The position numbers were made by a program, and so were the translations under genes. This document shows, piece by piece, positions 1-59,037 of a stretch of 59,037 bases of DNA. The notes under the pieces are model-generated. The model saw only the letters and a program-made list of their open reading frames with translations. It did not search any database and was not told the origin of the DNA. Origin of the DNA: Polyangiales bacterium (lineage in GTDB: Bacteria; Myxococcota_A; Polyangia; Polyangiales; Polyangiaceae); NCBI GenBank assembly GCA_038324055.1, contig JBBQHO010000001.1, forward strand, positions 1-59,037. The letters run 5' to 3'. Each line of letters begins with the position of its first letter. Positions within the stretch are counted from its first letter, which is position 1.

Positions 1-1
1 C

Positions 2-664
2 GACGGGTCACTGGGCGCCTCCGTCGACACTGAAACCACCGGCGATGCCGCTCATTCGATCGTGCTGTCGCCGGACGGTCGCTTTGCTTTCGTCTGCAAC
101 AAAGACAGCAACAGCATTTCCCAGTTCCTCTTCGACGCCGCGACGGGCCAACTCACCGTCAACTCTCCAGCTTCGGTGACGCGGGCCGGAGGGCCTCGAC
201 ACTTGGCGTTTCACCCGAACGGCCAGTTCGCCTACGTGATCAACGAGCTCGCCGGCACGATCACGGCCTTCGCCTACGACGAGGACGCGGGCACCCTCAG
301 CGAGCTGGAAACCGAATCGGCCGTCGCGGTGGGTTTCGCGGGAGCTCTGTCCGCAGCCGACGTGCACGTGAGCGCTGACGGCAAGTCTCTCTACGGTTCC
401 AATCGTTCAGGCGACGACAGCACTTTGGCCGTGTTTTCGATCGAAACCGACGGCAGGCTGGCGCCCCAGCAAACGACGAGCACGCAGGGCAAAACGCCGC
501 GCAATTTCCAGCTCGCCCCTGCCGGCGACGTGCTGGTGGTGGCAAACCAGGACTCGAACCAGCTGGCCCAGTTTCGTATCGGCGCCGTCGGAGAACTCAC
601 CTTTTCGGCCACGACCGAGGCCGGTACAGCCCCCTACTGGATTGGCTTTCGCGTCTTCGACTGA
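2..664 (+). CDS. 7-bladed beta-propeller lactonase (6-phosphogluconolactonase-like), 5' partial
   Basis: The frame is open to the window edge, with no stop upstream of 62. Repeated blades of the type SPDGRFAFV.N / HPNGQFAYVINE / SADGKSLYGSN are typical of the Pgl/YbhE-like lactonase family. High GC3. Confidence 0.75.
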   Translation, partial: DGSLGASVDTETTGDAAHSIVLSPDGRFAFVCNKDSNSISQFLFDAATGQLTVNSPASVTRAGGPRHLAFHPNGQFAYVINELAGTITAFAYDEDAGTLSELETESAVAVGFAGALSAADVHVSADGKSLYGSNRSGDDSTLAVFSIETDGRLAPQQTTSTQGKTPRNFQLAPAGDVLVVANQDSNQLAQFRIGAVGELTFSATTEAGTAPYWIGFRVFD

Positions 665-683
665 TCAAGGGGCCGAGGTGCAC

Positions 684-974
684 TCATTTTGCGGGCGGCG
701 GCGACTTGTTGCCGGTTGTGCCGTCGCCTTTGAGCTTCTTCCCGACGTTGTCGAAGGCTTTGCCCGTGGCGTCGGCGGCCTTGCCAACTCCTTCCTTCGT
801 CTTCTCGGCGCCCTTCTTTACACCGTCGACCGTCTTGTCGGCGGCGGTGTCGACGCCCTTGCCCGCGCGCTCCATCGGCCCGGCTGCTTCTTTGTCTTTG
901 TGGCAGCCCGAGACGAGCCCGAGCACCAAACCGAGAGCAAGCGCCAAGCGGAGGGCGAACATTTGGGTCTTCAT
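684..974 (-). CDS. small secreted lipoprotein, Lys/Gly/Ala-rich (CsbD-like composition)
   Basis: Internal start MKTQMFALRLALALGLVLGLVSGC gives a signal peptide with an LVSGC lipobox. The longer ORF start at 1013 lacks signal-peptide logic. Confidence 0.6.
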   Translation of the reverse strand: MKTQMFALRLALALGLVLGLVSGCHKDKEAAGPMERAGKGVDTAADKTVDGVKKGAEKTKEGVGKAADATGKAFDNVGKKLKGDGTTGNKSPPPAK

Positions 975-1036
975 GAAGTCGACGATGCTAGCTCCCGCTT
1001 GGCGGTCGCGCACCGGTCGACTTACTGTCCGACGAG

Positions 1037-1534
1037 ATGACCACGATTGAGCACCCGCTGTTCGGACCGATGAATCTGGCAGCCGCCGGCAGTTGGGACG
1101 TCACGATCCCGTTCGACGGCCACGAGGTCGACGTCGACGTCACCCTCGACGAACCGAACCTGAGCGCCGCCCAATTGACCGAGCGCCTCGCTCTGCTGGA
1201 CAAGCTGTCGCTCCGCGACCGCGTGGCGCGCGTCGCCCTGTCCGAAGAAGCCAAAGCGGGCGACGAGACCGCGGCCGGTCTCTACTTCACGCACCACCGC
1301 GAGGAGTTGCCACCGGAAGCCTGGCGACAGGTCTTTGGAGCGGCAAGCCCCAAGACCATCGACGTCGACACATTCCTTGCTCAGCTCGAGCTGGTTCGCG
1401 TTGGGCTCTACCCCGGCGACGAGGACCGTTGCCTCTTGCTCGACTACATGTTGCGCGGCGAAGTGACGAACTACCTGTTGTCGGTCTCTTTCGACTCCGA
1501 CGGCCAACTCTCGGGCATCGACATGGAGAGTTGA
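1037..1534 (+). CDS. hypothetical cytoplasmic protein (possibly DUF2004-like, from memory only)
   Basis: 165 aa ORF with good GC3 bias and an acidic, non-repetitive sequence. No catalytic motif recognised. Confidence 0.6.
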   Translation: MTTIEHPLFGPMNLAAAGSWDVTIPFDGHEVDVDVTLDEPNLSAAQLTERLALLDKLSLRDRVARVALSEEAKAGDETAAGLYFTHHREELPPEAWRQVFGAASPKTIDVDTFLAQLELVRVGLYPGDEDRCLLLDYMLRGEVTNYLLSVSFDSDGQLSGIDMES

Positions 1535-1626
1535 ACGGCACCCTTGCGAGCTATTCGGTGACGAAAATGGCCGGCCGCCCGCGTGAATTGGACTATCGTC
1601 CGAGAACGATGATTCGAGAGAGCAAC

Positions 1627-2121
1627 ATGCCGCATGCCGGTCACGTGTTCACGCACATGGACTCGCCCGTCGGGCGCCTCACCTTGGCCGCGACCGCCGC
1701 GGGTTTGGCCGCCATCCTTTGGGAGAACGATCGCCCGAGTCGGGTTCCCGTACGACTTGCGGTCGAGGACGCCACTCAACCGATCTTGGCCTTGGCCGTG
1801 CGGCAATTGGACGAATACTTTTCGGGGGAGCGGCGCGACTTCTCGGTGCCGCTCGATGTTGCGGGGACCGCATTCCAGCGGAGCGTGTGGGTAGGCCTGC
1901 AAAGCATCCCCTTCGGTGAGACCCGCTCCTACGGACAGCTTGCGGCGCAGATCGGTCGGCCCACGGCGGTGCGCGCCGTCGGCGCCGCGAACGGGCGCAA
2001 TCCCATCTCGATCATGACGCCCTGCCATCGCGTGATCGGCGCCACGGGCAGCCTCACCGGCTTCGCCGGCGGCCTCGCGGTCAAGGCTCGTCTGCTCGCC
2101 CTCGAAGCCCTCGATGGCTGA
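1627..2121 (+). CDS. ogt: methylated-DNA--protein-cysteine methyltransferase
   Basis: Contains the active-site motif IMTPCHRVIG (PCHRV), the FQRSVW..L..IPFGETRSYGQLA DNA-binding region and GGL..K..LL. The start could be ATG 1609 or 1627. The upstream part of ORF 1093..2121 is an Arg-rich overlap with the previous gene. Confidence 0.9.
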   Translation: MPHAGHVFTHMDSPVGRLTLAATAAGLAAILWENDRPSRVPVRLAVEDATQPILALAVRQLDEYFSGERRDFSVPLDVAGTAFQRSVWVGLQSIPFGETRSYGQLAAQIGRPTAVRAVGAANGRNPISIMTPCHRVIGATGSLTGFAGGLAVKARLLALEALDG

Positions 2122-2154
2122 GCGCATTTGAGCGGGGCGGATCCTGGCTGCAGC

Positions 2155-2484
2155 TCAGCGACGCGCGCTCGCCTGCTGCTGTTGCTGCGCCTGCCGCTGC
2201 CGCTCCCGCTGCATCATGATCGTGGCCATGCCGGCTGAGGCGGATGCCGCGTTGTCGCCACTGTTTCCCACCTTGGAGTGGCGCACTTCGCAGACGCAGC
2301 CAATCGTGCCTGCCATGATGGCCACGGCGCTGAGTTCGAGCCCCACGGACTCACATTGGCTCTTACATTGATTGGCCGCGTCGGGCGGGATGTTCATGCT
2401 GCCTGCTCCGACTGCTGCGGTGCACGACCCGAGCAACAGAAGAGCTACGACCCCAAGGGCGAAAATGAATTGTACATGACGCAT
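2155..2484 (-). CDS. small lipoprotein with Gln-rich C-terminal tail
   Basis: Internal start MRHVQFIFALGVVALLLLGSC gives a signal peptide and an LLGSC lipobox. The C-terminus is QRERQRQAQQQQQ. Confidence 0.55.
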   Translation of the reverse strand: MRHVQFIFALGVVALLLLGSCTAAVGAGSMNIPPDAANQCKSQCESVGLELSAVAIMAGTIGCVCEVRHSKVGNSGDNAASASAGMATIMMQRERQRQAQQQQQASARR

Positions 2485-2539
2485 CGCGCGACAGTAGGCC
2501 CAGTCAGGGGCTCGAGCCAAGCGCCCGACGCAGCGAGCG

Positions 2540-2959
2540 TTACGGGCCGCGTGACGGCCAGAGCGCGTGGAGCGCCGACTCCACCGTCGGGAAGCCGTAG
2601 CCCGCAACTTCGATGAGAGATCCCGGCGCCGCATTCATGCGCATGATGAGCGAGCGACGCAGGCATTCGTAGGCGGTCGCGCCGGTCGCGAAAGGGCCAG
2701 ACGTCCAGATGAACGACGCATCCTTGGAGTGCAACCTGTGGCGCACGAGCTGCACGTGCACGTAGATGCCGTCGAGCCGCCGCTCGATTTTCGGGACGAT
2801 AGACAGCGCCGCTCGATCTTCGACATCAATCTGGTGGACGCCAGATGCGTGCCTCGAATTCGTGGCAACTGGGGTCGCCGCGACGCGCTTGCTCCATGGC
2901 GCGTCGACACGCGGCGTGGGGACCTGTGAATCGGGCTCGCTTCGTAAATCGGGTCGCAT
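2540..2959 (-). CDS. hypothetical protein
   Basis: 139 aa ORF. GC3 bias, checked by hand across 2700-2800, supports this frame over the overlapping ORFs. No motif recognised. Confidence 0.5.
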   Translation of the reverse strand: MRPDLRSEPDSQVPTPRVDAPWSKRVAATPVATNSRHASGVHQIDVEDRAALSIVPKIERRLDGIYVHVQLVRHRLHSKDASFIWTSGPFATGATAYECLRRSLIMRMNAAPGSLIEVAGYGFPTVESALHALWPSRGP

Positions 2960-3109
2960 GCCAAGAGAGCTGCACTTGCCGTGCCAGCAGCTGGACGTCG
3001 CAATGCTTCGGCCTTACCTGCTGTGCCAGGCTACACAAGGCGTGCGGGAGCGGACGTCGAGCCATTTCGCCACGGCGCCCGAATCCATAAGCTTCGCTGT
3101 CCCGGGTCC

Positions 3110-3763
3110 TCAGAGCTGGTCAGCGAGCGCCGACTTCGGATTGACCAACACCTGATAGGTCCGATGCTCCGAAAGGACACCTGCGTCCTGGCCATGCGCG
3201 TGGGGGGTGGGCCGTCGACTCAGCTGGTAACCAGGAAGACAGCACGCCAAAGTGAAGGCCGCGTCCCAGCGCAAGCCTTCCAGCACCTCGTCGACGTGCA
3301 CGTGGGCGTGAACGAAAGTCACGAACACGGGCCTGGCATCGAGCGCATTCAAGCGCTCGGCTTCATCCGCGATGCGCGCCTTGCGCCAAGCAAAGCGCTG
3401 GATACCGAACTCGTCGCGCCAAGCCCGAACGAGAGCTTCGTTGATCAGCGGATCAACGCTGATGTTTTCGGCTTCGGTCTTGACGGCGAACAGGGCTCCG
3501 GTGCGCGCGTGCGCGCCGTCGCCCACATGGATGACACGGCTTGGGCCAACCAGATTCATGAGCGGTCGAAGATGCTCGAGCGCCGAGAAGCTCTCGGTCA
3601 TCTCCTTGGCCGGTTTGGTCGCCTTGGCAAAAAGCGGCCACAGAGCAGCGAACGACTGCCTGCGCATCAGACGATCGAGATAATCACCGTCAATTGCGGC
3701 AGCCACGGCCCGGTATAGGCCCGAGGCCAAGTCGTGGCCAACGGGCGGGCGAGTGAGCGACAC
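3110..3763 (-). CDS. hypothetical protein (possible Rossmann/methyltransferase-like, weak)
   Basis: 217 aa ORF. VIHVGDGAH followed by ISVDP loosely resembles SAM-methyltransferase motifs I/II. Divergent from the peptidase gene at 3847. Confidence 0.5.
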   Translation of the reverse strand: MSLTRPPVGHDLASGLYRAVAAAIDGDYLDRLMRRQSFAALWPLFAKATKPAKEMTESFSALEHLRPLMNLVGPSRVIHVGDGAHARTGALFAVKTEAENISVDPLINEALVRAWRDEFGIQRFAWRKARIADEAERLNALDARPVFVTFVHAHVHVDEVLEGLRWDAAFTLACCLPGYQLSRRPTPHAHGQDAGVLSEHRTYQVLVNPKSALADQL

Positions 3764-3846
3764 AACCGGCGGCCCCTGGGGCGCTTCTGCGGAACGCCGG
3801 AGCGTGATTGACCCGGGATCCGAAGTTCGAGTAGCTCTGCAGTCGT

Positions 3847-4638
3847 ATGAAGAGCCTCCGACAGGGCAGTAAGGGAGCAGAGGTCAAGGCTTGGCAGTAC
3901 TTCCTGCGCGGCCAGGGGCTCTACCTGGGTGAAGTCGATGGCGCCTTTGGGCCTGCGAGCGCCCGGGCCAGTAGCGAATTCCAGAGAACTCAGGGTCTGA
4001 CGCCCGACGGCATCGTGGGCCTCATCACGCTCGGGCGCGCCATGCAGCTGGGCTTCGATCCACTCGAACGCGACACAAAGGATTTGCGCGAGGAAGGGCC
4101 CAACTTTCCGGCGCCGCTTGCTGGACTCAAGCCCGCGTCTTTCGCTCAACGCATCAAGCTCTTTGGCCAGTTCGAGTACGAACCCGCGCCCACGCCAGGC
4201 AATCGCGAGGGCATCAAGATTCTAGGCTCGTGGCAGAAGGAAAATATCGTCAGCGTCATGGTGCCCGAGCTGCGTGGCGTCGAAGGCGCTGGCAGCATGG
4301 GCAAAGTGCTCTTTCACAGTCGGGGTGCAGACCAGCTCCTGTCTCTGTTCGCCGCTTGGGCCGACGCGGGCCTCTTGCCGCTGCTGAAAACCTGGGCCGG
4401 TAGCTTTGCGCCGCGCTTCATTCGCGGCAGCACCGTGGCGCTTTCGAATCACGCTTGGGGCACGGCCTTCGACGTCAACGTGGCGTGGAACCCCTTGGGC
4501 GCACAGCCTGCCTTGCTGAACAGAATTGGTTCGGTACGCGCGCTCGTGCCCCTGGCCAACGCGCACGGCTTTTATTGGGGCGGTCATTTCCAGACGCGCC
4601 CGGATGGCATGCACTTCGAGCTGTCACGTTTGCTCTGA
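3847..4638 (+). CDS. peptidoglycan-binding domain + M15 (VanY/endolysin-type) zinc peptidase
   Basis: The N-terminus G.KG..V...Q..L...G.Y.G..DG.FGP.....EFQ...GL..DGIVG matches PG_binding_1. The C-terminus has SNHAWGTAFD (H-x6-D) and DGMHFE, the zinc ligands of the M15 family. No signal peptide. Confidence 0.85.
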   Translation: MKSLRQGSKGAEVKAWQYFLRGQGLYLGEVDGAFGPASARASSEFQRTQGLTPDGIVGLITLGRAMQLGFDPLERDTKDLREEGPNFPAPLAGLKPASFAQRIKLFGQFEYEPAPTPGNREGIKILGSWQKENIVSVMVPELRGVEGAGSMGKVLFHSRGADQLLSLFAAWADAGLLPLLKTWAGSFAPRFIRGSTVALSNHAWGTAFDVNVAWNPLGAQPALLNRIGSVRALVPLANAHGFYWGGHFQTRPDGMHFELSRLL

Positions 4639-4645
4639 CGGCGAA

Positions 4646-5209
4646 TCAACAGCCGCCGCAGGCAAAGCTGGTCGGGCCGCACTGCTCACCCGGCGTCGTC
4701 TTGTCGGTGGCAACATCCAGACAGTCGAGTTTGCACGAGCCGCTCTGGGGACACTCCACGCGACAGTCGCCCGTGCAGACGGCCTTGCAACTTCCGACCG
4801 ACTCGCAGCGGATTTCGCTGGAATTGCCGGCAAGCACGGTGCAATCGCTCACCGAGCGGCACTCGTATTTGCAGTTGTCGCCGCACTCTGTGTCGCAGCC
4901 GCTCGCAGACGTGCATGTCTGCGAGCAGTCGTCGCCGCATGTCGTCTTGCATTGTTCGCCCCCTCGACACTCCGCGTCGCATTGGGCAGCGCCACAATCA
5001 ATCGTGCAGTCTTTGAACGCTGAGTCACAGGTCGGCTTGCAAGTGCCCAAAAGCTCGCAATTGATCGTGCAGCTATCGACTCCAGGACCGCACGTACACT
5101 CTTTGCCCGCTTCGCAGCACGGGTCTTCCGGCGTGCAACGCTTGCCGCAGCCGCTCACCACGCTCGAAGCAACAATCAAAAGAAAAGCGAAGAACCAAGG
5201 CTTGAACAT
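4646..5209 (-). CDS. extremely cysteine-rich lipoprotein (33 Cys in 187 aa, periodic C-x3-C pairs)
   Basis: MFKPWFFAFLLIVASSVVSGC gives a signal peptide and lipobox. At least 11 C-x3-C units follow: CTINC, CKPTC, CTIDC, CDAEC, CKTTC, CSQTC, CDTEC, CKYEC, CKAVC, CRVEC, CKLDC. Confidence 0.75.
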   Translation of the reverse strand: MFKPWFFAFLLIVASSVVSGCGKRCTPEDPCCEAGKECTCGPGVDSCTINCELLGTCKPTCDSAFKDCTIDCGAAQCDAECRGGEQCKTTCGDDCSQTCTSASGCDTECGDNCKYECRSVSDCTVLAGNSSEIRCESVGSCKAVCTGDCRVECPQSGSCKLDCLDVATDKTTPGEQCGPTSFACGGC

Positions 5210-5331
5210 TGTTGGCTGATGCTACGCGCTTTCGCTGAGCTGCGGCCACTGGCTGACCGATTGCTCAACGCACGGCTTCAGAAAGCTCACCCGTCGCGTC
5301 GACTAGCACCGAAGGGGGCACGGTCGCGTCC

Positions 5332-7221
5332 TCAGGCGTCGGGCTCGCCGTCGATCACGATCCGGAGCTTGCGAGCCAGCTGGTCGACCGTGAAGGGCTT
5401 CTGGAGGAAATGGACGCCGTCATCGAGTACGCCGCGGTGAGCGATCACATCCGCCGTGTAGCCCGACAAGAACAGGCATTTGAGCTGAGGTCGATCGGTT
5501 TGCAGAATCTTGCAGACTTCTCGTCCCGACATCTGCGGCATGATCACGTCCGTCACCAGCACGTCGATGACGCCGGCGTTCGCCGACAACGCCAGCGCGG
5601 TCTGCGCCGTTCCAGCGGCCAAAACGGTGTAGCCCAGACGCTCGAGCAGCTTCTGTCCCAGACGGAGAAGCGCCTCTTCGTCTTCGACCAGCAAGATGGT
5701 TTCCGTGCCGCGCGGCGGCGTTTGGGTCATGTCGGAGCGGCTCGCCCGCCTGAGTCGCTCGGTACTCTGCGGAAGGTAGATTTTGAAAGTCGTTCCTTGT
5801 CCCAGTTCGCTGTAGACCGTGATGAAGCCCCTATTTTGCTTGACGATACCATAGACGGTCGCCAGGCCGAGCCCTGTGCCGTGACCCACGGCCTTGGTGG
5901 TGAAGAACGGTTCGAAGACGCGCGAAATCGTGTCCTTGTCCATGCCTGCGCCGTTGTCGGTGACGGCGAGCAGCACGAACGGGCCAGCTTCGGCGCCGGG
6001 GTGAGCGCTGACGAAATCCTGATCGAGAACAACGCTGCGGGTCTCGAGAATCAGGGTTCCGACGGAGGCGATTGCGTCACGCGCATTGACTGCCAAATTG
6101 GCCAAAATTTGATCAATCTGCGAAGGGTCGACCTTGACGCGTCCCGCACCGGCTGTCGGCCTCCAAATCAGCTCGACATCTTCGCCGATCAGTCGCCGCA
6201 GCATCTTGAGCATGTTGGTGATGGTGTCGTTCAGGTCGACCACCAGTGGAGCAATCGTCTGCTGGCGAGCGAACGCCAACAGCTGATTGGTCAGGTCCGA
6301 CGAACGCTTGCCGGCCTCGATGATTTGCTCGACGTCCACGCGATGCGCGTCGTCGACCGCCATACCCTGGAGGGTCAGGGCAGCGTTGCCCAGGATGACG
6401 CTCAGCATGTTGTTGAAGTCATGAGCGACGCCACCAGCCAGTCGACCGACGGCATCCATTTTCTGCGCCTGGCGGAGTTGAGCCTCGAGCTTGCGCTCGT
6501 TCTCGTCCTTGACTGACAGCGCGCGATTGGCTTCGAGCAAATTCTGCCGGTCGCTCTCGAGCGTGCGTTGGGCCGCGACCGCGCGTTCGAGGGCCGCTTC
6601 GAGCGAGCGGATGACCGAGCCCAAAGCCAGCGTCAAGAGGACGTTCACCAGAAAAAAGTTGAGCGTGACTACGACCCAACTCGCGAAGCCTCGCAAACCA
6701 TGCGGTTCCACCATCTCCGGCGAAGCGAAGCCGAAATAGCCGACCCCCAACATGGTGACGAAGTTGAGTGCGACGGTCCAAAGCCCGACGCGCAGCCCCA
6801 AAAGCAACGTGGCCAAGAGCGAGAAGGCCAAGAGGTAGATTTGGCTGATCGACCCCACGGAGACCATCAGCCAGGCGCCGAGCGCGTACGTAACCCAGGC
6901 AAGTACAGCCGCCCGCAGGCGGAACGCACCGCGCCGGTCGAAGGACAGATAGATGATCAGCCCGATGGCGATCGTGTCGACGACGATCACGCCTCGAAGG
7001 CGGTAGTGATAGGCGGCGTAAACGCTGGGGATGTAGACCAGACCGCCCAGCACCAGGACGACCCGCAGGATCAGTTCGAGCAGGGAGCTGCGCCAGTGCC
7101 CGGGATCGACGACGCCCCGCGCATCAGTCTCTCCTGCCTTCTTGTCCTTCATTGCCCCGCCACCCGACCTCACCGCCATCCCCCATGGCAGGACGGTGTG
7201 CACGGCGGGGGAGCGTAACAC
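5332..7221 (-). CDS. hybrid sensor histidine kinase / response regulator (multi-TM sensor, HisKA, HATPase_c, C-terminal receiver)
   Basis: Several N-terminal TM helices, an H-box GGVAHDFNNML, G-boxes DNGAGM and GTGLGLATVYG, and a receiver ILLVEDEE...VTDVIMPQMSG...K. The start may instead be MKDKK at 7152. Confidence 0.9.
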   Translation of the reverse strand: MLRSPAVHTVLPWGMAVRSGGGAMKDKKAGETDARGVVDPGHWRSSLLELILRVVLVLGGLVYIPSVYAAYHYRLRGVIVVDTIAIGLIIYLSFDRRGAFRLRAAVLAWVTYALGAWLMVSVGSISQIYLLAFSLLATLLLGLRVGLWTVALNFVTMLGVGYFGFASPEMVEPHGLRGFASWVVVTLNFFLVNVLLTLALGSVIRSLEAALERAVAAQRTLESDRQNLLEANRALSVKDENERKLEAQLRQAQKMDAVGRLAGGVAHDFNNMLSVILGNAALTLQGMAVDDAHRVDVEQIIEAGKRSSDLTNQLLAFARQQTIAPLVVDLNDTITNMLKMLRRLIGEDVELIWRPTAGAGRVKVDPSQIDQILANLAVNARDAIASVGTLILETRSVVLDQDFVSAHPGAEAGPFVLLAVTDNGAGMDKDTISRVFEPFFTTKAVGHGTGLGLATVYGIVKQNRGFITVYSELGQGTTFKIYLPQSTERLRRASRSDMTQTPPRGTETILLVEDEEALLRLGQKLLERLGYTVLAAGTAQTALALSANAGVIDVLVTDVIMPQMSGREVCKILQTDRPQLKCLFLSGYTADVIAHRGVLDDGVHFLQKPFTVDQLARKLRIVIDGEPDA

Positions 7222-7252
7222 GGCTCTTGGCCGTTCGCTTCAGGCAGGTTCC

Positions 7253-10200
7253 TTACTCGGCGGCGACGCGTTCGTGGAGATCGTCGCCAGCCAAGAGAGC
7301 TGTTAGTTCGGCCTCACCCCGATCGACGACCTTCTTCTTGCTGCGGCGCGCGAACCAATCCCCCATGTCATCGACCAGGCTGTGGATGACTGGCACGGCC
7401 AAGAGAGTGAGCAACAAGGAAAGCGTCTGACCGCCGACGACGATGCTGGCCGTTGCCTTGTTGAAGCCGGAACCGATGCCGCTCGACAACAAGAGCGGCG
7501 CCATGCCGGCTACGAAGGCGATGGTCGTCATCAAAATCGGCCGAAGGCGATCGCGGTTGGCGTCCATCAACGATTCGAATCGTCCAAGTCCCATGCGTCG
7601 CAGGTGGATCGTATGATCGACCTGGAGAATGCCATTCTTCTTCACCACACCAAACAAGACCAAGAGACCCAGCATCGAGAACATGTTGATGCTTTGTCCA
7701 AAAATCTTGAGACTGATGAAGGCGAAGGGCACCGTCAACGGTAGCGAAGCCAAGATGATTCCGGGATAGAGCCACGACTCGAACTGGGCCGCCAAGATCA
7801 GGTACATGAAGATGAAGGCCATGCCCAAAGCGAGTGCGAAGCCCGCCGCCAACTGCGACTGCGACTTGGACGAGCCCGTGGGCTGCAAGCGAAAACCGGG
7901 TGGTGGCTTGAGTTCTTCGAACTTCTGCTTGATCAAGTTGCTGACGTCAGTGTCGCCAAACCCCGGGGCCGGGTTGGCCAAAACAGTGATCTGCCTCTCG
8001 CGGCTGTAGCGATTGATGCGCGATGGGCCGATGCCGTCACCCCACTTGACCACCGAACTCAACGGGATGCTGCCGTATTTGCTCGAAGGCACGCTCATCA
8101 GCCCGAGAGAGGAAGGATCGGCGCGGAACTTCTCCTCGGCCCGAATCCGAATTTCGTACTCTTCGCCGCGCTCCGGGAAGGTCGAAGCCTTCACGCCGGC
8201 GACCAACATCTGCAGGGTCGAGGCGACGTTTTGAACGCTGACGCCCAAATCGGCCGCCCGATCGCGATCGATCGTGACCCGCACCTCCGGTCGACCGGGG
8301 ATGTTGGTGGTGTCCACGTCGGACGCCTTGCCGCTTTTGCGCAACGTGTCGGCAATCGCCGCCGCGTTCTTTTCCAGCACTTTGAAATCCGAACCGGAAA
8401 GGATGTACTGCACGCGCTGCGTGTTGCTCCCTACCGCAAAGTCCGGAACTTCGGCGATGTTGATGCGCAGGTTCTTGGGCATCTCGGCCAGGACCAGCGT
8501 GCGCGACTTGGCCATCAGCTCGACCTGCGATAGCTTGCGCGCGCCCGGGTCCTTCAAGTCGATGTAGATTTGGGCATAATTGCGCGTCTTTTGGTCGTCT
8601 TCGCCGACCGTGATGAGCGTGTGCGTCACCTCCGGTAGGCGGTTGACGATGCCGGCTGCGCGCTGAGCGAACAGCAGCGTTTCCTCGGCGCTCGTGCCTT
8701 CGGGCGCACGCATCGTCACCTGAAATTTGGCCTTGTCGTCAAGCGGCAGGAACGAACCCGGAAGCGATTTGGCAACGGGGACGCACGAACCCATGACGCC
8801 CACGCACAACAGCACGATCACCCAGCGCTTCTGCAGCGAGAAGCGCAACGCGCTCATGTACACATGTTCAATCGGCTTGTAGAAGCGATCGACCAGGCGC
8901 GTGAGGAAGTTGGGTTCGGTATGACCGGTCAGCATGCGCGCCGACATCATGGGAGTGAGCGTGAAGCTGACGATCAGCGATACGCCGACCGAAAAGGCCA
9001 TTGTGTAGCCAAAGCTGGCCAAGAAACGGCCGGGGATGCCACCCACGAAGGCCACCGGAATGAACACTGCCATCAGCGAGAGCGAGGTGGCCAGAACGGC
9101 CAGACCGATCTCTTGGGTTGCCAGCACGGCAGCAGGAAACGGCTTCATCTTCTTCTCGTCGATGAAGCGAATGATGTTTTCGAGCACGACGATGGCGTCG
9201 TCGATCACGATGCCGACAGCCAGGGCCAAGGCAAGTAGGGTGATGTTGTTGAGGGTGTAGCCCTGGAGCCACATGATGCCGAACGTACCGATGACGGAAA
9301 TCGGGATCGAAACGGCAGCGATGATGGTGCTCTTGGCATTGCCGAGGAACAGCAGCACCACGGCAGCCGCCAATAGCGCTCCCACGATCAAGTGCTCGGT
9401 AACGGCGTGTACGCTGGTGCGGATGGACTGTGAGTTGTCGCGAACGACGTCCAGCTGCACGCCCTTTGGAAGGCCGGCTTGCACCTCTTTGATGCGCTTG
9501 AAGATATTGTCGACCACCTCGATGGTGTTGGTGCCCGACTGCTTGACGATCGAGAGAACGACCGCTTCTTTGCCATCGTAGCGAGCCAAGCTCTCGACCG
9601 CCTCTTCGCCGTCCACCACGGTGGCGACGTCGGCGAGCCGCAGGATGCGGCCATTGTTCGAGCGCACGACCAAACGACCGACCGAGTCGATTGTGGTCAC
9701 GCGTCCGTCGATGCGCAGGGTCACGCTTTGCGGCCCGGTCGCCAGGTTGCCCCCAGGCGTCATCAGATTTTGCGTCGCCCACGTGTTCATGACGTCAACA
9801 GCCGTGATGCCGGACGCCTGCAACTTGACAGGGTCCATCAGCACGTGGATCTGCCGCTCGCGGCCGCCAATGATCGTCACCTTGCCGACGCCCAAGATGG
9901 TCTCGAGCTGGCGACGGACCTTCTTGTCCGCGATTTCCGAGACTTCGCGTAGACCCAAGCCGGTGCTGCGCAGGCCCAGATAGACGACCGGCGAAGCGCT
10001 CGGCTCGACCTTGCTGATCACCGGCTGCTCGATGCCGATCGGTAGCTCGCGCATCACGGTGTTGATCTTGTCGCGCACTTCTTGCGCGGCGACATTCGTG
10101 TCCTTGTCGAGCTTGAAGCTGATGATGACCTGCGAAACTCCTTCGCTGGAAACAGAGTTCAGGTCGTCGATGCCGGAAATCTGATTGACTGCGCCTTCGA

Positions 10201-10402
10201 TCTTGTCGGTGACGTCGATCTCGACTTCCTCGGGTGCCGCGCCAGGTAGCACCGTGGTCACGACGACGATCGGAATATCGACGTTGGGGAATTGGTCCAC
10301 GCCCAGCTTGCTGTAGCCGACGGTCCCCAGAACCAGGATGACCAGCATCAGCACCGAAGCAAACACCGGCCTTTGTACGCAGATTCGAGCTAACCATTGC
10401 AT
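7253..10402 (-). CDS. RND efflux transporter permease (AcrB/CzcA superfamily)
   Basis: 1049 aa. The N-terminus RPVFASVLMLVILVLGTVGY..L.VDQFPNVD.P.V.V matches the family, as does the 12-TM architecture with two large loops. Confidence 0.95.
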   Translation of the reverse strand: MQWLARICVQRPVFASVLMLVILVLGTVGYSKLGVDQFPNVDIPIVVVTTVLPGAAPEEVEIDVTDKIEGAVNQISGIDDLNSVSSEGVSQVIISFKLDKDTNVAAQEVRDKINTVMRELPIGIEQPVISKVEPSASPVVYLGLRSTGLGLREVSEIADKKVRRQLETILGVGKVTIIGGRERQIHVLMDPVKLQASGITAVDVMNTWATQNLMTPGGNLATGPQSVTLRIDGRVTTIDSVGRLVVRSNNGRILRLADVATVVDGEEAVESLARYDGKEAVVLSIVKQSGTNTIEVVDNIFKRIKEVQAGLPKGVQLDVVRDNSQSIRTSVHAVTEHLIVGALLAAAVVLLFLGNAKSTIIAAVSIPISVIGTFGIMWLQGYTLNNITLLALALAVGIVIDDAIVVLENIIRFIDEKKMKPFPAAVLATQEIGLAVLATSLSLMAVFIPVAFVGGIPGRFLASFGYTMAFSVGVSLIVSFTLTPMMSARMLTGHTEPNFLTRLVDRFYKPIEHVYMSALRFSLQKRWVIVLLCVGVMGSCVPVAKSLPGSFLPLDDKAKFQVTMRAPEGTSAEETLLFAQRAAGIVNRLPEVTHTLITVGEDDQKTRNYAQIYIDLKDPGARKLSQVELMAKSRTLVLAEMPKNLRINIAEVPDFAVGSNTQRVQYILSGSDFKVLEKNAAAIADTLRKSGKASDVDTTNIPGRPEVRVTIDRDRAADLGVSVQNVASTLQMLVAGVKASTFPERGEEYEIRIRAEEKFRADPSSLGLMSVPSSKYGSIPLSSVVKWGDGIGPSRINRYSRERQITVLANPAPGFGDTDVSNLIKQKFEELKPPPGFRLQPTGSSKSQSQLAAGFALALGMAFIFMYLILAAQFESWLYPGIILASLPLTVPFAFISLKIFGQSINMFSMLGLLVLFGVVKKNGILQVDHTIHLRRMGLGRFESLMDANRDRLRPILMTTIAFVAGMAPLLLSSGIGSGFNKATASIVVGGQTLSLLLTLLAVPVIHSLVDDMGDWFARRSKKKVVDRGEAELTALLAGDDLHERVAAE

Positions 10403-10444
10403 GGGATTGTCTTTCGATTGGGGAACGAGTCGGCGGGCCGGCGA

Positions 10445-11521
10445 TCAGTTGGCGCTCTGGCCGTTACTCAGTGTGGGCGAGTAGGTACTGACGACGCGTT
10501 CACCCAGGTTCACGCCCTTGAGAGCGGGAACACGCCCCTGGAACTCCGGTAGCGGCGCCAAGACGCGCTGTACCAGGTGCCCTTCCGCGAGCACGAACAC
10601 GTTGCGTTTGCCGTTCTCGTCGAACACCGCCGCTGTCGGCACCGCGGGAACGGTCTGACTCCCGATGTTCAATTCGATGTCGGCGAACATGCCGGGGAGC
10701 AGCGTCTTGTCGGCGTTCTTGACCAACGCCTCGACCACGAGATCACGCGTGTCGCGCACGGCGCCTGCTATGTAGACCACCTCACCATGAAAGGTTTGCG
10801 CGCCGAAGGCGACCACGTGAAACGACACGTCGGCGCCCTTCTTCACGTCCGATACGTTGGCCTCCGGCACGCTGAACACCAGCCGCAGCTCTTCGACCTG
10901 GGCGAGCGATACGACGCGGGAAGACGACTGCACATACTCGCCTTCTTCGACGTAGCGCTCGGTGACCACACCGCTGAACGGAGCGCGAATCACGCCGTCA
11001 CCGACATTCTTGGCCGCAATGCTCTGACGAGCTTCAGCAGCTTGCAGATTGAGCGGCGCGGTCTTGCACCTGGCAGTGACCTGGTCGTACTCGAGCGCCG
11101 TCACGGCGTCGCGCGCCTTGAGCTGCTCGTAGCGTTCGCAGTCAGCCTGATTGATCTGCTGCTGTGTCTTGCTGGTTTCGACGGCCACGCGCGCTTCGGC
11201 GAGCGAGAGCGCGGCTGCGCGCACGTCGACCTGTGCCAGGATCGCGCCCTGCTTCACCTCGGCGCCGCGTTCGACGTCCGTGCGAGTGATGCGACCAGCG
11301 ACGTTGGCCGCAAGATCGGTTTCTTTGGCTCCGCGCAGCGTACCGGTGACGCGCAACACCCGCGGCGCTTGCACGGCGACGACTTCGGTCGTCTCGACAT
11401 GAACGGGAGCGACGGGCTTTGCCTCCGCAACGGCTTCGGCTTTTTTGCAGCCGGTCGTAGCCAGCGCCAATAGAAAAAACGGAAAGACGAGACCCGAGCG
11501 ACCGAAGGTAGAGATGCGCAT
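10445..11521 (-). CDS. RND efflux periplasmic adaptor (membrane fusion protein, HlyD/AcrA family), lipoprotein
   Basis: Start MRISTFGRSGLVFPFFLLALATTGC includes a lipobox. Coiled-coil and barrel-sandwich pattern (IRAPFSGVV). An alternative ATG at 11581 overlaps the TolC-like stop as ATGA. The 573 aa ORF extension is an overlap artefact. Confidence 0.9.
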   Translation of the reverse strand: MRISTFGRSGLVFPFFLLALATTGCKKAEAVAEAKPVAPVHVETTEVVAVQAPRVLRVTGTLRGAKETDLAANVAGRITRTDVERGAEVKQGAILAQVDVRAAALSLAEARVAVETSKTQQQINQADCERYEQLKARDAVTALEYDQVTARCKTAPLNLQAAEARQSIAAKNVGDGVIRAPFSGVVTERYVEEGEYVQSSSRVVSLAQVEELRLVFSVPEANVSDVKKGADVSFHVVAFGAQTFHGEVVYIAGAVRDTRDLVVEALVKNADKTLLPGMFADIELNIGSQTVPAVPTAAVFDENGKRNVFVLAEGHLVQRVLAPLPEFQGRVPALKGVNLGERVVSTYSPTLSNGQSAN

Positions 11522-11577
11522 GGTGTTCTTGAAAAAGGGTGAGAGGTCGAACCAGAAACGAGGGGACGAGAAAGCGC

Positions 11578-12903
11578 TCATGGCGTGCCTTGCGTGGAAG
11601 CCGACGCACCGGGCGGGGTGCTGTCCAGGGGCCTGCCCGCCGCGGCGCGAAGAGAGAGGCGCGCGAAGACCAGATCGGCGTCGGCCGAGATACGCGCCGC
11701 TCTGGCCTGGAATGCGTCGCGCTGCGCCTGCGTGACGTCGAGCTGGGTAGCGGAGCCAGCTTGGTAGCGCTCGCGTGCGAGATCGGCCGCCTTCTGGGTC
11801 GCGGACTCCTGGACGCGAGCCGACTGGCTCTTGACGATGCCCGTCTCGACACGCTTGTAAGCCTCGAAAACCATATCGGACACACCACGCAATGCTCGCT
11901 GGGCACGAATCGCCTGCACGTCGCTGGCAACGGATTGCGCTTGCGCTGTGGCGTAGGTGCCGTAGTCCAGCTTCCACTGCAGTACGGCCTGGAGCGTGTA
12001 GAACTCGGTGCGACCGATAAAGCCACCAGCATTGGTGAAGCGCTCGTTGGCCATACCCGACAGCGTTGGTAAGAGCGCGGTCGCAGCAGCACGCCTGCCG
12101 GAAGCGGCGGCTTCGTCGAGCCGAGCCTGAACGCGACGGGTCGGCGTGTCCTTCACGCCCAGCCATTCTTGTAGGCTGCCCTCGGTGTGCAGGTCGTCAG
12201 ACGGGAACTCGCCTGCGGCGGCAGTCGGGGCGATGCCGGTGAGGGTCTCCAAGGTTCGAGCAAACAGGTCGCGCATCAGGGCCGCATCGGCCAGTTCTTG
12301 CTTCGAACGCTCGAGATTGGCTTGTGCGCGCTGGTAGTCCAGGTCGAGAGCCACGCCGAGTTCTCGGCGCGTTCCGACGTAGGAGAGGTTCGCCTCGGCC
12401 ATGGCCACGCTTTTCTCTGCTGCTCCAACAAGGGCCGAACCGCCCAGAAACGAGTAGTAGGCGCGCGCGACTGACCGTTGCACATCCTTGCCGGTGAGCT
12501 CCAGCTGCATGTCTGCAGCCGCCGCAACATGCCCCGCCTGGCGGTAGCGGTGGTAGCTCGACACGTCGACGAGTGGCACGTCGAGCTGGAGCAAACCGTC
12601 GAGTTGGTTTTCCGGCGTGATGGTGGCGGTAACCGGCGGTGGGCCGGGAATGGTCACGATGGCGGGATACTGGTTGTGCGTGAACGTGCCGCGGGCGGTG
12701 AAGCTCGGCAGCAGGCGGCCGAGCGCCGCACCCTTCTCCCAATTCCTTTGTTCAGCCGTGGCGGACTGCTCGCGGGAGTCGAAGCTGTGGCTTTGCGCAG
12801 CGGTCAGGAATGTCTCGAGCGGCTGCGTCGCCGAGGCCGAAAGCGGCAACAGCGAAATAGCTAGGATTTTTAATCCTGTACTCAATAAATAGCGATGCTT
12901 CAT
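11578..12903 (-). CDS. TolC-family outer membrane efflux protein
   Basis: Signal peptide MKHRYLLSTGLKILAISLLPLSASA. Two repeats of the OEP-type pattern (L.L..A...A...S......). Confidence 0.85.
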   Translation of the reverse strand: MKHRYLLSTGLKILAISLLPLSASATQPLETFLTAAQSHSFDSREQSATAEQRNWEKGAALGRLLPSFTARGTFTHNQYPAIVTIPGPPPVTATITPENQLDGLLQLDVPLVDVSSYHRYRQAGHVAAAADMQLELTGKDVQRSVARAYYSFLGGSALVGAAEKSVAMAEANLSYVGTRRELGVALDLDYQRAQANLERSKQELADAALMRDLFARTLETLTGIAPTAAAGEFPSDDLHTEGSLQEWLGVKDTPTRRVQARLDEAAASGRRAAATALLPTLSGMANERFTNAGGFIGRTEFYTLQAVLQWKLDYGTYATAQAQSVASDVQAIRAQRALRGVSDMVFEAYKRVETGIVKSQSARVQESATQKAADLARERYQAGSATQLDVTQAQRDAFQARAARISADADLVFARLSLRAAAGRPLDSTPPGASASTQGTP

Positions 12904-12969
12904 GTGTACAACTCTGCTGGAAACTGGACTGCTGCAACGATAGGGGCCGAGTTCGCGGTCAATTAAGGA

Positions 12970-13662
12970 TCAGTTTCGAACCAGGGGATCGCGGCTCGAG
13001 CCCTCTTGCGAAAGAGGAGCCGCGCCGCTCAACAACAGGTCGACCATGCCGCGAATGAACATGCCTTCGGGCATGGTGTTTTCGCCCGCACTGACCGCCA
13101 ACTGGGTCACCCGGAAGTGGTGAATCGCGCCGATGAAGACGCGCGCAACGACTTCGCCGTCCATGCGGCGCATCTGGCCCGCATCCATGCGCCCCTCAAA
13201 ATAGGCCGCAAAACGCAGTAGAAGTCCCCGAAAGGCCAGACGCAGCTCGTTCGACGGCAAGCAACCGCCATGCTCGGGATTCGACCAGGTCATCATCATG
13301 AGTGGCATGACTTCACGACCGATTTCCAACATGGTGGACGCCAAGCGAAGCAGGGCGTCGCGGATCTCCAGCTCCTCGAGACCTTCGAGTGAACTGGCCA
13401 AGCGCTCGGGCACTTTGTTCACGTCGAAGCACATTGCTTCTCGAAACAGCACGTCCTTGGACTTGAAGCGGTGAAATATCGCGCCTTCAGAGACCCCGGC
13501 TCGCTCAGCCACATCGAGCGTGGTGGCCCGAATGCCGCGCTCCAAAAACACCTCCCGCGCTACTTCCAGCAGCTTTTCCCAGTCGATCGTGGGCGGACGT
13601 CCACGCGCGGGGCGCGCGGGCTCGTCAGCTCGACTGGACGAAAAGTTCGGTTTGCGGGGCAC
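12970..13662 (-). CDS. TetR/AcrR family transcriptional regulator
   Basis: HTH region LLEVAREVFLERGIRATTLDVAERAGVSEGAIFHRFKSKDVLF. GTG start at 13662. First gene of the efflux operon. Confidence 0.9.
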   Translation of the reverse strand: MPRKPNFSSSRADEPARPARGRPPTIDWEKLLEVAREVFLERGIRATTLDVAERAGVSEGAIFHRFKSKDVLFREAMCFDVNKVPERLASSLEGLEELEIRDALLRLASTMLEIGREVMPLMMMTWSNPEHGGCLPSNELRLAFRGLLLRFAAYFEGRMDAGQMRRMDGEVVARVFIGAIHHFRVTQLAVSAGENTMPEGMFIRGMVDLLLSGAAPLSQEGSSRDPLVRN

Positions 13663-13668
13663 GCCGCA

Positions 13669-13697
13669 GTTATTGAGTCACGACTTCTGAATGTCAA
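13669..13697 (-). promoter_or_regulatory. candidate sigma70-type promoter of the tetR-efflux operon (near-leaderless)
   Basis: The minus strand reads TTGACA-17 nt-AATAAC-6 nt-GTG(start). The -35 is perfect, the spacing is 17 nt and the -10 is weak. A transcript would start at or next to the start codon. Confidence 0.3.
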
Positions 13698-13713
13698 GGC
13701 GGTAGAGGAAGTA

Positions 13714-14169
13714 ATGACTGGATTTGCTTACACGCCCCCATTGCTTCTCGCCTTAGCGAGTTTGCTTGGCCAGCTCGGCTGTAGCTCGACGAGCGGCGAT
13801 GGAGATGGTTCGGCCGCCGCAACTGCACCCGCGATCAATGCCTGCGCTCCCGAAGACTACGAAGACGCCACTGCCGCCGCGGAATCACGCGTGGTCGACG
13901 TCTCCACGTTGGCCCCTTTCGAGTACACACCAGCGTGTCTGATCATCAAGTCAGGTCAGAGCGTGAAGTTCGAGGGCAACCTCATCACCCACCCGCTCGA
14001 CGCAGGCGCAGCAATCGAAGGCAGCCCCACGAGTCCGATCGTTTCGACGTCGAGCGGATTGAGCATTGAGTTCACCTTTCCGTTGGCCGGCAGCTTTCCC
14101 TACTACTGCGCGGCACATGGGGCACCCGACGGCTCAGGCATGGCCGGCGTCGTTCACGTCGTCGAGTGA
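13714..14169 (+). CDS. cupredoxin (plastocyanin/azurin-like blue copper protein), secreted
   Basis: Signal peptide ending LLGQLGC. Type-1 copper ligand pattern ITHPL ... YYCAAHGAPDGSGM (H, C, H, M). AGAGGAAG Shine-Dalgarno-like sequence 5 nt upstream of ATG 13714. Confidence 0.8.
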   Translation: MTGFAYTPPLLLALASLLGQLGCSSTSGDGDGSAAATAPAINACAPEDYEDATAAAESRVVDVSTLAPFEYTPACLIIKSGQSVKFEGNLITHPLDAGAAIEGSPTSPIVSTSSGLSIEFTFPLAGSFPYYCAAHGAPDGSGMAGVVHVVE

Positions 14170-14222
14170 CTTGTGCGCGCTGAGGTAGCGACGAGCAGCG
14201 CCGCAGCCTTACACTGCGCCCC

Positions 14223-15239
14223 GTGAGCGACTCCCACGACGCCGCACCCGGTCACGCCCACGGGGGCCACGGCCACGGCCACAGTCACGCGCACGGCCAC
14301 GGTCACGCGGGCACGGCACAGCGCACGCTGGGGCTAGCGCTTGCCCTCACGACCGCGTTCTTGGTCGTCGAGGCGTGCGTTGGGTTCTGGAGCGGCAGCC
14401 TTGCTCTCCTGGCAGACGCCGGACACATGCTGGCCGACGCAGCCTCCCTCGGTCTGGCCGTGATCGCGCAACGCTTTGCGGCCCGTCCTCGTACGGCGCA
14501 AAGCACCTTTGGCTTGCGCCGTGCCGAGGTGTTGGCGGCGTTCGTGAACGGCATGACGCTCACCGCTGTCGCTGCACTGATCGTGAAAGAGGCGATTGAA
14601 CGTTGGGTCGAACCGGTCGCCATCGATGCCGTGCCGGTTCTCTGGACCGGTAGTCTGGGCCTGTTGGTCAACCTATTCGTGGCCTGGCTTCTGTCGCGCG
14701 CCGCAACGCAGAACGTCAACGTGCGTGCGGCCATGGCTCACGTTCTCAGCGACGCTTTGGGTTCGGTCGGAGCCATCCTGGCCGGCGCATGCGTGCTCTG
14801 GGCCGACTGGACCCGAGCCGATTCGCTCCTCTCTACGCTGATCGCCATCTTGGTCGCTCGGAGCGGCTACCGCGTGCTGCGCGAGACCTCGACCATCTTG
14901 CTCGAGGGTGCGCCCAAGCACCTCGACGTGAGCGCCATCGAACGCACCATCGGCGATACCCCTGGCGTACTGGACGTCCACGACCTGCACGTGTGGCAAA
15001 TCTCGGAAAACTTCGACGCACTGTCCGCTCACATCGTGATCGAACGCGGCCACCACGGTACCGAGATGTGCCGCCTCGTCGCCGCGCGCCTCAAGCAGGA
15101 CCACCGACTCGAACACGTCACGATCCAACCCGAGCCGCAGCCACCGGACGAAGTGGTGCAGGTGCGTCGGAGCGTGAATGGCGACACTCTCGCCTGCGCT
15201 CAGTCTTCGCCAGGTCGCTCGAGCCCCACCAGCCGGTAG
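14223..15239 (+). CDS. cation diffusion facilitator (CzcD/ZitB-like) metal efflux transporter with His-rich N-terminus
   Basis: N-terminus HAHGGHGHGHSHAHGHGH. TM2 motif LLADAGHMLADA, TM5 motif HVLSDALGS, and a C-terminal domain DVHDLHVW. GTG start. Confidence 0.9.
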   Translation: MSDSHDAAPGHAHGGHGHGHSHAHGHGHAGTAQRTLGLALALTTAFLVVEACVGFWSGSLALLADAGHMLADAASLGLAVIAQRFAARPRTAQSTFGLRRAEVLAAFVNGMTLTAVAALIVKEAIERWVEPVAIDAVPVLWTGSLGLLVNLFVAWLLSRAATQNVNVRAAMAHVLSDALGSVGAILAGACVLWADWTRADSLLSTLIAILVARSGYRVLRETSTILLEGAPKHLDVSAIERTIGDTPGVLDVHDLHVWQISENFDALSAHIVIERGHHGTEMCRLVAARLKQDHRLEHVTIQPEPQPPDEVVQVRRSVNGDTLACAQSSPGRSSPTSR

Positions 15240-16996
15240 CCTGCCTTCGGTCCCAAGTCGTACAGGTGAGCGCGCAAGGGATGAGCGCTGGCGCCGTTGG
15301 CAATCGTCACCACGACATAGCGCGCTGGGTCGTCCGGCCGGACCGCCCCTTCTGGCGCGACGTGGGGAAGGGTCAGGCAAAGGGCACCTTGCGGGGCCGC
15401 CTTCACGTTGAGCGGCCGCGACTGTCCGGCATTGTCGAGCGTGGCGACGTAATGAAAGCTCGCCGCCGGGCGCAGTTCGCGGCGCCGCGCCCAGTCGGTT
15501 CCACAGAGCGAGCTGCCCCCGCGTACTTCCAGTTGAGCGAGCGGCGAGAGCACGAGCAGGTAGCGCTCGAGGATGCGCTGCAGGCGCCCTTGCAAGACGC
15601 GCGTCAAGTAGCTCTTGTGCGGCTCCTCGAACTTTCCGAGCTCGACGAAGGTATCGATATCTGCCCGCTCGAATCGCGCCAGGATGCGGGCCATCCAGGC
15701 GTTGTCGTGCTCGGTCGCGCGACTGAATGCCGGATTCGGGTACTCGTTCTTCCAGCCGTCGGGATCGAAATCGTAGGCGTGGAAGTACCCGAACATCTCT
15801 TCGCCCGGTGTGCGTTCGACCACGTCCCATCGTCGTCGCGGAATACCCAGGGTCACCAGATCCTGGGCGATATCAGCCCAATCGAGCAGATAGCTATGGC
15901 CGAGTCGCCGCGAGATGTCGTCCCAGACCCACTCGCTGCCCAGCGTGTCGCTGAAGTCCAAATAGTAGTGGCGCACGAAGCCTGGCGAGGAGTCTCCATC
16001 GTCGGGATTGGCTGCGATCCAGCTGTCCATCGAGTTCTGCTCGCGAGCATCGAAATGATCGACCCAGGCAGCCAACACGCGCGCTCCGCGGAGTTCGCGC
16101 CGGTCCTGGTGAGGAATGACGTCATTCGGATCGTCGGCGCGCGTGTCCTGATACGAAAACGGCCCAAGCAGATTGCCCTCGAGCCAAGCGCTGGCCTGCA
16201 TGCGCACCAGATCGCCTTTGCGTAGGCCGTTGTCGACGATTCTCTGCAGAGCCGCTTCGTCCAGTGGCTTGATTACGCCGCTGTTGTCAGTCGTCGTCAG
16301 GCCCGGCTTGAGCTTGAGAACCTTCGGATCGAAGTAGACGACTTGCTCGCACGAGGTGTTGAAACCCACCGCGTTGTAGATGGCCGCACCGATCACCGCG
16401 GCGGCGGAGCTCTTCGGACTCTTGTCGGACTTGAGCATGTACTTCTTGCCGCCGATCCGAACCCGAAAACCGGGAGTCGAGCCGTCGCTCTTGCCCTTGT
16501 CGACCAGCCAACTGGCGGTCTCGGCATTCTCGGGGTCGAGCATGTCCTCGGGCTCGCAGGCGCCGAGCGCCAGGGCCGCGGCACGTTCGGCGCCTTCTTT
16601 GCTCGGGCGGTTGGTGAACCAGGCGCTGTCGGGGACTTCGTCGAGAGCGTTGACGTTGACGGCCGCGCCTGGCGGATCGACCTTCCAGAAGCGCGAAAAC
16701 GGCAAGAAGATCGAATTGTCGACCGCGTCCCAGGCGAGCGGCGAGACGTAGGGCTCCGGGGTGCATGACTTCTCTTCCGCGGACTCACCATCGTTGCGCT
16801 GACAATTGGCCTGGTAGGCGCGCATGTCCGTGTCGACGAGCAGCGGAGCGCGCAGCGGAAAGCGCGGAGGCTCGGACGCACAGGCAGCCAGTAGACAAGT
16901 CGCGGCAGCAGCGGCAGCAGCCGCCGCCAGTCGTGGAGAGAGCCGCCCCGCGAGTACGGCTGAGCACCAACCGAAGCGATGGCGATTAGAAGTCAT
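15200..16996 (-). CDS. cassette A: ~598 aa lipoprotein with a putative protein-kinase-like core; paralog of 29863..31638
   Basis: The start at 16996 gives a poly-Ala signal peptide ending LLAAC (lipobox). Blocks shared with the paralog: RFPL, NVNALDEVPDSAWFTNR, DDPNDVIPHQDRRELR, WVDHFDAREQN, LDFSD, GYRLVGLERP. Confidence 0.8.
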   Translation of the reverse strand: MTSNRHRFGWCSAVLAGRLSPRLAAAAAAAAATCLLAACASEPPRFPLRAPLLVDTDMRAYQANCQRNDGESAEEKSCTPEPYVSPLAWDAVDNSIFLPFSRFWKVDPPGAAVNVNALDEVPDSAWFTNRPSKEGAERAAALALGACEPEDMLDPENAETASWLVDKGKSDGSTPGFRVRIGGKKYMLKSDKSPKSSAAAVIGAAIYNAVGFNTSCEQVVYFDPKVLKLKPGLTTTDNSGVIKPLDEAALQRIVDNGLRKGDLVRMQASAWLEGNLLGPFSYQDTRADDPNDVIPHQDRRELRGARVLAAWVDHFDAREQNSMDSWIAANPDDGDSSPGFVRHYYLDFSDTLGSEWVWDDISRRLGHSYLLDWADIAQDLVTLGIPRRRWDVVERTPGEEMFGYFHAYDFDPDGWKNEYPNPAFSRATEHDNAWMARILARFERADIDTFVELGKFEEPHKSYLTRVLQGRLQRILERYLLVLSPLAQLEVRGGSSLCGTDWARRRELRPAASFHYVATLDNAGQSRPLNVKAAPQGALCLTLPHVAPEGAVRPDDPARYVVVTIANGASAHPLRAHLYDLGPKAGYRLVGLERPGED

Positions 16997-18335
16997 ACGA
17001 CGACCCGATGGTGAGGCGCACGGAGTCGATCTGACCTCCAGTCTCGAAAGGATTGGACCCAAAGCCTAGAACTGCCTGGAACTCGGACTCGCCCGTGGTG
17101 CGGCTCTGAATCGCGAACGCCGCAGAATAGCGCAGCAAGCCTGGCCGAAATTCAGCTAGATGCTTGTCAAACACGTTGCCCATCTCGAAACGCAAGCTGC
17201 CGTCGAGCCAGACCCAGATGGGCCAGCGATAGGTCAGGCTGAGCGCCGCCGCGCTCCGACCGACCAGACGTCCAGCGTAAAAACCGACGAGCGCGTCGCT
17301 GTCGCCACCCAGCGCCACCAGCTCCGTGAACGGCACGACGGAGTTGCCGACTTCATCCACGAAGCGAGCGCCCGCAGCGAGCGACAACACGCGATGGTGG
17401 CCGTCCAAGTCCACGAAACCGCCCGCGATGCCTCCGTAGCGCACCCAGCTGCCCTGATTCTCGAGGTCAGCCGAATGTCGCAGATTTGCCTGCAGACGTA
17501 CTCCCGACGCGGGACGCTCCGGATTGCGCGTGTCGAGCACTAGACGCAATTCCGAGCGCGCTTCGGTGTAGCCGCGATCGATCAGCGCTGGCAGCGGAAC
17601 GCTCCCCGCGGCCAGCGCATTTTGCAGCGAAGGATCATCGGCGTCGCCCAGGCCTGGGCGGAAATTCACGTCGCGGAGCGCGACCTGCGCATTGAAGGTG
17701 CTCATGCGCCAGAAGCGATGATCAACCACGGCCCGCGCCTGCAACGTCTGCATGCCGTAGCGGAGCGCGTCACTTTGTCGCGTCAGCGGACCGGTCCCAA
17801 AATAGAGGTAGTCCGGTCGTCGCAGTAGCGAGACGTCCCAGCCGATACGATCAAGCGGGGTGTTGGAGTAGCGGTAGCGCTCCGCCGCGCCCAGCGAGAT
17901 CCAGTTGTTCCCGGAAAACGAAGCGCGTGCTCGCAAGTCGTGACCGCGAAAGCCTGCATCATCCCAGAAGGCGTACAGACCGAAGCTGGGTTGAAAGCCC
18001 GAGTCTGCGAAAACCGTCGGAAAAACGCCGGCTTTGTGATCCGGACCAAAAGCAAAGAAGTCGTAGAGCAACGCCGGCACGCCAGCTTGCTCCGCCCCCG
18101 AGATCAGCTTGCCCAGCGGCCAGCGAATCCCGTACTCAGTGACGACGTAGACGGGGAACAGGAGCACGCGCGGTATCCACAGCAACTTGCGGCCCGTGCT
18201 GTCGGGCAGTTCGCGACCGTCGTAGTCGGGCAGCTCGCGCTTCTCGACCGCGCGCGCCCGCGCAGATCCAAGTAGCGTCGCCGCCAAAACACACAGGCCC
18301 AGTGCTCGGCCGATTCCGTCACGATACTTGCGCAT
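16986..18335 (-). CDS. cassette A: Omp85/surface-antigen-type outer membrane beta-barrel without recognisable POTRA; paralog of 28169..29860
   Basis: Start MRKYRDGIGRALGLCVLAATLLGSARARA is a signal peptide. KRELPDYDGRE and WIPRVLLFPVYVVTEYGIRWP are shared with the paralog. Alternating-hydrophobic strands end in ...LTIGSSYDF, with a terminal Phe beta-signal. The stop overlaps the lipoprotein start by 11 nt. Confidence 0.8.
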   Translation of the reverse strand: MRKYRDGIGRALGLCVLAATLLGSARARAVEKRELPDYDGRELPDSTGRKLLWIPRVLLFPVYVVTEYGIRWPLGKLISGAEQAGVPALLYDFFAFGPDHKAGVFPTVFADSGFQPSFGLYAFWDDAGFRGHDLRARASFSGNNWISLGAAERYRYSNTPLDRIGWDVSLLRRPDYLYFGTGPLTRQSDALRYGMQTLQARAVVDHRFWRMSTFNAQVALRDVNFRPGLGDADDPSLQNALAAGSVPLPALIDRGYTEARSELRLVLDTRNPERPASGVRLQANLRHSADLENQGSWVRYGGIAGGFVDLDGHHRVLSLAAGARFVDEVGNSVVPFTELVALGGDSDALVGFYAGRLVGRSAAALSLTYRWPIWVWLDGSLRFEMGNVFDKHLAEFRPGLLRYSAAFAIQSRTTGESEFQAVLGFGSNPFETGGQIDSVRLTIGSSYDF

Positions 18336-18623
18336 TGCGGCCTCGCAGCATCTGCCAGGGCGCGGGGAGATGCAATGAAAGCCGAACGCGTTGCGTCGCA
18401 CGCGCGACGTAGCCGCTGGGGCTCACGTTCGATTGATCAGCGGGTCGGTGTGGCAAGATGCCACGATGCGCACTGGCTTTGCTCCGTTCGTGACCCGCTG
18501 CCATCCCCTTGATGAATTGACAACGCGCAACGCGCGCCCAACGCTCGGCGCACACATCTGGCACCGCTCTCGATTCGTCACCTCCGAGCTTGGCTCCTGC
18601 CTTGCGTCGCACTTTTCACCAGC

Positions 18624-20264
18624 GTGGTGAGTTCGAGCGCGGCGCGCGCCCGCGACAGCGCTGCGTCCCCCACGCAGCTGGCGCAGCTGGCGATGGCTCC
18701 CGGTTTTCGCAAGCTTCTGCACTACCATGGGACCCTCTTCGGCGGGCTCGAAAGCCAAGTCGACGACCCGAGCTTTTTTCTGGCCGCGACCGGTGCGACG
18801 GATCCAGAAGCGGAGCTTTCCGCGCTCGTCCGCGCCATGCGAGAGCCAGCGTCGAACAAGCCGAACGAAGATGTTCGCTGCCGTTTTCCCGCGCGTGTGG
18901 CTTGGCTCGCCGAACAAATGCCGCTACCTGCGCACGCTCCAGCCAACTGCCCCGAACAAAGCGCTTTCTTGCAGCGCGTGCAGGCCGACAGTTTGTCGCT
19001 GGTTTACGCGTCGAGCTCGCTCGACTACCCCGCGTCCGCTCTGGGTCACACTTTCTTGCTGCTGCGACCGCGTGACGCCTCCGCGGAGCAGGGTACTTCG
19101 ATTGACTACCGCGCGCGCGTCGACACGAAGAACCCCCTGCTCTACGCGTTCAAAGGTTTGACGGGCTTGTTCGTCGGTCGCTTCGAAATTTTGCCGGAAG
19201 AAAAGAAGCTGTGGAACTTGCTCGAAGAGCAAAAGAGAGACCTGTGGGAGTTCGAGCTCTCGCTGAGCCCGAGTGAGCTCCAGCTGTTTCTGCTGCACCT
19301 GTGGGAACTGTCGCGCGCGGAGATCGACTACTTCTACTTGACCGAGAACTGCAGCTACCATGCGCTCGAAGCGCTCGAAGCCGCTGCTCCTCGGCTTTCG
19401 CTCGTCGAGCAGACCAAGTTCGTCGTCCTGCCCATCGACACCGTGCATGCGGTCGTGCGCGCGCCCGGCCTGGTCAAGCGAACCAACTACTTCCCCTCCA
19501 GAACGACGCGCAAACGCGACACCGACCCAGGCGAAACCGTGCCCGCGCCGCTCCAACCGGCCTTTCCACGGCCGCTGCGCTCCCCCGCTCACAGCCACGG
19601 GCCGATGCGCGTGAATTTCGGCACCGGGCTCAGCTCAGAAAAGGGTGCATTCGGCAGCCTCGGCTTCCGCCTCACGCTCCACGACCTGCTCGATCCCCCG
19701 CAAGGCAACCCCGAACTCGTGCAGGTCCAGTTGCTCAGCATGACCGTGCGCTACTCGCCTTTGCCCAGCAGCTTCACGGTCGACGACGTGACTTTCGTCG
19801 ATCTATGGGCGCTCAACACGCTCGACTCCCCGTCGCCGTTGGCGTGGCGCATCCGCGCGCTTGGCAACCGTGTCCGAGACCGCAGCTGCCCGTCGGGCGA
19901 CTGCTTCGTCCACGGCCTCGACTTCGGCCTAGGTACCGCAGTGGCCACGCGCAGTCGCTCACTCGCACTTTTCGCCATGGCTACTAGCTCAGTCGTCTTC
20001 TCGGACGCCATCTCGGGCATCGATGGCAGCTTCGTTCGTTGGACCGCTGGGCCCCAACTCGGGCTACGGGCACGCCTGGGTTCGCGCTCCGTCGCGCTGA
20101 TCAGCGGTCGCTGGAGCTATCTGCCTTGGCAATCTGTCGAAACGACATTCGATCTGACGGGACAGGTGCGCGCCGGCTTGTCGAGCGACGTCGCGCTGGG
20201 TGTCGAAGGCCGCGTTCAACCGAGCGCCTACGAAGCCAGCCTCTCGTCGTTCGTCTACTTCTGA
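18624..20264 (+). CDS. DUF4105 (Lnb N-terminal domain-like) protein with beta-barrel-like C-terminal half
   Basis: Contains GHTFLLL and YFYLTENCSYH, remembered as DUF4105 signatures. C-terminal alternating strands end in SSFVYF. The frame is open upstream to 18516 and encodes a signal-peptide-like LRAWLLPCVALFTSVVSSSAARA with no ATG/GTG/TTG, so the true start is uncertain. Confidence 0.8.
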   Translation: MVSSSAARARDSAASPTQLAQLAMAPGFRKLLHYHGTLFGGLESQVDDPSFFLAATGATDPEAELSALVRAMREPASNKPNEDVRCRFPARVAWLAEQMPLPAHAPANCPEQSAFLQRVQADSLSLVYASSSLDYPASALGHTFLLLRPRDASAEQGTSIDYRARVDTKNPLLYAFKGLTGLFVGRFEILPEEKKLWNLLEEQKRDLWEFELSLSPSELQLFLLHLWELSRAEIDYFYLTENCSYHALEALEAAAPRLSLVEQTKFVVLPIDTVHAVVRAPGLVKRTNYFPSRTTRKRDTDPGETVPAPLQPAFPRPLRSPAHSHGPMRVNFGTGLSSEKGAFGSLGFRLTLHDLLDPPQGNPELVQVQLLSMTVRYSPLPSSFTVDDVTFVDLWALNTLDSPSPLAWRIRALGNRVRDRSCPSGDCFVHGLDFGLGTAVATRSRSLALFAMATSSVVFSDAISGIDGSFVRWTAGPQLGLRARLGSRSVALISGRWSYLPWQSVETTFDLTGQVRAGLSSDVALGVEGRVQPSAYEASLSSFVYF

Positions 20265-20506
20265 GCGACCCTTGCCGGTGGGGCTCGCGCCGAAAACTGA
20301 ACGCGGAACCAGCACTTACATTCGGGGCGCCCGTGGGCGCATCGGGGTTTCGCTCTGACAAAACGTGCGCGAACCAAAACCGACGCAACTCCAGGATTGG
20401 GCTAACATTTCAGAGGCTGAACTGTGGGTTCCTGCCGCGGAACACCGCTCACTTTCGAACGAATTGTTTGCGTCACCCCTAGGGCCTGATCCAGCATGGC
20501 TGGACC

Positions 20507-20800
20507 ATGTGGAAAGACACCGCAACAGGAAATGAGAGCGAGCAGCCCACCGCTGCTGGCTGGGTCTTCTGGGTGTCCGGCTGGAGCTTGCTCGTCGGCG
20601 TACTCGCAGCGGTTGTGCCGGCCTATTTCGTCTTCGGATCGCACGCGGCCATCTGGACCGGAGGCGGCGTCTCGTTCCTCGTGGCCCTGGTCACCTGGCT
20701 AGGTGCCGAAGCCGAGCGCGCCGTGTTCGAAGATCGACGTCGCTCGCTCGTGGCTGCGCGAGCGTACCCCGCCGCCAAGCGCGTAACGACGATCCACTGA
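20507..20800 (+). CDS. small two-TM membrane protein, hypothetical
   Basis: Two hydrophobic helices (WVFWVSGWSLLVGVLAAVVPAYFVF and GGGVSFLVALVTWLGA). Acceptable GC3. Confidence 0.4.
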   Translation: MWKDTATGNESEQPTAAGWVFWVSGWSLLVGVLAAVVPAYFVFGSHAAIWTGGGVSFLVALVTWLGAEAERAVFEDRRRSLVAARAYPAAKRVTTIH

Positions 20801-20891
20801 CTCCCCCATCGGCTGGACACGACTTAGCGTCGGGACGAACCGCTGCCGGGGCAGGCGTCTACGCAACGCCCCACCCAGCACCCACTGGCCT

Positions 20892-22325
20892 TCAGTAGGC
20901 GTTGCTGCGCGTCTTACGGCCGAAAACCGTGAGCACGATGATGCGCAGATCTAGGCTCAAGTCCCAGTTGTGGATGTAGTAGAGGTCGTGCTCGAGCCTC
21001 TTCTCCATCTTGTGCAGGGTTTCCGTCTCACCGCGCCAGCCGTTGACCTGGGCCCAGCCCGTGATGCCCGGCTTCACCTTGTGTCGCAACATGTAGCGGT
21101 GGATCTTGGACCGATAGAGTTCGTTGTGCGCCACGGCGTGGGGACGCGGGCCAACGATCGACATGTGACCGGCCAACACGTTGAAGAACTGCGGCAGCTC
21201 GTCGAGTGAAGTCCGACGGAGAAAGGCGCCCAACGGCGTCACGCGCATGTCACCGGCTTTCACCTGCGTCACGTCGTCGCCATCCTCCATGACGGTCATC
21301 GAGCGGAACTTGATGACGGGAATCTCGTTGCCGTGCAGCCCATAGCGGCGTTGCACGAAGAAGATCGGGCCCGGCGATGTGAACTTCACCAGCAAGGCTA
21401 TGATCGCCATCGGAACGCTGATCAACATCAGGATGAGCGTGCCCAGCACGATGTCTTCGAGTCGTTTCACCCAACCGCCCAACCCCTGAAAAGGGCTGTC
21501 CAAGATGGCCACGACCGGCACGTCGCCCACCGTGGACCACTGGGCGTGGAGCATGTCAAAAACGAAAAAGTCGCCGACTACCAGTACAGACGCGGTCGTA
21601 TCCGAAAGGCGCTGGACGAGCTCTCCGATGCGCGACTCGGCGCGAAGGGGCAACGCGATGTAAACGTAGTCGATCTTCTCTTGCTTGACGTGCTGAACCA
21701 GCTCGTCGGAACCGCCACGGAACTCGGCGGTCGAGTTGGTCATGACATGACGACGTGACGGAATGCGGTCGTCGTAGAAGCCAAGCAACTGGAGGCCCGC
21801 TGTCGGATCGGTCATTTGGTCGGCGAGCTTTTCGGCAGCGCGCGTCATGCCGACGATGACGACGCTCCGCGAATTGCGCCCGCGACGCCGCAATTCTTGC
21901 AAAGCGAAGCGCACGATCAGCCGCCACACGAGGATCATGTTGGGGGCAGCGAAGAACCAACCCAGCACCACCACGCGCGAAAACTGCGCCGAGACCTTGG
22001 TCGAGAACGCCAGGAAGAGCAGGATCGGAATGCAGCACAGCCAGGTGACCACTGCTTGAGCCACCTCACGGATGACGGGCAGCCCGCGCCAGGTGCGGTA
22101 CAAGCCGTTGAACTCCGAAACGAAGTAATAGGCTATCACCGCCGCGCAAGCGGCCACGGTGTCGAGGTCACGCCAAGCCTGCTCGTAGAGGTTGACCGAG
22201 AGGACCAGCGATCCGACGATCAGACCCGCGTCGCTGGCGCGCTGAATCATCGCGACCGACGACGCGTAGTTCCGGAGCAATCCGTCTTTGATTCTGCCCT
22301 GTTCCGCCATCTTCGATTCCGCCAT
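20892..22325 (-). CDS. undecaprenyl-phosphate hexose-1-phosphate transferase (WcaJ/EpsZ-like polyprenyl glycosylphosphotransferase)
   Basis: N-terminal TM helices, then the Bac_transf C-terminal domain: KRLEDIVLGTL, PGPIFFVQRRYGLHG, KFRSM, DELPQFFNVL.G.MS.VGPRP, KPGITGWAQVNG. Confidence 0.9.
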   Translation of the reverse strand: MAESKMAEQGRIKDGLLRNYASSVAMIQRASDAGLIVGSLVLSVNLYEQAWRDLDTVAACAAVIAYYFVSEFNGLYRTWRGLPVIREVAQAVVTWLCCIPILLFLAFSTKVSAQFSRVVVLGWFFAAPNMILVWRLIVRFALQELRRRGRNSRSVVIVGMTRAAEKLADQMTDPTAGLQLLGFYDDRIPSRRHVMTNSTAEFRGGSDELVQHVKQEKIDYVYIALPLRAESRIGELVQRLSDTTASVLVVGDFFVFDMLHAQWSTVGDVPVVAILDSPFQGLGGWVKRLEDIVLGTLILMLISVPMAIIALLVKFTSPGPIFFVQRRYGLHGNEIPVIKFRSMTVMEDGDDVTQVKAGDMRVTPLGAFLRRTSLDELPQFFNVLAGHMSIVGPRPHAVAHNELYRSKIHRYMLRHKVKPGITGWAQVNGWRGETETLHKMEKRLEHDLYYIHNWDLSLDLRIIVLTVFGRKTRSNAY

Positions 22326-22606
22326 CGAAGTTCGACGCGCCGTCGCCTAGGGACTCGCCGAGACTCAGCTTCCAGTTCCGAAGCTACCTAGAGGATGGAC
22401 CGCGAAAGTATCCGATCGGTTGCGCGGTAGTAAATAGTTGCTCACCCCAGTCGCACGGCAGAAAGGGGACGGCATGCGCTGGCGGTGTCCCGATTCCCCG
22501 CAGCTTGTCTCCCCCGGGAGCAGAAGCGGCGTTTCCCCGCTGGAGCGGGCAAACGGATCGACCGTGGAGGCCGGCCGTGAGAGGACCAACCGCGCCGCCG
22601 GCGCCT

Positions 22607-23512
22607 TCAGACGTAGATGACGCCTTCGCCCATCATGATGCATTGACCACCGACTCGAAGGCCGCGCAGCTGGCCGTCCTCGAGTTCGACAGCTGCATGC
22701 AGCGTGCTGGGCCGCCCCATCTCCTCGCCCTGGCGGAGCATGATGCTGCTGCCCGTAGGTAGATCCGCCTGCTTGTGGCGCACGATATGGCCGATGAGCG
22801 GACCGCAAGCGCCCTCGCTTGCTGCCTCCTCGTGCACGCCAAATGCCGGAGTGAACACGCGCAGATGCGCGAAACAGCCCGGCGCCGTCCCGCGCAATGC
22901 GAAGGCCAAGATGTTCGGCGCCTCGAAGTGCCGCAAGGTGCGGTCCCAGATCGCCTCGCGCACCTTGGCTTGAGAAAGCGCTGCTACGTTTTTGATCTGC
23001 ACGACCAAGAATGGAACACCCGACGAAGCAACCTCGAGCGGCGAGGTGCCGATTTGATCCGACCGCAGAGAGAGCAGAGCCGCGATCGTCTCGCGTTCGG
23101 GATAGACAGCTCCGAAGGTCGGCACCGCTTGGCGCACCGTCAACACGGGCGCGAACACCGCGACCGAAATCGGCCCGCCCGATTGATCGAGGACCACGCG
23201 GTCACGCGTCTGTTCTTGTGCCTGTTCGGGGCCCTCTTTACGATCGAGATCCATGGCGAACACCGTCGCGATCATGGGCAACCCCGCCTTGGGCAGCTCG
23301 ACGAGCGGCGTGAAGATGCGCACGCGGGGACGGCCCCCTCCTTCGGGCGGAAACACGAACGCACACTGCGGCAGGTTCAGCTCGCGACCAATCGAGGCCA
23401 TCGATTCGTCGTCCAAGCCGCGAGCGTCCGAAAAGACCGCTACCGAAGTGCCACTGAACGGGCTCTCGGCAAATACATTGACCAACCGATAGGGGTACCG
23501 TGACGCACGCAT
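22607..23512 (-). CDS. PhzF-family isomerase/epimerase-like protein
   Basis: N-terminus Y.LVNVFAESPFSGTSVAVF......D.SM..IGRELNLPQCAFV is characteristic of PhzF family proteins. About 300 aa with a two-domain layout. Confidence 0.85.
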   Translation of the reverse strand: MRASRYPYRLVNVFAESPFSGTSVAVFSDARGLDDESMASIGRELNLPQCAFVFPPEGGGRPRVRIFTPLVELPKAGLPMIATVFAMDLDRKEGPEQAQEQTRDRVVLDQSGGPISVAVFAPVLTVRQAVPTFGAVYPERETIAALLSLRSDQIGTSPLEVASSGVPFLVVQIKNVAALSQAKVREAIWDRTLRHFEAPNILAFALRGTAPGCFAHLRVFTPAFGVHEEAASEGACGPLIGHIVRHKQADLPTGSSIMLRQGEEMGRPSTLHAAVELEDGQLRGLRVGGQCIMMGEGVIYV

Positions 23513-23801
23513 GAATTTCTAGCTCTGCCTCGCCGAAAACCAAGGGGCGGACTCGACGCGTTCCTTCAGCAAATCGTTGGCCCATGGGTTTAGCACAAAC
23601 GAATCAATCATTTCTTTCTCGCATGCGTCGTTGTTTCAGAACGAGACGTGCTTGCGTCTCGAGCTCGCGCAGGCCTTCGCGACGGTTCGCTAGGTTCTTG
23701 GACAACGAGCCGTCGCACGGACGACCGACTGGGGAAACCGAACTTTCACATTCCCCAACACTCGTGTGACACAGTTGGAACTCCATCTGGCGGCACTGAT
23801 T

Positions 23802-23816
23802 TTCTACTTGGTAGAA
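23802..23816. promoter_or_regulatory. perfect 6-bp inverted repeat TTCTAC-TTG-GTAGAA, candidate operator
   Basis: Seen directly in the sequence, 28 nt upstream of ATG 23844 of an HTH-like protein, in a lower-GC divergent intergenic region. Confidence 0.2.
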
Positions 23817-23843
23817 GGATTTAGGCGGTGGTAGCTTGCTCGG

Positions 23844-24590
23844 ATGGGGGCAGAACTCATCGTCCAAGACTCGCCAAACGTCGTCTCGCCACGCATCTCC
23901 GACGTGTCCGAGATCCTATCCGCTCCTTTGCGCGGTCGTGAACGAATTGACTATCTGGCCAGCCAGATTCGTCAGCTGGGTTCGGGGAATTCACCCAAGG
24001 ACGTGCTCCGTCTCGGAGAGATGGTCTATCGCGAGCTCTATGGCGGTGGTCGCGCGTTGCAGCAGAAGGATCGACATGCGTCGCTCCGACGCATCGCCGC
24101 GCATCCTGACGTGCCGTTCAAGGTGACGACGATCTGGCGCGCTGTCTCGGTCTACGAAATGTCGCTCCGCCTCCCTCACTTGCTCCAGGCTCCTGGCCTG
24201 GGCGTGTCGCATCTCCGCGCAGTGATCGGACTCGAGCCCGCGCACCAAGAGCTGCTTCTCACGCTGGCCACGCGCGAGCGTTGGACGAAGCGACGCCTCG
24301 AGCAAGAGGCAGCTCGTCACCGATCCGCCGATCGGCGCAAAGGTCGACGTCCGCTTCCGCAGATCATTGCTTGGGCACGCGAACTCGATCGTTTGCTCGA
24401 TCGTTCGCAGGAGCTCAATCCTGCCGAACTGAGTGGCCAAGAGGCCGCTCTCAACGAAGCGGAACAAGCGCTATTGCGTTTCTCGGCTCGCGCCGCGCAA
24501 TTGAGGAAACAGATCGAAGCCGAGCGCTCCGCTCGCGCGACTCTCGAGGATCCTGGATTTCTCGACGTCACTCAGACCAGCATCCGCTGA
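23844..24590 (+). CDS. hypothetical protein with ParB/KorB-like HTH segment
   Basis: GVSHLRAVIGLEPAHQELLLTLATRERWTKRRLEQEA resembles the ParB HTH pattern (s.sH.Ra.l.L....q..l......ws.R.lE). More T-ending codons than neighbouring genes. Confidence 0.6.
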   Translation: MGAELIVQDSPNVVSPRISDVSEILSAPLRGRERIDYLASQIRQLGSGNSPKDVLRLGEMVYRELYGGGRALQQKDRHASLRRIAAHPDVPFKVTTIWRAVSVYEMSLRLPHLLQAPGLGVSHLRAVIGLEPAHQELLLTLATRERWTKRRLEQEAARHRSADRRKGRRPLPQIIAWARELDRLLDRSQELNPAELSGQEAALNEAEQALLRFSARAAQLRKQIEAERSARATLEDPGFLDVTQTSIR

Positions 24591-24597
24591 GCGGATG
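24581..24597. terminator. 7-bp stem hairpin CATCCGC-TGA-GCGGATG spanning the stop codon between convergent genes
   Basis: Perfect inverted repeat seen in the sequence. No U-tract, so possibly a bidirectional terminator or just a structural element. Confidence 0.3.
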
Positions 24598-24618
24598 GCC
24601 GTTGAGTGCCCCACGGCA

Positions 24619-24918
24619 CTAGGCCCGAAAAGAGAGTTCGAGGCGGAACACCTGGAGGCTGCTGGCGACCGTGAGTTCGTCAAGGAGCAGTTGACGGGAA
24701 GCGTAGCCGGCTCGATGAGCGTCGGCGTCGCGGATCGTTTCTGCATCGACCGGCTTGACCAAAGTCACCGTCACCCTGCCACGAATGGTTTCGAAGGTGT
24801 CTCCTTCACGGATGCTGCCCGGTGCCAGACGGCGAAAGGCCACGTTGACCGCTCCTTGGGCGATCCCCGCCAAAATTTCGTCACGAAACAACACGACTTT
24901 CGCAAATGAAAGCTCCAA
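24619..24918 (-). CDS. ASCH-domain-like small protein
   Basis: Only the C-terminal ~99 aa of ORF 24619..25122 looks real. ILAGIAQGAVNVAFRR...GDTF...VTVTLVKPVDAETIRDADAHRAGYAS fits the ASCH pattern. TTG 24918 is the proposed start. The upstream part overlaps the bPH gene. Confidence 0.55.
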   Translation of the reverse strand: MELSFAKVVLFRDEILAGIAQGAVNVAFRRLAPGSIREGDTFETIRGRVTVTLVKPVDAETIRDADAHRAGYASRQLLLDELTVASSLQVFRLELSFRA

Positions 24919-24942
24919 GGCGGCCCAGGCGCAAGTACAGTC

Positions 24943-25386
24943 GTGCGCATGGTGACGCCTGCTCCGCCCGCGACCGAAGTCCCCGAAGAAGTCTTGTTCG
25001 AAGGCCGCCCGGCAATGGTTCCCAGTGTTGGTGCCCTCTTGCTCAGCATCGTCACGCTGGGGCTCTGGCTGATCCCGGCCTGGTGGCGCTCTCGCGGCAC
25101 GTTCTACCGGCTGACCAATCATCGCATCGTCGTCGAGACGGGAGTGCTGTCGAAGAAGCTGGAGCAGATCGACCTCTACCGAGTCAACGACTACTCGGTC
25201 GAACGCCCGTTCTCACAGCGCTTGCTGGGCACTGGAAATCTCGTGCTGAATACGTTCGATAAGTCGACTCCTCAGCTGACCGTCGCCGGCATCAAGACCG
25301 ATGTGGTCGCCCTCTACGAAGCCCTGCGCGCTGCGACCGAGATAGACCGCCGCCGGCGCGGCGTGCGCATGGTCGACTACGAATGA
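24943..25386 (+). CDS. bacterial PH domain (bPH_2, YdbS/YdbT-like) membrane protein
   Basis: EEVLFEGRP, a TM hairpin (SVGALLLSIVTLGLWLIPAWW), then YRLTNHRIVVETGVLSKKLEQIDLYRVNDY...GTGNLVL, typical of bPH_2. Confidence 0.8.
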   Translation: MRMVTPAPPATEVPEEVLFEGRPAMVPSVGALLLSIVTLGLWLIPAWWRSRGTFYRLTNHRIVVETGVLSKKLEQIDLYRVNDYSVERPFSQRLLGTGNLVLNTFDKSTPQLTVAGIKTDVVALYEALRAATEIDRRRRGVRMVDYE

Positions 25387-25451
25387 GCTGAATTTCGCGC
25401 GGCCGCGTCGTTGGAGGTGTCGCGCCTGGGTCGACGTGCGATGCTGGTCGC

Positions 25452-26258
25452 ATGCGGAGCGGGATGCAGCTGGGCCTCCTTCTGGGGGTGTTCGTCATTG
25501 GAGGAGCCGGGGGGGCGGGGCTTTTGCACGTCGTTTCGACGAAGCCCCCAGCCGAGCGCGGCGCAGTCGCCCATTGGAAGGCTCCGCGAGCACCCACCCT
25601 CGAAGAGCCTCCGACGGACGAGCAACGGCTCGAAGAGTTGCGGCAAGCCTTGGCTCGCCTGGGAGTGCGGACCGACAGCGATCCAATGAGCTCGGCTCCC
25701 CTCGACGCCGACGCTTCGCAAGCCGACGAAGCCGAAGCCGCGGTAGGCAACGACGCCGAAGCGCTGTCGGGCGAATCGGCAGCCGAGGTGTTGGCCCGCC
25801 TGGAACGTGAATACAAAGCCGTTTTGGCCTCGCGTGCTGAAGAAGTTCGAGCAGCGCAAGCGGTTCCGCCCGAGCCCGAAGCCAGCGCCGTCGCTCGAGA
25901 AGAACCCCCGGTCCCACCGCGCGCGAGCGCAGCTCTACCCAGTGCGCTGGATCAAGCGACGACCGCCCGCCTCGCGCAAAATTCGAGTGTGCAGATTGTC
26001 CAAGGCGACGTGGTGGCTGGCGACGTGCACACGACGACCGTGAACGAGACGTACACCAACCAGATCGCGATCCATCAGTATCAGCAGTTGCTCCTGGTCT
26101 CGCAGGGCGGGGTCAGCGGTCAGCGCTACGCGCCCAGCTCGCCCCCGCCGCCACGTCAACAGGGCCCTTCGCCCCAAGACAGCAATCCCTGGGCGGGCGT
26201 CGACTACGGCTCGCACTACGCCAATCCGTGGGGTTCTCCCTTCGGTCGGCGTCCTTGA
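25452..26258 (+). CDS. membrane-anchored low-complexity (Ala/Pro/Glu-rich) hypothetical protein
   Basis: N-terminal TM segment LGLLLGVFVIGGAGGAGLL, then an acidic Ala/Pro-rich region and a Pro/Gln-rich tail. Confidence 0.6.
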   Translation: MRSGMQLGLLLGVFVIGGAGGAGLLHVVSTKPPAERGAVAHWKAPRAPTLEEPPTDEQRLEELRQALARLGVRTDSDPMSSAPLDADASQADEAEAAVGNDAEALSGESAAEVLARLEREYKAVLASRAEEVRAAQAVPPEPEASAVAREEPPVPPRASAALPSALDQATTARLAQNSSVQIVQGDVVAGDVHTTTVNETYTNQIAIHQYQQLLLVSQGGVSGQRYAPSSPPPPRQQGPSPQDSNPWAGVDYGSHYANPWGSPFGRRP

Positions 26259-26315
26259 ACGACGCTCCCCCCAGCAATCCACCGCCAGCGATCGAAGCCG
26301 CGCACCTGCGCGAAC

Positions 26316-27158
26316 TCAGTCCGTCGCCCAGAGCCAGCGCATGCTGACTTCGAGCACGTCCCCGCCGATGCGGCCCAGAAAATCTGGACTGCTCACCACA
26401 GGCAAGATGCTGGTGCGCACCTGGAACTCGTCGGACAAGAGCCAGCGCACGTGCAACCCTGCCCGCACGATGCCGACCTGGCGCTCTGCGAGCCAGACGA
26501 TTTCAACGGTGGGCGACACGCCGATGTTGGTCCCACGAAGGAAGAACTCGACGCCGAGCCGTTGGCGGAGAGTGAGTCCGGAACCGATCACCACCGCCAT
26601 CGTGTCGAGATAGAGGTTGTTGTCCTCCGGAAATCCGAAGGCGACGATCGGCTGCGTCTCCGAACGCAACTTGAGCGGCCCCAGCGGCAGGTAGAGTTCG
26701 AGTTGGCTGTCCCACAGCCAGTATTGGGCGCGCGGACCTTCGAGGATGTCGATGTCGCGGCGCGTGTAGCTGTCCTTGGCCGTCAAGTACGAACGATTGA
26801 ACGAGAACTGGTAGAGCGCGCCCGAGCGGAGCTCGAACAAGCCGCGCTCGATCCGGCCGCCCATGTAGCCGCCCAGGGCGCTGGTCGAAAGGATGGGTAC
26901 AGCGTCCAGACCGACCCATTCGTAGTGCGGCTTGCCCCAGCCCGCCGAGATGCGTGGGCGCAGAAAGAAAAAACCTGCGTCGAGGCGAGAAGCGACGAAC
27001 CAGCGATCGGTCGAGTTTCGCCAACGGCTGCCCGGCGGGGAGCCGAGCGGGTTGTCCGCAGAGTCACCGGGGCCCGTCGACAGGCCTTGAGCGTGCGCGG
27101 GCATCGACACGAGCAAGACGAATACAAGGACCGAAATCCACGAGAGCAGCGCCCGCAT
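26316..27158 (-). CDS. secreted beta-barrel-like outer membrane protein (280 aa)
   Basis: Start MRALLSWISVLVFVLLVSMPAHAQG is a signal peptide. Alternating amphipathic strands follow. Its ATG shares 1 nt with the PAP2 stop (TGATG). The upstream part of the 399 aa ORF is an overlap artefact. Confidence 0.7.
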   Translation of the reverse strand: MRALLSWISVLVFVLLVSMPAHAQGLSTGPGDSADNPLGSPPGSRWRNSTDRWFVASRLDAGFFFLRPRISAGWGKPHYEWVGLDAVPILSTSALGGYMGGRIERGLFELRSGALYQFSFNRSYLTAKDSYTRRDIDILEGPRAQYWLWDSQLELYLPLGPLKLRSETQPIVAFGFPEDNNLYLDTMAVVIGSGLTLRQRLGVEFFLRGTNIGVSPTVEIVWLAERQVGIVRAGLHVRWLLSDEFQVRTSILPVVSSPDFLGRIGGDVLEVSMRWLWATD

Positions 27159-28147
27159 CACCAGACCCCGCTGACCAACACGCCTTGAGGAGTGGGTAGA
27201 ACGTTGAAACTGACGCCGCTGATGGGCGAGTGCGGTGTCCAGCTGCCGATACCGTAGTGGAGCGCGGGCACGAGGAAACCGATCGTGGTGCCGACTGCTG
27301 CGCCCACGAGGACATCGGACGCGTAGTGCATGTCGCCGATCACGCGTAGACCGGCTGTTGCCGCGGCGCCGACGAAGCCGCTCAGGCACGGAATCCACGC
27401 TTGCCCATTGCTCAGCGGAATGGCCGAATGATGAGCGCAGGTCACGGCGGCCAACGCGAACGTAGCGGCCGAGTGGCCGCTGAAGTGGCTGAGGTAGCGG
27501 TCGTTCGTGATGCAAAACGACGAACGCTCGTCGAGTTCATTCGTGCCACACGTACGGCCGTAGGGGCGTTCGCGCGCGATCCCATGGGCCGCCAGCTGCT
27601 GGACACCCAAGGTGAGCGCCATGACTTCAACATCCAGCAGGGCAATTTCGGCACCGACGTCTGGGCTCTTTCGTAGCCAGGTGGCGTTGATCAGTGCGTC
27701 GCCGATGAAGGCGTAAGACATCGAAAATCCGAGCAAAACGTCGCTGGCGTCGCGAACGGCCAGTTGGGTAGTGTAATCGGTGGCACGCACTGCATCCCGC
27801 ACATCTTCGTCGAACAACACGCCGCCACGCGGCCCGAACTCGCGGTTGGGGCCTACAATGATGGAAACGAGCGCAGTTGCGCCACCCAGTCCGGTGACGA
27901 TGAGATCGGGGACGCCGAAGCGCGCGGCTGCGCTCGGGTAAACGACGGGAGCGAGGCTGCCCGGTCGGAGAATGATCTTGCCATCGGGATCGCCACCTGG
28001 AGTCGTCTTGCCCGTGGCGAGCGCTGGCTTGAACGGAACAACAACGGAAGGCTCGGCGTCCGCGGCGCGCGCGCAATCGATGCCAGCGATGCTTGGTACG
28101 AGCGACAGCCCGAGGCAGACGCAGGTGCTGGAGAAGAGGGAGCGCAC
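27158..28147 (-). CDS. PAP2-superfamily phosphatase, exported/membrane
   Basis: PAP2 motifs RERPYG (KxxxxxxRP-like), SHFSGHSA (PSGH) and RVIGDMHYASDVLVGA (SRxxxxxHxxxD). GTG 28147 gives the signal peptide MRSLFSSTCVCLGLSLVPSIAG. The ATG at 28330 would overlap the divergent gene. Confidence 0.8.
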   Translation of the reverse strand: MRSLFSSTCVCLGLSLVPSIAGIDCARAADAEPSVVVPFKPALATGKTTPGGDPDGKIILRPGSLAPVVYPSAAARFGVPDLIVTGLGGATALVSIIVGPNREFGPRGGVLFDEDVRDAVRATDYTTQLAVRDASDVLLGFSMSYAFIGDALINATWLRKSPDVGAEIALLDVEVMALTLGVQQLAAHGIARERPYGRTCGTNELDERSSFCITNDRYLSHFSGHSAATFALAAVTCAHHSAIPLSNGQAWIPCLSGFVGAAATAGLRVIGDMHYASDVLVGAAVGTTIGFLVPALHYGIGSWTPHSPISGVSFNVLPTPQGVLVSGVW

Positions 28148-28168
28148 GAGGAATGAAACCTGAGATGG

Positions 28169-29860
28169 ATGAGCGTCGTGATTGACTCGATGGGGCGTTC
28201 GATGTTGCCTGAGGCCGTGGCGGTCGTGTTGCGCTGGTTCTGGTCGTATCTCGTCGTCGTTGGCTTCGCCGTGCCTGCGGCTCGCGCCCAAGAACGAGTC
28301 GTCCCACCCACGCCCGCCGAGGATGGACAAGATGACCTCCCGGCGCCAGCACCAGTGCCCGTGACTACGGAGCCTCGGGCGGAGCTGCCAGAAGCGGACC
28401 CTCCGTCACAAAAGCCCAACCCTGCGACGCCCGATAGGGCTCCCGACGCGCTGCCCGTCGAGCCCCAGGACGACCTCCGGACGGCCCTGGCCGACGTCGA
28501 GCAGACAGGGTCACCCCCCCAGCCCCCCGCGGAAGGAACCAGCGAGCCGGCCAACGAAAAGGACCTGCCTCCCGAGCAAAAGCGCGAGCTGCCGAACTAC
28601 GATGGCCGCGAGGCGCAGCAGACCGACGCGGGCGACATCGTGCGCTGGATCCCACGCGTAGCGCTCTACCCCGCGTATCTATTTCTCCAGTACGGCATTC
28701 GGACGCCGACAGTCTGGGCAATCGCAAAGGTGGAAGAGACGCATCTGGCCGACAAGGTCACTGACTTTTTCACTTGGGACGAAGGCCAAGCTTACGCGTT
28801 TCCAGTCGCGACCTTCGACTTTGGCTTGCGACCCAACGTAGGGGCGATCTTCCACTGGACCGAGATGATCCCGCGCCACGATTTCGCAGCCACGTTCTTT
28901 GCGGGGCCCGGAGACCTGTGGGCGACCGGCGCGCAAGTCGATCAGAAACTGTTCCGCGACGAAGGCGCGCTGATCCGTTGGCGCGGTGGCTACGTGCGGC
29001 GACCCGACAACCCGTTCTTTGGCGTCAGCGATCTGAGCGCTCGCTGCAATCAGCTGGACTTCGGCTGCCGCTACCGCAGCGCCATCGCCGAAGCCAGCGT
29101 GAGCCTGGTGGGTTGGGAGAAGCAGCTGAACAGTCTCAGCTTCGGTACGACGTTTCGGCACGCCCGTTTCTCGACGGAAGAAACGGACAATCCGCCACTC
29201 ACGCCCACCGAAACCGCCGCCCTGCCCGCCTTCACGAATGGCTACCAGATCCTGCAGCCCGAGCTGAATTTCACTATCGACAACCGCCACGAAGATCTCG
29301 ACTTCGCGCGCGGCACGGGCTTGCGACTCGAGGGGCTCACCTCCTTCGCCGTCGACGTGCAGGAACCCAGCAGGCGCTGGTTTCGTGCTGGTGGCCAACT
29401 CGCTGCGTTCTACGACTTGGGCTTCGGTCAGATCTTGTCGACGAGTCTGTACTACCAAGGTGTACTCAATGTGAGCCGGCTCGAGGGCAGCACATCGACG
29501 CGCGCGCCCATCCCCTTCTACGAGCTGCCGTTCTTGGGTGGCCAAGACCAGATGAAGAGCTTCTTGCGACGACGCCTCATGGGCGCCAATGCCTGGGCTG
29601 CCAACTTCGAGTACCGCTACCCGATCAGCTGGGGTCTGGATGCGGCTTTGTTTTCGAGCATCGGCAACACCTACGACGATCTGCGTGAGTGGAATTTGGT
29701 CAAGAGCTACCTGAACTACGGCTTGGGATTGAAGCTGGCTACCGATCGTGTCTCGGCCTTCGAGGCCGTCGTCGGTTGGGGCTCCAATCGTCTCGACGAG
29801 GTCCGCTTCGATCCTTTCGATCAGTTCCGCTTGGCCTTCGGAGTCAGCAGGGGGTTTTGA
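28169..29860 (+). CDS. cassette B: Omp85/surface-antigen-type beta-barrel with Pro/acidic-rich N-terminal extension; paralog of 16986..18335
   Basis: Signal peptide ...VVVGFAVPAARAQ (the start may be 28190 or 28202). A ~110 aa Pro/Glu/Asp linker follows, then KRELPNYDGRE, WIPRVALYPAYLFLQYGIRTP, FLGGQDQM-type Omp85 loop and C-terminus RLAFGVSRGF. Confidence 0.8.
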   Translation: MSVVIDSMGRSMLPEAVAVVLRWFWSYLVVVGFAVPAARAQERVVPPTPAEDGQDDLPAPAPVPVTTEPRAELPEADPPSQKPNPATPDRAPDALPVEPQDDLRTALADVEQTGSPPQPPAEGTSEPANEKDLPPEQKRELPNYDGREAQQTDAGDIVRWIPRVALYPAYLFLQYGIRTPTVWAIAKVEETHLADKVTDFFTWDEGQAYAFPVATFDFGLRPNVGAIFHWTEMIPRHDFAATFFAGPGDLWATGAQVDQKLFRDEGALIRWRGGYVRRPDNPFFGVSDLSARCNQLDFGCRYRSAIAEASVSLVGWEKQLNSLSFGTTFRHARFSTEETDNPPLTPTETAALPAFTNGYQILQPELNFTIDNRHEDLDFARGTGLRLEGLTSFAVDVQEPSRRWFRAGGQLAAFYDLGFGQILSTSLYYQGVLNVSRLEGSTSTRAPIPFYELPFLGGQDQMKSFLRRRLMGANAWAANFEYRYPISWGLDAALFSSIGNTYDDLREWNLVKSYLNYGLGLKLATDRVSAFEAVVGWGSNRLDEVRFDPFDQFRLAFGVSRGF

Positions 29861-29862
29861 GC

Positions 29863-31638
29863 ATGTCCACGCCACAACGAACCGCAACGCGAACCTGGCT
29901 CGGTGTGTGTCTCTTGTTCTCGCTCGCCTGTAGCCGCGAAGTGCGCCGCTTTCCCTTGGCACCGCCGCTGTGGAGCGACGCGGACCAGCGACCGCTCGCC
30001 GAACAGCCCGACGACTACTATTCCGGCATCCGCGCTGACGCAGTCGACAAATTATTGCTCTATCCGCTCAGCAACATCGCCTCTCTCCCCCGTGACGGCG
30101 AGGCCCTGAACGTCAACGCCCTCGACGAAGTCCCCAACAGCAGCTGGTTTCAGAATCGCGTGGGTGTCTTTGACTACACGCCCGCGCAGATTGCCCGCGC
30201 AGAATGCGGCGACACGCCCGAACTCGATCCTGCAAACGGAAAGTGGTTGGTGGTCAACGCCAAGCCCGACGGCGCGAACCCAGGGTTTTTCATCAAAGCG
30301 CCAGACGGACACCGCTACCTGCTCAAGTTCGACGGCAAGAGTCAGCCGTTGCGCGCCTCCACCGCTGATGTCGTCGGATCCAAGCTGTATTGGGCTCTCG
30401 GCTACCATTCGGTCTGCAACGAAGTCGTCTACTTCGAGCCAGACAATTTAGTGATGGCGAAGGGCGCCATCACCAAGACCGCGCTGGGCGAAGAGCGACC
30501 GATGACCCAGAACGACATCGCCACCGTCTTGGCCCAGGGTTTTCGCCTCAAGGATGGCCGTGTGCGCGCATCGGCCAGCCGCTTCGTCCCCGGCAAGCCG
30601 CTCGGTCCATTCAAATACGAAGGCACTCGCTCCGACGATCCAAACGATGTGGTGCCGCACGAGGATCGCCGCGAGCTCCGCGCTGCGCACTTGCCCGCGG
30701 CTTGGATCAACCACATCGATGCGCGCGAGCAGAACACCTTCGACGTCGTAGTCGAAGAAGCGAAGCGAAAGTTCATTCGTCACTACATGATCGATTGGGG
30801 TGACTCCCTGGGCATCGGTTTCAATCCCGATCGCTTGGCACGACGCTTCGGGCACTCCTACGCCATCGATTTCGAGCAAATTGCTGAGGATTTCGTCAGT
30901 TTTGGTCTGCTGAAGCGACCGTGGCACGACCCCCACCGCAGCAAGGTGCAGATCTTTGGCTACTACGCCGTCGATGGTTTCGTGCCTTCGGAGTGGCGCG
31001 GCGTCTACTCGATTCCCGCGTTCAGCAAGCGCACACCAAATGACGTCTCGTGGATGACGCGCATCATGTCGCGTGTCACCGACGCGCACATCCAAGCCAT
31101 TGTCGCCCGCGCCAAGCTGCCCGACGAGCGCCAGTCGCTCTACCTGGAACGAGTGCTCATCGGCCGACGCGACAAGTTTTTCGAAGAGTATTTCTCCAAG
31201 TACCTGCCGCTCTCGGGATTTCGGATGGCCCGGCGTACGCCGGGCGAGACAAAGCAGTCTCTCTGTTTCGAAGATCTCGGCATCCAGCATGGGGTATCCA
31301 AGGCGTTCGAGACCTACTACCAGCTACGCTTTCGCGGCGGACTCGACCTGGAAAAGGAACTCGGTTGGGTGCAGTTCATGCCCGACGCAAAGCATCCGAC
31401 CTGGGCGTGCGTCGTGCTGCCCCTGGGCGACGTGCGCCCCGCGCAACTGGCCGGTGATGGCGCCTACGACGACGATCCGCGGAGGTACGGAGTCATGGAC
31501 CTCTGGGTGCACCAAAAGCCCACCGTACTACCCATGGGTCAGGTCCGGCTCCACTTCTACGATCTCGGCGAGAGCCGTGGCTATCGCTTGGTGGGCATCG
31601 AACGGCCTCGCGAAGTTCGCGTCCCGCTGGACTACTGA
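29863..31638 (+). CDS. cassette B: ~591 aa lipoprotein with a putative protein-kinase-like core; paralog of 15200..16996
   Basis: MSTPQRTATRTWLGVCLLFSLAC contains a lipobox. The ATG lies 2 nt after the barrel stop. Motifs: GANPGFFIK, RYLLKFD, WINHIDAREQN, MIDWGDSLG, GYRLVGIERP. Confidence 0.8.
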   Translation: MSTPQRTATRTWLGVCLLFSLACSREVRRFPLAPPLWSDADQRPLAEQPDDYYSGIRADAVDKLLLYPLSNIASLPRDGEALNVNALDEVPNSSWFQNRVGVFDYTPAQIARAECGDTPELDPANGKWLVVNAKPDGANPGFFIKAPDGHRYLLKFDGKSQPLRASTADVVGSKLYWALGYHSVCNEVVYFEPDNLVMAKGAITKTALGEERPMTQNDIATVLAQGFRLKDGRVRASASRFVPGKPLGPFKYEGTRSDDPNDVVPHEDRRELRAAHLPAAWINHIDAREQNTFDVVVEEAKRKFIRHYMIDWGDSLGIGFNPDRLARRFGHSYAIDFEQIAEDFVSFGLLKRPWHDPHRSKVQIFGYYAVDGFVPSEWRGVYSIPAFSKRTPNDVSWMTRIMSRVTDAHIQAIVARAKLPDERQSLYLERVLIGRRDKFFEEYFSKYLPLSGFRMARRTPGETKQSLCFEDLGIQHGVSKAFETYYQLRFRGGLDLEKELGWVQFMPDAKHPTWACVVLPLGDVRPAQLAGDGAYDDDPRRYGVMDLWVHQKPTVLPMGQVRLHFYDLGESRGYRLVGIERPREVRVPLDY

Positions 31639-31650
31639 GCGGCGGTGGAT

Positions 31651-31665
31651 GGCGCACGGTGCGCC
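31651..31665. terminator. hairpin GGCGCA-CGG-TGCGCC between convergent genes
   Basis: 6-bp perfect stem seen in the 82-nt convergent intergenic region. No U-tract. Confidence 0.25.
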
Positions 31666-31720
31666 GCGCCCGGACCGCGACGTGACGAGCGCGCACGGCT
31701 CCGCCGCTCATTGCGCCATT

Positions 31721-33127
31721 TCAGCCGGCCGTAGCGGGCTCTTTGCCGGGCTCGTCACCGGCCGATTTCGTGCGTTCCGCGTAGGCCTTGCCCAAGCGGA
31801 AGGCGACCCACAACCAAACCGCGACCAAGGCAGCGTTGACCGCGGCAAACAAGGACAAGGGTGCGTGCAGCCAACGCAGGCCTACGAACACCAGGCCGGC
31901 GCTGAACACGTCGCCAGCTCGCACGAAGATCGTGTCGACGACCTGCTTGGCCTTGTACTTTTCTTCGGCGGTGAGCGGTAAGAACAGCGCGTTGCGCACC
32001 GTGTTGTTCAGCGAATAGTCAAAAGCGTTCTCGGCCGTCTTGGCCCAGCGCACGGTCCAGAGCACCGGAAGGAACGCCACCCCAAGATAGCCGAACAACG
32101 CTACAGCGGGCAGAACGAGCAGCGCTACGCGAACGCCCAGATGGCGGATGAAGCGTGGCGCGATGACGAGTTGAATGAAAGCACCCAGCAAGTTCACCCA
32201 AAAATAGAAATTCGAGTAAAACTGCCCGATCCAGACCTTGACCTGGTCCCCACTGACGACGCGCGCCGCTTGTTCCGAAGCGAAGCTGCCCAGCAAGAAC
32301 TCACCCGTGGTGTTGACCAAGTTGCTCAGCAACATGAGCACGCCGATGAGCCGCAGGTAGGGGCTCTGGATGACGAGCTGGAACGCGCCAGCGCCGCTGT
32401 TCGTCTCCTTTTCCGCCTCCTGCTTCTTCTTGCTCTCGGGGCCTTCCTCGACCGCTTTCGCTGCGCGTGCGCTGAAGTACTCCGACGCCAACGTCAGCAG
32501 CAGCGCTCCGATCAAGAGGACGCCGCTCACCAACAGCATCTGCGGCACACCTAGCGGGCCGACGAGTAGGCTGGTCAGCTCGCTACCCGCTACCGCTCCC
32601 GACGAAGCGCCGAAAGCCACGATCGGAAACAGACGTTCGCCCTGCTCGCGCGAGTAGAGATCACTGGCAAAGGCCCAGAACTGCGCCACCACCATCAGAT
32701 TGAAGATGCCGACCCAGAGGAAAAACACGATCCCAAGTCCAGGCATTTGCGCTTTGGCAGCGAAGTAGAACGCCACCAGGCAGCCGACGAAGATGAACGT
32801 GACCGTGCGAATCAACTTGGCGCGGTCGAAGTGATTCACCAGCCACGAGTAACCGGGCACGATCAACGCCAGCAGCACCACCTGGCCGACCGCCGCATAG
32901 CTTTTGATCTCGGCTCCTCCACCCGACAGAATCAACGCTTCACGCACGGGCTTGAGCACGTAGTAAGCGCACAAAAGCAGACAGACGTTGAGTGCGAGTA
33001 ACAGCGCAGACGCGCCCTCTCCCCTCCGCACGATGGTCAGGAGGCCGAGTGCGCGATCGATCCAAGAGAGCGACGCCGAGTCTTTGGAAGGCTCGGCCGC
33101 TTTGCTGTCCGTCATGCCCTCAGGCAA
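31721..33127 (-). CDS. TLC-family (ATP/ADP translocase-like, Npt-type) MFS transporter
   Basis: About 12 TM helices. YYVLKPVREALIL and VAQFWAFASDLYSREQGERLFPIVAFGASSG resemble the TLC signature (QFW.FAN.I...EEAKRFYPLFG). The start could be 33127 or 33115. Confidence 0.8.
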   Translation of the reverse strand: MPEGMTDSKAAEPSKDSASLSWIDRALGLLTIVRRGEGASALLLALNVCLLLCAYYVLKPVREALILSGGGAEIKSYAAVGQVVLLALIVPGYSWLVNHFDRAKLIRTVTFIFVGCLVAFYFAAKAQMPGLGIVFFLWVGIFNLMVVAQFWAFASDLYSREQGERLFPIVAFGASSGAVAGSELTSLLVGPLGVPQMLLVSGVLLIGALLLTLASEYFSARAAKAVEEGPESKKKQEAEKETNSGAGAFQLVIQSPYLRLIGVLMLLSNLVNTTGEFLLGSFASEQAARVVSGDQVKVWIGQFYSNFYFWVNLLGAFIQLVIAPRFIRHLGVRVALLVLPAVALFGYLGVAFLPVLWTVRWAKTAENAFDYSLNNTVRNALFLPLTAEEKYKAKQVVDTIFVRAGDVFSAGLVFVGLRWLHAPLSLFAAVNAALVAVWLWVAFRLGKAYAERTKSAGDEPGKEPATAG

Positions 33128-33488
33128 CCATGACGAACGAGCCCGTCAAAGCGGTCGCAGTCACAATCGCAAAGCACACCTGCTTGAGCCCCCGGGCGCG
33201 CACCGACCTGAGCTCGGCGGTGTTGGCGATGCGCTCACTGCCGCAACCCGTTTGTCGGAAGCCAGCCCATGCAGAAAAGCCACAGGTCTGAAACATGCCC
33301 TGAAAAAAGCCGTTGGCCGAAAGGAAGAACGGCACCAGCAAGACCCAGCGCAGGCTAGGGCTCGCGCCACTCCGCTCCAAGGTGACAGCCAGAGCCAAGC
33401 CCAGGCCCAGGGCCACAATGCCGAACCTGAGGCGTCGCGCCACATTGACGTCGGCCAAGTTGCCAGCGAGTTCGTTTCCGGAAGCCAT
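33120..33488 (-). CDS. small membrane protein (DUF2892/YgaP-like, weak)
   Basis: NVARRLRFGIVALGLGLALAV and FFQGMFQTCGFSAWAG resemble the DUF2892 pattern. The start could be 33488 or 33524. Its end overlaps the TLC gene start. Confidence 0.5.
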   Translation of the reverse strand: MASGNELAGNLADVNVARRLRFGIVALGLGLALAVTLERSGASPSLRWVLLVPFFLSANGFFQGMFQTCGFSAWAGFRQTGCGSERIANTAELRSVRARGLKQVCFAIVTATALTGSFVMVA

Positions 33489-33540
33489 AGCTACTACTGT
33501 AGCCAGAGCGAAAGGGGCGCGCATCCCCCCCTCCGAGTCG

Positions 33541-36276
33541 ATGCCTCAGGCCAGCAGCTTTCCCGCCCGGACCAGTTCACGTCCGCCAGCAACTCCCGGA
33601 TTTTGGCAACGTTTTGCCGACGTTCGCCCGGGCGAGGGCTGGCTGGTGGCGGGCGCGTGCGTGGTTTTGGGCGGGATCGTGGGCGCGCACGTGCTGCTCG
33701 AGACCGCCCGGGACGCCCTTTTTCTAACTAAGCTGAAACCGAGCGCCCTGTCCCTGGTCTACATCGCCATGGCGGTCCTGGGCTTCGTGACCGCGCGCGC
33801 CGACCAAATGGTCAGTCGCGTGTTCGGTCGAAAGAACGCCCTCGTTCTGGCGCTCATGGTCGCCTCGACCGGCACGTTGCTTTTTTACACGAGCACCATC
33901 GGCAAGGCTGGTGCGTTCGCGCTGTACCTATGGGCGGGCGTGATTGGCACGCTGCTGACGGTTCAATTCTGGCTCACTGCGGCGCAGCGCTTCACGCCCG
34001 GACAGGGGCGGCGCATCTACGGTCTTTTGTCGGCCGGAGGCGTTCTGGGCGCAGTGATCGGCGGCGTCATCGGTGCGCTGTTGGCGCAAGGGCTGTCCGT
34101 GAAAAGCCTGTTGCCTGCATCGGCGGCAATGCACTTGCTTACTGCGTTGGTCGTGACTTTCGCGCCACCCGCGACCGAGCTTGCGCCAGCGCCCGAAAAG
34201 GCAAAAGTCGGCGCAGAGATCCGAGCGGTTCGCTCGAATGCCTACCTCGCACGCGTCGGCATTCTGATTCAGCTGTCGGGCGCGACGCTGCTCATCGTCG
34301 ACTACTTGTTCAAGTCCGTGATGGCCACCCGGCTGCCGCCCTCCGACCTCGGCATCTACCTGGCGCGTTACTACGCCATCATGAATGCCGTCGCGCTGAT
34401 CGTGCAGGTGTTCGTCACCATGCAGGTGCTGCAGCGCATGGGCACCATTTTGGCGCTCACCCTGTTACCCTTGTGTCTGCTCTTGTCCGGAGCGGCTGGT
34501 TTGTTCTTCGGAACGGCGATGTTGGCGGTACTGCTCGCCAAGGGTTCGGACGGCGCCCTACGCTTTTCACTGCATCGCGTCTCGACCGAGCTGTTGTTCC
34601 TGCCACTGAGCAACGAGGAGCGTACCAAGGCCAAACCCTTGTTCGATTCGGTGCTGGCGCGCGGTACTCAGGCCCTCATTGCGGTCGTGATCCTGGTTCT
34701 CAATCAGTTTCACCTCGCCAGCAACAACGTCCTGGGGACCTTGATCGCCAGCCTGTCGCTGCTGTGGATTCTGGTCGCCTGGTCACTTCGCGCACCTTAC
34801 TTGGAGCGCTTTCGCTCGACGCTCGGTGGCCAGGCGCGCGCTCGTTCGTTCGAGCTGCTGCAACTGAATCTCGACAGCGTAGTCGTGTTGGTTGAAGCAC
34901 TGTCGAGCCCGGACGAAAATCGAGTGATTGGCGCCATGAGTCTGTTTCACGAAGGGCGTCGCAGCAATCTGATTCCTGCGCTGGTGCTTTACCACCCAAG
35001 CCCGCGCGTGCTGGCTCGCGCGCTCGAGGTCATTCCTGCGCCCGGACGGAAAGATTGGGTTCCGCTCGCAGAGCGATTGCTGCAGCACGACGACCGCGAA
35101 GTCCGACTCGCTGCCATCCGCGCCCTGGGCTCGAGCGGCTACATGGACCGCATCGATCCTTCGGCGTTCTCGGATATGGCGGGGCTGCGCGCCACGGCCG
35201 CCTTCTTCGTGGCCGGCCAGTCCGCAGTTCCTCGCAACGAAACTTCTGTTGCCGAGTTCTTGGCCGAGGACGCCGACCCCCAGGGGCAACTGGCCCTACT
35301 CGAAGCCATCAGCAAGCTTGGCACGGCGCGCTGGGCCGACGTCGTGCTCGAACTCCAGAAGCGCGGGCGCCGTGAACTCGATCGCGTGTTGCCACTCGCA
35401 ATGGCTCGCACTCGTGACTTACGCTTCGTCCCGCTACTCATTCAGCGCCTGGCTCATCGGGAGGGCCGCAATGAGGCGCGTGAAGCTCTCGCGGCGCTTG
35501 GCGCTCCCGCGCTCGAAGCGCTCCGTTCCGCTCTTGACGATCGCACGACCGATCCGGCCGTACGCCTGCACATTCCCCGCGCTATTTCACGTTTTGGTTC
35601 GCACTCCGCGGGCGAGATGCTGGTCCACATGCTGTCGCAGGACCTGCCGGGCGCCGTACGCTACAAGGCACTGCGCGGCTTGGGCCGCGTGGTGTCGACC
35701 AGCGATTTCTCCGTCGATGCAGCGCGTATCCTGCCGGTGATCGAGCAGAACCTGGTTGAGTACGCGCGCATCGAGATGTCGCTGCGCATCTTGGGTGAGC
35801 GCGCCGGCCCCACGCCTTTGAGTGGCGTCCTGTTCTTCGGGCTACTGGCAGACAAGCGGCGCCAGGCGCTCGAACGCGCCACGCGCCTGTTGCAACTTCT
35901 CCACCCGCGCGAGGATCTGCGCCGGGTCTACTACGCGCTCTTGTCGGACGAAGGCTCCAATCGCGTGGCCGCCGCCGAAATTCTCGAAGTCACGAGCCTG
36001 GGCTACGGTGAGACGCTGCGGAGCCTGTTGCGCGTCGCCGCCGAGCCGCGCCAAGACCTGGCCCCCCTCGAAAGCTACGCCAGCGCGCTTTCCATTCCGG
36101 TGCCGCACGAGGTGGATACGCTCCGAGAGCTGATGGCCAATGCCGATCCGCTCGTTTCGGCCTTGGCCGCGTCCTACGCCATGGAACTCGAGAACAGCGA
36201 ACTCGCATCTGCCATCGAAGCTGCCACCAGCTGCAATGCGTGGCTGATCGAACACTCCAACGCGAGCATGCGATGA
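33541..36276 (+). CDS. TLC-like MFS transporter fused to a C-terminal HEAT/ARM-repeat domain
   Basis: The N-terminal half has multiple TM helices, with LLETARDALFLTKL and TVQFWLTAAQRFTPGQGRRIYGLLSAGG (TLC-like). The C-terminal ~480 aa has HEAT-like units (DDREVRLAAIRALGSSG, DPAVRLHIPRAISRFG, VRYKALRGLGRV). The Arg-rich extension from 33313 was rejected. Confidence 0.8.
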   Translation: MPQASSFPARTSSRPPATPGFWQRFADVRPGEGWLVAGACVVLGGIVGAHVLLETARDALFLTKLKPSALSLVYIAMAVLGFVTARADQMVSRVFGRKNALVLALMVASTGTLLFYTSTIGKAGAFALYLWAGVIGTLLTVQFWLTAAQRFTPGQGRRIYGLLSAGGVLGAVIGGVIGALLAQGLSVKSLLPASAAMHLLTALVVTFAPPATELAPAPEKAKVGAEIRAVRSNAYLARVGILIQLSGATLLIVDYLFKSVMATRLPPSDLGIYLARYYAIMNAVALIVQVFVTMQVLQRMGTILALTLLPLCLLLSGAAGLFFGTAMLAVLLAKGSDGALRFSLHRVSTELLFLPLSNEERTKAKPLFDSVLARGTQALIAVVILVLNQFHLASNNVLGTLIASLSLLWILVAWSLRAPYLERFRSTLGGQARARSFELLQLNLDSVVVLVEALSSPDENRVIGAMSLFHEGRRSNLIPALVLYHPSPRVLARALEVIPAPGRKDWVPLAERLLQHDDREVRLAAIRALGSSGYMDRIDPSAFSDMAGLRATAAFFVAGQSAVPRNETSVAEFLAEDADPQGQLALLEAISKLGTARWADVVLELQKRGRRELDRVLPLAMARTRDLRFVPLLIQRLAHREGRNEAREALAALGAPALEALRSALDDRTTDPAVRLHIPRAISRFGSHSAGEMLVHMLSQDLPGAVRYKALRGLGRVVSTSDFSVDAARILPVIEQNLVEYARIEMSLRILGERAGPTPLSGVLFFGLLADKRRQALERATRLLQLLHPREDLRRVYYALLSDEGSNRVAAAEILEVTSLGYGETLRSLLRVAAEPRQDLAPLESYASALSIPVPHEVDTLRELMANADPLVSALAASYAMELENSELASAIEAATSCNAWLIEHSNASMR

Positions 36277-37313
36277 AGGGCTTCTTCGAAAGTGTGGCCG
36301 GTGAGGGCACGCGTGAGCCCGATGCCTCGGAGCTGGAGCGCACACTGTGGATGCGCTCTTTGCTGGGCGGCGAGATGCCCCCGGGGTCGGCGGACACGCT
36401 GGCCCAACGCATTCGCGAGAATTTCTTTGCCAAGGGGCAGCATCTCTACCGACAAGGCGACGCATCCGACCGAATCTTCTTCGTGGTTCGCGGCACGGTG
36501 GCGCTCTTGCACCGTGGCATCAAGACCCGCGAGTTCGGTCCGCGTGACGTACTCGGCTTGATCGACGCGCTGCAGAACCGCCCGCACGCTTTCGATGCCT
36601 TGGTGCGCGAAGACGCCGTCGTGCTCGAGCTGGAACTCGACGATTGGCTCGAGTTTCTGGAGGACAGCTTCGAATTCACGCGGGCGATCATTCTGCGCTT
36701 GGCCAGTGGTTTGCCTCCGACTTCCGCTCCTGGGCGGGACCTCAGCCGTCCGACCGCGCAGCTGCGCGCACGCCGCGACGAGCCGCTCCAGCACAGCGGG
36801 GACAGCTACCGCGCTTCGCTGGGCCCTCGCCTTTCGCTCTCGTTCGTCGAACGCTTGGCGATCTTGCGCGCCTGCCCACCGCTCACCGGCTCGGGCATCC
36901 AGGCACTCTCGCGTCTGGCGCGCTTCGCCGAGTTGGTTTTCCTCGAACAAGAGGAGCACCAGATGCTCGTTCCGCCCAATCTCTACGTCGTCGAGTCGGG
37001 TTGCGTGCGCTCCGTCGCGAACGATGACAAGGGCAATACTTGGACGGAACAGATGGGCCCAGGTGGCGCGCTCGGCGGACTCGGCGTCATTCAACCGGGC
37101 CTCTACGACGTCGAGGTGACGGCGCTCGAGCCATCGTCGTTGTTTCGTATTCCTACCGAGCGTTTGTTCGACGTGATGGAAGACCACTTCCCGCTCGCGC
37201 TTTCGTTCTTTGCCCACATTTCGGGCGAAGCCGAAGCCCAGGCGCTCGAACGGAAGAAGGCCTCCGACGCTTCGGCCAGCTCGAGCCTGTCCAATCCTGC
37301 CAGCAGCGAGTGA
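36273..37313 (+). CDS. tandem cyclic-nucleotide-binding (CAP_ED) domain protein with no output domain
   Basis: FAKGQHLYRQGDASDRIFFVVRGTVALL and a second YVVESGCVRSV...GPGGALGGLGV. ATG 36273 overlaps the upstream stop as ATGA. Confidence 0.8.
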   Translation: MKGFFESVAGEGTREPDASELERTLWMRSLLGGEMPPGSADTLAQRIRENFFAKGQHLYRQGDASDRIFFVVRGTVALLHRGIKTREFGPRDVLGLIDALQNRPHAFDALVREDAVVLELELDDWLEFLEDSFEFTRAIILRLASGLPPTSAPGRDLSRPTAQLRARRDEPLQHSGDSYRASLGPRLSLSFVERLAILRACPPLTGSGIQALSRLARFAELVFLEQEEHQMLVPPNLYVVESGCVRSVANDDKGNTWTEQMGPGGALGGLGVIQPGLYDVEVTALEPSSLFRIPTERLFDVMEDHFPLALSFFAHISGEAEAQALERKKASDASASSSLSNPASSE

Positions 37314-37380
37314 CACAGCGCCCCCCCGCAAGCCGCGCCCGGGGGCCCATCGAGACCCGCGTCCTCGGGGCCCGCTGAGA

Positions 37381-39999
37381 TCAGTTGGTCGCCTGAAAAC
37401 GCAAGGTGAGTCGCCGGAGCAACGCTTGACCCGTGGCGCCCTGATCCACGTAGTAGACCTGATTGCCGAGCAGAAGCGGCGCGACCGTTTGCGAAGACGG
37501 ACCTTCGAGCACGACGAGCGGGGCAAGACCGGGCGTTCCGCGGCCTCTCCAACTCAGCCCCCACAGCTCGCCGCGATCACTGACGTCCAAGCTAGCCACG
37601 ATGTGGCACTCCTCTCTATCGCATTCCGCCGAAAAGCCGCGCGCGCGGCCAGGCAGTGGCACTTCGGTGGGTGGAGCAACGAAACGTCCGGCGCCGTCAA
37701 TCTCGGCAAGGAAGAGCGCGCTGGGCGCCTTCTCGGAAGCAGGATCGGCTTCGAGCCAGCCCAGCAACGCCGTGTCGCCTTTGCTGCCGAGAGTAGCGAG
37801 CGCAGGTGAGTGGGAGTGCAGCTCGGTCGCCGCCAGACGGCGCGTGGCGCCGAGAGGTTCGGCTGTCTTTTCGTCCAGGCTCACCATGTGCAGGTCGGCA
37901 AAGCCGGGACGAGAAGAGCCGCGGGCGTCGGACCAGGCGACGACCACCGCTTCGCCGAGTTTTGCGATCGTGACACCAGTGGCTTGTTCGGCGCCGTCGC
38001 TGAGCCGCTGTTCCTTGCCGATGGGTTCGAGCTGGTCGTTGACCAGCGCCGCGTAAACCTCGGCGTTGTCGGAGCGGCCATCCACCCAAGCCACGAGGTA
38101 GCCCGCGGTCGTGGCCACAGCCGCGATGTCGGTCACTTCGCCGCCGGGCCGCTTGTAGATCTTTTGCTTGAGCTTTTTGCCAGCTTCGTCAATCGACGTC
38201 AGGAACAAGTGAGGCTCGGCCGCATCGAGCGCCGACCAACCCAGCAAGCTCGGGCGCCCCGGCGCCGAAGCCAAGCTCACACCGCCCAGCGAGCGCGCGC
38301 GGTAAGAGACGACCGTCTCGCCGCTCACGCCCACGACGCCCTGCTTGTCGTCGTCGATCGACTGGGTCTCGAGCAGCGCGCGCACCGGCGCCATGCGACC
38401 GTCGGGGGCGGGCTTCGTCACCTTCGCTTCGGGCAAGGTCGAATCGAAATAGCTGACCCAAGCGAGCAACGCGCCTTCGCCGCGCGCCCTTCCTCGCAGC
38501 GTCGCCAGCTCGGGCACCTGGCCCACGACCTCTTGCCGCAGCACACGCGGCGTCGGCGCTTGCGTTTCGGCCACGAGCGGCGAAACCAAGCCCCCGGTGC
38601 CCGCCAGGTCGAGCACAAATACTGCTGGATTGTCCCTCCCTTCGGCGCCAAGCGCGAAACAACCCCGTTCGTTGCACTTGGGGTCCCAGACGAGGGTCGC
38701 AGGTTGACGTGTCATTTGAGCCAACTCGAGCGGACTCGTTTGGACCGCCGTGAGTTCGTGGTTGGCGCGCAAGAGCAAGCGCTCGGTCGGAGGGGCATCG
38801 CATTTGCGCCCGATCTCGCAGCGGTGCGATTCGACGAGACCGATCAGGGTCCTCCCGGCCATCGTGAACAGGGGCAAAAGCGATGCGCTACCAGGCGCCG
38901 CCAGGGTTGCGTCGGGTACGTCCACATGACCGTGCGCATCCAGGCGACCGACGAGCAGCGAACGACCGCGGAGCGGCCGCCGCGCCGGTTCTTCCCAGAC
39001 GGCGAAGATGTCGGACGTCTGAGGGCCGCTGACGAGTCGCACCAGTGCTTGTTCGCCACGCGCGGGGGTGAGCGAGTCGACGGCCTCGACCACGCGGAAG
39101 TTCTCGTCGACGACGACGCGGCGCAATCGGTTTTCGAACGTCGTCTTCTCGCTGAAGACAACGACCGTCTGGTGCTGGGAGGAAGCCAAGTCGAGATCGA
39201 GACCGCCGCGAAAGCCATGCGCCAGAGTGAGGGGCGGGCCCTCTGCCTGGGCCTTTTCGGCGAATTTTCGCAACACCACGGTGCGCGAACTGGCAGGGCC
39301 TTCGAGCGTCACCAGCAAGGTCTGGGCGGTTCCGCCCAATTGCCAGGCGCTCACTGCACGCGCGACCCGTTCGGGTCGTCCAGGAGCGCCGCCGGCGCGT
39401 ACCTGCAACGCGTAAATGTCCGCTGCACCGCGCTGCACCTCCGCCCAGAAAACGATCGCGCCGGTCGCTGTCGGACGAGCGTCGGTCCACAAGATCTCGG
39501 TCGGTGTTTCAGCGACGACGTGTGGTCCGGCCGCCAGCTTGCCGTCCCCAGAGATCTCGAGCAGCTCCAGCACTTCTTGACTGCCCGAACGGCGCGTCAG
39601 CAGGGCGAGTACGCCACTAGGACCAAAGTCGGAGAGTTCGAAGGAGCGAAGCCCTTCTGCCGAAGGCGTCAAGCGCATCGATGCGCCCGGCGTGCCCGTG
39701 TAAGGCACAACGAGGCTGTGGACCCCCGGTTGTTCTCCGCGCGGGGCCGCCCAAACGACCAGCCGTGCTTCGGGACGCAGACTGAGATGGGGCCCAAAGG
39801 TGCCTTCACCCATGGTTCCGACCAGCGTGCTGATGATGCCGGACTCCTTCGACTCCTGCTCCTTCTTCGTGGGAACGCGCGCGCTGGGCCGCACCGACAG
39901 AGGCGCGTCACTCGAATGACCCGGACGGCAACCCGACAACGCTGCCAGAACGACGCCCCAGGCCGCGAGACGAGACCAAACGACACGTCGAGAGTTCAC
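37381..39999 (-). CDS. large (~870 aa) lipoprotein with repeated beta-propeller-like units
   Basis: GTG 39999 gives MNSRRVVWSRLAAWGVVLAALSGC (lipobox). The ATG at 40062 is an alternative start. At least 8 recurring hydrophobic-hydrophobic-[AG]-W strands: VVWAAP, IVFWAE, FAVWEE, LLAWVS, LLGWSA, LVAWVD, VVAWSD, LLGWLE. Confidence 0.75.
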   Translation of the reverse strand: MNSRRVVWSRLAAWGVVLAALSGCRPGHSSDAPLSVRPSARVPTKKEQESKESGIISTLVGTMGEGTFGPHLSLRPEARLVVWAAPRGEQPGVHSLVVPYTGTPGASMRLTPSAEGLRSFELSDFGPSGVLALLTRRSGSQEVLELLEISGDGKLAAGPHVVAETPTEILWTDARPTATGAIVFWAEVQRGAADIYALQVRAGGAPGRPERVARAVSAWQLGGTAQTLLVTLEGPASSRTVVLRKFAEKAQAEGPPLTLAHGFRGGLDLDLASSQHQTVVVFSEKTTFENRLRRVVVDENFRVVEAVDSLTPARGEQALVRLVSGPQTSDIFAVWEEPARRPLRGRSLLVGRLDAHGHVDVPDATLAAPGSASLLPLFTMAGRTLIGLVESHRCEIGRKCDAPPTERLLLRANHELTAVQTSPLELAQMTRQPATLVWDPKCNERGCFALGAEGRDNPAVFVLDLAGTGGLVSPLVAETQAPTPRVLRQEVVGQVPELATLRGRARGEGALLAWVSYFDSTLPEAKVTKPAPDGRMAPVRALLETQSIDDDKQGVVGVSGETVVSYRARSLGGVSLASAPGRPSLLGWSALDAAEPHLFLTSIDEAGKKLKQKIYKRPGGEVTDIAAVATTAGYLVAWVDGRSDNAEVYAALVNDQLEPIGKEQRLSDGAEQATGVTIAKLGEAVVVAWSDARGSSRPGFADLHMVSLDEKTAEPLGATRRLAATELHSHSPALATLGSKGDTALLGWLEADPASEKAPSALFLAEIDGAGRFVAPPTEVPLPGRARGFSAECDREECHIVASLDVSDRGELWGLSWRGRGTPGLAPLVVLEGPSSQTVAPLLLGNQVYYVDQGATGQALLRRLTLRFQATN

Positions 40000-40091
40000 C
40001 GCGCGACCGTAGGCGAGCCCGCGTACCCTGTACAAGTGGCCGCTTCGCGTCGCCAAAGCCAACCGGACCTCCTAGGCTCGACACCAGCCTC

Positions 40092-41729
40092 GTGACCCTG
40101 CGTCTTCGCCTCTTGCTCGCCACGTTCGTGCTCAGTCTGACCACGACGGTCGTCCTCGCCTGGGGGGTGCGCACCGCCTGGCGCGGTGCGGAACTAGAAC
40201 GTTTCGATCAGGAATTTCAGGCCGCTACGTCCGAACTCGAGGACGAACTTTCCAAGGCTGCGACCGAGAAGCAGAAGCTCTTCGAGCCGCTGTGCGCCCA
40301 CGAACCCCTCGTCGACAGCGCGCTGATCGGCCTGTCAGCGGGTGACCTGTCGTCGCGACTGCTCCCGCTTCGACTCCGTGTCCCCGAACTGCAAAAGGCC
40401 CTCGGTCTCGACGAGCTGGCACTGATCGCCGACGACGGCGAGATCCTGGCGGGCGAAGTGCCGACCCGACCTCCAGGGGGAGAAAAGGCGCTCGGCGAGC
40501 TGGTCGAACGGCGCGCGACAAGCCCGGGCCTGCGAGAAGACGGGGAGGCGGCGTTCGCCATCGCCTGCGTCAAGAAGAGCGGGGGTCGGTGGGTAGGATT
40601 GCTCGGAGCCCAACACCTCGCCGGTTATTTGACTGCGGCGCGAGCCCGCTACGGACTCGAACTCAGCTGGCAAGGTCCGAGTGAACAGACCACAAAATCG
40701 GGTGACTCGCTGATGCAGCGGGCGCTTTCGAGCCCGGCCCTTGGCGAGCGCGTCCTGCTGGCTTCGCGCAGTCGTCTGGCACTCAGCGACGCGGTACAGA
40801 ATCTCGACCTCCGCGTGGTCGTCATCTCGCTCATCGCGCTCGGCCTCGCCTCGATCATCGCCGTCTGGTTGAGCCGAGGTTTGGCGGGCCCGGTCGTCGC
40901 CTTCGCCGAGCGCGCTCGCGCTGCCGTTTCCGGGACGCCCGAACCCCTGCCGCTTTCCGGCGGACCCGAGCTCGAACAGGCAGCCCACGCTTTCAATCAG
41001 ACCTTGGCCGACCTGAGTGCACTCCGCGATCGCCTGGCCATCACCGAACGCATCGCTGCTCGGCGCGAAGTCGCGCGCCAAATCGCCCACGAAATCCGCA
41101 ATCCGCTTTCACCCATCCGCAGCGCCATCGAGACGCTGCGGCGTCTCAAGAGCCGCGGCGCGCCCGAATTCGAGGAGTACTTCGACGAAGCCACCCGTAC
41201 CGTCCTGGGCGAGGTCGCGCGCATCAACGATCTCGTTCGTTCGTTCAGCGAGTACGCTAGCCTGCCGAGTCCGCGCCCGAGTGAGTTCGATTTGAGCCTC
41301 CTCTGTCGCGAGCTGGTGTCGCTGCATCAGACAGCGAACGTGGCGCTGCTGTTGGATACTCCAGGTCCGCTGCCGATTGTGGCCGACCGTGCGCAGCTGA
41401 CTCAGGTGCTGACGAATCTCATCAAGAACGGCATCGAAGCAACCAGTGAAATCGCCGACGCCGAAGTCCGAGTCAGCGTCCGCGCGAATGGCGTGGGCCG
41501 GGTCGAAGTCTGCGTGAGCGACAATGGGCCGGGTGTGCCCGACGAGTTATCGGCGCGCCTGTTCGAACCCTACCTGACGACCAAGGCTGGCGGCACCGGA
41601 CTTGGTCTTCCCATCTCACAGCGGATCGCCGTCGAGCATGGTGGAGATTTGCGGCTTCTGCCTGGGGTAGGCCGAGGTGCGACCTTCGCTCTCTTGCTGC
41701 CCGAACGCGGGCCGACCACTTCGATATGA
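40092..41729 (+). CDS. sensor histidine kinase (NtrY/AtoS-like: 2 TM, HAMP, HisKA, HATPase_c)
   Basis: H-box QIAHEIRNPLSPI, N-box LTNLIKNGIEA and G-boxes DNGPGV, GGTGLGLPISQRI. GTG start. Confidence 0.9.
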   Translation: MTLRLRLLLATFVLSLTTTVVLAWGVRTAWRGAELERFDQEFQAATSELEDELSKAATEKQKLFEPLCAHEPLVDSALIGLSAGDLSSRLLPLRLRVPELQKALGLDELALIADDGEILAGEVPTRPPGGEKALGELVERRATSPGLREDGEAAFAIACVKKSGGRWVGLLGAQHLAGYLTAARARYGLELSWQGPSEQTTKSGDSLMQRALSSPALGERVLLASRSRLALSDAVQNLDLRVVVISLIALGLASIIAVWLSRGLAGPVVAFAERARAAVSGTPEPLPLSGGPELEQAAHAFNQTLADLSALRDRLAITERIAARREVARQIAHEIRNPLSPIRSAIETLRRLKSRGAPEFEEYFDEATRTVLGEVARINDLVRSFSEYASLPSPRPSEFDLSLLCRELVSLHQTANVALLLDTPGPLPIVADRAQLTQVLTNLIKNGIEATSEIADAEVRVSVRANGVGRVEVCVSDNGPGVPDELSARLFEPYLTTKAGGTGLGLPISQRIAVEHGGDLRLLPGVGRGATFALLLPERGPTTSI

Positions 41730-41860
41730 ACCCCAGGGCCATTCCGAGGCTGGAGGCGCTGTTTTTGCGCTCAGGCGGGCCGGGGCCTTTCGTCGCCCGG
41801 CGAGCAGCCGTTCCAATGAGGCCCGTGCATGACTAGTCTGACGGACTCGAGGCCTCTCTG

Positions 41861-43468
41861 ATGAATGGTGTGACCCAGAAGCAAGTCGTTGCCGCCGCCG
41901 TTGCGGTCCTTCCGCCACTGGTCTGGGGCTGGCGCATCGGGCAGACGCCCGAGGGCCTCCTGGTCGCTGGTATCTCTGGCGCGTTGGTTTTCTTCGCCTC
42001 CGGAGGCACCGATAGCGCACCGTGGAATCAGCTGCGCCTGGCGGTTCGCCGGGTCGGGCAGAAAAAGACGTTCTCGCGCCCCGAGGGCGCGCCCGACTTC
42101 GTTCAAGCCGTCTACGACGAGCTGGACGAAGTGAAGGACGCACTCGAAGTACCAAGCGGCGGGGCGAGTACAGGCTCACGGAACGCCCAAGAGTTGGTCG
42201 ACCTTGCCAGGCGGCTCGAAGACAGTCTCGGCCTGCTCAAGGGAACAATCCTCGAGCAAGAGGGCGCAGGCGACGAAGTCCGGCGCGCCGTGGAGCGCGC
42301 ACAGAAAAGCTTGGCGCGCCTGTCCGAGCACGTCGACACGCTGGCCGTGAGCGCCGACGAATCGAGTTCGTCCATCCTGGAGATGTCCGCCACCAACGAC
42401 GAAGTGGCAGAAAACATCACCGAGTTGACCTCCAGCGTGCGAGACATGGTCTCGTCGATCGAAGAGATGGCGTTCTCGATTCGCGAGGTGGCCACCAACA
42501 TCGACGCACTGTCGCTGACTGCCGAAGAGACCAGCTCGAGCATGAACGAGATGGACGTCTCCATCGACCAGGTACAGTCGAACGCCAACGAGACGGCACG
42601 CTTGTCCGAAGAAGTGGCACGCGACGCTGAACTGGGCGCTGAGGCCATTCTCAAGACGATGGGCGAAATCTATCGCATCAAAGAGAGCAGCCAGGAGGCG
42701 CTTGGCGTCATCAACAACCTGGGCTCACGCATCGAGGCCATCGGCGAGATCTTGAACGTCATCGACGACGTGGCCGAGCAAACCAACTTGCTGGCGCTCA
42801 ACGCCGCTATCATCGCGGCCCAGGCCGGCGAGCACGGCAAGGGCTTCGCCGTAGTGGCCGATGAAATCAAGGACTTGGCCGAGCGCGCGGGGGCCAGCAC
42901 CAAGGAAATCGCCGAACTGATCAAGACGATTCAGTCGGAGAGCAAGAACGCCATCAACGCCGTTGAGCAGGGCGCCGAAAACGTCGATCGCGGCGTGGAA
43001 GTGTCCAACGAAGCCGAACGCGCGCTCAAGAAGATCCTCGAGAGCTCGCAGAAGAGCACCAATATGGTGCGCGCCATCGCTCGCGCCACGGTCGAGCAGG
43101 CCAAGGGCAGCCGCCAAGTCACCGACGCCATCAGCCGCATCGCCGAGACGGTTCAGCAGATCGCTGCCGCGACCGCTCAGCAGGCGCGTGGCTCCGAGCT
43201 GATCATGAAGAGCGGCGAGAAGATGCGCACCATCAGCCAGCAAGTGGAGCGCTCGACTCAAGAGCAAACGCGCGGCGGCAAGCAAATTGCCCAGGCCATC
43301 GAGTCGATCAGCGGAATGGTGAGCGAATTGAACCAGGCCCAGCGCAACCACGCCGAGGGTTCGAAAGAGGCCCTTTCCGGCGTCGAACGCATGTCGACCG
43401 CAGCCGAAACGCAAAAGCGCGCCCTGGGCGACGTGCTCGACATCGCGCGCGATATCAAGAAGAGCTGA
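41861..43468 (+). CDS. methyl-accepting chemotaxis protein (short N-terminal membrane anchor, no periplasmic sensor domain)
   Basis: The highly conserved hairpin tip [38 protein letters not shown], with heptad-repeat flanks. Confidence 0.9.
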
Positions 43469-43482
43469 GGCCGGGGCACACG

Positions 43483-45030
43483 CTAGCGGCAGCCTGAGCC
43501 AACCCGGGCAACCACTGTCTGATCGCCTGCAGGTACATCGAGCGGCAGGAGCACGTGCCCATCGAAGTCGCCGTTCGAATCCGTGGCCACTGAGCCCAAC
43601 GGGCGCACGCCGAGAGGCGTGACCAGCTCGAGATCGACGCGCGAAGCTTCGCAGGCGCGACCGCCGCGGGCCGCGTGCCCGCGCACACCCAGCAACGCGC
43701 CGCGGCGCATTTGGGCGCGATCGAGTTGGAGAGTCACGGCGGGAGTGAGCTGTCCTGGTGGCCCAAAAACTAGCGCTGAACCGTGGGGAGCCATGCGCGG
43801 CGCCCGTCCCGTCGGCGAAAGCGCGGACGGCCACGAAGTAGAATGAGTCTGCGGTTGACTGCGTGCGGCCAGGCTAGAGCCACTTTGGCTGCCTGCTGGC
43901 CAAGCAAACGGATCGGCCGGCGGCCGATACAGAGGGACGTTGGTGGGTGGGCGCGTTTCCTCGATGTCGCTGGGCGCGCCACCGAGGTCGAGACGGTGCC
44001 AGACACTGCCATCGTGCACTTCGACCCAAGCGTGCGCTTCGTTGTGAACGAGGCGTGTCGGCAACCCCAGAGCGAGCGCCGTCAGCAGGAAAGCGTAAGC
44101 GCGATGGCGACACACGCCTTTCTTGGTGAGAGCGAGTTCGACGTAAAGTTCGGCCGTGTTCGTGGCCGTGGGTAGCTCTACGCTGGCTTCGAAACTGCGA
44201 AAATGCGCAACCAACCTGTCGAGAACCGCTGCAGGAGCTTCGTTGGTCGTCAGGCCCAGAGCTGCGGTGACTCGCCCCGCTGCCGCCCGCGCTTCGTCGG
44301 GCAGTTGCACCAGCTGGGGGCGCAAGTCGGCGAAGGTCTTGCCCGCGAAGCCGGAGACGAAGGCGTGCTCGGGTAAGCCGAGCTGGACGACGACGTGGAC
44401 GCGCTCGGTGCGATCGCTGCGCGCAAACCAGTTCTCGGCGCTGTCCTTCATCACCTCGAGGGTGACCGCTGGCTTGGTCGACAGCGAAATGAGCCGCGCC
44501 CCGGCGCCAACTGTGGGCAACCGCACCGCTTGGCCTTTCTGCAGATCGAGTTCGTAGTCACCGAAGAACGCGGCCTCACCCGACTGGACGCTGCCGTTCG
44601 CGACCACGCGCCGCAACGCCGCATCCTTGACCCCCAAAGTCAGATCGGCGTGCACCTCGTCGAACGCGTACAGACGCTTGAAAGGCAGGACGGAGGGTCG
44701 AAACGGTTCGTCGTAAGGCACACGCGCAGGAGCCGTCGTGAGCCGATCGATACGGTAGCTCGCGTCTACGCTGCTGGGCGTCTTGTTGCCGCCGTAGCTC
44801 ACGGCCCGACTCGGATCGGCAGCCGTCTCGGGTGGCGCTCCGACCACGCCGCTGGGCGTGTCGAGCGCGGCGGGCAGCTCGCCATTCGGCGTCGTGGCAC
44901 CGAGACGCAGGTCTTCGGCGGGGTCGGGTTCGAAGTACTCGTGCAGGATGGGTAGGGCCAGGAGCGGTCCGGCGAGGCACAGCCCAAGCCCGACGACGCC
45001 CAACGCGACCAGCCTGGGCCTCGGCATCAT
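43483..45030 (-). CDS. transglutaminase-like cysteine protease-fold protein, membrane anchored
   Basis: Core GVCRHRAYAF....LGLPTRLV.NEAHAWVEV.DG..WHRLDLGG (Cys-His-Asp). N-terminal TM segment LVALGVVGLGLCLAGPLL. The ATG at 45087 would overlap the divergent gene. Confidence 0.85.
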   Translation of the reverse strand: MMPRPRLVALGVVGLGLCLAGPLLALPILHEYFEPDPAEDLRLGATTPNGELPAALDTPSGVVGAPPETAADPSRAVSYGGNKTPSSVDASYRIDRLTTAPARVPYDEPFRPSVLPFKRLYAFDEVHADLTLGVKDAALRRVVANGSVQSGEAAFFGDYELDLQKGQAVRLPTVGAGARLISLSTKPAVTLEVMKDSAENWFARSDRTERVHVVVQLGLPEHAFVSGFAGKTFADLRPQLVQLPDEARAAAGRVTAALGLTTNEAPAAVLDRLVAHFRSFEASVELPTATNTAELYVELALTKKGVCRHRAYAFLLTALALGLPTRLVHNEAHAWVEVHDGSVWHRLDLGGAPSDIEETRPPTNVPLYRPPADPFAWPAGSQSGSSLAARSQPQTHSTSWPSALSPTGRAPRMAPHGSALVFGPPGQLTPAVTLQLDRAQMRRGALLGVRGHAARGGRACEASRVDLELVTPLGVRPLGSVATDSNGDFDGHVLLPLDVPAGDQTVVARVGSGCR

Positions 45031-45086
45031 CTTGCGCGGCTCGTCCACTGGTTCTCCACTCGGACCACTGCCTATAGTACTCCCCA

Positions 45087-46238
45087 ATGACCGGATGGGA
45101 CGAGGAGGAACTTCGCCGAGTCGTAGACGGCTTTCCCAAGCCGCTTCTCGATCTCGTGGAGCGACATCATTTCGATCGCGAGCGTTGGCTCGCGCAGGGA
45201 AAGCAGTTGGCGAGCGGCGCAGCGCCCACGCCTCGAACCGAAGCTGTCGAGCTCCCAGCGCCAGCGGATTTGGTCGACCTCCCGCCGAACGGTAGCCCCG
45301 AGCACGCGCGCTTGAGCGCTCTCGGCCGCAGTGCTCTCGAAGAAGGCCGCTGCGCGTTGATCGTCCTGGCCGGAGGAATGGCCACGCGCATGGGGGGAGT
45401 CGTCAAGGCGCTGGCCGAAGCCGTGCCTGGCCAATCCTTCCTCGATTTGCGGATGGCCGAGCAAGCCAGCTGGACCGAGCGCGTTGGCAAGACACCACCG
45501 CTTTGGCTCATGACGAGTCACGGCACGGACGCCGCCATCAACGATGCTCTCGGCAAGCGCCGCGACGGCAAGAGCCTCGCCACCTTTCCGCAAAGCGTTT
45601 CCTTGCGGTGGACGCCGGACGCCCAGATTTTTCTGGGCAACGACGGGCAGCCCAGCCTCTACGCAGCGGGCCATGGCGATCTGCCAGATGCGCTGGCCCA
45701 GAGCGGCTTGCTCGCCGACTTCGTCGCCCAGGGTGGGCGCTACGTCATGGTGTGCAACATCGACAACCTCGGCGGCGGGCTCGACCCTCTGCTGATCGGC
45801 ATGCATCTGGATGGCGCGGCCCAAGTGAGCTGCGAAGTGGTCGACAAGCTCGCGGGCGATCGCGGTGGCATCCCGGTACGCATCGGACCCCGCACGGTTA
45901 TCCAAGAAGAGTTCCTGCTCCCTGCGTCGTTCGATCCCGAAAAGGTGCGCGTGTTCAACTCGAACACCATGGCTTTCGACGCCGAAGCCTTGCTTGCTCT
46001 GCATTTTTCGTGGAGCTATTTCGAAGTGCACAAGCAAGTCGAAGGACGCGAAGTGGTGCAGTTCGAGCGGTTTATCCACGAAACGACCTTCCAGCTCGCG
46101 ACGCGCTACCTACGCGTTCCGCGCGACGGCAACGCGTCGCGCTTTCTCCCAGTCAAAGACCAAGCCGAACTCGTGACGCGGCGACCGGCCATCGAAGCCC
46201 TGGCTCAGGCCCGCGGCATGCTCCGAAAGAAATCCTGA
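45087..46238 (+). CDS. UDPGP-family nucleotide-sugar pyrophosphorylase (UTP--glucose-1-phosphate uridylyltransferase-like)
   Basis: LIVLAGGMATRMGG.VKAL, the GHGDLPDAL motif and NIDNLGG resemble the UDPGP (eukaryotic-type) family. Confidence 0.8.
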   Translation: MTGWDEEELRRVVDGFPKPLLDLVERHHFDRERWLAQGKQLASGAAPTPRTEAVELPAPADLVDLPPNGSPEHARLSALGRSALEEGRCALIVLAGGMATRMGGVVKALAEAVPGQSFLDLRMAEQASWTERVGKTPPLWLMTSHGTDAAINDALGKRRDGKSLATFPQSVSLRWTPDAQIFLGNDGQPSLYAAGHGDLPDALAQSGLLADFVAQGGRYVMVCNIDNLGGGLDPLLIGMHLDGAAQVSCEVVDKLAGDRGGIPVRIGPRTVIQEEFLLPASFDPEKVRVFNSNTMAFDAEALLALHFSWSYFEVHKQVEGREVVQFERFIHETTFQLATRYLRVPRDGNASRFLPVKDQAELVTRRPAIEALAQARGMLRKKS

Positions 46239-46240
46239 TC

Positions 46241-48775
46241 ATGCGCATTCGTCTTTTCGTCCTTTCCTCGCTGGCTCTGACTTTGGCTGCGGGTGCGACG
46301 GCCGTCGCGCAAACGCCGCTTCAGAGGCCCACGCCCTTGCCGGCGCTCGGGCGCAGCTTGGCGGGCAACGGGGACTCTTCTTCCATCGTGCAGAATCCGG
46401 CCAACCTGATGTTTTTGCCGGGTCCCGAACTGCGTTGGTCTGGCTATTTTCTGGGTGACACCGCTCAGGTGCCGACGCAGGGCCACGCGTTCGGCTTTGC
46501 GCTGCCACTGGGATTTCTGCCTATCGCCACTGGCTTGCGGCTCGATCTGGTTTCGCCCAACGCACTCACCGGCCGTCAGATGTACGGCACGCCTTTTCAG
46601 TACCAGTGGCTCACTTGGGCGATTGCCGCTGGCAATCGCGTGGCGTCGATCGGTTTTTCGTTCGAGCGCTCGTTTTCGAACGTCGCCGAGGCCCACGGTT
46701 TCGGCAGCTGGTCCACCGGCGTCAATCTACGACCCGTCGACTACTTGGGCTTGGCTGGCGTCATTCACCAAGTGGATGCGCCGCTCAGCCAGGGCGGCAT
46801 TCGTTTGGGCACCAGCTACGAAATGGGTCTCGCCTTGCGCCCCACGGGCAACGACGCGCTCGAGCTGGGTCTGGAAGCCAACTACATCGACGAAAGCGGC
46901 GGCTATTGGATTCCGCGCGGCGTTGTCGACGTCGGCATTCCCGAACTGGGTCGGCTGCGCGGCGACGTGGCTTGGAAGGATCCGGGCGGCGACGTCGGCG
47001 CACCTTCCTGGGTTGCGTCCACGACACTGGTCATCACCGGCAACACTCGCAACGGCTCGGCGGAGCTCGCCGTCGGCACACGCTACGGCAGTGGCCTCGG
47101 CAGCAATTCTGCCGAAAAGCCTTGGGAGAACATCAACGTCGATCTGGCTGTGCGAGGATTTCGCGAGACGCACGCGACCGACAATCTGCGCTATGGGCTA
47201 CGCCTGCGCATCGAGGACACGCCGAGCCCGCGCGAGCACGTGCGCCTTTTGCGCCGCCTGTGGCAGATGGCCGACGACGAGAAGAACTTGAAGGCCGTGT
47301 TGCTCGAGCTGCGAGCGTCCCCCGCCGATTCCCTCGCGCACATTCAGGAACTCCAGGACGCCCTGTTTTACCTGCGCTCGAAGGGCAAGAAGGTGTTGTG
47401 CCACCTGGAGGACGGCAGCGGCGCCGCGCTCTACCTATGCGCCGCTGCGGACAAGATTCTGCTCAATCCTGCTGGCAGCATCCGCTACTCGGGTCTCAAG
47501 AGTCAGTCGTTTTACATCAAGGGCTTGCTGGACAAGTTGGGCGTAAAGGCCGACTTCGTACGCATCGGCAAGCACAAGTCCGCCCCCGAGATGTTCGTGC
47601 GCACCGAAGGCAGCGCAACCGCACTCGACGATCGCAGCAACATGCTGCAGCAGGTCGAGATGGAAATGTCCGCTTCGCTGGCCTCGGGTCGACACATCAG
47701 CGTCGAAACCCTTCGCAAATCCGTAGAAAAGGGCCCGTTCACGGCCGCCGAGGCCAAGCGCGCGGAGTTGGTCGACGGCTTCGCCTTCGACGACATGTTG
47801 GGTAAGAAGCTGGACGAACTCGCCGGCGAATCCTTGGTACTCGAAGAGGGCGTGTTCGGTCCCAGTCGTAGCGATCACTTCGGCCCCGAGGGCCGGGTGG
47901 CCATCGTCTACGTCGACGGCGACATGGTCGACGGCCGCAGCCAGACGTTCCCCTTCGTCGGTATCCACACCGCGGGCTCGTACACCATCGCGGAGTCCCT
48001 CAAGCAGGTGCGCGAAGATCCCAGCGTCGGAGCCGTGGTGCTGCGCATCGAAACTGGTGGCGGCTCGGCCATGGCGGCCGACGTGATCTGGCGTGAAGTG
48101 CAGTTGACCGCCGCGCAGAAGCCGGTCGTCGTGTCGATGGGCGCTGCCGCAGCCAGCGGTGGCTACTATATCGCTTCACCCGGCAACTACATCTACGCAA
48201 ACCCACTGACTATCACGGGCAGCATCGGCATCTTCTTTGGCAAAATCGACGTAGCCGGCTTGCTCGGCAAGATCGGCGTGAACGTCGAGACGCTCAAGAC
48301 CACGCCCCACGCGGACGCCGAAGGCGTGTTCCGTCCCTTCAGCCCGAGCGAGCATGAGATCCTCAAGGACAAGATCGAGCAGTTCTACGGTTTGTTCCTG
48401 CGGCGCGTCTCGGACGGTCGCAAGTTGACCAAGGCTCAAGTCGACGCTGTCGGGCGCGGTCGCGTCTGGACGGGACGGCAGGCCAAAGAGCACAAGCTGG
48501 TCGATGATTTGGGTGGCTTGCGTCAGGCGCTGGCCAAGGCGCGCGTTTTGGGCGAACTGCGGGACGATTCGCCGATCTTGGAACTGCCCGTGCCGCAGAC
48601 CTCGATCCTTGGCTACCTGCTGGGCATCGAAGGCCTGAAAGAGCAACTGTCCGGCAGCGCGCCGCCCTTGCCCCGCGAACTCTTCGAGCTCGTGCGAGCC
48701 GTGGCGCCTTACGCCATCTACAAGCCGGATCAGCCCCTCGCACGCCTCGAAAACATGCCCAACTTCCTGCCGTGA
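46241..48775 (+). CDS. sppA: signal peptide peptidase SppA (67K type, two S49 domains) with a ~315 aa N-terminal beta-barrel-like extension
   Basis: Signal peptide MRIRLFVLSSLALTLAAGATAVAQ. NPANL motif at 46394-46408. S49 motifs RIGKHKSAPEMF (Lys domain) and MGAAAASGGYYIASP....ANP.TITGSIGIF (Ser domain). Confidence 0.9.
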   Translation: MRIRLFVLSSLALTLAAGATAVAQTPLQRPTPLPALGRSLAGNGDSSSIVQNPANLMFLPGPELRWSGYFLGDTAQVPTQGHAFGFALPLGFLPIATGLRLDLVSPNALTGRQMYGTPFQYQWLTWAIAAGNRVASIGFSFERSFSNVAEAHGFGSWSTGVNLRPVDYLGLAGVIHQVDAPLSQGGIRLGTSYEMGLALRPTGNDALELGLEANYIDESGGYWIPRGVVDVGIPELGRLRGDVAWKDPGGDVGAPSWVASTTLVITGNTRNGSAELAVGTRYGSGLGSNSAEKPWENINVDLAVRGFRETHATDNLRYGLRLRIEDTPSPREHVRLLRRLWQMADDEKNLKAVLLELRASPADSLAHIQELQDALFYLRSKGKKVLCHLEDGSGAALYLCAAADKILLNPAGSIRYSGLKSQSFYIKGLLDKLGVKADFVRIGKHKSAPEMFVRTEGSATALDDRSNMLQQVEMEMSASLASGRHISVETLRKSVEKGPFTAAEAKRAELVDGFAFDDMLGKKLDELAGESLVLEEGVFGPSRSDHFGPEGRVAIVYVDGDMVDGRSQTFPFVGIHTAGSYTIAESLKQVREDPSVGAVVLRIETGGGSAMAADVIWREVQLTAAQKPVVVSMGAAAASGGYYIASPGNYIYANPLTITGSIGIFFGKIDVAGLLGKIGVNVETLKTTPHADAEGVFRPFSPSEHEILKDKIEQFYGLFLRRVSDGRKLTKAQVDAVGRGRVWTGRQAKEHKLVDDLGGLRQALAKARVLGELRDDSPILELPVPQTSILGYLLGIEGLKEQLSGSAPPLPRELFELVRAVAPYAIYKPDQPLARLENMPNFLP

Positions 48776-49623
48776 CACGCGAACTTCCTCCCACTCTCGA
48801 GCTGCGAGGCTTGGTCCTGGGGACCGAACGGGGGCCGTTGACGTGCGAGGCGCTCGCAACGGGCCATGGCAACGTCGCCTGCTTGGGCGCAGCTCGAGCG
48901 TTGGTCCGCGCCTTCGTCGAACCCGACCGCTTACGCCGCGGCCGTATCCTCTGTCGAAACCGCGAGCTCGGCGCGTCGCTGGCCGAACTCGCGGCCGGGT
49001 TCGTGCCGCACCGACTCGCCGGTGACCCCGAGCTCGACGTCAAGACGACCCTGCTGCTCGGCGCACGGCTCCTGGGTCTGGGTGCGAGCGACGTCCAGCT
49101 GGCGCTCGAACGCGCGCACGCCGCTGGATTCCAGAAAGAGCGCTTGAACCGACTGAGTCCACTCCAAGAGCGTCTGTCCGGACTGGCCCACGGCCTGCTC
49201 GGTCGTCCGCCCCTTCTCATCATCGAAGACCCCTACGTGGAGCTCGATGACGACGGCGCAGCCGCCTTGGAGGAACTGCTCGATCCCGAGCTGGAGACTC
49301 ACCAGTTCATCACCAGCGTCGAAGCGGACTCGCCTTGGTCGCGGCGGCTGCTGGCGCGGGCCGACCAAGTCATTACGGCTGCTGGCGGCGGCCTCCTGGG
49401 GCCATTCGCTCCCGTGGATCTGCCGGTGCGAGGTCTCTGGCTCCAGTGCCGCGAGCCCGGAGTCGCGCAATTGGTCGATGCTCTGCGTGCCGCCAAAGCC
49501 GAGGTCACCCCTACCCCCAGGCCTGGCGTGTTGTTCGTCCGCGGCCTGGGGGGACTGCAGATCCTGCAGCTCGCCGAAGCTGCGGGCGCGCAGGTCGAGG
49601 AACTCTCGCCAAGCAACCCCTGA
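48772..49623 (+). CDS. degenerate ABC-ATPase-like protein (P-loop and signature motif lost)
   Basis: ABC-like order of elements, but Walker A reads CLGAARAL, the signature reads LSPLQ and Walker B reads LLIIEDP. The GTG start overlaps the sppA stop (GTGA). Confidence 0.6.
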   Translation: MTRELPPTLELRGLVLGTERGPLTCEALATGHGNVACLGAARALVRAFVEPDRLRRGRILCRNRELGASLAELAAGFVPHRLAGDPELDVKTTLLLGARLLGLGASDVQLALERAHAAGFQKERLNRLSPLQERLSGLAHGLLGRPPLLIIEDPYVELDDDGAAALEELLDPELETHQFITSVEADSPWSRRLLARADQVITAAGGGLLGPFAPVDLPVRGLWLQCREPGVAQLVDALRAAKAEVTPTPRPGVLFVRGLGGLQILQLAEAAGAQVEELSPSNP

Positions 49624-49663
49624 GTCGTTCGTCGCCTGCGGCCCTCGTGCTATTGAGCCGCCC

Positions 49664-50767
49664 GTGACGGACGGCAAATCGAGCGACAGACAACCGCTGC
49701 AGAGCGCCCGACGGGTGCTCGTGAAGGTGGGATCCCGCATGCTGGCGGAGCGGGCCGATATGCCGGAGCACCTCGCGTTTCAATTGTCGCAGTTGGTCCG
49801 TGAGGGCAAGAGCCCCGTGTTGGTGTCGAGCGGCGCCGTAGCGCTCGGCATGGTGCGCCTGGGGCTCAGCCAACGCCCGACCGAGGTGGCCTGGATGCAG
49901 GCTGCCGCCTCTGCCGGTCAATCGGTGCTCATGCACCGCTACGACAAGGCCTTCGCAGCGCATGGAGTCACGGCTGCGCAAGTGCTCCTCACGCACGGAG
50001 ATTTGGCCGATCGAACACGTCTGAACAACGCCCGCGGCGCGCTCGGTGCGCTGCTCGAGGCGGGCGCAGTACCGATCATCAACGAGAACGACGTGGTAGC
50101 CACCGAAGAGCTCCGCTTCAGCGACAACGATCAGCTCTCGGCCATGGTGGCGCCCCTGGTTGGCGCCGACGCCTTGATTTTGCTTACCGACGTCGACGGT
50201 GTGCTCGACGAAAGTGGCGCCCGGATTCCGGTCATGCAGAGCATCGAAGCATTTCAGGACCGCGGTGCCGCGGCCGGTGCCGTGGGCCGAGGCGGCATGC
50301 GCAGCAAGCTGGACGCAGCGTTCAAAGCTTGCCGTTCGGGCGCCGCCGTCGTGATCGCCAGCGCGCGACGCGAAAACGTCGTACTGGACGTGCTGGCCGG
50401 CGCCGACATTGGGACCTACTTTCCGGCACGCGGCACGATTTTGCGCGCGCGACAGCATTGGATCGCCTACACGCTGCGCCCGTCAGGCACTGTGGTGCTC
50501 GATTCGGGCGCAGTCGAGGCGCTCAAGACCGGGCAGCGCAGCCTTCTGCCAGTGGGCATTTTAGGAGTGCGCGGCGAGTTCCACAGCGGCGCTTCGGTGC
50601 GCTTGGTCGACAGCCAGAACGAGGAGATCGGACGGGGACTCACGCGCCTGGGTTCGGCCGACATTGCTCGTGCCGCTGGCAAGAAGAGCGACGAGCTTCA
50701 AGAGGCCCTGGGCCGCAGCGACGAGACCGTCGTCGTCCACAAGGACGATCTGGTACTACGCGATTGA
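49664..50767 (+). CDS. proB: glutamate 5-kinase with C-terminal PUA domain
   Basis: RRVLVKVGS, VLVSSGAVA.G, PIINENDVVATEELRFSDNDQLSA and a PUA-type C-terminus. GTG 49664 is the first in-frame start upstream of the VKVGS motif. Confidence 0.9.
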   Translation: MTDGKSSDRQPLQSARRVLVKVGSRMLAERADMPEHLAFQLSQLVREGKSPVLVSSGAVALGMVRLGLSQRPTEVAWMQAAASAGQSVLMHRYDKAFAAHGVTAAQVLLTHGDLADRTRLNNARGALGALLEAGAVPIINENDVVATEELRFSDNDQLSAMVAPLVGADALILLTDVDGVLDESGARIPVMQSIEAFQDRGAAAGAVGRGGMRSKLDAAFKACRSGAAVVIASARRENVVLDVLAGADIGTYFPARGTILRARQHWIAYTLRPSGTVVLDSGAVEALKTGQRSLLPVGILGVRGEFHSGASVRLVDSQNEEIGRGLTRLGSADIARAAGKKSDELQEALGRSDETVVVHKDDLVLRD

Positions 50768-50791
50768 GTCGCTTGGTGTAAGGTTCGGATC

Positions 50792-51439
50792 ATGGCGGCG
50801 CTGACTCGCTTTCTCGTTTGGACGGCTCTCCTGATCGGCGTCGTCGTCGGTCTGTTGCGCCTCACGGCTCTGCGTTGGGTGCGCTTGCCCGAGAACGACC
50901 CTGTGCTCGAGACCTCGGTGCTGCCCACTCTGGAGGGTGGCGACTTGATTGTGCTGTGGCGCCTCGGGCGCCCCGGCTTCGGCGACCTCGTGCTCTGCCC
51001 GGAGCCCCACGTGCCCGAGCGGTACGTGGTCGGCCGCATCATCGCCGAAGGAGGAGACAAGGTTCACCTCAAGGAAGGAAAGCCTTTCGTGAACGAGAGG
51101 CAGTTGATCGTCGATCGCAGTTGCGATCCCCCGCTATTCAGCTTTCCCCACCCCGATCGCCCTTCCGAGCAGGTCGAACAGCAGTGCGGCTGGGAAGAGA
51201 TGGGCAGCGCCCTGCACATGATGGGCGATCCGCAGATTGGCAAGATCGTTGCCGAAGATCGCCAGTACGAAGTGCCCGACGGACACTGGTTCTTGCTCAG
51301 CGACAACCGCCATTTCTCTTACGATTCACGTGACTTTGGCTACATCGACGCGAGCACCTGCAAGGAGTTGGTGTTGGCTCGACTGGTCAGCCGACGCGGC
51401 TGGACCGACGCCAAGCGTCGGATCACCTACATCCAGTAG
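50792..51439 (+). CDS. lepB: signal peptidase I (S26)
   Basis: N-terminal TM segment, Ser box SVLPTLEGGD, RIIAEGGDKV, and Lys-region/box E motifs VPDGHWFLLSDNRHFSYDSRDFG. Confidence 0.85.
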   Translation: MAALTRFLVWTALLIGVVVGLLRLTALRWVRLPENDPVLETSVLPTLEGGDLIVLWRLGRPGFGDLVLCPEPHVPERYVVGRIIAEGGDKVHLKEGKPFVNERQLIVDRSCDPPLFSFPHPDRPSEQVEQQCGWEEMGSALHMMGDPQIGKIVAEDRQYEVPDGHWFLLSDNRHFSYDSRDFGYIDASTCKELVLARLVSRRGWTDAKRRITYIQ

Positions 51440-51560
51440 ATTTTCTTCGATAAGTGCACATCGGGGCCAGCTGGCACGCGCGGCTCGCCCCCTTCCCACG
51501 GTCACGAAACCGTAAGAAGGTGGACCAACAGCGGGCTGACGGTCCGCCGCGAAGGACGCC

Positions 51561-52337
51561 ATGGACCAAGCCAAATTCTTTCCCTGCGCCGCCTGCCAAG
51601 CGCTCATTCCTCCGGGACACAAGTTCTGCGGTCGCTGTGGTGAGACGACGCCGCCGGAGGTGTTGAACGTAGCGATCGATTACTTCGGCGATCTGCAGGA
51701 TCCGTCCAAGGCGAGTCTGGTGGTCATCCGTGGCGAAGGCATGGAAGGTCTGAGTTACCACCTGCGTGCGACTGAGCATTTGCTGGGCCGGCAGGGGCAG
51801 ATCCAGCTGGAGGATCCCTTCCTCTCGGCGCGCCACGCCAATCTGCTCTATCGCCATGCCCAACTTACGCTGCGGGACGAGAATTCCCTCAACGGCACGT
51901 TCGTGCGCATTCGCGGCAAAACGAAACTCGCGCCCGGCGACACGTTCTTGGTTGGCGACCAGTTGTTTCGCGTCGAACCGATGCCCACCGTCACCGAGCA
52001 CACCGACTCGGCGGGCACGTTTTTTTACGCTTCGCCCAGCTACTCGAGCACGTTCCGCGTCGTACAGTTGCTGGAGGGCGCCGGCAGCGGATTGGCCCAT
52101 TGTCCTCGCGGTTCGCGGGTCACGATTGGTCGCCGAGGGTGCGACATCAACGTCTTCGACGACGTGCACTTGTCCGAAGAACATTGCGCTATCGAGCAAG
52201 ATGCGGACGGCTTCTCGCTGACCGATCTCGAATCGAAGAACGGCACCTACGTCCGCCTCAAGCGCGAGCAGCCGCTGGACCATGGCGACTATTTCGTCGT
52301 CGGCCGGAAGCTACTCCGCGTCGACATGAATGCGTGA
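51561..52337 (+). CDS. zinc-ribbon + two FHA domains protein
   Basis: CAAC...FCGRCG zinc ribbon. FHA 1: LGRQG.I.L.DPFLSARHA.L......L.DE.SLNGTFV. FHA 2: TIGRRGCDINVFDDVHLSEEHC......F.L.DL.SKNGTYV. Confidence 0.85.
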   Translation: MDQAKFFPCAACQALIPPGHKFCGRCGETTPPEVLNVAIDYFGDLQDPSKASLVVIRGEGMEGLSYHLRATEHLLGRQGQIQLEDPFLSARHANLLYRHAQLTLRDENSLNGTFVRIRGKTKLAPGDTFLVGDQLFRVEPMPTVTEHTDSAGTFFYASPSYSSTFRVVQLLEGAGSGLAHCPRGSRVTIGRRGCDINVFDDVHLSEEHCAIEQDADGFSLTDLESKNGTYVRLKREQPLDHGDYFVVGRKLLRVDMNA

Positions 52338-52361
52338 GCCCAACAGGCTGAGCCCAACAGG
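52335..52361. repeat. tandem direct repeat TGAGCCCAACAGG (x2, 14-nt period) including the FHA gene stop codon
   Basis: Seen directly: TGAGCCCAACAGG at 52335-52347, C at 52348, then TGAGCCCAACAGG at 52349-52361. Confidence 0.9.
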
Positions 52362-52365
52362 GCTC
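52350..52365. terminator. hairpin GAGCCC-AACA-GGGCTC between convergent FHA and pcnB genes
   Basis: 6-bp perfect stem and 4-nt loop in the 32-nt convergent spacer. No U-tract. Confidence 0.3.
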
Positions 52366-52369
52366 GAAG

Positions 52370-53809
52370 TCAGTCGTTCGGGATCTTGCCCGGCTTCTTG
52401 CGGCGCTTGCGCTTGGCCCGACCTTCGGTGACGGCGGTCAGCGGCAGGGGCTTCTCGACGCGCGCTGCGCGTCGCAGATCAGCCAGCTCTTCGGTCAGGG
52501 CGTAGAGCGGATTCTTTTTGTAGCGGTCGCCGCGCCCCTGCTCGATGCGCGGCAAGAGCGCGACGATGCGGCGCACGGAGTCGGCAATGCGGCGCGGCAG
52601 ATTGAGCCGTTCGACTACGGGTTCTAGGAAATCGTTGGCGCCGCGCGCCGGATCGGAGCCGAAGGCGCAGGCTTCGCTGAGCGGCTCGAGCAGAAGTGCA
52701 GCCCAGAGCAGCACGTCGTCGAGTGGCTTCTCGTCCGCCTTGGTGCGCCGATCGACCTCCGACAACAGGCGCCAGACCGAGTCATCGTCGGCTGCATCGG
52801 CCAAGTACGACGACAGCTCGGGCAACAGCATGTCGAGCACCCCCGTCTCCCAACACAACCACATCGAGCGATGCGAAGCTCCACCGCGCATGAGGCGCAA
52901 GACCTCTTCGGACAGGCGCGGACGCGCAGCCATGGCCAATGCGCCGCGACACTGCACGATGGCCTCGTAGACCTCGGGCGTCATGCCAAAGTCGATGCGC
53001 GCCGCGAATTTGATGGCGCGCAGGATGCGCACGGGATCTTCCTGAAAGCGCACCAAAGGATCACCGATGGTGTGAACGGTACGGCTGTCGATGTGCGCCA
53101 TGCCCCCGACCCAGTCGAGCACCGAGCCATCTTCCAGGTCGTAAAACAGCGCGTTGATGGTGAAGTCGCGCCTGAGCGCGTCTTCGTGGGCTTCGCCGAA
53201 CACGTTGTCCGAGCGAATCAGCAGATCGTCTGCATCGCCGTCGGTGGCCGGGAGCGGATTCTTTCGAAAGGTCGCGGTTTCGACGATGTGATTGCCACCG
53301 AACAAGACGTGAACAAGACGGAAGCGCCGCCCGATCACTCGGGAGTTGCGAAATAGTGATCGCACTTCTTCGGGGCGCGCACTCGTCGCGACGTCGAAGT
53401 CCTTCGGCCTTTGCCCGACCAACAGATCGCGGACGCAGCCACCGACCAGGTAGGCCTCATGGCCCTGCCGGGTCAGCCGCTGGACCACCTTGGCGGCGTC
53501 TGCATTGATCAGCTCCTTGTCGAAGCGAACGCTCATGCGCGCGGGCGTTGGGCCACCCGAACTGGGTCGGCGAACGATCGGAGCCTGTTCCCCTTCGAAG
53601 GAGCTGTCGGCACGTGGCGCGCGCCTCGGTTCACGCGGTTCGCGCGGAGGACGGGGAACCGTCGGCTTCGCTTCGCGCACATCGCCGTGCTGCGCCCCAC
53701 CGTTACGTTCTTCACGACGGGCGCGCCGACGCTCCAACCGGCGGGCCACGTCACTGTCGCCGAGGTCGATCGGGCGGGTTGCTTTGGGGCGCTCTGTCTC
53801 GGAAGCCAT
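52370..53809 (-). CDS. pcnB: poly(A) polymerase I (tRNA nucleotidyltransferase superfamily)
   Basis: GHEAYLVGGCVRDLLVG.RPKDFDVATSA.PEEVRSLFRNSRVIGRRFRLVHV closely follows the PcnB pattern. Basic N- and C-terminal tails. The start could be 53809 (MASETE) or 53863. Confidence 0.9.
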   Translation of the reverse strand: MASETERPKATRPIDLGDSDVARRLERRRARREERNGGAQHGDVREAKPTVPRPPREPREPRRAPRADSSFEGEQAPIVRRPSSGGPTPARMSVRFDKELINADAAKVVQRLTRQGHEAYLVGGCVRDLLVGQRPKDFDVATSARPEEVRSLFRNSRVIGRRFRLVHVLFGGNHIVETATFRKNPLPATDGDADDLLIRSDNVFGEAHEDALRRDFTINALFYDLEDGSVLDWVGGMAHIDSRTVHTIGDPLVRFQEDPVRILRAIKFAARIDFGMTPEVYEAIVQCRGALAMAARPRLSEEVLRLMRGGASHRSMWLCWETGVLDMLLPELSSYLADAADDDSVWRLLSEVDRRTKADEKPLDDVLLWAALLLEPLSEACAFGSDPARGANDFLEPVVERLNLPRRIADSVRRIVALLPRIEQGRGDRYKKNPLYALTEELADLRRAARVEKPLPLTAVTEGRAKRKRRKKPGKIPND

Positions 53810-53945
53810 GAAATGCGGGCGGGAACGAGCCGGGACGCTAGGGCCAACGGATCCGCCCATCAAGCAGCGGGGAGGAGCGCGCTCCGCTCAGGCGTTTCGT
53901 GGCCCCCACTTGCCCGCGGGACCTCCCTCTTGCTGTAGTCGCCCC

Positions 53946-54446
53946 ATGGACCCGAGCTCGCCAGAGCTGGACGCGCTGGTGGTGCTGGGCTGCAAAGTGC
54001 ACGAAGGCGCGCCGAGTGCAGCCCTCGAGAGAAGGCTCGTGCGGGCACTGCAGTCGAAGTGCGCCGCGCCGCTCGTCGTCATGAGCGGCGGCAAGACTTG
54101 GGCGGGCGACTCGGAAGCAGAAGTGATGGCAGCCTGGTGGCGAACCAGCGAAAGCACCGGCGACTCGACATCTGCCGTCGAGCTTCTGCTCGAAAGCGGT
54201 TCGCTGACAACACGCCAGAACGCATTGTACACAGCCCGTTTGCTGCGCCCGCGTAGCGTGCGACGCATTGGCTTGGTGACCTGCGACTACCACATGTGGC
54301 GCGCGGGTTGGCTGTTTCGCTCACAGGGTTTCCTCGTCGTGCCGCTGGCCGCGCGCGTCGAACGCACTTGGGCCGAGCGCACGCGCCTGGCGCTCCGAGA
54401 ATCGCTTGCCTGTTGCCTCAGCGGCTTCGAGAGGACGAGGCCATGA
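53946..54446 (+). CDS. YdcF/ElyC-like DUF218 protein
   Basis: LVVLGCKV...G.PS..L..R, VVMSGG, TTRQNA and GLVTCDYHM.RA match the DUF218 pattern. Confidence 0.8.
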   Translation: MDPSSPELDALVVLGCKVHEGAPSAALERRLVRALQSKCAAPLVVMSGGKTWAGDSEAEVMAAWWRTSESTGDSTSAVELLLESGSLTTRQNALYTARLLRPRSVRRIGLVTCDYHMWRAGWLFRSQGFLVVPLAARVERTWAERTRLALRESLACCLSGFERTRP

Positions 54447-56527
54447 GCTTTACCAACACGGCCTCGATCGCTTTGCTGCTGAGCGGTTGTCTGCTCGGCG
54501 GCTGTCGCTCGTCGGGTGGCGGGGGGGGCAGCAAGTCGGACAAGCCAGCCGCATCGGACGTCGAGGCGAGTGGAGCCGCAGCGCGCCCGGTCGACTATCG
54601 CCTCGTGCGCGACGCCGCGCGACGCATCGATGCAGGTGAACTGCCACTGTTGCAGCGGCATTTGGCGGCCAGCGGGCCTGCACGGCTGTGGGCCGCTTTT
54701 GGCCTGGGAAAACTGTGCAAACACGATCGTCCAGGTGTGACTGCGGGGTTGGTTTCGGCGTTGGCGGCTTGGTCCGTCGAGCCGGCGCCGCCGAGCCCCT
54801 TGGAGCTGCGCACGTTGGCGCGTGCACTCGGCAGCTGCGCGACGGAAGAGAGTGAGCACGTCTTGCGCAGCTGGGTGAGCGCGAGCGGCGCATCTTCTCT
54901 GCCTGGACTTGCGGAGGCCGCGGCCTTCGGGCTCGGAATACAGGCCGATCGCAGCGGAAGCCTGGAAGAGCGTACGCTGACCGTGCTGCTCGACGCCGCC
55001 GAGCGCGAGAAGAACCGCGTGCTGCTGTATCCAGTTGGACGTCTGCCAGCGCTCGGCGAAGCGCTAGCGGCTCGCACTTTGGACGTCGCGGGCGAACTGC
55101 TCACCCAAAAGGCAGAAGGTTCGCACCAGTTCGCCATCCTCGCACTTGGCAGCGTCGGTCCGAGCGCCAGTCTGCCTCTCGTGCAGCTCGCTTTGAACGC
55201 GGACTTTGAGGCCAGCGAACGCGCGCTCGCCGTCCAAGCGCTCGGACGTCTAGGGCCAGGCGGGGCGCGCGCCTTGGATCAAGCGACCAAGGCGCTACTC
55301 GAGCGCGGCTTGCCGGCCCAAGCCGACGACGCAGCTTGGGTCGTACTTGGCGCGTTGCTCAAGTTGCTCGACGAGCCGCACGAAGCACGCCAAATGCTGG
55401 CGGAGCTCGGCCGCGCTCCGCTTGGACCAACAAGCACGCCGGCCGAACGCGCGCAGCGTCGACGCATGATCGCGCTGCGTTGTCGCGCCGCCGCTCTGGT
55501 CGCGCAAGCGAACGAATTGGCGCGCGGTTTGCTGGAGTGCGACCCTGAGCACGGCGTCGCCGAAATGGAGGCGCGCCTCGAAGTGCTCGGACGCGGCCCT
55601 TTGAAGGCCCAGCGAGCCCGTGCGTTTGCCGAGCTCACCAAGACCGACAATCCGCGTCTACTCCAGGCCGCGCTACGCCTGCTCCCTCGTCACGCCGAAT
55701 ACGAGGGCACCCTCGAACTCTTGATCACGGCGCTCGGAAAACCCGAAGCGGGCACGCGCGCCACGGCGCTCGGGGTCATCGCAGCGCACCCCGAGCGAAT
55801 CTACACGCGCGTCAAAGAGTCCGAGCCCGATGCGCGCGTCGTCACGGCGGTGCAAACCATGCTCGAAAGTTCAAGCGACAAGCCGGCACTGGAGACCATC
55901 GCGGCGGCGCTGGGGGCAGCCGGCGCGCTCGGAACCTTGACGCTCAAGCCCGCGGTGGAACGCCATTGCCGTGGCCCGCATCGCGCGCTCCACGCGCGGG
56001 CCCAGGCGGCATTGGGCTTGCTGGGCAGTCCGAATCAAGAGTGCCGCTCTGCCGGCCAGCCGACGCCTGCAGTACCGACCCCACCCGTTCTAGCTCCCAC
56101 GGTCGATCAAAAACCAGTCGTCGTGCACATCGAGAGCGATCTCGGTGCGCTCGAACTACGGCTCGATAGCGCCGACACCGAAGCGGGGCGCCGGCGCGTC
56201 GTCGAACTCGTCGGGCAGCACCAGTACGATGGCGTCGCCGTGACGGCAGCGGCGTTCGGCTTTGCCGTCACGTTCGGCGATCGCGACGGCGACGGCTACG
56301 AAAACGGCGAGCTCGTGCCACTAGCCGACGAACTCGGGCCGACCGAGTGGAGCGCAGGCTCGGTGGGCTTCACCAGCTTTGCAGTAGACGCGGCGGGCTC
56401 TCAGCTTTTGGTCACCCTCGGCGAAGCACCAGCCATGACCGGCGAGAAGACGCGCCTCGGCACAGCCAGCGGCCCCTGGCACTTGCTGATGCCGGGAGAC
56501 GTATTCAGCAGCTTGCGCATGGAATGA
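54443..56527 (+). CDS. lipoprotein: HEAT/ARM-like repeat region + C-terminal cyclophilin-like domain
   Basis: MSFTNTASIALLLSGC contains a lipobox, followed by a Gly-rich linker. A long Ala/Leu-rich helical repeat region follows. The last ~150 aa (VVHIESDLGALELRL....YDG....GF.V.FGD.DGDG...SVGF.....AGSQLLVTLG) is cyclophilin-like. The ATG overlaps the upstream stop (ATGA). Confidence 0.7.
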   Translation: MSFTNTASIALLLSGCLLGGCRSSGGGGGSKSDKPAASDVEASGAAARPVDYRLVRDAARRIDAGELPLLQRHLAASGPARLWAAFGLGKLCKHDRPGVTAGLVSALAAWSVEPAPPSPLELRTLARALGSCATEESEHVLRSWVSASGASSLPGLAEAAAFGLGIQADRSGSLEERTLTVLLDAAEREKNRVLLYPVGRLPALGEALAARTLDVAGELLTQKAEGSHQFAILALGSVGPSASLPLVQLALNADFEASERALAVQALGRLGPGGARALDQATKALLERGLPAQADDAAWVVLGALLKLLDEPHEARQMLAELGRAPLGPTSTPAERAQRRRMIALRCRAAALVAQANELARGLLECDPEHGVAEMEARLEVLGRGPLKAQRARAFAELTKTDNPRLLQAALRLLPRHAEYEGTLELLITALGKPEAGTRATALGVIAAHPERIYTRVKESEPDARVVTAVQTMLESSSDKPALETIAAALGAAGALGTLTLKPAVERHCRGPHRALHARAQAALGLLGSPNQECRSAGQPTPAVPTPPVLAPTVDQKPVVVHIESDLGALELRLDSADTEAGRRRVVELVGQHQYDGVAVTAAAFGFAVTFGDRDGDGYENGELVPLADELGPTEWSAGSVGFTSFAVDAAGSQLLVTLGEAPAMTGEKTRLGTASGPWHLLMPGDVFSSLRME

Positions 56528-57345
56528 GCGGCCGCTCGGTGGTAGGCCGAACCGCGATGCTTCTCGCTGTCGACATTGGCAACACCAACATCGTCTGCGG
56601 ACTCTACGAAGGCGCGACGCTGTCGGCGACCTTTCGCTTCGAAAGCTCGCCGCGCCGAAGTAGCGACGAACAAGCGGCTTTGCTCGCACAACTCCTCCAG
56701 CTGCGGCAAATCGACAAGAGTTCGATCGTGGCCAGTATCGTGGCTAGCGTGGTCCCGCCACTCACCGACGTGATCGCGCGCGCCGTGGAGGAGATCGTCG
56801 GAACGCCGCCGCTCGTGGTCGGTGGACCCGGGCTCAAGACGGGCATCCGGATCCGCACCGACAACCCGCGAGAAGTCGGCGCCGATCGTATCGTCAACTC
56901 GGTGGCTGCTTTCGAGCGGGTCAAAGGCGCAGTGGTCGTCGTCGATCTGGGCACGGCCACGACCTTCGACTGTGTCTCGGAAGAGGGCGACTACTTGGGC
57001 GGGGTGATCGTGCCAGGCGTTCAGGTCAGCTTGGATGGTCTCTTGGGGCGCGCCGCCAAGCTCTCGCGCATCGAGCTGGTCGAGCCACCACGCGTGATCG
57101 GACGCAACACCGTGCACGCCATGCAGTCGGGCATCGTCCACGGCTACGCTTCGCTCGTCGACGGACTGATCGAAAAGATCGGCGTGGAGCTCGGCGTGCC
57201 CTTTCGCACGCTGGCGACGGGCGGCCTGGCCGAACGCATCTGCAAGCGTACGCGACTGGTCGAAGAGATCTGCCCGAACCTCACTCTTGACGGCCTGCGA
57301 TTGATCTACGAGCGCAACCAAAACGCCCGACCCGGAGAGCCGTGA
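56524..57345 (+). CDS. coaX: type III pantothenate kinase
   Basis: MLLAVDIGNTN, NPREVGADRI.N, VVDLGTATTFD, GG.I.PG, GRNT..A.QSG. ATG 56524 overlaps the upstream stop. ATG 56557 (MLLAVDIGNT) is an equally plausible start. Confidence 0.9.
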   Translation: MSGRSVVGRTAMLLAVDIGNTNIVCGLYEGATLSATFRFESSPRRSSDEQAALLAQLLQLRQIDKSSIVASIVASVVPPLTDVIARAVEEIVGTPPLVVGGPGLKTGIRIRTDNPREVGADRIVNSVAAFERVKGAVVVVDLGTATTFDCVSEEGDYLGGVIVPGVQVSLDGLLGRAAKLSRIELVEPPRVIGRNTVHAMQSGIVHGYASLVDGLIEKIGVELGVPFRTLATGGLAERICKRTRLVEEICPNLTLDGLRLIYERNQNARPGEP

Positions 57346-58220
57346 ACCCAAGAGCGCTTGGCGCGCTCGCCTTGACGGTCGCATTGGGCCTCGGGGCCTG
57401 GGCCTGGACGCGAGCGCGCACCCCCGAGAGCCCGCCTTTGCATGTCGCAACCCCGCGCTTGGTTTCTTTGGCGCCCGCGGTCAGCGAAACCTTGCGGGCG
57501 CTCGGTGCGGGCGAGCAACTCGTCGCCGTCAGCGACTACTGCTCCGACACCACCCACCTGCCGCGCGTGGGGAGCGCCATCACGCCAAACTACGAAGCGA
57601 TCGCGCGCGCGCGTCCGACTCTGATCTTGGCGACGCAGGTGGGCGGCAGCCAGCTCACGCCACTGACGCGCATCGCTCCCACGACAGAACTGCCGTGGCT
57701 CAGCGTCGTTGAGGTGGCCGCCAGCGTGCGCCGCCTTGGCTGGCTCACGGGCCAGAGCTCACGGGGCAACGCCCTCGCCGCCAGGTTTGCGAAGGTGCTC
57801 GACGTCGCGCCGCCCCCCTCGGCTCCGCGCGTGCTGGTCTTGCTCGGCGACGCAGGCGCGGGCACTAGCAGTTACTGGTTCATCAAGCGGGACTCACTCC
57901 ACGGCGCGCTGCTGCACGCAGCCGGTGCCCGGAACGCCGTGCCCGAGGAAGTGACAGGTGCTCCCCGCATCTCCGTCGAGGACCTGCTCCGCCTTGATCC
58001 AGACGCCGTGGTGATCTTCGGCGCCGACCCACGCGGCCCGGTCTCGGTCGAGCCCATCCTGGCGGAGTTGCGCAAGCTCGAGCCTTTGCGGGCCGTGAAG
58101 GCCAATCGTCTCGGCGCACTCGTCGCGCCCCAACTCTTGGGCTCCGGTCCCGCACTGCTCGACTTCGTGGAACCTCTACGCACCGAAATTGCCCGCCTTT
58201 TGGCCCGTCCAACGCCATGA
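57342..58220 (+). CDS. ABC transporter periplasmic binding protein (BtuF/FhuD-type, cobalamin/iron-chelate class)
   Basis: Signal peptide, then RLVSLAPAVSETLRALGAGEQLVAVSDYC....LP.VG....PNYEAI...RPTLILA, typical of BtuF-like proteins. The GTG start overlaps the coaX stop. Confidence 0.8.
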   Translation: MNPRALGALALTVALGLGAWAWTRARTPESPPLHVATPRLVSLAPAVSETLRALGAGEQLVAVSDYCSDTTHLPRVGSAITPNYEAIARARPTLILATQVGGSQLTPLTRIAPTTELPWLSVVEVAASVRRLGWLTGQSSRGNALAARFAKVLDVAPPPSAPRVLVLLGDAGAGTSSYWFIKRDSLHGALLHAAGARNAVPEEVTGAPRISVEDLLRLDPDAVVIFGADPRGPVSVEPILAELRKLEPLRAVKANRLGALVAPQLLGSGPALLDFVEPLRTEIARLLARPTP

Positions 58221-59014
58221 ATTCGCTTGCTGCGGGAAGTCCAGGGCCGAAGTCGGCGAAGCTCAGCGCGCGCGCCCTGTGCCTCGGCACCCGCCTCTGC
58301 GACGTATCGCTGGAACTTGCGGCGGGCGAGTGCATCGTGCTGACGGGCCCCAACGGTTCAGGCAAATCGAGCTTGCTGCGTGTCTTGCTGGGTCTGGAAG
58401 AGCCGGATGGGGGCCAGCTCGAACTGGACCAGCGAGCCTACGACGGCTGGAGTCGAACCGAATTGGCGAGTCGTCTCGGCTGGCTGCCGCAACGGCCGGG
58501 TCTCGCCGAACCGAGGACCGTCGAAGAACTGGTCGCTGCGGGTCGATTTCGTTTCCGCGAATCCGAGTCCGTGGCCCGAGCGGCCGCCCTGCGCGCTCTG
58601 GCGTCGCTCGATGCGGCCCAGCTCGTCGGGCGGCGAACCGATCGTATTTCGGGCGGCGAACTGCAGCGCGTGCTGCTCGCGACTCTGGTCGCTCAAGAGG
58701 CGCCGCTCTTGCTGGTCGACGAACCCGCCAATCACCTCGATCCCGAGCAGCAGGTCGCCGCCTACCGAGCACTCGGACGCCTCTGGCAGCAAGGCCACGG
58801 TCTGCTCGTCGTGACGCACGAACTCGGCTTGGTGCGCCTGCTGGGCGATCCGACGCGGATCCGGGTGCTCGGCCTCGCCCAGGGTCGTGTCGCGCTCGAT
58901 GAACGGCTCGACTCACCCGATCTGCCTGCTGCCCTCGCGCGCCTGTCGGGCGTGCCCTTTCGCGCCGGCAGACGACCGGGCGACGTGTCGGTCGATTGGG
59001 AGGCGCTCGAATGA
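58217..59014 (+). CDS. ABC transporter ATP-binding protein (iron-chelate/B12 type)
   Basis: Walker A GPNGSGKSSLL, signature ISGGELQRV, Walker B LLLVDEPANHLD and H-loop VTHEL. The ATG overlaps the upstream stop. Confidence 0.9.
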   Translation: MNSLAAGSPGPKSAKLSARALCLGTRLCDVSLELAAGECIVLTGPNGSGKSSLLRVLLGLEEPDGGQLELDQRAYDGWSRTELASRLGWLPQRPGLAEPRTVEELVAAGRFRFRESESVARAAALRALASLDAAQLVGRRTDRISGGELQRVLLATLVAQEAPLLLVDEPANHLDPEQQVAAYRALGRLWQQGHGLLVVTHELGLVRLLGDPTRIRVLGLAQGRVALDERLDSPDLPAALARLSGVPFRAGRRPGDVSVDWEALE

Positions 59015-59037
59015 AACAAGGCTGGGCAGCAACTTCG
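59011..59037 (+). CDS. start of next operon gene (probably the permease), 3' truncated by the window
   Basis: ATG 59011 overlaps stop 59012-59014 (ATGA), continuing the coupling pattern. Only 9 codons are visible. Confidence 0.3.

Follow-up and report, generated by a model that had tools for sequence, protein, structure and literature searches.

A POTRA-less Omp85-type barrel and a putatively kinase-like exported lipoprotein form a conserved gene pair, often near nucleotide carriers

Results

A duplicated barrel-lipoprotein gene pair

In the stretch of Polyangiales bacterium DNA analysed here (59,037 nucleotides, the window), a gene for a predicted outer-membrane barrel is followed at two separate loci by a gene for a large lipoprotein, which raises the question of whether the two products are dedicated partners and, if they are, what the partnership does. 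A sequence-only reading of the window had proposed that the barrel exports or anchors the lipoprotein. The features of the two pairs are as follows:

16986..18335, minus strand: barrel A, 449 aa, POTRA-less noNterm-type Omp85 barrel (from ORF, AF2 and Foldseek)
15200..16996, minus strand: lipoprotein A, 598 aa
16986..16996, minus strand: overlap of the barrel A stop with the lipoprotein A start, 11 nt, ATGACTTCTAA
28169..29860, plus strand: barrel B, 563 aa, paralogous POTRA-less Omp85
29863..31638, plus strand: lipoprotein B, 591 aa, paralogue of lipoprotein A

The paired genes are present in the same order at 15200..18335 (cassette A) and 28169..31638 (cassette B), as originally described. 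The lipoprotein A ATG lies within the final codons of barrel A (tcgtATGacttcTAA), so that the overlap is exactly the 11 nt reported before, a junction that is consistent with translational coupling of the two genes. The cassette B genes are separated by a 2-nt gap (TGAgcATG). Barrels A and B share 30% identity across 438 aa (E 8e-38) and lipoproteins A and B share 37% identity across 597 aa (E 1e-107). Every motif that had been listed is present in both copies, namely KRELP[DN]YDGRE and WIPRV.L.P.Y....YGIR.P in the barrels, and RFPL, NVNALDEVP.S.WF.NR, DDPNDV.PH.DRRELR, W..H.DAREQN and GYRLVG.ERP in the lipoproteins; given the overall similarity, these shared motifs represent real paralogy and not chance. 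The cassettes are anciently duplicated copies of one conserved two-gene module, and homologues in other phyla resemble lipoprotein B more closely than lipoprotein A.

The barrel is predicted to be an Omp85 barrel without POTRA domains

The longest open reading frame of barrel A reaches 18401, and the ATG at 18335 yields a signal peptide, MRKYRDGIGRALGLCVLAATLLGSARARA. Both the signal peptide and the C-terminal SSYDF noted earlier are present, the protein comprising a signal peptide, an N-terminal helical segment of about 50 aa, 16 strands and the C-terminus ...TIGSSYDF. In the AF2 model (mean pLDDT 85.4) residues 47-94 form three helices directly N-terminal to strand 1, and no POTRA domain is present. 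The top Foldseek matches are to the barrels of BamA and TamA (E 1e-10 to 1e-7), with the BamA-RcsF complex as the top structural match. Most barrel homologues match PF01103, and the L6-loop and FxExG-type motifs are kept across phyla. The model thus bears out the suggested POTRA-less Omp85 type and its 16-stranded fold, and we regard barrel A as a predicted true 16-stranded Omp85 barrel. In barrel B, which weakly matches NCBIfam Omp85_fam, some 100 aa of Pro/Glu-rich linker separate the signal peptide from the conserved KRELPNYDGRE motif.

Barrel and lipoprotein are partners across phyla

The module, a barrel together with a kinase-like exported protein, was found in at least seven bacterial phyla. 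A barrel gene lies directly upstream on the same strand in 45/67 Polyangia genome loci and in 52 of the 58 metagenome loci of a distant clade, and the same order is found in Bacteroidota, Gemmatimonadota, Latescibacteria and a Calditrichia-related contig; the two families do, then, co-occur in other genomes. The -11 nt junction recurs exactly in 36/55 Polyangia-type loci, and 52/55 and 42/61 loci have a gap of no more than 20 nt. Barrel and lipoprotein distances are correlated (Mantel r 0.79, a value reached by 0/2000 permutations), and where one genome holds paralogous pairs, the nearest relatives of both genes are in other genomes. Adjacency, shared orientation, tight or translational coupling, duplication as a unit and co-divergence in these sequences support the view that barrel and lipoprotein are dedicated partners, as the sequence-only reading had it. 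Its description of the pair as strictly syntenic holds for adjacency and fails for strictness, since 20/67 Polyangia-type lipoprotein genes stand alone, with no barrel within 6 kb.

The lipoprotein family has a putative kinase-like core

Lipoprotein A has the expected lipobox (LLAAC, Cys39, followed by ASEPPRFPL), a conserved N-terminal segment of about 90 residues (RFPL ... NVNALDEVPDSAWFTNR) that is poorly modelled by AF2, a core containing K189, H314-x-D316-x4-N321 and D347, and a C-terminal Ig-like sandwich at about 486-593. The family is very large (3139 clusters at 50% identity), and no Pfam or other curated model covers it. K189, D316, N321 and D347 are retained in at least 48 of 50 diverse members, the consensus around the catalytic-type residues being NHxDxRxxN ... 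IDFGD; the conserved elements correspond to a β3 Lys, HxDxxxxN and a DFG-like Asp. An Arg cluster (R299, R300, R303) is invariant. The conserved kinase-like signature had been overlooked in the sequence-only reading.

Several weak comparisons point to the same fold. Foldseek against the PDB returned CtkA (probability 0.96), MavQ, AmiN, IRAK4 and HPK1 as weak fold matches, and against viral models Ser/Thr kinases and a PI3K/PI4K-domain protein. CtkA also ranked first in a PDB profile search (E 0.19). The only recurrent Pfam matches, likewise weak, are HipA_2 (6/50 members, best E 7.9e-4) and HipA_C; HipA_2 always aligns residues of about 133-229 with profile positions 5-84, and the best score among the matches listed, 13.7 bits, falls short of the cutoff of 27. 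With hhalign, H314/D316/N321 align with HRDLKPDN and D347 with DFG of a Ser/Thr kinase (E 0.065, or 0.0098 for the same placement with a two-sequence profile), at a probability of at most 4% for the kinase alignments. No alignment to E. coli HipA or an APH was obtained. All scores are below family thresholds, and no single kinase assignment is significant alone. The AF2 model is poor exactly at the catalytic region (274-372, pLDDT below 50), and an αC-like Glu is missing from lipoproteins A and B, yet present in 29/32 close relatives. We infer, with moderate confidence, that the core is atypical protein-kinase-like (HipA_2/CtkA-like) and is followed by an Ig-like domain.

The product of the second gene is predicted from its sequence to be Sec-exported and usually lipidated. 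A signal peptide is present, and 44/50 members have Cys at the lipobox position. The proposed lipidation holds for lipoprotein A and does not extend across the whole family, the strict lipobox pattern occurring in 55/117 distant homologues, about half, and some homologues (e.g., P0493, P0529) carrying an ordinary signal peptide in its place. C147 and C216 occur together in 28 members and are jointly missing from 22, neither ever being found alone; this joint retention or loss fits an extracytoplasmic location. With moderate confidence, the exported lipoprotein is taken to be folded and active outside the cytoplasm.

Cassette B lies in a conserved cluster with nucleotide carriers

Cassette A is a stand-alone extra pair, and cassette B is flanked by a full cluster, which had previously gone unremarked:

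26316..27158, minus strand: secreted protein, 280 aa; its ATG overlaps the PAP2 stop by 1 nt (TGATG)
27158..28330, minus strand: PAP2-family membrane phosphatase or phosphotransferase (Pfam PAP2, E 5e-11)
31721..33127, minus strand: NTT/TLC-type nucleotide carrier (MFS) (Pfam TLC, E 7e-16)
33313..36276, plus strand: NTT-HEAT fusion carrier, TLC/MFS domain with C-terminal HEAT repeats (Pfam)

The carrier at 31721..33127 matches the solved structure of ADP,ATP carrier protein 1 (PDB 9j3n, E 2.7e-8), is 55% identical to the carrier of a Latescibacteria cluster and recurs in related loci. The NTT-HEAT carrier is found again in 23 Polyangia loci and also occurs in other phyla. The conserved gene order is Omp85, lipoprotein, NTT, NTT-HEAT, and after the two carriers a cNMP-binding protein and two-component regulators are often encoded. 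An NTT-like gene is present in 35/80 Polyangia loci, in 26/45 barrel-linked versus 2/20 solo loci; in the distant clade 45 of 56 loci contain an NTT gene somewhere, with 36 having one directly downstream, and a cNMP-binding gene is present in 21/34. Neither link is obligatory, given the 20/67 lipoprotein genes without a nearby barrel and the 11/56 distant loci without an NTT gene.

Polyangia clusters additionally contain the PAP2 enzyme and the small secreted protein. The PAP2 gene, divergent from barrel B and with a likely start near 28159, has counterparts in 16/80 Polyangia loci and is nearly absent elsewhere (2/80 distant loci); in P0287 a PAP2 domain is fused to a lipoprotein-family domain. 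The 280-aa secreted protein matched no known family, and its homologues lie between PAP2 and Omp85 in other clusters. A Bacteroidota locus has a phosphatidylserine decarboxylase gene just upstream.

Discussion

The usual presence of ATP/ADP-type nucleotide carriers beside the module may point to a nucleotide-dependent activity outside the cytoplasm that has not been described before, and gives a functional context for NTT-HEAT transporters. Our best reading, tentative and at a little under an even chance, is that the module encodes an outer-membrane-docked, nucleotide-dependent enzyme fed by NTT carriers. With lower confidence for the individual steps, barrel and enzyme may form a 1:1 outer-membrane complex, in which the barrel would serve as a dock for the enzyme or present it at the surface, perhaps via the strongly conserved N-terminal segment; the enzyme could catalyse a nucleotide-dependent transfer to an envelope protein or lipid, with phosphorylation as the simplest case; inner-membrane NTT carriers might supply it by swapping cytosolic ATP for periplasmic ADP; and PAP2, where present, may reverse or process the phosphorylated product. 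Counting against this docked-enzyme reading, we know of no established ATP-dependent periplasmic kinase in bacteria. That all characterised NTTs are importers (PMC5381601) likewise counts against an outward ATP supply.

Import would suit nucleotide scavenging, an unlikely alternative in which the outer-membrane pair captures or admits nucleotides from outside the cell, such as those released by lysed prey or eDNA turnover, with the kinase-fold protein as a nucleotide-binding receptor on the barrel, like SusD on SusC, and the NTT carriers then importing them across the inner membrane. The homology of the 31721..33127 carrier to an ADP,ATP carrier, the conserved gene order and the fact that a kinase fold is a nucleotide-binding fold agree with this. 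However, binding alone does not need the near-universally kept catalytic Asp, Asn and DFG-like Asp, the PAP2 partner and PAP2 fusion are left unexplained, and to our knowledge Omp85 barrels are not known as solute channels. The cNMP and two-component regulation is neutral here.

It is quite improbable that export or anchoring, as first suggested, is the whole function, with the barrel as a dedicated translocon or assembly factor that places an adhesin, structural or sensing lipoprotein on the surface and the NTT neighbourhood regulatory or incidental. Tight coupling and co-divergence of the pair, the precedent in Leptospira, where lipoprotein genes follow noNterm Omp85 genes (PMC11358297), the Ig-like domain and the conserved N-terminal segment, which might act in targeting, are all in keeping with it, but it leaves unexplained the near-invariant catalytic-type residues and the cross-phylum NTT linkage, and it sits poorly with homologues that lack an adjacent barrel or are not lipoproteins. 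We likewise consider it rather improbable that the protein is a lipid kinase (PI kinase/MavQ-like) remodelling outer-membrane lipids, positioned at the membrane by the barrel and opposed by PAP2 as a lipid phosphatase or phosphotransferase. The MavQ lipid kinase and PI3K/PI4K-domain fold matches, the recurrence and fusion of PAP2, the phosphatidylserine decarboxylase gene and the invariant arginines, which could bind anionic head groups, favour such a role, whereas the lipid-kinase matches are no better than the protein-kinase ones, and PAP2 is not part of the core module, being nearly absent outside Polyangia. Lipid remodelling is also largely a sub-case of the docked-enzyme reading, because a nucleotide supply would still be needed.

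Comparison with known systems

The analogies with TpsB/TpsA, Slam and BAM-lipoprotein systems each miss a defining feature of the known system. POTRA-less (noNterm) Omp85 proteins have been described, including Leptospira paralogues that have a lipoprotein gene after them (Heinz & Lithgow 2014, PMC4104836; PMC11358297). These share with the present module a 16-stranded POTRA-less barrel, a lipoprotein gene directly downstream, several paralogues per genome and the lack of an assigned function. Their partners, DUF1566 and Big/integrin proteins, are unrelated to the kinase-like family, a conserved helical N-terminal segment belongs to the barrel here, and linkage to NTT carriers is not reported for Leptospira. 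In two-partner secretion (e.g., FhaC/FHA), an Omp85-superfamily barrel also adjoins a single dedicated partner gene, and the conserved N-terminal region of our lipoprotein could similarly act as a recognition signal, but the two POTRA domains of TpsB and the beta-helical TPS domain of TpsA are absent here, and gene order and lipidation of the partner differ. BamA-RcsF, LptD-LptE and Slam-dependent surface lipoproteins likewise combine an outer-membrane barrel with a cognate lipoprotein; their barrels are, however, five-POTRA BamA, 26-strand LptD and DUF560 Slam, and the lipoproteins that go with them, small plugs or sensors or else nutrient receptors, are unlike a protein of some 600 aa built around an enzyme-like core.

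CtkA, a secreted H. pylori kinase and the best named fold match, likewise acts outside the producing cell. HipA-like kinases (Pfam HipA_2, PF20613) have the same constellation of Lys, Dx4N and Mg-binding Asp, to which the present family adds conserved N-terminal and Ig-like C-terminal regions, a lipobox and an Omp85 partner. The available part of Major et al. (2017, PMC5381601) mentions no Omp85 or kinase-like partner for the NTT-HEAT(-cNBD) fusions, an architecture that, by its account, is common among free-living bacteria and lacks functional characterisation; the neighbours of the present module are exactly an NTT-HEAT gene followed by a cNMP-binding gene.

Two paralogous barrel and lipoprotein gene pairs

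The window encodes two modules, each consisting of a gene for a POTRA-less Omp85 barrel and a gene for an exported kinase-like lipoprotein, designated here cassettes A and B.

16986..18335, minus strand: barrel A, protein C-terminus ...SSYDF
15200..16996, minus strand: lipoprotein A, lipobox LLAAC, then ...RFPL
28169..29860, then 29863..31638, plus strand: cassette B pair (barrel B, lipoprotein B), same order as in cassette A, 2-nt gap

The coordinates and sequence features of both pairs in the sequence-only reading (open reading frames, overlap, lipobox and SSYDF terminus) were all correct. The barrel A reading frame could extend to 18401; the ATG at 18335 yields a typical signal peptide. The ATG of lipoprotein A lies inside the final codons of barrel A (ATGACTTCTAA), producing an 11-nt overlap. 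Repetition of the cassette A gene order at 28169..31638 was borne out, and the paralogy is evident from alignment of the two barrels (30% identity, E 8e-38) and of the two lipoproteins (37% identity, E 1e-107). The motifs common to both cassettes are conserved islands of true paralogues, with chance excluded. Searched against Pfam and NCBIfam, the four proteins returned nothing except a sub-threshold match of barrel B to NCBIfam Omp85_fam (22.8 bits, cutoff 200), neither barrel having a Pfam match at E <= 0.1. PDB sequence searches with the single proteins gave no meaningful match, and an exact-sequence look-up of lipoprotein B found no record.

The barrel is a POTRA-less Omp85 protein

An AF2 model of the barrel, constructed from 33 sequences (pLDDT 85.4), contains 16 strands, with only three helices (residues 47-94) before strand 1. 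Comparison of the model with the PDB by Foldseek gave 115 matches at E <= 0.001, and the 50 listed are all BamA or TamA (best E 1.2e-10), upholding the earlier proposal of a 16-stranded Omp85 barrel without POTRA domains. Of 913 barrel homologues, 120 are listed; most of these carry PF01103, and a BamA/TamA family annotation is given to some. Because PF01103 is carried by most homologues at 45-53% identity, and because the predicted fold is of the 16-strand BamA/TamA type, the window barrels are assigned to the Omp85 superfamily by transitivity and fold. POTRA domains were found neither by Pfam in the barrels nor in the model and, with only the residue 47-94 helices ahead of strand 1, the barrel therefore belongs to the noNterm class of Omp85 proteins defined by Heinz & Lithgow (PMC4104836).

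Across phyla, the barrel family retains the L6-loop consensus PMRGF...GRL and the wall motif F-x-E-x-G-N. The L6 motif is degenerate in both window barrels, reading LVGF in barrel A and MKSF in barrel B, and its Arg is kept in 20/33 homologues. A C-terminal aromatic beta-signal is present in both (...SSYDF in barrel A, ...VSRGF in barrel B), the last residue being Phe in 30 of the 33 homologues. Barrel B also contains, between its signal peptide and KRELPNYDGRE, a Pro/Glu/Ala-rich low-complexity linker of approximately 100 residues (28169..28580) that is absent from barrel A and most homologues.

The partnership is conserved across genomes

The pairing was assessed in loci of close relatives (Polyangia-type) and in metagenome loci of remote homologues (the distant clade). 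Of the 67 Polyangia-type genome loci with sufficient upstream sequence, 45 have a same-strand barrel gene directly upstream of the lipoprotein gene, 2 have one at another position in the locus, and 20 have none within 6 kb; in the distant clade the barrel gene is directly upstream in 52/58. Pfam-labelled neighborhoods have the same barrel-to-lipoprotein order in Bacteroidota, Gemmatimonadota, Latescibacteria, and a Calditrichia-related contig. In the latter (L088, 5489..11743), two barrel and kinase-like pairs stand in tandem ahead of a single NTT gene, and pair duplication is therefore not confined to the window's genome. An additional Omp85 gene lies upstream of the L088 tandem pairs. A pair is also present in the cultured Labilithrix luteola DSM 27648 (L076).

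The junction between the two genes is exactly -11 nt in 36/55 Polyangia-type loci, and falls within 20 nt in 52/55 Polyangia-type and 42/61 distant loci. Distance matrices of barrels and lipoproteins are correlated (Mantel r 0.79), a value reached by none of 2000 permutations. In genomes with two pairs, the nearest relatives of each barrel and of its own lipoprotein are found in other genomes, often at the same locus; it follows from this and the co-divergence that the pairs arose long ago by duplication as units and then diverged together. A dedicated barrel-lipoprotein partnership, as first suggested, is thus well supported by adjacency, coupling and co-divergence; its description as strictly syntenic was too strong, since 20/67 loci have no barrel within 6 kb. 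One such solo lipoprotein gene, in Sorangium sp. So ce1389 (L002, CP150364.1), is beside genes for methylmalonyl-CoA mutase and MeaB, and 19 other loci are likewise solo, e.g., L005, L006, and L009.

Two metagenome proteins combine the lipoprotein family domain with a neighboring function: P0276 (1000 aa) with an Omp85 barrel and P0287 (837 aa) with PAP2. Either genuine Rosetta-stone fusion or tandem-gene read-through could account for them, and we rejected them as proof of interaction because read-through of tandem genes, as arranged in L088, could create such fusions.

The lipoprotein family and its putative kinase-like core

Lipoprotein homologues numbered 2008 among 8000 scored candidates, and a search started from a distant member found 4773; an exhaustive profile search, clustered at 50% identity, gave 3139 representative clusters. 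No curated model exists for the family, 50 members scanned against NCBIfam showed no recurrent family and, among the matches listed, source names are "hypothetical protein" throughout, with no precomputed Pfam domains. The close hosts are Polyangiaceae, Labilithrix, Sorangium and Minicystis, and the distant-member query extended the family to Calditrichia, KSB1, Nitrospirota, Latescibacteria, Bacteroidota, and Gemmatimonadetes. The lipobox is LLAAC in lipoprotein A and FSLAC in lipoprotein B, with the aligned Cys present in 44/50 diverse members; some distant homologues carry an ordinary signal peptide in place of a lipobox. An N-terminal segment (residues 40-130) is strongly conserved across phyla (P-V-K-x-F-D-x-D-N ... 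NVNALDEVPNSSWYTNR) and is modelled with low confidence. The C-terminal part (~486-593) is an Ig-like sandwich according to the AF2 model and Foldseek, and the sole PDB match of the broad family profile was an Ig-like IgA-receptor. C147 and C216 are both present in 28/50 members and both absent from 22/50, never occurring singly, and C65 and C78 are likewise all-or-none, the pattern to be expected if these cysteines form disulfides in an exported protein.

Conservation was counted in a 50-sequence lipoprotein alignment (27-48% identity), with residues numbered as in lipoprotein A. A Gly-rich hairpin (K169, G172, G176) is almost invariant; K189, in the motif Y-x-L-K-x-D, is kept in 48/50; D289, R299, R300, R303, and H343 are invariant in 50/50. 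D316 and N321 (48/50 each) lie in the consensus N-H-x-D-x-R-x-x-N, and D347 (49/50), F348 (41/50) and G349 (39/50) in the consensus I-D-F-G-D. As read from the alignment, the conserved set is the Lys, catalytic Asp-x4-Asn and DFG constellation of protein-kinase-like enzymes. When aligned by hhalign with a genuine Ser/Thr kinase encoded at a related locus, H314-x-D316-x4-N321 falls on HRDLKPDN and D347 on DFG (E 0.065; E 0.0098 with a two-sequence profile).

The AF2 model of the lipoprotein (pLDDT 69.7, pTM 0.72) is weak over residues 274-372, where pLDDT falls below 50. Subject to that weakness, its best named Foldseek match in the PDB is CtkA of H. pylori (E 0.024, probability 0.96, target-normalised TM 0.47-0.50), and other PDB fold matches are the MavQ lipid kinase, AmiN, IRAK4, and HPK1. 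Numerous further kinases come after CtkA among both the PDB and the viral-model matches. CtkA was also first in a PDB profile search with the lipoprotein family (E 0.19). Matches among viral models include several Ser/Thr kinases and a PI3K/PI4K-domain protein. Only three of the viral-model matches reach E <= 0.001, all of them large phage or viral proteins of 774-1479 aa (E 1e-5 to 1e-4); two are uncharacterised Gordonia phage proteins (Sixama, GodonK), and all three may share the lipoprotein's unnamed domain.

The only Pfam families with more than one match among the 50 diverse members are HipA_2 (PF20613; six members, best E 7.9e-4) and HipA_C (PF07804; two), with individually listed scores of 11.7-13.7 bits against a cutoff of 27. 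The HipA_2 alignment is constant, residues ~133-229 matching profile positions 5-84; the window lipoproteins matched neither profile. We rejected the lipoprotein as a HipA family member because hhalign aligned the family profile with neither E. coli HipA nor an APH, and the scores were below threshold. On balance, we think it likely that the lipoprotein is kinase-like and probably related to HipA_2/CtkA, the supporting results each being non-significant alone.

The Glu of a P-E-R motif after the beta3 Lys (~193-195), resembling the kinase αC Glu, is kept in 29/32 close and 37/50 diverse homologues and is missing from both window lipoproteins, lipoprotein A also having a 3-residue deletion there. 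Loss of this αC-like Glu might have altered or abolished the activity of the window copies.

Nucleotide carriers and other neighboring genes

Cassette B is flanked by the following genes.

26316..27158, minus strand: 280-aa secreted protein of unknown family, its ATG overlapping the PAP2 stop by 1 nt (TGATG)
27158..28330, minus strand: PAP2 enzyme, divergent from barrel B, on the opposite flank to the NTT genes
31721..33127, minus strand: TLC/NTT-type carrier
33313..36276, plus strand: NTT-HEAT fusion, divergent from the carrier at 31721..33127

The genes at 31721..33127 and 33313..36276 are predicted members of the NTT/TLC nucleotide transporter family: the two match Pfam TLC (PF03219) with E 7.4e-16 and 1.1e-9, and the carrier at 31721..33127 matches PDB 9j3n (ADP,ATP carrier protein 1; E 2.7e-8) and is 55% identical to the carrier of a Latescibacteria cluster. 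NTT-like genes occur in 35/80 Polyangia loci, in 26/45 barrel-linked loci versus 2/20 solo loci. In the distant clade, an NTT gene is directly downstream of the lipoprotein gene in 36/56 loci and anywhere in the locus in 45/56, and a cNMP-binding gene is present in 21/34. The usual order outside Polyangia is Omp85, kinase-like protein, NTT, NTT-HEAT, cNMP-binding protein, response regulator(s), and PAS histidine kinase; unlike most loci of other phyla, the window has no cNMP-binding gene beside its NTT genes. PAP2 is found in 16/80 Polyangia loci and 2/80 in the distant clade. The duo of PAP2 and the 280-aa secreted protein recurs in Polyangia clusters (L084, L085) and hardly ever elsewhere. 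A 2017 account (PMC5381601) describes NTT-HEAT(-cNBD) fusions as functionally uncharacterised proteins that are widespread in free-living bacteria; our literature search found no later functional work on these fusions.

Cassette B looks like the ancestral, complete cluster, because, of the two lipoproteins, lipoprotein B is the nearer to homologues from other phyla; cassette A has the look of an additional pair, belonging to a Polyangia-specific lineage with a Cys-containing insert. Cassette A has different neighbors.

5332..15239: efflux/regulatory block adjoining cassette A upstream, including a MASE11 hybrid histidine kinase
7253..10402: AcrB-type RND pump, in this block
10445..12166: membrane-fusion protein, in this block
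12970..13662: TetR regulator, in this block
14223..15239: His-rich CDF transporter, convergent with lipoprotein A
18624..20264, plus strand: Lnb_N + DUF7840 + DUF7843 protein, 546 aa, divergent from barrel A, ending ...SSFVYF

In 83 related loci, the TetR regulator, a cupredoxin-like ORF, the Lnb_N protein and a sugar transferase have no counterpart, and the CDF transporter has one only in a 90%-identical metagenome contig (L003); all five were rejected as parts of the module. The Lnb_N/DUF7840/DUF7843 protein is probably outside the module for this reason. Lipoprotein A shares 40 nt at its 3' end with the convergent CDF gene (15200..15239), and the same overlap is seen in L003. RND/MFP/OEP sets also adjoin the module in Bacteroidota (L086), Gemmatimonadota, and Calditrichia-related (L088) loci, which could be coincidence or a recurrent association.

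A possible envelope role and its alternatives

The Omp85 barrel and the exported kinase-like protein are encoded and inherited together and are linked to NTT-type carriers. The barrel would dock the kinase-like protein or expose it on the surface, possibly through the conserved N-terminal segment of the latter, and the kinase-like protein would spend nucleotide on a transfer reaction at an envelope target. NTT carriers are antiporters by family and, given abundant ATP in the cytosol and its absence outside, would be expected to export ATP and import ADP. As a family, PAP2 enzymes face the periplasm, and in Polyangia PAP2 may act on the reaction product. We put forward this composite of a barrel-docked, nucleotide-using enzyme, supplied by NTT carriers and with PAP2 acting on the product in Polyangia, tentatively, as a reading that falls only a little short of even. 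Its boldest form would be a categorically new, undescribed envelope system, in which cNMP-gated ATP/ADP exchange by NTT and NTT-HEAT proteins fuels an Omp85-docked kinase that phosphorylates envelope or surface targets, and this we consider doubtful.

The linkage to carriers would also fit nucleotide scavenging with import through the NTT proteins, a reading that seems to us unlikely. A module for export or anchoring only, without enzymology, would account for the dedicated partnership of barrel and lipoprotein; it leaves the kinase-like residue constellation and the tie to NTT genes unexplained, and we give this alternative little probability. An outer-membrane lipid cycle of a lipid kinase and PAP2 draws on the MavQ and PI3K/PI4K-domain matches and on the recurrence of PAP2 in Polyangia clusters; PAP2 is rare in the distant clade, and this cycle, largely a sub-case of the main explanation, is to our mind similarly improbable.

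Were the carrier-fueled, Omp85-docked kinase true, it would constitute ATP-dependent phosphorylation outside the bacterial cytoplasm with a dedicated energy supply, and would give a first function to the widespread NTT-HEAT transporters of free-living bacteria. The textbook view, to our knowledge, has no ATP-driven chemistry in the periplasm; if the carriers feed the enzyme, that view would need revision. The cross-phylum link to an outer-membrane kinase-like enzyme provides a functional context for NTT and NTT-HEAT proteins in free-living bacteria, whose role PMC5381601 leaves open. The lipoprotein family, found in Myxococcota, Bacteroidota, Gemmatimonadota, Latescibacteria, Calditrichia, KSB1, and Nitrospirota, now has a hypothesis for its fold and active site, and a partner that is defined.

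Comparison with known systems

The module resembles two-partner secretion, Slam, and BAM-lipoprotein systems in its logic and differs from them in defining features; the analogies with TpsB/TpsA, Slam, and BAM accessory lipoproteins drawn in the sequence-only reading each fail at one such feature. In two-partner secretion, TpsA has an N-terminal TPS (haemagglutination activity) domain and a beta-helix, whereas the lipoprotein has no Pfam match and is modelled as an alpha/beta kinase-like core with an Ig-like sandwich; this system was rejected because the barrel lacks POTRA and the partner lacks a TPS domain or beta-helix. Slam combines a DUF560 barrel with a periplasmic TPR domain, and was rejected because the window barrel has a 16-strand Omp85 fold and no DUF560 or TPR match. 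We found no account in the literature of an Omp85, kinase-like, and NTT cluster. The precedent in Leptospira, one barrel with one downstream lipoprotein of unknown function (PMC11358297), is like the window module in layout, although the Leptospira partners are unrelated. The barrel adds a member to the noNterm Omp85 class. New, and undescribed as far as we found, are the partner family with its kinase-like signature and the NTT/NTT-HEAT linkage across phyla. This second and far wider case of one barrel with one partner argues that the POTRA-less Omp85 class works with dedicated clients or partners.

Follow-up and report, generated by a model that had tools for sequence, protein, structure and literature searches.

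The outer-membrane barrels most similar to the one described here are the 'noNterm' Omp85 proteins, which are 16-stranded and devoid of POTRA domains (Heinz & Lithgow 2014, PMC4104836). They come as multiple paralogs per genome (Leptospira LIC12252/12254/12258, PMC11358297), and in several groups a lipoprotein gene of the Big/integrin or DUF1566 type is located immediately downstream. An outer-membrane barrel coupled to a specific partner, often co-transcribed, is also found in TpsB/TpsA, SLAM and BamA-RcsF. TpsB has two POTRA domains and a cargo with a TPS domain, SLAM is a DUF560 barrel, and RcsF relies on the general BAM machine; none of the three handles a kinase. Among kinases, CtkA (H. 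pylori JHP940), HipA-like proteins, Fam20 of the secretory pathway and PI4KIIalpha have a catalytic logic of Lys, DxxxxN and DFG in common, and Fam20 and CtkA function outside the cytosol of the cell that makes them. NTT-type carrier genes have been reported in free-living Deltaproteobacteria without a known role, and the NTT-HEAT class was called uncharacterised (Major et al. 2017, PMC5381601).

Here, we analysed a window of 59,037 nt from a Polyangiales bacterium (GCA_038324055.1 JBBQHO010000001.1:1-59037), which contains two cassettes, each consisting of a barrel gene and a lipoprotein gene. In cassette B, on the plus strand, the ORF of barrel B (28169..29860, 563 aa) ends with a TGA at 29858-29860 and is followed by lipoprotein B (29863..31638, 591 aa), a predicted exported protein-kinase-like enzyme. 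The 2-nt spacer between stop codon and ATG ('gc', 29861..29862), already noted in the sequence-only reading, is consistent with translational coupling and recurs in another locus (L001). Cassette A resides on the minus strand and comprises barrel A (16986..18401, start probably near 18338) and lipoprotein A (15200..16996, 598 aa, lipobox LLAA-C). Here the lipoprotein ORF begins before the barrel gene has ended, its ATG falling within the final 11 nt, which gives an 11-nt overlap instead of a 2-nt gap. The barrel starts are 9.8 kb apart, in good agreement with the earlier description of a shared architecture on opposite strands at a distance of about 10 kb. Both the presence of paralogs and the lipoprotein gene directly downstream resemble the noNterm systems. 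The POTRA-less Omp85 barrel, the kinase-fold lipoprotein and the NTT-type genes flanking cassette B had gone unrecognised in that reading.

According to the AF2 model, Foldseek and the ortholog alignment, residues 206-563 of barrel B (28784..29857, plus strand) are predicted to form a 16-stranded beta-barrel with a C-terminal Phe; the 16 modelled strands lie between residues 208 and 561. Model confidence is moderate (pLDDT 68, from 16 sequences). Foldseek matches are TamA, BamA and Sam50 (E-values 5e-11 to 1e-7, probability 1.0), with TamA giving the best one (4.6e-11) and Sam50 and BamA ranging from 1e-9 to 1e-7. The NCBIfam model Omp85_fam (NF047779) matches weakly over residues 454-526 (5.5e-5) and, with 22.8 bits, stays below its curated cut-off of 200. 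A Pfam search returned no match for barrel B itself, PF01103 included; this domain is precomputed for 13 of its 16 orthologs, and one ortholog is named as a BamA/TamA family member. Strands 11 and 12 are connected by a long loop with an MKSF/(L/M)(R/K)GF motif, which reads MKSF in B, MKGF, LRGF or MRGF in orthologs and LVGF in A; it may correspond to the loop-6 lid-lock motif (V/I/L/M)RG(F/Y) of the Omp85/TpsB superfamily, which has a partner motif on the barrel wall. By the strand count of the AF2 model, an invariant F414-x-D416-x-G418 is found on strand 10, and D491...G499-N500 on strand 13.

In the N-terminal 205 residues, a POTRA domain was found neither by Pfam nor in the AF2 model. This part is made up of the signal peptide and a disordered tail, followed by a single helical segment. 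Alignment and AF2 model point to a conserved, presumably periplasmic module in the place of POTRA (28577..28783, plus strand, residues 137-205), in which a KRxxP(D/N)YDGR motif precedes a hydrophobic helical segment (helix 154-201, pLDDT 70-86). Residues W160, P162, R163, P168, R178, P180 and E189 are invariant in the barrel ortholog alignment, and the module is common to barrels A and B by BLASTP. On the strength of its model, barrel B is thus predicted to be an Omp85-superfamily outer-membrane barrel without POTRA domains. It differs from the noNterm proteins in its N-terminus, where the disordered tail leads into the YDGR motif and the hydrophobic helix; the DUF5982 module of the Leptospira/Cytophagales group is unmatched in barrel B (zero Pfam matches).

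The signal peptide of barrel B was read from the sequence (28169..28288, plus strand, residues 1-40, ending in VPAARA before QE). Alternative starts are ATG 28190 or 28202, and an 88% identical ortholog (P0121) has the same N-terminus. Between the signal peptide and KRELPNYDGRE, a tail of 96 aa (28289..28576, plus strand, residues 41-136) was delimited by composition, GC3, pLDDT and orthologs. It contains 25% Pro and 21 acidic versus 6 basic residues, its GC3 of 0.72 is like that of the remaining gene, and residues 27-139 are predicted to be disordered (pLDDT <50). The tail is also present in the barrel B orthologs, with a semi-conserved motif L..AL...D.TG(S/T)P..PP. The sequence-only reading had described a Pro/acidic segment of about 110 aa as an addition to B that A lacks. 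The segment is real, at 96 aa, but it is not specific to B: across the barrel family, low-complexity tails of 11-162 aa precede the (K/R)xxP(D/N)YDGR motif, and barrel A with 11 aa is the short outlier. The tail may serve as a flexible spacer in the periplasm, with a different length in each paralog.

Lipoprotein B starts with a signal peptide and lipobox (29863..29931, plus strand, LFSLA-C23) with Ser at position +2. The lipobox Cys is found in 155 of 232 family members, 130 of which have A, G or S at position +2; Lys never occurs there, and the +2 residue is by sequence a sorting residue of the outer-membrane type. Two cysteine pairs are either both present or both absent in nearly all sequences, namely Cys115/185 (138 of 141) and Cys468/Cys516 in the C-terminal domain (135 of 141). 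The covarying pairs, which are of disulfide type, together with the lipobox mark the lipoprotein as a predicted exported protein. When clustered at 50% identity, the family falls into no fewer than 2,300 clusters, the majority from Myxococcota.

The AF2 model of lipoprotein B is of high quality (pLDDT 92, pTM 0.91). Its top Foldseek matches are Fam20, CtkA, PI4KIIalpha and Vps34 (E-values 1.5e-4 to 1e-2, probability 0.9-1.0), which PMC3974213 names as one structural cluster. The low TM-scores (0.2-0.5) stem from the multidomain nature of lipoprotein B. The elements of the model follow a kinase-like order of beta1-3, helix, catalytic loop, beta7-8 and DFG. This order and the motifs delimit a kinase-like catalytic domain (30235..31203, plus strand, residues ~125-447) with a G-loop (G137/G141), the beta3 Lys K155 (codon 30325-30327), an acidic alphaC residue (D169), the catalytic loop H284-I-D286-A-R288-E-Q-N291 (30712-30735) and the DFG-type motif D311-W-G (30793-30801). 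In 141 diverse representatives drawn from the clusters at 50% identity, K155 is kept in 132, D/E169 in 119, D286 in 136, N291 in 133 and D311 in 138. Conservation of the G-loop, the beta3 Lys, HxDx(R/K)xxN and the DFG-type Asp amounts to 92-98%, and that of all PKL catalytic motifs including the alphaC acidic residue to 84-98%. The catalytic motifs are invariant in an alignment that includes lipoprotein A, and both lipoproteins of the window retain all catalytic residues; the family consensus is LNHxDxRxxN...YLxDFG. Sub-functionalisation of the two copies, called probable in the sequence-only reading, is regarded here as a possibility.

Sequence comparison on its own gives only a weak assignment as a kinase: a Pfam search gave no match for lipoprotein B, and the best PDB match of the family profile is CtkA with an E-value of 0.036. 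No Pfam or NCBIfam model covers the family. Among 62 members, Pfam signals recur only for HipA_C and HipA_2 (PF07804/PF20613); these matches lie on the N-lobe and stay below the gathering threshold in the 7-8 members concerned (best 7.9e-4, 17.5 bits versus 27); CtkA/HipA-like proteins are thus the sole sequence-level signals for the family. Unlike HipA, lipoprotein B is encoded with an Omp85 barrel and has no HipB-type antitoxin beside it. Identity to CtkA, HipA, Fam20 and PI4KIIalpha is about 10-13%. Compared with these kinases, the family adds the lipoprotein anchor, a conserved N-terminal extension of ~100 aa, a DDPNDxxPHEDRRELR block (residues 258-273) and a C-terminal beta-sandwich domain (31210..31617, plus strand, residues 450-585; AF2 strands 450-580), which matches Asf1-like sandwiches in Foldseek. 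Judged by the model, lipoprotein B is predicted to fold like kinases of the CtkA/HipA/Fam20/PI4KII type, and all of its catalytic motifs are intact. In this respect it differs from the partner lipoproteins of the noNterm barrels.

Barrel and lipoprotein form a nearly obligate pair. Of the testable loci, about 67 of 76 from GTDB and all 19 from metagenomes have the two genes directly side by side, and a kinase lipoprotein without a barrel within 6 kb was found in 9 of the 76. The members of the pair also co-diverge. In a mirror-tree comparison, the kind of test that the sequence-only reading had suggested, their distance matrices correlate with r = 0.87, a value reached in none of 2000 Mantel permutations (0/2000); differential identity to A versus B shows a Spearman correlation of 0.72 between barrels and lipoproteins.

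Downstream of cassette B and convergent with it, 82 nt from the lipoprotein stop, lies an NTT/TLC-type carrier homolog, TLC1 (31721..33127, minus strand, 468 aa), a polytopic protein with ~10-12 hydrophobic segments in a crude hydropathy scan. It matches Pfam TLC (PF03219; 58.4 bits, cut-off 21) and MFS_1, and its best PDB sequence match is the ADP,ATP carrier 9j3n (E 2.7e-8). Compared with characterised ATP/ADP translocases TLC1 is very distant: TIGR00769 matches with E 9e-13 and 47.9 bits against a trusted cut-off of 387, and with a score so far below the cut-off of this NTT equivalog the substrate is not inferable. The next gene encodes an NTT-HEAT fusion protein (33313..36276, plus strand, 987 aa; Pfam TLC, MFS_1 and HEAT_2). 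Both flanking genes thus match Pfam TLC, and the NTT-HEAT architecture agrees with the described class.

The pair is linked to NTT/TLC nucleotide-carrier homologs in both directions. A TLC-like gene occurs within 400 nt of the kinase gene in 26 of 80 loci, in varied order and orientation; reciprocally, a kinase gene lies within ~1.5 kb in 30 of 80 loci of the TLC1 type, and near the TLC1-type gene in 9 of the 24 loci that extend for at least 3.5 kb to either side. The order barrel, kinase, NTT, NTT-HEAT is recurrent. An NTT gene adjoins only about a third of the kinase loci and is not found beside cassette A. In the literature searched, no link between NTT-type genes and an exported kinase with an Omp85 barrel was found. 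The linkage to NTT-HEAT (9 of 80 and 11 of 80 loci in two locus sets) and to PAP2 genes is looser. In the window, a PAP2-family phosphatase (27158..28330, minus strand; Pfam PAP2 5e-11) is divergent from barrel B, and its real start is probably downstream of 28330, since the 5' end of the ORF overlaps the start of barrel B. PAP2 is conserved beside the B orthologs in L003 and L084 and occurs in 13 of 80 loci; in the metagenome set it is near-absent (2 of 80). Downstream of it follows a small secreted protein (26316..27152, minus strand, 278 aa, signal peptide) to which no family was assigned. It travels with PAP2, adjoining it in L003, L041, L068 and L084 (tblastn).

Taking sequence, model and neighbourhood together, we consider it an evenly balanced proposition that lipoprotein B is a kinase of the cell envelope that docks to its own barrel and is possibly supplied with ATP by an NTT-like carrier, which would exchange cytoplasmic ATP for periplasmic ADP. 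The barrel would be a dedicated outer-membrane partner that docks or assembles the lipoprotein, probably by means of its own N-terminal module and the conserved N-terminal extension of its partner. The lipoprotein would be an active ATP-dependent phosphotransferase in the periplasm or at the outer membrane, comparable to Fam20 and CtkA in acting outside the cytosol. Its substrate could be an envelope lipid or protein, and PAP2 may undo the modification. The host bacteria may thereby phosphorylate something outside the cytoplasm.

It is unlikely, in our judgement, that the POTRA-less barrel is instead a translocon comparable to TpsB, SLAM or BamA-RcsF, flipping or threading the lipoprotein to the cell surface or onto vesicles. 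Prey, neighbouring cells or extracellular substrates would then be the targets of the kinase, and the NTT genes would have some other role. A barrel gene followed by a cargo gene is the layout of two-partner secretion, CtkA as the closest structural relative is a secreted kinase, and the hosts are Myxococcota, many of them predatory. In Leptospira, the lipoproteins whose genes follow those of noNterm Omp85 proteins were proposed as surface adhesins (PMC11358297); in the same study, however, the extracellular dome over the barrel opening was argued to be unfavourable to transport. Moreover, the barrel lacks the POTRA domains used by TpsB proteins and retains the long loop of L6 type together with the lid region matching Omp85_fam, there is no TPS-domain cargo, and the lipoprotein shows high conservation where a typical effector would be polymorphic. 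The two-way NTT linkage would be left unexplained.

A further reading, which we likewise hold to be improbable, accepts the fold but not a protein kinase: the lipoprotein would be a lipid or small-molecule kinase, or perform nucleotide chemistry of the AMPylation or glutamylation type. The target could, for example, be the head group of an outer-membrane lipid, with the neighbouring PAP2 lipid phosphatase as opponent. This is in line with the lipid kinases PI4KIIalpha and Vps34 among the structural matches, the predicted lipid anchorage at the membrane, the PAP2 gene adjacent here and in the 13 loci mentioned, and an invariant charged block (D259, D262, H266, R269, R270, R273, R435) that is absent from standard protein kinases. 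The catalytic loop motif of Ser/Thr protein kinases is HRDLKPEN, and it is these enzymes that the Hx-D-x-(R/K)-x-x-N loop resembles most; in addition, the PAP2 linkage is far weaker than that to NTT genes, above all in the metagenome set.

Far less probable still is a specialised machine similar to BAM or TAM, in which the barrel, as an insertase paralog, would serve particular outer-membrane proteins, and the lipoprotein would be a non-catalytic accessory analogous to BamB-E, its kinase-derived fold being incidental. TamA, BamA and Sam50 are indeed the closest barrel structures, BAM uses lipoprotein partners, and noNterm Omp85 proteins were suggested to be possibly still engaged in OMP assembly (PMC4104836). 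Yet a pseudo-enzyme is not expected to keep Lys, Asp, Asn and the DFG Asp at the level seen in the 141 sequences, the lipoprotein is unlike any Bam lipoprotein, and the NTT linkage again finds no explanation.

The paralogs A and B are clearly diverged but genuine, as had been claimed. The barrels share 30% identity over 438 aa (BLASTP, E 8e-38), in an alignment that begins at residue 137 of B, past the low-complexity segment, and reaches the C-terminal Phe; the lipoproteins share 36% over 582 aa (E 4e-104). Since the barrel alignment starts at residue 137 and the lipoproteins align over 582 aa, the similarity extends beyond signal peptides and low-complexity regions and is far above chance. 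The postulated old age of the duplication agrees with more than 120 database clusters that are 49-93% identical to lipoprotein B, and thus nearer to it than lipoprotein A is, and another 120 that are nearer to lipoprotein A (56-90%). An explanation of the resemblance by recent repetition, misassembly or compositional noise has nothing in its favour and can practically be dismissed, given the low but full-length identities with such E-values, the separate orthologs of A and B in other genomes, and a 92-93% identical contig (L084) that keeps the layout around cassette B. Together, cassettes A and B represent two copies, which diverged long ago, of a widespread two-gene envelope module.

Returning to the envelope kinase docked to its barrel, the most complete version of this reading adds its fuel supply: an adjacent inner-membrane NTT-type carrier would exchange cytoplasmic ATP for periplasmic ADP, and the barrel-held kinase at the outer membrane would modify an envelope lipid or protein in free-living Myxococcota. 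To our knowledge, the periplasm is generally held to be free of ATP, which counts against an envelope kinase. The partial NTT adjacency and its absence at cassette A speak against fuelling by this carrier. As a whole, we regard this scheme as possible but doubtful. If true, it would be the first function of an NTT carrier in free-living bacteria and would represent a dedicated route around the ATP-free periplasm.

The POTRA-less Omp85 barrel and the exported lipoprotein with a kinase-like fold, as encoded in cassettes A and B, form a co-inherited, co-diverging pair. In cassette B, barrel B (28169..29860, forward strand, 563 aa) and lipoprotein B (ATG at 29863, end at 31638, forward strand, 591 aa) were re-located where the sequence-only reading had placed them, and the barrel stop codon TGA (29858-29860) is followed by 'gc' and the lipoprotein ATG. 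In cassette A on the reverse strand (barrel A, 16986..18401; lipoprotein A, 15200..16996), the lipoprotein ATG lies within the final 11 nt of the barrel gene. Judged from gene spacing, the 2-nt gap in B and the 11-nt overlap in A are consistent with a translational coupling of barrel and lipoprotein. The GC content of the window is 62-67%, and its nearest relatives are Polyangiaceae/Myxococcota metagenome bins.

The paralogy of both cassettes is genuine according to the protein alignments. In BLASTP, the barrels share 30% identity over 438 aa (E 8e-38), from residue 137 of barrel B to its C-terminal Phe, and the lipoproteins share 36% identity over 582 aa (E 4e-104). The alignments thus fall outside the signal peptides and low-complexity regions, to which the similarity might have been confined. 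The proposal that this is an old duplication is borne out as well, because separate orthologs of A and of B exist in other genomes and several genomes carry at least two barrel-lipoprotein pairs. Two pairs were even found side by side in some genomes (loci L036, L045, L081 and L141).

A barrel homolog adjoins the lipoprotein in approximately 67 of the 76 testable loci among 80 GTDB loci retrieved with the lipoprotein, nearly always upstream and on the same strand. It is also present in 19 out of 19 testable independent metagenome loci. The apparent lack of a barrel near 9 of 30 NTT-linked kinase genes in a tblastn search was dismissed as a sensitivity artefact, since the family HMM finds the barrel in 19/19 testable cases. 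For 63 pairs, the lipoprotein distance matrix correlates with that of the barrels at r = 0.87, a value reached by none of 2000 Mantel permutations. When species relatedness is partly cancelled by use of the A-versus-B differential identity, barrel and lipoprotein still correlate (Spearman 0.72, Pearson 0.91). The barrel is the faster-evolving partner, with a mean distance of 0.64 versus 0.53 for the lipoprotein. Exceptions in gene arrangement were observed: the order is reversed, kinase then barrel, in L021 and L073, and in nine GTDB loci no barrel lies within 6 kb of the kinase lipoprotein (L032, L034, L042, L050, L055, L061, L065, L067, L072). In L042 and L050 of these, a TLC-like gene occupies the upstream position in place of the barrel.

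Barrel B has no Pfam or NCBIfam match at threshold, and its sole family-model signal is Omp85_fam (5.5e-5, residues 454-526). Its orthologs carry PF01103, and one of them is named a BamA/TamA family protein. The AF2 model, built from a shallow alignment of 16 sequences and with a pLDDT of 68, shows disorder in residues 1-140, a hydrophobic helical segment in residues 154-201 and 16 strands in residues 208-561. Its Foldseek neighbours are TamA, Sam50 and BamA (E 5e-11 to 1e-7, probability 1.0). No POTRA domain is present in barrel B, which therefore falls into the 'noNterm' Omp85 bin of the scheme of Heinz and Lithgow (PMC4104836). The segment that replaces the POTRA domain carries the motif KRxxP(D/N)YDGR followed by WxPRxxxxPxxxxxEYGxRxP, both kept in A, B and orthologs. 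A word-index search with barrel B retrieved no more than 16 homologs, presumably because the index was swamped by the low-complexity tail, and barrel diversity was drawn from the loci instead.

The Pro/acidic extension that the sequence-only reading had assigned to barrel B is real: the extra segment comprises 96 aa with 25% Pro and 21 acidic versus 6 basic residues, has the same third-position GC as the rest of the gene and is predicted by AF2 to be disordered. Its interpretation as an addition specific to B, or as an innovation of the B clade, was rejected. In 59 barrels, the distance between the hydrophobic core of the signal peptide and the YDGR motif was taken as a measure of tail length. 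The lengths form a continuum of 11-162 aa, and the tail is rich in Pro/Ala/Glu/Ser/Thr everywhere; it is therefore a family-wide feature of variable length. By this measure, barrel B (104 aa) lies toward the long end and barrel A (11 aa) is the shortest. The tail may best be read as a flexible periplasmic spacer. A role of the acidic tail as a kinase substrate in the manner of Fam20 cannot be general, given the 11 aa of barrel A. Tails of the B-type clade share the short motif L..AL...D.TG(S/T)P..PP, located at 28480-28560 of the window (barrel B residues ~105-130); it is semi-conserved in B-type barrels of many contigs and may be a linear interaction motif.

Lipoprotein B has no Pfam, NCBIfam or PADLOC match, and single-sequence searches of the PDB gave no match either. 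Among 8,000 candidates scored in a 90%-identity cluster database, 1,295 clusters match lipoprotein B and 2,008 match lipoprotein A at E <= 1e-3, all of them unnamed or 'hypothetical'. At the 50% identity level, the family counts no fewer than 2,300 clusters (2,322 at E <= 1e-3), and GTDB species genomes contain at least 591 of its loci; among the 80 best of these, every one belongs to Myxococcota (Polyangia, Bradymonadia) or to an unclassified bin. A cultured Sorangium strain is one of the carriers (P0324). The family is covered by no Pfam or NCBIfam model. The AF2 model of lipoprotein B, based on a 92-sequence alignment, reaches a pLDDT of 92 and a pTM of 0.91. Its top PDB matches are Golgi casein kinase Fam20, H. 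pylori CtkA, PI4KIIalpha and Vps34, and the paper on the PI4KIIalpha structure describes PI4KIIalpha, CtkA and the Golgi casein kinase as the nearest analogues in structure (PMC3974213). The C-terminal 130 residues are modelled as an Asf1-like beta-sandwich. At the sequence level, the kinase signals are consistent, though weak. The A1 profile, which includes lipoprotein A, finds CtkA as its best PDB match (E 0.036, weak), a match lost with the A3 profile of 62 more divergent members, and HipA_2 and HipA_C, both weak and collinear with the N-lobe, are the only Pfam signals to recur in 62 diverse members.

The residues of lipoprotein B agree with a kinase fold, with the motifs standing in kinase order. 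A Gly-rich loop (G137, G141) comes first, the third strand ends with a Lys (YLLK155FD), and the helix after this strand bears an acidic residue (D169). Then come the catalytic-loop motif H284-I-D286-A-R288-E-Q-N291 and, two strands past the N291 motif, D311-W-G, where the family consensus is DFG. In 141 representatives drawn from the 50%-identity clusters, K155 is conserved in 132, D/E169 in 119, D286 in 136, N291 in 133 and D311 in 138. Cys115 and Cys185 are both there or both missing in 138/141 sequences, as are Cys468 and Cys516 in 135/141, which is the pattern expected of disulfides in an exported protein. Lipoprotein B has the lipobox LFSLA-C23 with Ser at +2, and among the 155 recognisable lipoboxes of the family, 130 have A, G or S at +2 and none has Lys there. 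By the +2-residue sorting rules of E. coli and M. xanthus, this suggests that the family is sorted to the outer membrane. From motifs and model we conclude that the lipoprotein is probably an exported protein with an intact kinase-type active site rather than a pseudokinase.

The pair is furthermore linked to NTT-type carriers. TLC1, an NTT/TLC-type carrier homolog (31721-33127, reverse strand; Pfam TLC 58 bits; best PDB sequence match an ADP,ATP carrier, 2.7e-8), lies downstream of and convergent to cassette B. It adjoins an NTT-HEAT fusion gene (33313-36276, forward strand), a class that is known but uncharacterised (PMC5381601). The 59-kb window has no TLC-like gene besides these two. A TLC-like gene lies at most 400 nt away in 26/80 kinase loci, with no fixed side or orientation. 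In the converse search with TLC1, the kinase gene was found within approximately 1.5 kb in 30 of 80 loci, mostly within 300 nt, and in 9 of the 24 loci that extend 3.5 kb or more to each side. Loci with the genes in the order barrel, kinase, NTT, NTT-HEAT were found repeatedly, and the link of kinase and NTT genes is systematic. Both types of TLC-like gene were also seen beside the kinase-lipoprotein family in unrelated contigs.

Upstream and divergent from barrel B, 26316-28330 (reverse strand) encodes a PAP2 phosphatase and then a small secreted protein (278 aa, no known family). The longest PAP2 ORF covers the first 160 nt of barrel B; its true start thus probably lies at a more downstream position, which would leave a very short divergent intergenic region. 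PAP2 is a weaker companion of the pair than NTT (13/80 GTDB loci, 2/80 in the metagenome set), and it occurs together with the small secreted protein in L003, L041, L068 and L084. In two metagenome contigs, L083 and L084 (Ga0105046_10000678), the whole block of small secreted protein, PAP2, barrel B, lipoprotein B, NTT and NTT-HEAT shows 88-93% protein identity, so the layout around cassette B is stable in close relatives. Divergent from cassette A lies a gene with Lnb_N, DUF7840 and DUF7843 domains (18624-20264, forward strand), which we take to be related to the Bacteroides lipoprotein N-acyltransferase Lnb. It was rejected as a partner, being absent beside the pair in all 160 related loci. 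The remaining content at 5332-12903 (reverse strand), an RND efflux operon (OEP, HlyD-type adaptor, AcrB-type pump) and then a MASE11 hybrid histidine kinase, is ordinary. Two ORFs without Pfam match, of 893 aa (37381-40062, reverse strand) and of 268 aa (Pro/Ala-rich, 25452-26258, forward strand), may or may not be real genes in this high-GC DNA. A promoter and terminator scan returned 0 promoters and terminator-like sites near shuffle expectation.

We propose a mechanism whose parts are given here in decreasing order of confidence. Most confidently, barrel and lipoprotein would form a complex at the outer membrane. The lipoprotein would act as an active nucleotide-dependent phosphotransferase, the NTT-type carrier would bring ATP into the periplasm in exchange for ADP, PAP2 would undo the modification and, least confidently, the substrate would be an envelope lipid or protein. 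Rival explanations are that the kinase is carried to the cell surface by the barrel, or that the enzyme is a lipid kinase or other non-protein kinase. A non-catalytic, BAM-like accessory is a poorer explanation, as the conserved active site counts against it.

The components come from known superfamilies. In our literature searches, neither an Omp85-kinase lipoprotein pair nor its NTT linkage nor a dedicated supply of ATP to the periplasm was described. Of the arrangements on record, that of Leptospira comes closest, in which a noNterm Omp85 is followed downstream by a lipoprotein (PMC11358297). A periplasmic ATP-fed kinase system, the less likely case, would be categorically new. Three questions meet at this locus: the role of POTRA-less Omp85 proteins, the use of NTT and NTT-HEAT proteins in free-living bacteria, and extracytoplasmic ATP-driven phosphorylation in bacteria. 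A large family known to annotation only as 'hypothetical' nevertheless has a predicted kinase active site of the textbook kind. If true, the proposed module would be a new envelope enzyme system; if the kinase is surface-exposed, it would instead be a new kind of Omp85-dependent cargo. Under either outcome, the lipoprotein family is worth naming and testing.

Follow-up and report, generated by a model that had tools for sequence, protein, structure and literature searches.

Two paralogous lipoproteins encoded in the window (the whole stretch of 59,037 nucleotides analysed here) carry a conserved kinase-type active site on a predicted HipA-like fold, and the gene of each is translationally coupled to the gene of an Omp85 barrel. 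The best reading, to which we give an even chance, is that the lipoproteins are HipA-like phosphotransferases of the cell envelope, competent for catalysis and acting together with the Omp85 barrel. Both the Omp85 coupling and the TLC/NTT neighbourhood of this lipoprotein family are new in this analysis. The Gram-negative periplasm is treated as a compartment without ATP, and envelope processes are taken to draw their energy from the inner membrane or from donors other than ATP (e.g. LpxT, with undecaprenyl pyrophosphate as donor). Exported lipoproteins with a kinase site that are genetically linked to a homolog of ATP/ADP translocases challenge this picture, make it directly testable, and hint at ATP-dependent phosphorylation in the cell envelope. 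They also provide concrete hypotheses for two orphan classes, free-living NTTs (PMC5381601) and POTRA-less Omp85 barrels (PMC11358297).

Lipoproteins A and B are 36% identical over 582 residues (E = 3e-104). B was characterized through its open reading frame (ORF), an AF2 model, Foldseek and family searches, and the elements of the two proteins are located as follows.
29863..31638, plus strand: lipoprotein B (591 aa), with signal peptide and lipobox, conserved N-terminal linker, HipA-like kinase-fold core (~128-446) and C-terminal beta-sandwich
29863..29931, plus strand: signal peptide and lipobox of B, MSTPQRTATRTWLGVCLLFSLAC, with Cys23
30265..30333, plus strand: glycine loop and Lys strand of B, PDGANPGFFIK...RYLLKFD (G137, G141, K155, D157)
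30634..30675, plus strand: family-defining motif of B, DDPNDVVPHEDRRE (D259, D262, H266, R269, R270), invariant in 271/271 homologs
30712..30804, plus strand: catalytic-type loop of B, HIDAREQN (H284, D286, N291), followed by a beta-hairpin and the metal-binding-type IDWGD (D311, D314), translating as HIDAREQNTFDVVVEEAKRKFIRHYMIDWGD
31210..31602, plus strand: C-terminal beta-sandwich (Ig-like) of B, strands 450-580 in the AF2 model, with the covarying pair C468/C516
15200..16996, minus strand: lipoprotein A (598 aa), paralog of B
15947..16057, minus strand: catalytic-type loop of A, HFDAREQN, followed by YLDFSD, translating as HFDAREQNSMDSWIAANPDDGDSSPGFVRHYYLDFSD

The preliminary description of this DNA had proposed a protein-kinase-like signature in both proteins. 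The motifs that it quoted, WINHIDAREQN...MIDWGDSLG in B and WVDHFDAREQN...YLDFSDTLG in A, lie where it had placed them, with spacings of 19 and 25 residues if counted from the Asn to the second Asp, and the upstream strings GANPGFFIK...RYLLKFD and GSTPGFRVR...KYMLKSD were likewise found in the two ORFs. Across the six-frame translation of the window, the expression H.D....N.{15,30}D[WF][GS]D matched only twice, once in each lipoprotein, against a chance expectation of 0.0 over 100 shuffles (0.01 for a looser version).

The family comprises at least 3,579 clusters, has no model in Pfam or NCBIfam, and was not found described in literature searches; among the members whose source records were seen, all were named 'hypothetical protein'. 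Many host genomes are Myxococcota, and cultured hosts include Sorangium cellulosum So0157-2 and Sorangium spp. So ce176 and So ce1128 (loci L028, L032, and L033). Conservation was counted over 271 diverse homologs. The assignment as lipobox lipoproteins held for both window proteins, with a signal peptide and a lipobox, SLAC|S (Cys23) in B and LAAC|A in A. The lipobox Cys was aligned in 227/271 homologs (median position 21), a PROSITE-like lipobox core fitted 193/221, and the +2 residue was mostly A, G, or S, such that the family members are predicted substrates of signal peptidase II by N-terminal signal and lipobox Cys. Two cysteine pairs covary: C468 and C516 are both present in 203 homologs, both absent from 64 and single in 4, and the corresponding figures for the second pair are 186, 80, and 5. 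The conserved lipobox and the two covarying pairs together indicate export.

Although mean column identity in the family is only ~30%, the active-site positions are retained almost throughout: K155 in 259 of the 271 homologs (96%), D286 in 266 (98%), N291 in 261 (96%), and D311 in 267 (99%). H284 is kept in 241/271, the glycine-loop residues G137 and G141 in 257/271 and 258/271, and an acidic residue at the helix-C position D/E169 in 246/271 (91%). The conservation of Lys, His, Asp, Asn, and second Asp that the motif reading called for is thus borne out, and the alignment indicates that the kinase-motif residues are under selection. With the glycine loop, K155, D/E169, D286, N291, and D311 all kept, a working nucleotide-dependent phosphotransferase is the most likely function. 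We also considered a non-catalytic kinase fold, that is, a pseudokinase or a nucleotide- or ligand-binding scaffold serving as accessory or plug of the Omp85 barrel in the manner of BamD or LptE. Such a role would agree with the barrel pairing being the most constant feature of the family, with pseudokinases such as Fam20A among the Foldseek matches (below), with an enzyme activity that is still a prediction, and with the best-conserved stretch, DDPND..H..RRE, not being a canonical catalytic kinase motif. In pseudokinases, however, one or more of the four key positions (Lys, catalytic Asp, Asn, metal-binding Asp) have usually been lost, and 96-99% retention of all four against a ~30% background is typical of active enzymes; we hold a non-catalytic role to be improbable. 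Model confidence was low both at the DDPND..H..RRE motif (pLDDT 61-71) and in the conserved N-terminal linker of ~100 residues (RRFPLAPPLW..., NVNALDEVPNSSWFQNR).

The AF2 model of lipoprotein B (pLDDT 84.5, pTM 0.86) places strands at 128-134, 141-145, and 151-155, a helix at 164-179, and a hairpin (292-299/302-309) between the catalytic loop and D311. This secondary-structure order agrees with that of a kinase, and the family displays the corresponding features of the protein-kinase-like superfamily: a Gly-rich loop, the beta3 Lys, the helix-C acidic residue, a D-x4-N catalytic loop, a beta-hairpin, and then the metal-binding Asp. In Foldseek searches with the predicted structure, the best 11 PDB matches were all atypical protein-kinase-like enzymes (prob 0.96-1.00), and model and matches together point to a bilobal kinase fold, in line with the kinase fold that the preliminary description had suspected. 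Fam20C (4kqb) gave the lowest E-value (2e-4), followed by matches such as CtkA (3akk, E = 4.8e-4, prob 1.00, TM 0.49-0.52 on target); Fam20A was among the best 11, and PI4KIIa and VPS34 stood lower in the list. As E-values were modest (1e-4 to 1e-3) and TM-scores of the top matches low (0.25-0.5), the likeness is one of fold and not a close one. The C-terminal domain matched Asf1, the Brr2 Sec63 unit, and the Kir C-terminal domain.

Profile searches pointed in the same direction at greater distance. HipA_2 (10/85) and HipA_C (6/85) were the only Pfam families that matched more than one of the 85 members scanned (best HipA_2 match E = 7.9e-4); these matches were weak, confined to the N-lobe, and collinear with the model start over the glycine loop, the Lys strand, and helix C. 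The best homologs scored below the Pfam gathering thresholds (19.2 vs 27 bits for HipA_2, 12.5 vs 30.5 for HipA_C), and when members were scanned singly, a first sample of 10 contained no HipA match and a second sample did. For the two window lipoproteins, Pfam and NCBIfam returned nothing at E ≤ 1 save one spurious YfaZ match. PDB sequence searches with the single protein and with 33- and 117-sequence profiles gave nothing significant: the best profile match was CtkA (E = 0.26, C-terminal helices only), which was lost with the broader profile. An hhalign comparison of the family profile with the single E. coli K-12 HipA sequence gave a probability of 0.6%. Membership in the Fam20 or PI3K-PI4K families, by sequence or by close structural similarity, is not supported: Foldseek TM-scores were 0.19-0.38, and the 85 members gave no Fam20C or PI3_PI4_kinase match at E ≤ 10. 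Judged from sequence, the family is a remote relative of HipA-like kinases, not a member. The assignment to the protein-kinase-like superfamily is supported, with the refinement that the nearest relatives are not eukaryotic protein kinases (ePK) or APH/choline kinases; they lie on the HipA/CtkA branch. The missing significant Pfam or PDB sequence matches for the window proteins would be expected if the motif were coincidental and the fold unrelated. That explanation is disfavoured to the point of being hardly credible, given a motif confined to two paralogs against 0.01 expected and kept in 271 homologs, the kinase-like order of secondary structure, Foldseek top matches that are all kinases, and recurrent HipA matches, which constitute independent sequence support.

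Each lipoprotein gene is preceded by a barrel gene.
28169..29860, plus strand: Omp85 barrel B, POTRA-less, with a Pro-rich N-terminal extension
16986..18335, minus strand: Omp85 barrel A (449 aa from MRKYRDG), 16-strand, BamA/TamA-like, POTRA-less

The stop codon of barrel B lies 2 nt before the ATG of lipoprotein B, and in pair A the end of the barrel gene shares 11 nt with the beginning of the lipoprotein gene. The two barrels are themselves paralogs (30% identity, E = 2e-35). Beyond the window, a barrel adjoins the lipoprotein gene in 50/58 loci and lies directly upstream on the same strand in 55/68, most gaps falling in the range of -50 to +130 nt, and barrel type follows lipoprotein type (rho = 0.74). 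The AF2 model of barrel A (pLDDT 84.5) contains 16 long strands and matched the BamA barrel (7nre, E = 1.4e-10) and TamA (4c00) in Foldseek. PF01103 is annotated on most barrel homologs, and some carry the NCBI name 'BamA/TamA family'; the window barrels themselves fall below Pfam thresholds. The barrel A model contains no POTRA domain, and neither a TPS domain nor a DUF5982 match was seen. Since only helices 46-94 precede strand 1 in a protein of ~450 aa, we assign the barrel to the 'noNterm' class of the Heinz and Lithgow 2014 classification (PMC4104836, PMC11358297). An apparent barrel-lipoprotein fusion in locus L012 was set aside: it occurs on one MAG contig with a barrel lacking its last ~23 residues, for which a deletion or faulty assembly may be responsible.

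We propose that each lipoprotein is an exported, lipid-anchored enzyme with a distant HipA/CtkA-type core followed by an Ig-like beta-sandwich. One transcript would encode it together with the POTRA-less 16-strand barrel, and the two would work jointly at the outer membrane, where the barrel may hold the lipoprotein in place or move it, or its N-terminal linker, across. The kinase core would act in a nucleotide-dependent manner on an envelope or extracellular substrate. The same pairing could instead describe a surface-displayed or released kinase effector, with the Omp85 barrel serving it alone as translocon, comparably to two-partner secretion or Slam systems, and with molecules of prey, host, or matrix as the phosphorylated target. 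The tight, near-universal pairing fits such a system, as does a conserved, low-confidence linker that could thread through the barrel; secreted kinases, H. pylori CtkA and Fam20C, are among the closest structural relatives, and many hosts are Myxococcota, a phylum that includes predatory species. Leptospira noNterm Omp85 genes likewise precede lipoprotein genes, some of whose products are reported to be surface-exposed (PMC11358297). Yet there is no TPS or POTRA domain to receive a passenger, an inner-membrane nucleotide exchanger alone would not bring ATP to the cell surface, and the dome on the extracellular side of noNterm Omp85 barrels has been noted to speak against a protein-transport role (PMC11358297), such that we regard a secreted effector as unlikely.

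Further genes adjoin the B pair.
31721..33127, minus strand: TLC/NTT-type MFS transporter, ATP/ADP-translocase-like, convergent with lipoprotein B
33313..36276, plus strand: TLC/NTT-HEAT fusion transporter, divergent from the TLC gene (Pfam TLC, MFS_1, HEAT_2)
27158..28330, minus strand: PAP2-superfamily phosphatase with a signal-like N-terminus, divergent from barrel B (Pfam PAP2, E = 5.4e-11)
26316..27158, minus strand: beta-rich 280-aa ORF with a signal peptide, overlapping the PAP2 gene by ATGA

The two transporters score 58.4 (31721..33127) and 38.1 bits against the Pfam TLC cutoff of 21, and the TLC protein matches 'ADP,ATP carrier protein 1' in the PDB (9j3n, E = 2.7e-8). Against the NCBIfam NTP/NDP exchanger model (TIGR00769), they reach 47.9 and 33 bits, far short of the cutoff of 387, such that nucleotides are a tentative assignment as their substrate. 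TLC is the top neighbour cluster of the family (40/81 loci); a TLC gene lies within 6 kb in 27/47 loci, often in the same operon as the lipoprotein, and 43% of loci, like pair A in the window, have none within that distance. Locus L081 contains a clean Omp85-lipoprotein-TLC operon, the same order occurs in distant metagenomic loci, and the TLC-HEAT fusion gene recurs in related loci. In the reverse direction, the lipoprotein was present in 5 of 14 TLC-anchored loci with long flanks, and TLC loci lacking it had varied neighbours and no alternative exported kinase, which suggests that the transporter family is broader than the lipoprotein system. PAP2 and PPK2 genes lie close to some TLC genes. 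PAP2 itself is an accessory, found within 6 kb in 8/47 loci and as a cluster in 11/81, and the 280-aa ORF occurs together with it in L038, L058, L062, and L066. Genes for cNMP-binding proteins were also observed among the neighbours. The Lnb_N/DUF7840/DUF7843 and cation-efflux genes flanking pair A were rejected as partners, being near the lipoprotein gene in 0/80 loci. Ser/Thr kinase (Pkinase; 17 loci) and sigma-54 activator (10 loci) neighbours were put down to background, both kinds of gene being very common in Myxococcota.

TLC/NTT genes beside lipoprotein B and in 27/47 loci offer a concrete candidate for the phosphoryl-donor question. The NTT/TLC antiporter, present at about half of the loci and often accompanied by an NTT-HEAT paralog, may exchange cytoplasmic ATP for periplasmic ADP, in which case the donor problem would be solved. 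Where a PAP2 phosphatase is encoded, as it is at a minority of loci, its target may be the very substrate that the kinase phosphorylates, perhaps a lipid. The transporters could instead belong to a scavenging route: nucleotides or nucleosides would come in by way of the barrel, the lipoprotein would bind or phosphorylate them, and the NTT would import the products. HipA/CtkA-type enzymes, however, are protein kinases, not nucleotide kinases; periplasmic nucleotide phosphorylation would need a phosphoryl donor of its own; and ~40% of loci have no nearby TLC gene. TLC being the top recurrent neighbour and PAP2 and PPK2 lying near some TLC genes would suit scavenging, and all characterised NTTs import nucleotides (PMC5381601), but BamA-type barrels are normally dome-closed and not known as solute channels (PMC11358297). 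Overall, we assign scavenging a small probability. Extending the envelope phosphotransferase reading, we tentatively put forward, as a proposal more apt to fail than to hold, a dedicated extracytoplasmic ATP economy in Myxococcota and some other diderms. In this economy, an NTT-type antiporter would export ATP and retrieve ADP, fuelling an outer-membrane HipA-like kinase on a POTRA-less Omp85 barrel; an envelope or surface protein, lipid, or glycan would be phosphorylated, with PAP2 sometimes acting as eraser. If true, a phosphorylation system driven by ATP would be described for the first time in the periplasm or outer membrane of Gram-negative bacteria, and the free-living NTTs, the noNterm Omp85 barrels, and the lipoprotein family, all three orphan classes so far, would each gain a role.

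Among known systems, HipA/CtkA kinases (PF07804, PF20613; H. pylori CtkA 3akj/3akk) are the closest, CtkA being the best-fitting solved structure by TM. They share the layout of a glycine loop, an xxLKf Lys strand, a D-x4-N loop, and an Asp ~19 residues further on; we take K181, D309, N314, and D332 to be the HipA counterparts. CtkA also occurs outside the cell. Unlike HipA, the lipoprotein family has a lipobox, two cysteine (disulfide) pairs, the ~100-residue conserved linker, the invariant DDPND..H..RRE, a C-terminal Ig-like domain, and an Omp85 gene neighbour, and it is predicted to be non-cytoplasmic. It also lacks a toxin-antitoxin context with a HipB-type antitoxin: the genes around it encode Omp85, TLC, and PAP2 proteins, and no HTH antitoxin was seen among them. 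Fam20C, Fam20A, and Fam20B (and bacterial CotH) include the lowest Foldseek E-value (2e-4), yet with TM-scores of 0.22-0.38 and no sequence similarity. Fam20 kinases act outside the cytosol, are disulfide-stabilised, and receive ATP from a dedicated membrane transporter, and this logic of a non-cytosolic kinase with an ATP transporter is the one proposed here for the lipoprotein family. They differ in being eukaryotic Golgi proteins that are not lipoproteins and have no barrel partner. The Leptospira noNterm Omp85 proteins (LIC12252/12254/12258) share the POTRA-less 16-strand barrel and a lipoprotein gene directly downstream (PMC11358297, PMC4104836), but their partner lipoproteins are adhesin-like (DUF1566, Big/integrin) and not kinase-fold, and the barrel described here has, unlike theirs, an N-terminal helical segment. 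Both neighbouring transporters pass the Pfam threshold for the NTT/TLC family (PF03219), which contains the ATP/ADP antiporters of plastids, Chlamydia, and Rickettsia. The fusion protein has the architecture of the NTT-HEAT clade, which is widespread but uncharacterised; cNBD genes are reported beside some such fusions (PMC5381601), in agreement with the cNMP-binding neighbours seen here. Unlike the antiporters of plastids, Chlamydia, and Rickettsia, these transporters are encoded in a free-living bacterium, where import of host ATP makes no sense.

The protein-kinase-like signature that a preliminary description had proposed for two exported lipoproteins translated as claimed, with HIDAREQN-(17 aa)-MIDWGD at 30712..30804 (+) in lipoprotein B and HFDAREQN-(23 aa)-YLDFSD at 15947..16057 (-) in lipoprotein A. 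In a six-frame translation of the window (G+C 64%; nearest named relatives Polyangiaceae/Myxococcota), the pattern H.D....N.{15,30}D[WF][GS]D matched only these two sites, compared with 0.0-0.01 occurrences in shuffled sequence; a chance motif is effectively excluded. The two proteins are paralogs (36% identity over 582 residues, E=3e-104), each read from the first Met preceding its signal peptide:

29689..31638 (+), host ORF of lipoprotein B
29863..31638 (+), lipoprotein B, 591 aa, MSTPQRTATRTWLGVCLLFSLAC/S
15200..17062 (-), host ORF of lipoprotein A
15200..16996 (-), lipoprotein A, 598 aa, ...ATCLLAAC/A

The modelled lipoprotein core shows a kinase-like fold. In the AlphaFold2 model (pLDDT 84.5, pTM 0.86, 33-sequence alignment; numbering of lipoprotein B), the elements follow the kinase-matching order anticipated from the sequence: the N-lobe starts with strand 128-134, the Gly loop, strand 141-145 and strand 151-155 ending at K155, followed by helix 164-179 bearing D/E169 and more N-lobe strands; then come helix 276-281, the loop with H284, D286 and N291, the hairpin 292-299/302-309 and D311, with a helical C-lobe to ~446 and a separate beta-sandwich from ~450 to 580. 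Foldseek, suggested beforehand as a check of the fold, returned atypical protein-kinase-like enzymes as all 11 best PDB matches, including Fam20C (4kqb, E=2e-4), Fam20A and Helicobacter pylori CtkA (3akk/3akj, E=5e-4 to 8e-4, probability 1.00, TM 0.49-0.52 on target); PI4KIIa and VPS34 stood lower on the list, and the C-terminal domain of B matched Ig-like sandwiches. Because the E-values and TM-scores are modest, the similarity is at fold level only. When 85 diverse members were scanned singly against Pfam (E<=10), HipA_2 (10/85, best E=7.9e-4) and HipA_C (6/85) were the only families matched by more than one member, the other 22 being matched once each. The recurrence of HipA models agrees with the proposed kinase relationship, yet none of the scores reached its gathering threshold, which makes the family a distant relation rather than a member. 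The matches are collinear, residues ~134-232 aligning with 4-92 of 240 in HipA_2 and 5-87 of 213 in HipA_C, and cover the Gly loop, Lys strand and helix C. The D-x4-N...D spacing of 19 residues is close to that of HipA (D309, N314, D332); a profile comparison against one E. coli HipA sequence found no informative similarity.

Across an alignment of 271 diverse homologs (mean column identity ~30% in its 117-sequence subset A2), the proposed glycine strand (G137, 257/271; G141, 258/271), Lys (K155, 259/271) and catalytic loop (H284, 241/271; D286, 266/271; N291, 261/271) are all conserved, as are D/E169 (246/271) and H307 (269/271). Within the proposed second Asp motif, the metal-binding-type D311 is retained (267/271), while the last Asp, D314, is less constant (185/271). 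Judged from these sequences, the active-site residues are intact; a rival explanation would treat the lipoprotein as a non-catalytic scaffold. The most conserved feature of the family, absent from the preliminary description, is D259-P-N-D262-x3-H266-x2-R269-R270-E, in which D259, D262, H266, R269 and R270 are invariant (271/271) and which surpasses the kinase catalytic loop in conservation. It directly precedes the helix entering that loop, where model confidence is only moderate, and it may bind metal, phosphate or substrate, or touch the barrel. A conserved N-terminal linker, NVNALDEVPNSSWFQNR (W95, 259/271; R99, 261/271), is poorly modelled (pLDDT <50 at residues 83-85) and may be where the Omp85 partner docks.

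30634..30675 (+), DDPNDxxxHxxRRE motif of lipoprotein B, with equivalent residues in lipoprotein A
about 30109..30159 (+), N-terminal linker, residues 83-99 of lipoprotein B

The proposed lipoprotein nature was supported: the lipobox Cys (median position 21; +2 residue mostly A, G or S) aligned in 227/271 homologs, and 193/221 sequences fitted a PROSITE-like lipobox core. At the sequence level, the protein carries export signals. C115 and C185 were both present in 186 homologs, both absent in 80 and single in 5; for C468 and C516 the counts were 203, 64 and 4. Such near-perfect covariation of two cysteine pairs is a signature of disulfides, and would therefore place the protein in an oxidising compartment.

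Both lipoproteins are translationally coupled to a POTRA-less Omp85 barrel, encoded by paralogous genes:

28169..29860 (+), barrel B gene, directly 5' of lipoprotein B
16986..18401 (-), barrel A gene, directly 5' of lipoprotein A

The barrel B stop lies 2 nt ahead of the lipoprotein B ATG, with AGGGGG just upstream, and the lipoprotein A ATG and the barrel A end overlap by 11 nt. PF01103 is annotated on homologs of barrel A, some of which bear the NCBI name 'BamA/TamA family outer membrane protein'. In the AlphaFold2 model of barrel A (pLDDT 84.5), helices 46-94 are the only elements before the 16 long strands, POTRA domains being absent, and Foldseek matched the model to BamA and TamA barrels (E=1e-10 to 1e-9), which assigns the barrel to the 'noNterm' Omp85 class. 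Among 80 genome loci, 58 had adequate flanks, and 50 of these encoded a barrel homolog <=3 kb away; it lay immediately upstream on the same strand in 55/68 cases, most gaps measuring -50 to +130 nt. Lipoprotein type tracked barrel type (Spearman 0.74, n=67, a correlation to which shared phylogeny contributes), and no A-type lipoprotein was paired with a B-type barrel among the 67. This fits inheritance of barrel and lipoprotein as a unit. A rival explanation makes the protein an effector kinase displayed on the cell surface with the barrel as exporter; under our preferred reading, the lipoprotein would be anchored at the outer membrane together with its barrel.

Barrel B carries a Pro/Glu-rich low-complexity N-terminal extension of ~130 residues (28169..28600 (+)), not found in barrel A; the sole match of this extension was a spurious weak one to GltJ. 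The listed barrel B ORF runs into the 5' end of the divergent PAP2 phosphatase ORF, which makes it probable that at least one of the two starts is placed too far upstream; the Met at 28202 is a likely barrel start. Residues 46-94 of barrel A (16986..18335 (-)) form three conserved, partly hydrophobic helices (LLWIPRVLLFPVYVVTEYGIRWPLGKL...) at the usual POTRA place, which could be a plug, membrane anchor or lipoprotein docking site. In the homologous locus L012 (715-3604 (+)), barrel and lipoprotein frames are joined with no stop (...AIDLLVAWG/MTTLRPLALTVVLAAGC...) and the last ~23 barrel residues are missing, either a natural fusion/deletion or a misassembly, the locus being one short MAG contig. 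Local duplications appear in two further loci, with one barrel flanked by two lipoprotein copies (L034, 6920-11425 (+)) and one lipoprotein beside two tandem barrel genes (L038, 11742-14865 (-)).

The lipoprotein is also frequently linked to genes for NTT-type transporters. The genes around lipoprotein B include:

31721..33127 (-), TLC/MFS gene, convergent, downstream
33313..36276 (+), TLC-HEAT fusion (TLC, MFS and HEAT_2 domains), divergent, downstream
27158..28330 (-), PAP2 phosphatase, upstream

Among 47 loci with >=6 kb flank, a TLC homolog occurred within 6 kb in 27 and PAP2 in 8. An unbiased neighbour census of 81 loci ranked TLC first (40), followed by Pkinase (17), cNMP-binding (11), PAP2 (11) and sigma-54 response regulators (10). 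Pkinase and sigma-54 activators were regarded as Myxococcota background. The cNMP-binding genes fit the reported linkage of cNBD genes, found directly downstream of some NTT-HEAT fusions (PMC5381601). In one homologous operon (L081), Omp85 (518 aa), lipoprotein (589 aa) and MFS/TLC (451 aa) are separated by 3 and 22 nt, and distant metagenomic loci (lipoprotein 30-35% identical) place Omp85, lipoprotein, TLC and sometimes TLC-HEAT on one strand. Reverse synteny was weaker: a lipoprotein occurred at 5/14 TLC-anchored loci with >=4 kb on both flanks, the remainder having varied neighbours. The TLC protein is related to the solved 'ADP,ATP carrier protein 1' (9j3n, E=2.7e-8), clears the Pfam TLC threshold and falls far under the NCBIfam NTP/NDP-exchanger cutoff (47.9 vs 387 bits).

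PAP2 and a 280-aa ORF (26316..27158 (-)) are coupled through an ATGA overlap; the ORF has a signal peptide, is beta-rich and gave no match in Pfam or NCBIfam. The two genes also occur together next to the lipoprotein in loci L038, L058, L062 and L066. Divergent from barrel A lies a gene with Lnb_N, DUF7840 and DUF7843 (18624..20264 (+)). Lnb_N is a lipoprotein N-acyltransferase-like periplasmic domain, thematically interesting beside a lipoprotein system; the gene was absent from 80/80 related loci, and its adjacency looks incidental. A lipoprotein-free locus (L129) has polyphosphate kinase 2 (PPK2, 5867-6754 (+)) directly upstream of TLC and TLC-HEAT, a further nucleotide-phosphate enzyme adjoining these transporters, and L141 is laid out similarly.

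We hypothesize that the lipoprotein acts as a nucleotide-dependent phosphotransferase whose phosphoryl donor would come from the NTT swapping cytoplasmic ATP for periplasmic ADP, an exchange that could supply it because antiport direction follows gradients. The rival here is a nucleotide-scavenging module feeding NTT importers. As for the substrate of the putative phosphotransferase, those of HipA and CtkA are proteins; a lipid or glycan would be compatible with the analogies to PI4K and Fam20B and with the presence of PAP2, which, at loci having it, may act on the same phosphate, possibly a lipid one.

Lipoproteins A and B gave no match in Pfam or NCBIfam. A word-indexed search gave 1,295 homologs; the source names given for the best 120 all read 'hypothetical protein', and these 120 carried no precomputed Pfam domain. 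When 1.84 billion cluster representatives were searched exhaustively with a profile, 3,579 clusters passed E<=1e-3 and 1,065 passed E<=1e-30. Relatives were encoded at 573 loci in one-genome-per-species assemblies. The best 80 were nearly all from Myxococcota (Polyangiaceae, Labilithrix, Sandaracinus, Kofleriaceae, Myxococcaceae and Bradymonadales, with three complete Sorangium genomes among the hosts), the exceptions being two Terriglobia and one Krumholzibacteriia. Across Pfam, NCBIfam, the source names and the literature searched, no model, name or paper was found for the family.

Kinase-fold enzymes active outside the cytosol are already known (Fam20C, CotH and CtkA), so an extracytosolic kinase-fold enzyme is not new in kind. 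A lipoprotein kinase coupled to Omp85, or linked to an NTT, appears in neither case to have been described previously. Such a system would contradict, testably, the common view that the periplasm is free of ATP, and it suggests what free-living NTTs and noNterm Omp85 proteins may do. The former, among them 33 sequences from deltaproteobacteria and the NTT-HEAT clade, are uncharacterised (PMC5381601), and the TLC-HEAT fusion of the window belongs to this widespread clade. The function of the noNterm class is likewise not established, and in Leptospira, as here, noNterm Omp85 genes precede lipoprotein genes (PMC4104836, PMC11358297).

Follow-up and report, generated by a model that had tools for sequence, protein, structure and literature searches.

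Genes A and B, two overlapping open reading frames on the forward strand of the 59,037-nt stretch of Polyangiales DNA analyzed here (the window), are, judging by domain composition and gene order, an ortholog of the NTT-HEAT plus cNBD operon known from earlier work. In 2017, Major, Embley and Williams (Genome Biol Evol, PMC5381601) described NTT-HEAT fusions, the cNBD gene that follows them, triple fusions, and the idea of cAMP gating, and they reported the family to be widespread in bacteria, including Deltaproteobacteria. The domain order in those systems is that of A, and their cNBD gene (PF00027), comparable to B, either sits a few nucleotides further on or is fused. Nothing essential differs, B being a separate gene with two CNB domains and a 4-nt overlap. 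None of these elements (domain architecture, operonic link, triple fusion, and proposed cAMP regulation) is new, contrary to what the initial annotation of this DNA had implied. Two features go beyond the published description, namely, the degenerate cassettes of B and a link to genes encoding TLC-only, Omp85-like, and kinase-fold proteins. The best explanation of the whole, favored here with modest confidence, is that B regulates A, probably not through cAMP or cGMP, and that the cargo of A is nucleotide-like.

Gene A (positions 33541 to 36276, + strand) runs from an ATG at 33541 to a TGA stop at 36274 to 36276 and encodes 911 amino acids, a length shared by the database protein P0001, which is 94% identical. 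From its sequence, the product is a 12-transmembrane (TM) carrier that belongs to the TLC/NTT clade within the major facilitator superfamily (MFS) and has a HEAT-type C terminus. The Pfam TLC family (PF03219) matches above its curated threshold (38.6 bits against a cutoff of 21; E = 8e-10), the aligned part being restricted to positions 407 to 489, in the C-terminal portion of the model. MFS_1 falls below its Pfam cutoff (24.5 versus 33.4), TIGR00769 falls far below its own (33 bits versus 387), and HEAT_2 scores 63.7 bits (E = 2e-17). Full-length homologs number 398, and 1,240 cluster representatives are related to A at E ≤ 1e-30. The best 150 relatives from a search of 1.84 billion representatives are all full-length NTT-HEAT proteins of ∼900 amino acids, and most of the 120 homologs listed carry an NTT domain followed by HEAT repeats (PF13646 and PF02985) in one polypeptide. 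The nearest relatives come from metagenome-assembled genomes of uncultured Polyangiaceae/Myxococcota.

The membrane domain of A (residues 31 to 415; positions 33631 to 34785, + strand) contains ∼12 hydrophobic segments in a hydropathy scan, arranged 6+6 with a central loop at residues 206 to 234. When a family profile built from 14 membrane domains was compared with the whole PDB, only the NTT structures 9j3n and 9j3j were matched (E ∼1e-16), and no other MFS structure appeared at E ≤ 0.1. Because only these two solved NTTs are matched, the domain is assigned to the TLC/NTT kind and not to the generic MFS, in agreement with the initial annotation. The canonical carriers (Arabidopsis NTT1, PDB 9j3j; “ADP,ATP carrier protein 1,” PDB 9j3n; TCDB 2.A.12) are likewise 12-TM, MFS-type proteins and share with A the motifs FW...Q...K/R.Y.L.G.G and E...P. 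However, they are ∼22% identical to A and have no solenoid, whereas A carries a solenoid of 470 residues and belongs to a free-living host.

The TM4-TM5 motif of A, VQFWLTAAQRF...GRRIYGLLSAGG (residues 141 to 167; positions 33961 to 34041, + strand), aligns to FWGFANQ...KKFYPLFGLG of the solved NTTs (NTT1). Residues Q142, W144, Q155, R158, G161, and G170 show no variation among 27 homologs, and the charged and polar residues that lie within the membrane, including E54, R57, D58, Q142, D254, K258, E350, and R374, are invariant in 27 distant homologs. Carrier-site residues were compared with the AtNTT1 sequence, the residue numbering of which was checked. Four charged residues are critical in AtNTT1 (K155, E245, E385, and K527; PMC4256464), and their counterparts in A are L70 (or Y74 when aligned by hand), G133, D254, and R374. 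Charge is therefore kept only at the positions of E385 and K527, two of the four, with Leu (or Tyr) and Gly replacing K155 and E245, a pattern that weakens the initial assignment of ATP/ADP as the transported species. According to Heinz et al. (PMC4256464), NTT substrates are not predictable from sequence, and microsporidian NTTs without three of the four critical charged residues exist. The cargo of A is probably a nucleotide-like anion, and ATP/ADP would not be a necessity.

The remainder of A is a HEAT-type alpha-solenoid (residues ∼440 to 911; positions 34858 to 36273, + strand) recognized by HEAT_2, HEAT, and HEAT_PBS matches. The ∼480 residues of HEAT-like repeats noted initially are real as a HEAT tail, but the region spans ∼470 residues, and direct HEAT profile matches are restricted to residues ∼500 to 715. 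With the family profile, alphaRep and PBS-lyase structures match residues 500 to 712 (E down to 2e-28). HEAT-like proteins of the alphaRep and PBS-lyase kind (CpcE/F type, PDB 5n3u) are built of ∼31-residue repeats like those of A, and NCBIfam gives a weak CpcF match on A; the likeness concerns the repeat type only, with no sign of bilin-lyase function in A. Phycobilisomes are not known from Myxococcota. By analogy with the N-in/C-in topology of MFS carriers, the solenoid is predicted to be cytoplasmic.

Gene B (positions 36273 to 37313, + strand; 346 amino acids) starts inside the stop codon of A, its ATG at 36273 to 36275 overlapping the TGA to give the 4-nt ATGA at 36273 to 36276 (+ strand), which is read directly in the sequence as first described. 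A survey of genomes identified this gene as a conserved neighbor. The 80 related loci include 70 with B immediately behind A; counting only those with enough downstream DNA to judge, the share is 70 of 77, and it is 43 of 49 under a stricter filter for well-flanked loci. The pair spans Myxococcota, Acidobacteriota, Eisenbacteria, and Gemmatimonadales. At 40 or more of the 70 orthologous loci, the first in-frame start of B is located 1 to 11 nt upstream of the stop of A, and in some cases, A and B are fused in a single open reading frame (L013, 1,297 amino acids; P0091; P0093). By synteny and by the arrangement of the reading frames, the pairing is not due to chance, and B is translationally coupled to A. 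Neither of the two outcomes that the initial annotation had named as refuting it, a membrane domain grouping with generic MFS families or a cNMP gene without conserved adjacency, was observed.

The product of B is a soluble protein with a tandem CNB fold. PF00027 (cNMP_binding) matches two stretches (90.8 bits; E = 5e-26), and Pfam gives nothing beyond them, consistent with the two CAP_ED-type domains and missing output domain reported initially. The AlphaFold2 (AF2) model (pLDDT 80.7) shows two CNB beta-barrels, with a long helix at the C terminus, and its top Foldseek matches in the PDB are the tandem-CNB regulatory subunits of PKA and PKG, the best being the cAMP-independent PKA regulatory subunit of Trypanosoma. 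These subunits (Trypanosoma PDB 6h4g, 6flo, and 6hyq) share with B two consecutive beta-barrels and hinge helices. In the trypanosome protein, the canonical cassette residues are replaced, as in B, and 6hyq is described as guanosine-bound. Unlike the PKA/PKG subunits, to which it is 10 to 15% identical, B has no kinase partner, and its presumed target is the HEAT solenoid on the carrier.

Both phosphate-binding cassettes of B are degenerate. In CNB-1 (GLIDALQNRPHAF, B residues 95 to 107; positions 36555 to 36593, + strand), HMMER aligns GLIDAL...RPHAF with GEIALL...RPRAA of PKA RI-alpha, placing Leu at the position of the cassette Glu and His at that of the Arg. In CNB-2 (GGLGVIQPGLYDV, B residues 268 to 280; positions 37074 to 37112, + strand), GGLGVI... 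aligns with GELALI..., and the pair is replaced by Gly and Tyr, the Arg position being less certain than in CNB-1 because it was taken from the ungapped continuation of the alignment. Among 64 orthologs of B, Glu is outside the six commonest residues at its position, so that at most a few could carry it, and the Arg is kept by 32 of the 64 in domain 1 and by 18 of the 64 in domain 2. Given that B lacks the Glu/Arg pair and that Glu is missing family-wide, with at most few exceptions, cAMP and cGMP are doubtful ligands. The loss makes cyclic nucleotide binding by B unlikely and counts against the initial designation of the system as cyclic-nucleotide-gated; retention of the CNB-1 Arg in half of the orthologs is a counterpoint.

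Under the favored explanation, A would sit in the inner membrane, and B, made together with A via the overlapping stop/start codon, would be a regulatory subunit docked on the solenoid. When a small cytosolic molecule binds, the hold of the solenoid on the carrier could change and transport could thereby be tuned. The ligand is probably neither cAMP nor cGMP; likelier options are a purine nucleoside or nucleotide, or a constitutive role of B that needs no ligand. A literature search found no functional study, that is, no transport, binding, or interaction experiment for any NTT-HEAT member, in line with the initial statement that such fusions are uncharacterized.

The best placed of the competing readings, although an unlikely one, is the classical scheme of the initial annotation and of Major et al. 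(2017), in which a cyclase encoded elsewhere supplies the cAMP or cGMP that B binds, and B in turn matches ATP/ADP exchange or uptake by A to cellular energy status. Regulation by cAMP is a published idea (PMC5381601), and it would suit both the NTT clade, whose characterized members mostly carry ATP, and the PKA/PKG-type fold and strong PF00027 match of B, including the Arg that half of the orthologs keep in CNB-1. However, B itself has neither Glu nor Arg in either cassette, the absence of Glu extends to nearly the whole family, two of the residues on which ATP/ADP carriers depend (K155 and E245) are not conserved in A, and the window contains no cyclase or nucleotide-metabolism gene within 10 kb.

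The window also carries three further genes, C, O, and E, alongside A-B. Divergent from A lies gene D (positions 33120 to 33524, − strand), which encodes a small membrane protein of 134 amino acids with no significant Pfam match, and forms an operon with C with an 8-nt overlap. Of 49 well-flanked A loci, 16, chiefly in Myxococcota, have it upstream of A and in divergent orientation. Gene C (positions 31721 to 33127, − strand; 468 amino acids) is a TLC-only paralog (Pfam TLC, 58.4 bits; MFS_1, 36.3 bits) with ∼25% identity to the membrane domain of A, and genes of its type recur both close to A-B and close to E. Gene O (positions 28169 to 29860, + strand; 563 amino acids), with 2 nt between its stop codon and the start codon of E, has no Pfam match of its own at E ≤ 0.001. 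It is classified as a putative Omp85-like outer-membrane barrel by comparison with the genes that immediately precede E in L081 and L082: these carry PF01103, and O shares 31 to 34% identity with them (E = 1e-69 to 1e-74).

Gene E (positions 29863 to 31638, + strand; 591 amino acids) encodes a predicted lipoprotein with a putative atypical, Fam20/CtkA-like kinase fold, as indicated by AF2, Foldseek, and conservation, and has no Pfam match and no PDB sequence match. E, which has 1,295 homologs, serves as context for the A-B pair and lies outside the initial observation. Cys23, after the signal helix, is invariant, as are K155, H284-x-D286...N291, and D311-W-G-D314, a pattern that at the sequence level fits a catalytic Lys, an HxD...N loop, and a metal-binding Asp. 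The AF2 model (pLDDT 87) matches Fam20C/A, CtkA, PI4KII, and VPS34 in Foldseek; for Fam20/CtkA, the probability is 1.0 and E is ∼3e-4, but TM-scores reach only 0.25 to 0.5 at ∼10% identity. CtkA is also the top sequence match of E, at a nonsignificant level. The secretory-pathway kinases Fam20C and Fam20A and the secreted CtkA of Helicobacter pylori are extracytoplasmic, as E is predicted to be, and have the atypical protein-kinase-like fold that the Foldseek matches suggest for E; E differs from them in an additional C-terminal beta-sandwich and in being paired with an Omp85-like barrel.

The association of these genes recurs. Among 23 E-centered loci flanked by 4 kb or more on each side, a TLC gene is present in 16 and an NTT-HEAT gene in 9. 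On the metagenome contig L105, A-B-C-O-E form one operon with stop and start codons overlapping throughout, and the same order is found on one strand in contig L106. Seen from the A side, the link is loose, any of C, O, and E occurring within 6 kb in 8 of 49 well-flanked loci. The recurring A-B-C-O-E neighborhood suggests nucleotide exchange that serves an extracytoplasmic kinase.

The same clustering, with all five genes in line on a single strand in L105 and L106, might instead reflect nucleotide scavenging across the envelope, the next of the competing readings in rank and rather improbable: O and E would capture or process external nucleotides, A and C would import them, and B would provide feedback from the cytosolic pool. 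In its favor, characterized NTTs are importers, and kinase folds bind nucleotides. Nevertheless, the full set of catalytic-type residues (K155, D286, N291, and D311) is invariant in E, which argues for an enzyme and not a binding protein, and Omp85-family barrels are not known to act as nutrient channels.

Lower in rank, and quite improbable, is the possibility that A is not a carrier at all but a membrane scaffold or “transceptor,” the MFS domain of which senses a ligand and the HEAT solenoid of which gathers B, and perhaps further partners, for signaling. Protein-protein scaffolding is a typical role of HEAT solenoids (PMC5381601), A has lost two of the four residues critical in carriers, and B lacks an output domain of its own; the invariance of intramembrane charged and polar residues across distant homologs of A is, however, the pattern expected for an active transport path. 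That A and B are merely adjacent and B is an independent CNB protein, as the 7 of 77 assessable loci without B downstream might hint, is highly improbable and close to refuted by synteny, given that the arrangement is ∼90% conserved across phyla, that stop and start codons overlap, and that fusions occur naturally.

Returning to the favored explanation, in which B regulates a carrier of nucleotide-like cargo, the carriers would pass a nucleotide through the inner membrane in support of the extracytoplasmic kinase-like enzyme. In a more speculative form, A, B, C, O, and E would make up a single envelope system: NTT-like carriers would export ATP or another nucleotide to the periplasm and so fuel the Fam20/CtkA-like lipoprotein with its Omp85-like barrel, and the HEAT solenoid and CNB subunit would throttle export according to the cytosolic purine state. 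This export system is given little credence, less than envelope-spanning scavenging and more than a scaffold role for A. The periplasm is generally regarded as devoid of ATP. If such a system exists, the bacterial periplasm would have its own dedicated route of ATP supply.

Gene A (33541-36276, plus strand) runs from an ATG at 33541 to a TGA at 36274-36276 and encodes a 911-aa NTT-HEAT carrier; a metagenomic protein 94% identical to it has the same length. The Pfam models TLC (PF03219) and HEAT_2 match A at 38.6 bits (cut-off, 21) and 63.7 bits, respectively, with MFS_1 remaining under its cut-off. About 12 membrane segments are apparent from hydropathy within residues 31-415, and given the usual N-in/C-in topology of MFS proteins, the C-terminal 470 aa would be cytoplasmic. 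Gene B (36273-37313, plus strand), whose ATG (36273-36275) overlaps the TGA of A, encodes two cNMP_binding stretches (90.8 bits) and no further Pfam domain. Pfam and hydropathy thus bear out the unit described in the initial annotation, a TLC-like transporter with HEAT repeats followed by a tandem cNMP-binding protein, and the reported ATGA overlap is present. The HEAT_PBS-like repeats of A resemble those of bilin lyases in repeat type only, and a lyase function was rejected. A promoter and terminator scan of positions 33000-37600 found nothing above background.

To place the membrane domain, all PDB chains were searched with a profile built from 14 orthologous domains. Only 9j3n and 9j3j, both solved NTT carriers, were matched (E of ∼1e-16), and no MFS structure other than these NTTs was found. 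Generic MFS membership of A was therefore rejected, and the TLC identity first assigned to it stands. The architecture itself is already published: the locus represents, in a Polyangiaceae-like uncultured bacterium, the NTT-HEAT fusions that Major, Embley and Williams (2017; PMC5381601) described as monophyletic and widespread in bacteria, with a cNBD gene downstream "at a distance of several nucleotides" and with NTT-HEAT-cNBD triple fusions also in existence. The novelty implied by the initial annotation is accordingly lost. The two later papers that use the term NTT-HEAT do no more than cite that study (PMC5381601), and no functional study of NTT-HEAT proteins was found in the literature; the initial annotation is right in calling the function uncharacterized.

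The phosphate-binding cassettes of B are degenerate in both CNB-fold domains. In the first domain (CNB-1), the segment GPRDVLGLIDALQNRPHAFDALV of B aligns by HMMER with PKA RI-alpha (domain B), and the cassette Glu is replaced by Leu and the cassette Arg by His. In the second (CNB-2), GGLGVI aligns to GELALI, with Gly in place of Glu, and ungapped continuation of the HMMER alignment puts a Tyr at the Arg position. Among 64 B orthologues taken from the loci, Glu is outside the six commonest residues at its own position, and at most a few of the 64 could have it; the position is dominated by Ile, Val, Gly, Met, Phe, and Leu in CNB-1 and by Gly and Ala in CNB-2. The Arg is kept in 32 and 18 of the 64, respectively, and the pattern in a closer set of 26 B homologues agrees with these counts. 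An AlphaFold2 (AF2) model of B (pLDDT, 80.7) has two CNB barrels (residues 48-121 and 220-294) with a disordered linker between them. Among PDB structures, this model best matches the regulatory subunit of Trypanosoma PKA, a cAMP-independent kinase, and one PDB entry of that subunit is described as guanosine bound. The most conserved parts of B are nearly invariant acidic motifs in the helix after each CNB domain, at residues 124-133 (WLEFLEDxF) and 299-306 (FDVMEDHF), and they are candidates for contact with the HEAT solenoid. The net charges of the solenoid and B, -5 and -14, do not support electrostatic complementarity.

Some CNB folds with altered cassettes are known to respond to other ligands, as in CooA, NtcA, PrfA, and KCNH channels. 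Together with the degenerate cassettes and the Trypanosoma PKA-like fold, this renders the cyclic-nucleotide gating that was originally proposed doubtful at this locus; B is probably something other than a plain receptor for cAMP or cGMP. CbpB of Myxococcus xanthus, which has two cAMP-binding domains, is a possible orthologue of B. A Pfam scan of ten neighboring ORFs identified neither a cyclase (adenylate or guanylate) nor a phosphodiesterase, and no gene of nucleotide metabolism. A classical cAMP-gated ATP/ADP carrier, which would agree with the suggestion that cAMP might adjust NTT-mediated ATP uptake (PMC5381601), is thus an unlikely description of the pair.

On the other side of A lie four further genes. 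A 134-aa membrane protein, D (33120-33524, minus strand), is divergent from A and overlaps by 8 nt the start of C (31721-33127, minus strand), a TLC-only paralogue (TLC, 58 bits). D has two hydrophobic segments and a CGF...GC motif, its sole Pfam-type match, YgaP-like_TM, is non-significant, and its longest start is 16 bp from the ATG of A; the position divergent from A is kept in 16 of 49 related loci. The Omp85-like barrel gene O (28169-29860, plus strand), upstream of E, is 31-34% identical to the Omp85-family (PF01103) genes that immediately precede E in two long contigs (L081, 4442-5998; L082, 4388-5998). In the window copy of O, the N-terminal region is long and Pro rich, and the protein itself matches no Pfam model at E≤0.001. 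The Omp85-like gene stops 2-3 nt before E in the window and in distant genomes alike.

E (29863-31638, plus strand) encodes a putative lipoprotein with 1295 homologues, ∼50% identical across Myxococcota. Searches of its sequence against Pfam and PDB gave nothing significant, and the predicted fold alone is informative. The AF2 model (pLDDT, 87; pTM, 0.88) matches Fam20C/Fam20A, Helicobacter pylori CtkA, PI4KII-alpha, and VPS34, and CtkA is the top sequence match as well, though a non-significant one. Invariant in the alignment are Cys23, which follows a hydrophobic helix at the N terminus, K155, H284-x-D286-x-R-x-Q-N291, and D311-W-G-D314. The best interpretation of E is as a lipoprotein outside the cytoplasm that has an atypical kinase fold, and its homologues would in effect form an unannotated family of extracytoplasmic kinase-like lipoproteins. 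L083, a metagenome contig of 49 kb (Ga0105046_10000678) from a close relative of the window organism, keeps the window's order and orientation for O, E, C, D, A, and B, at 88-94% protein identity. Beyond B, an 893-aa ORF with no Pfam domain (37381-40062, minus strand) is convergent with it and is followed by a HAMP-HisKA-HATPase histidine kinase (40092-41729, plus strand); both also adjoin A-B in the closest locus, L001 (50% and 56% identity), and are not beside A-B in more distant loci.

The association of these genes recurs in metagenomes. Among 80 E-centered metagenome loci, 23 have ≥4 kb on both sides, and these contain an Omp85-like gene (21 loci), a TLC gene (16), a C-type gene (11), an NTT-HEAT gene (9), and B (5). 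In L105 (contig Ga0114940_10000038, 15-7575), A-B-C-O-E lie on one strand with stop and start codons overlapping at every junction, and the five genes are a single operon; L106 (contig Ga0163144_10027864, 14-7695) has the same order, also on one strand. Viewed from A, the association is less tight, with C, E, or O within 6 kb in 8 of 49 well-flanked loci. The recurrent five-gene neighborhood supports a supply of nucleotides to the periplasm, a speculative role that we consider improbable. Nucleotide scavenging has a rather slim chance of being the function.

The carrier site of A differs from that of ATP/ADP exchangers. The comparison used four residues from older mutagenesis work, K155, E245, E385, and K527, which are critical charged residues of Arabidopsis AATP1 and are widely conserved (PMC4256464). 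The relationship to Arabidopsis NTT1 is distant (∼22% identity), and A scores 33 bits against the NCBIfam NTP/NDP-exchanger model, whose cut-off is 387. Both window carriers were aligned with AtNTT1; in the AtNTT1 sequence used, all four residues occur, each shifted by the same single position, which supports the numbering adopted. K155 corresponds to L70 in A (Y74 by hand alignment) and to Lys in C, E245 to G133 and Gly, E385 to an invariant D254 and Glu, and K527 to an invariant R374 and Arg. The most economical guess is that the cargo of A is a nucleotide-like anion. A role as a scaffold or transceptor appears quite improbable.

The pairing of A and B is widely conserved. A genome scan with the single A protein retrieved no relatives and an alignment-derived pattern was needed; with one genome per GTDB species, it returned 474 relatives, from which 80 loci were kept, spanning Myxococcota, Vicinamibacteria/Acidobacteriota, Binatia, Eisenbacteria, Gemmatimonadales, and Bdellovibrionales. 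A B homologue is directly 3' of A in 70 of the 80; three of the ten others have no downstream DNA, so that B is present in 70 of 77 and the CNB gene is a conserved neighbor. Under a stricter filter, B is downstream of A in 43 of 49 loci. In at least 40 loci, B has its first in-frame start codon 1-11 nt ahead of the A stop, A and B form one 1297-aa ORF in L013, and two database proteins (P0091 and P0093) combine TLC, HEAT_2, and cNMP_binding in a single chain. The A family comprises 1240 cluster representatives at E≤1e-30, and nearly all of the best 150 relatives are ∼900 aa long. Alongside these counts and fusions, a coincidental adjacency of A and B is scarcely credible.

The reading we favor, with somewhat better than even confidence, has A as an NTT-clade carrier and B as its co-translated regulatory subunit, which would dock on the cytoplasmic solenoid; transport would be modulated by a small-molecule signal other than cAMP/cGMP, or by none. 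Given the clustering with C, O, and E, the two carriers A and C may serve a phosphotransferase of the envelope by exchanging nucleotide across the inner membrane. Textbooks treat NTT carriers as markers of energy parasitism, and the wide occurrence of NTT-HEAT fusions in free-living bacteria has called for an explanation since 2017. This analysis adds the degenerate binding cassettes, the divergent carrier site, and the recurrent five-gene neighborhood, and the locus narrows, without answering, the question of why free-living bacteria have such fusions. Because the family is found repeatedly beside a second NTT-like carrier, an Omp85-like barrel, and a kinase-fold lipoprotein predicted to be extracytoplasmic, these carriers may move nucleotides for cell-envelope chemistry and not for stealing host ATP, an idea that can be tested.
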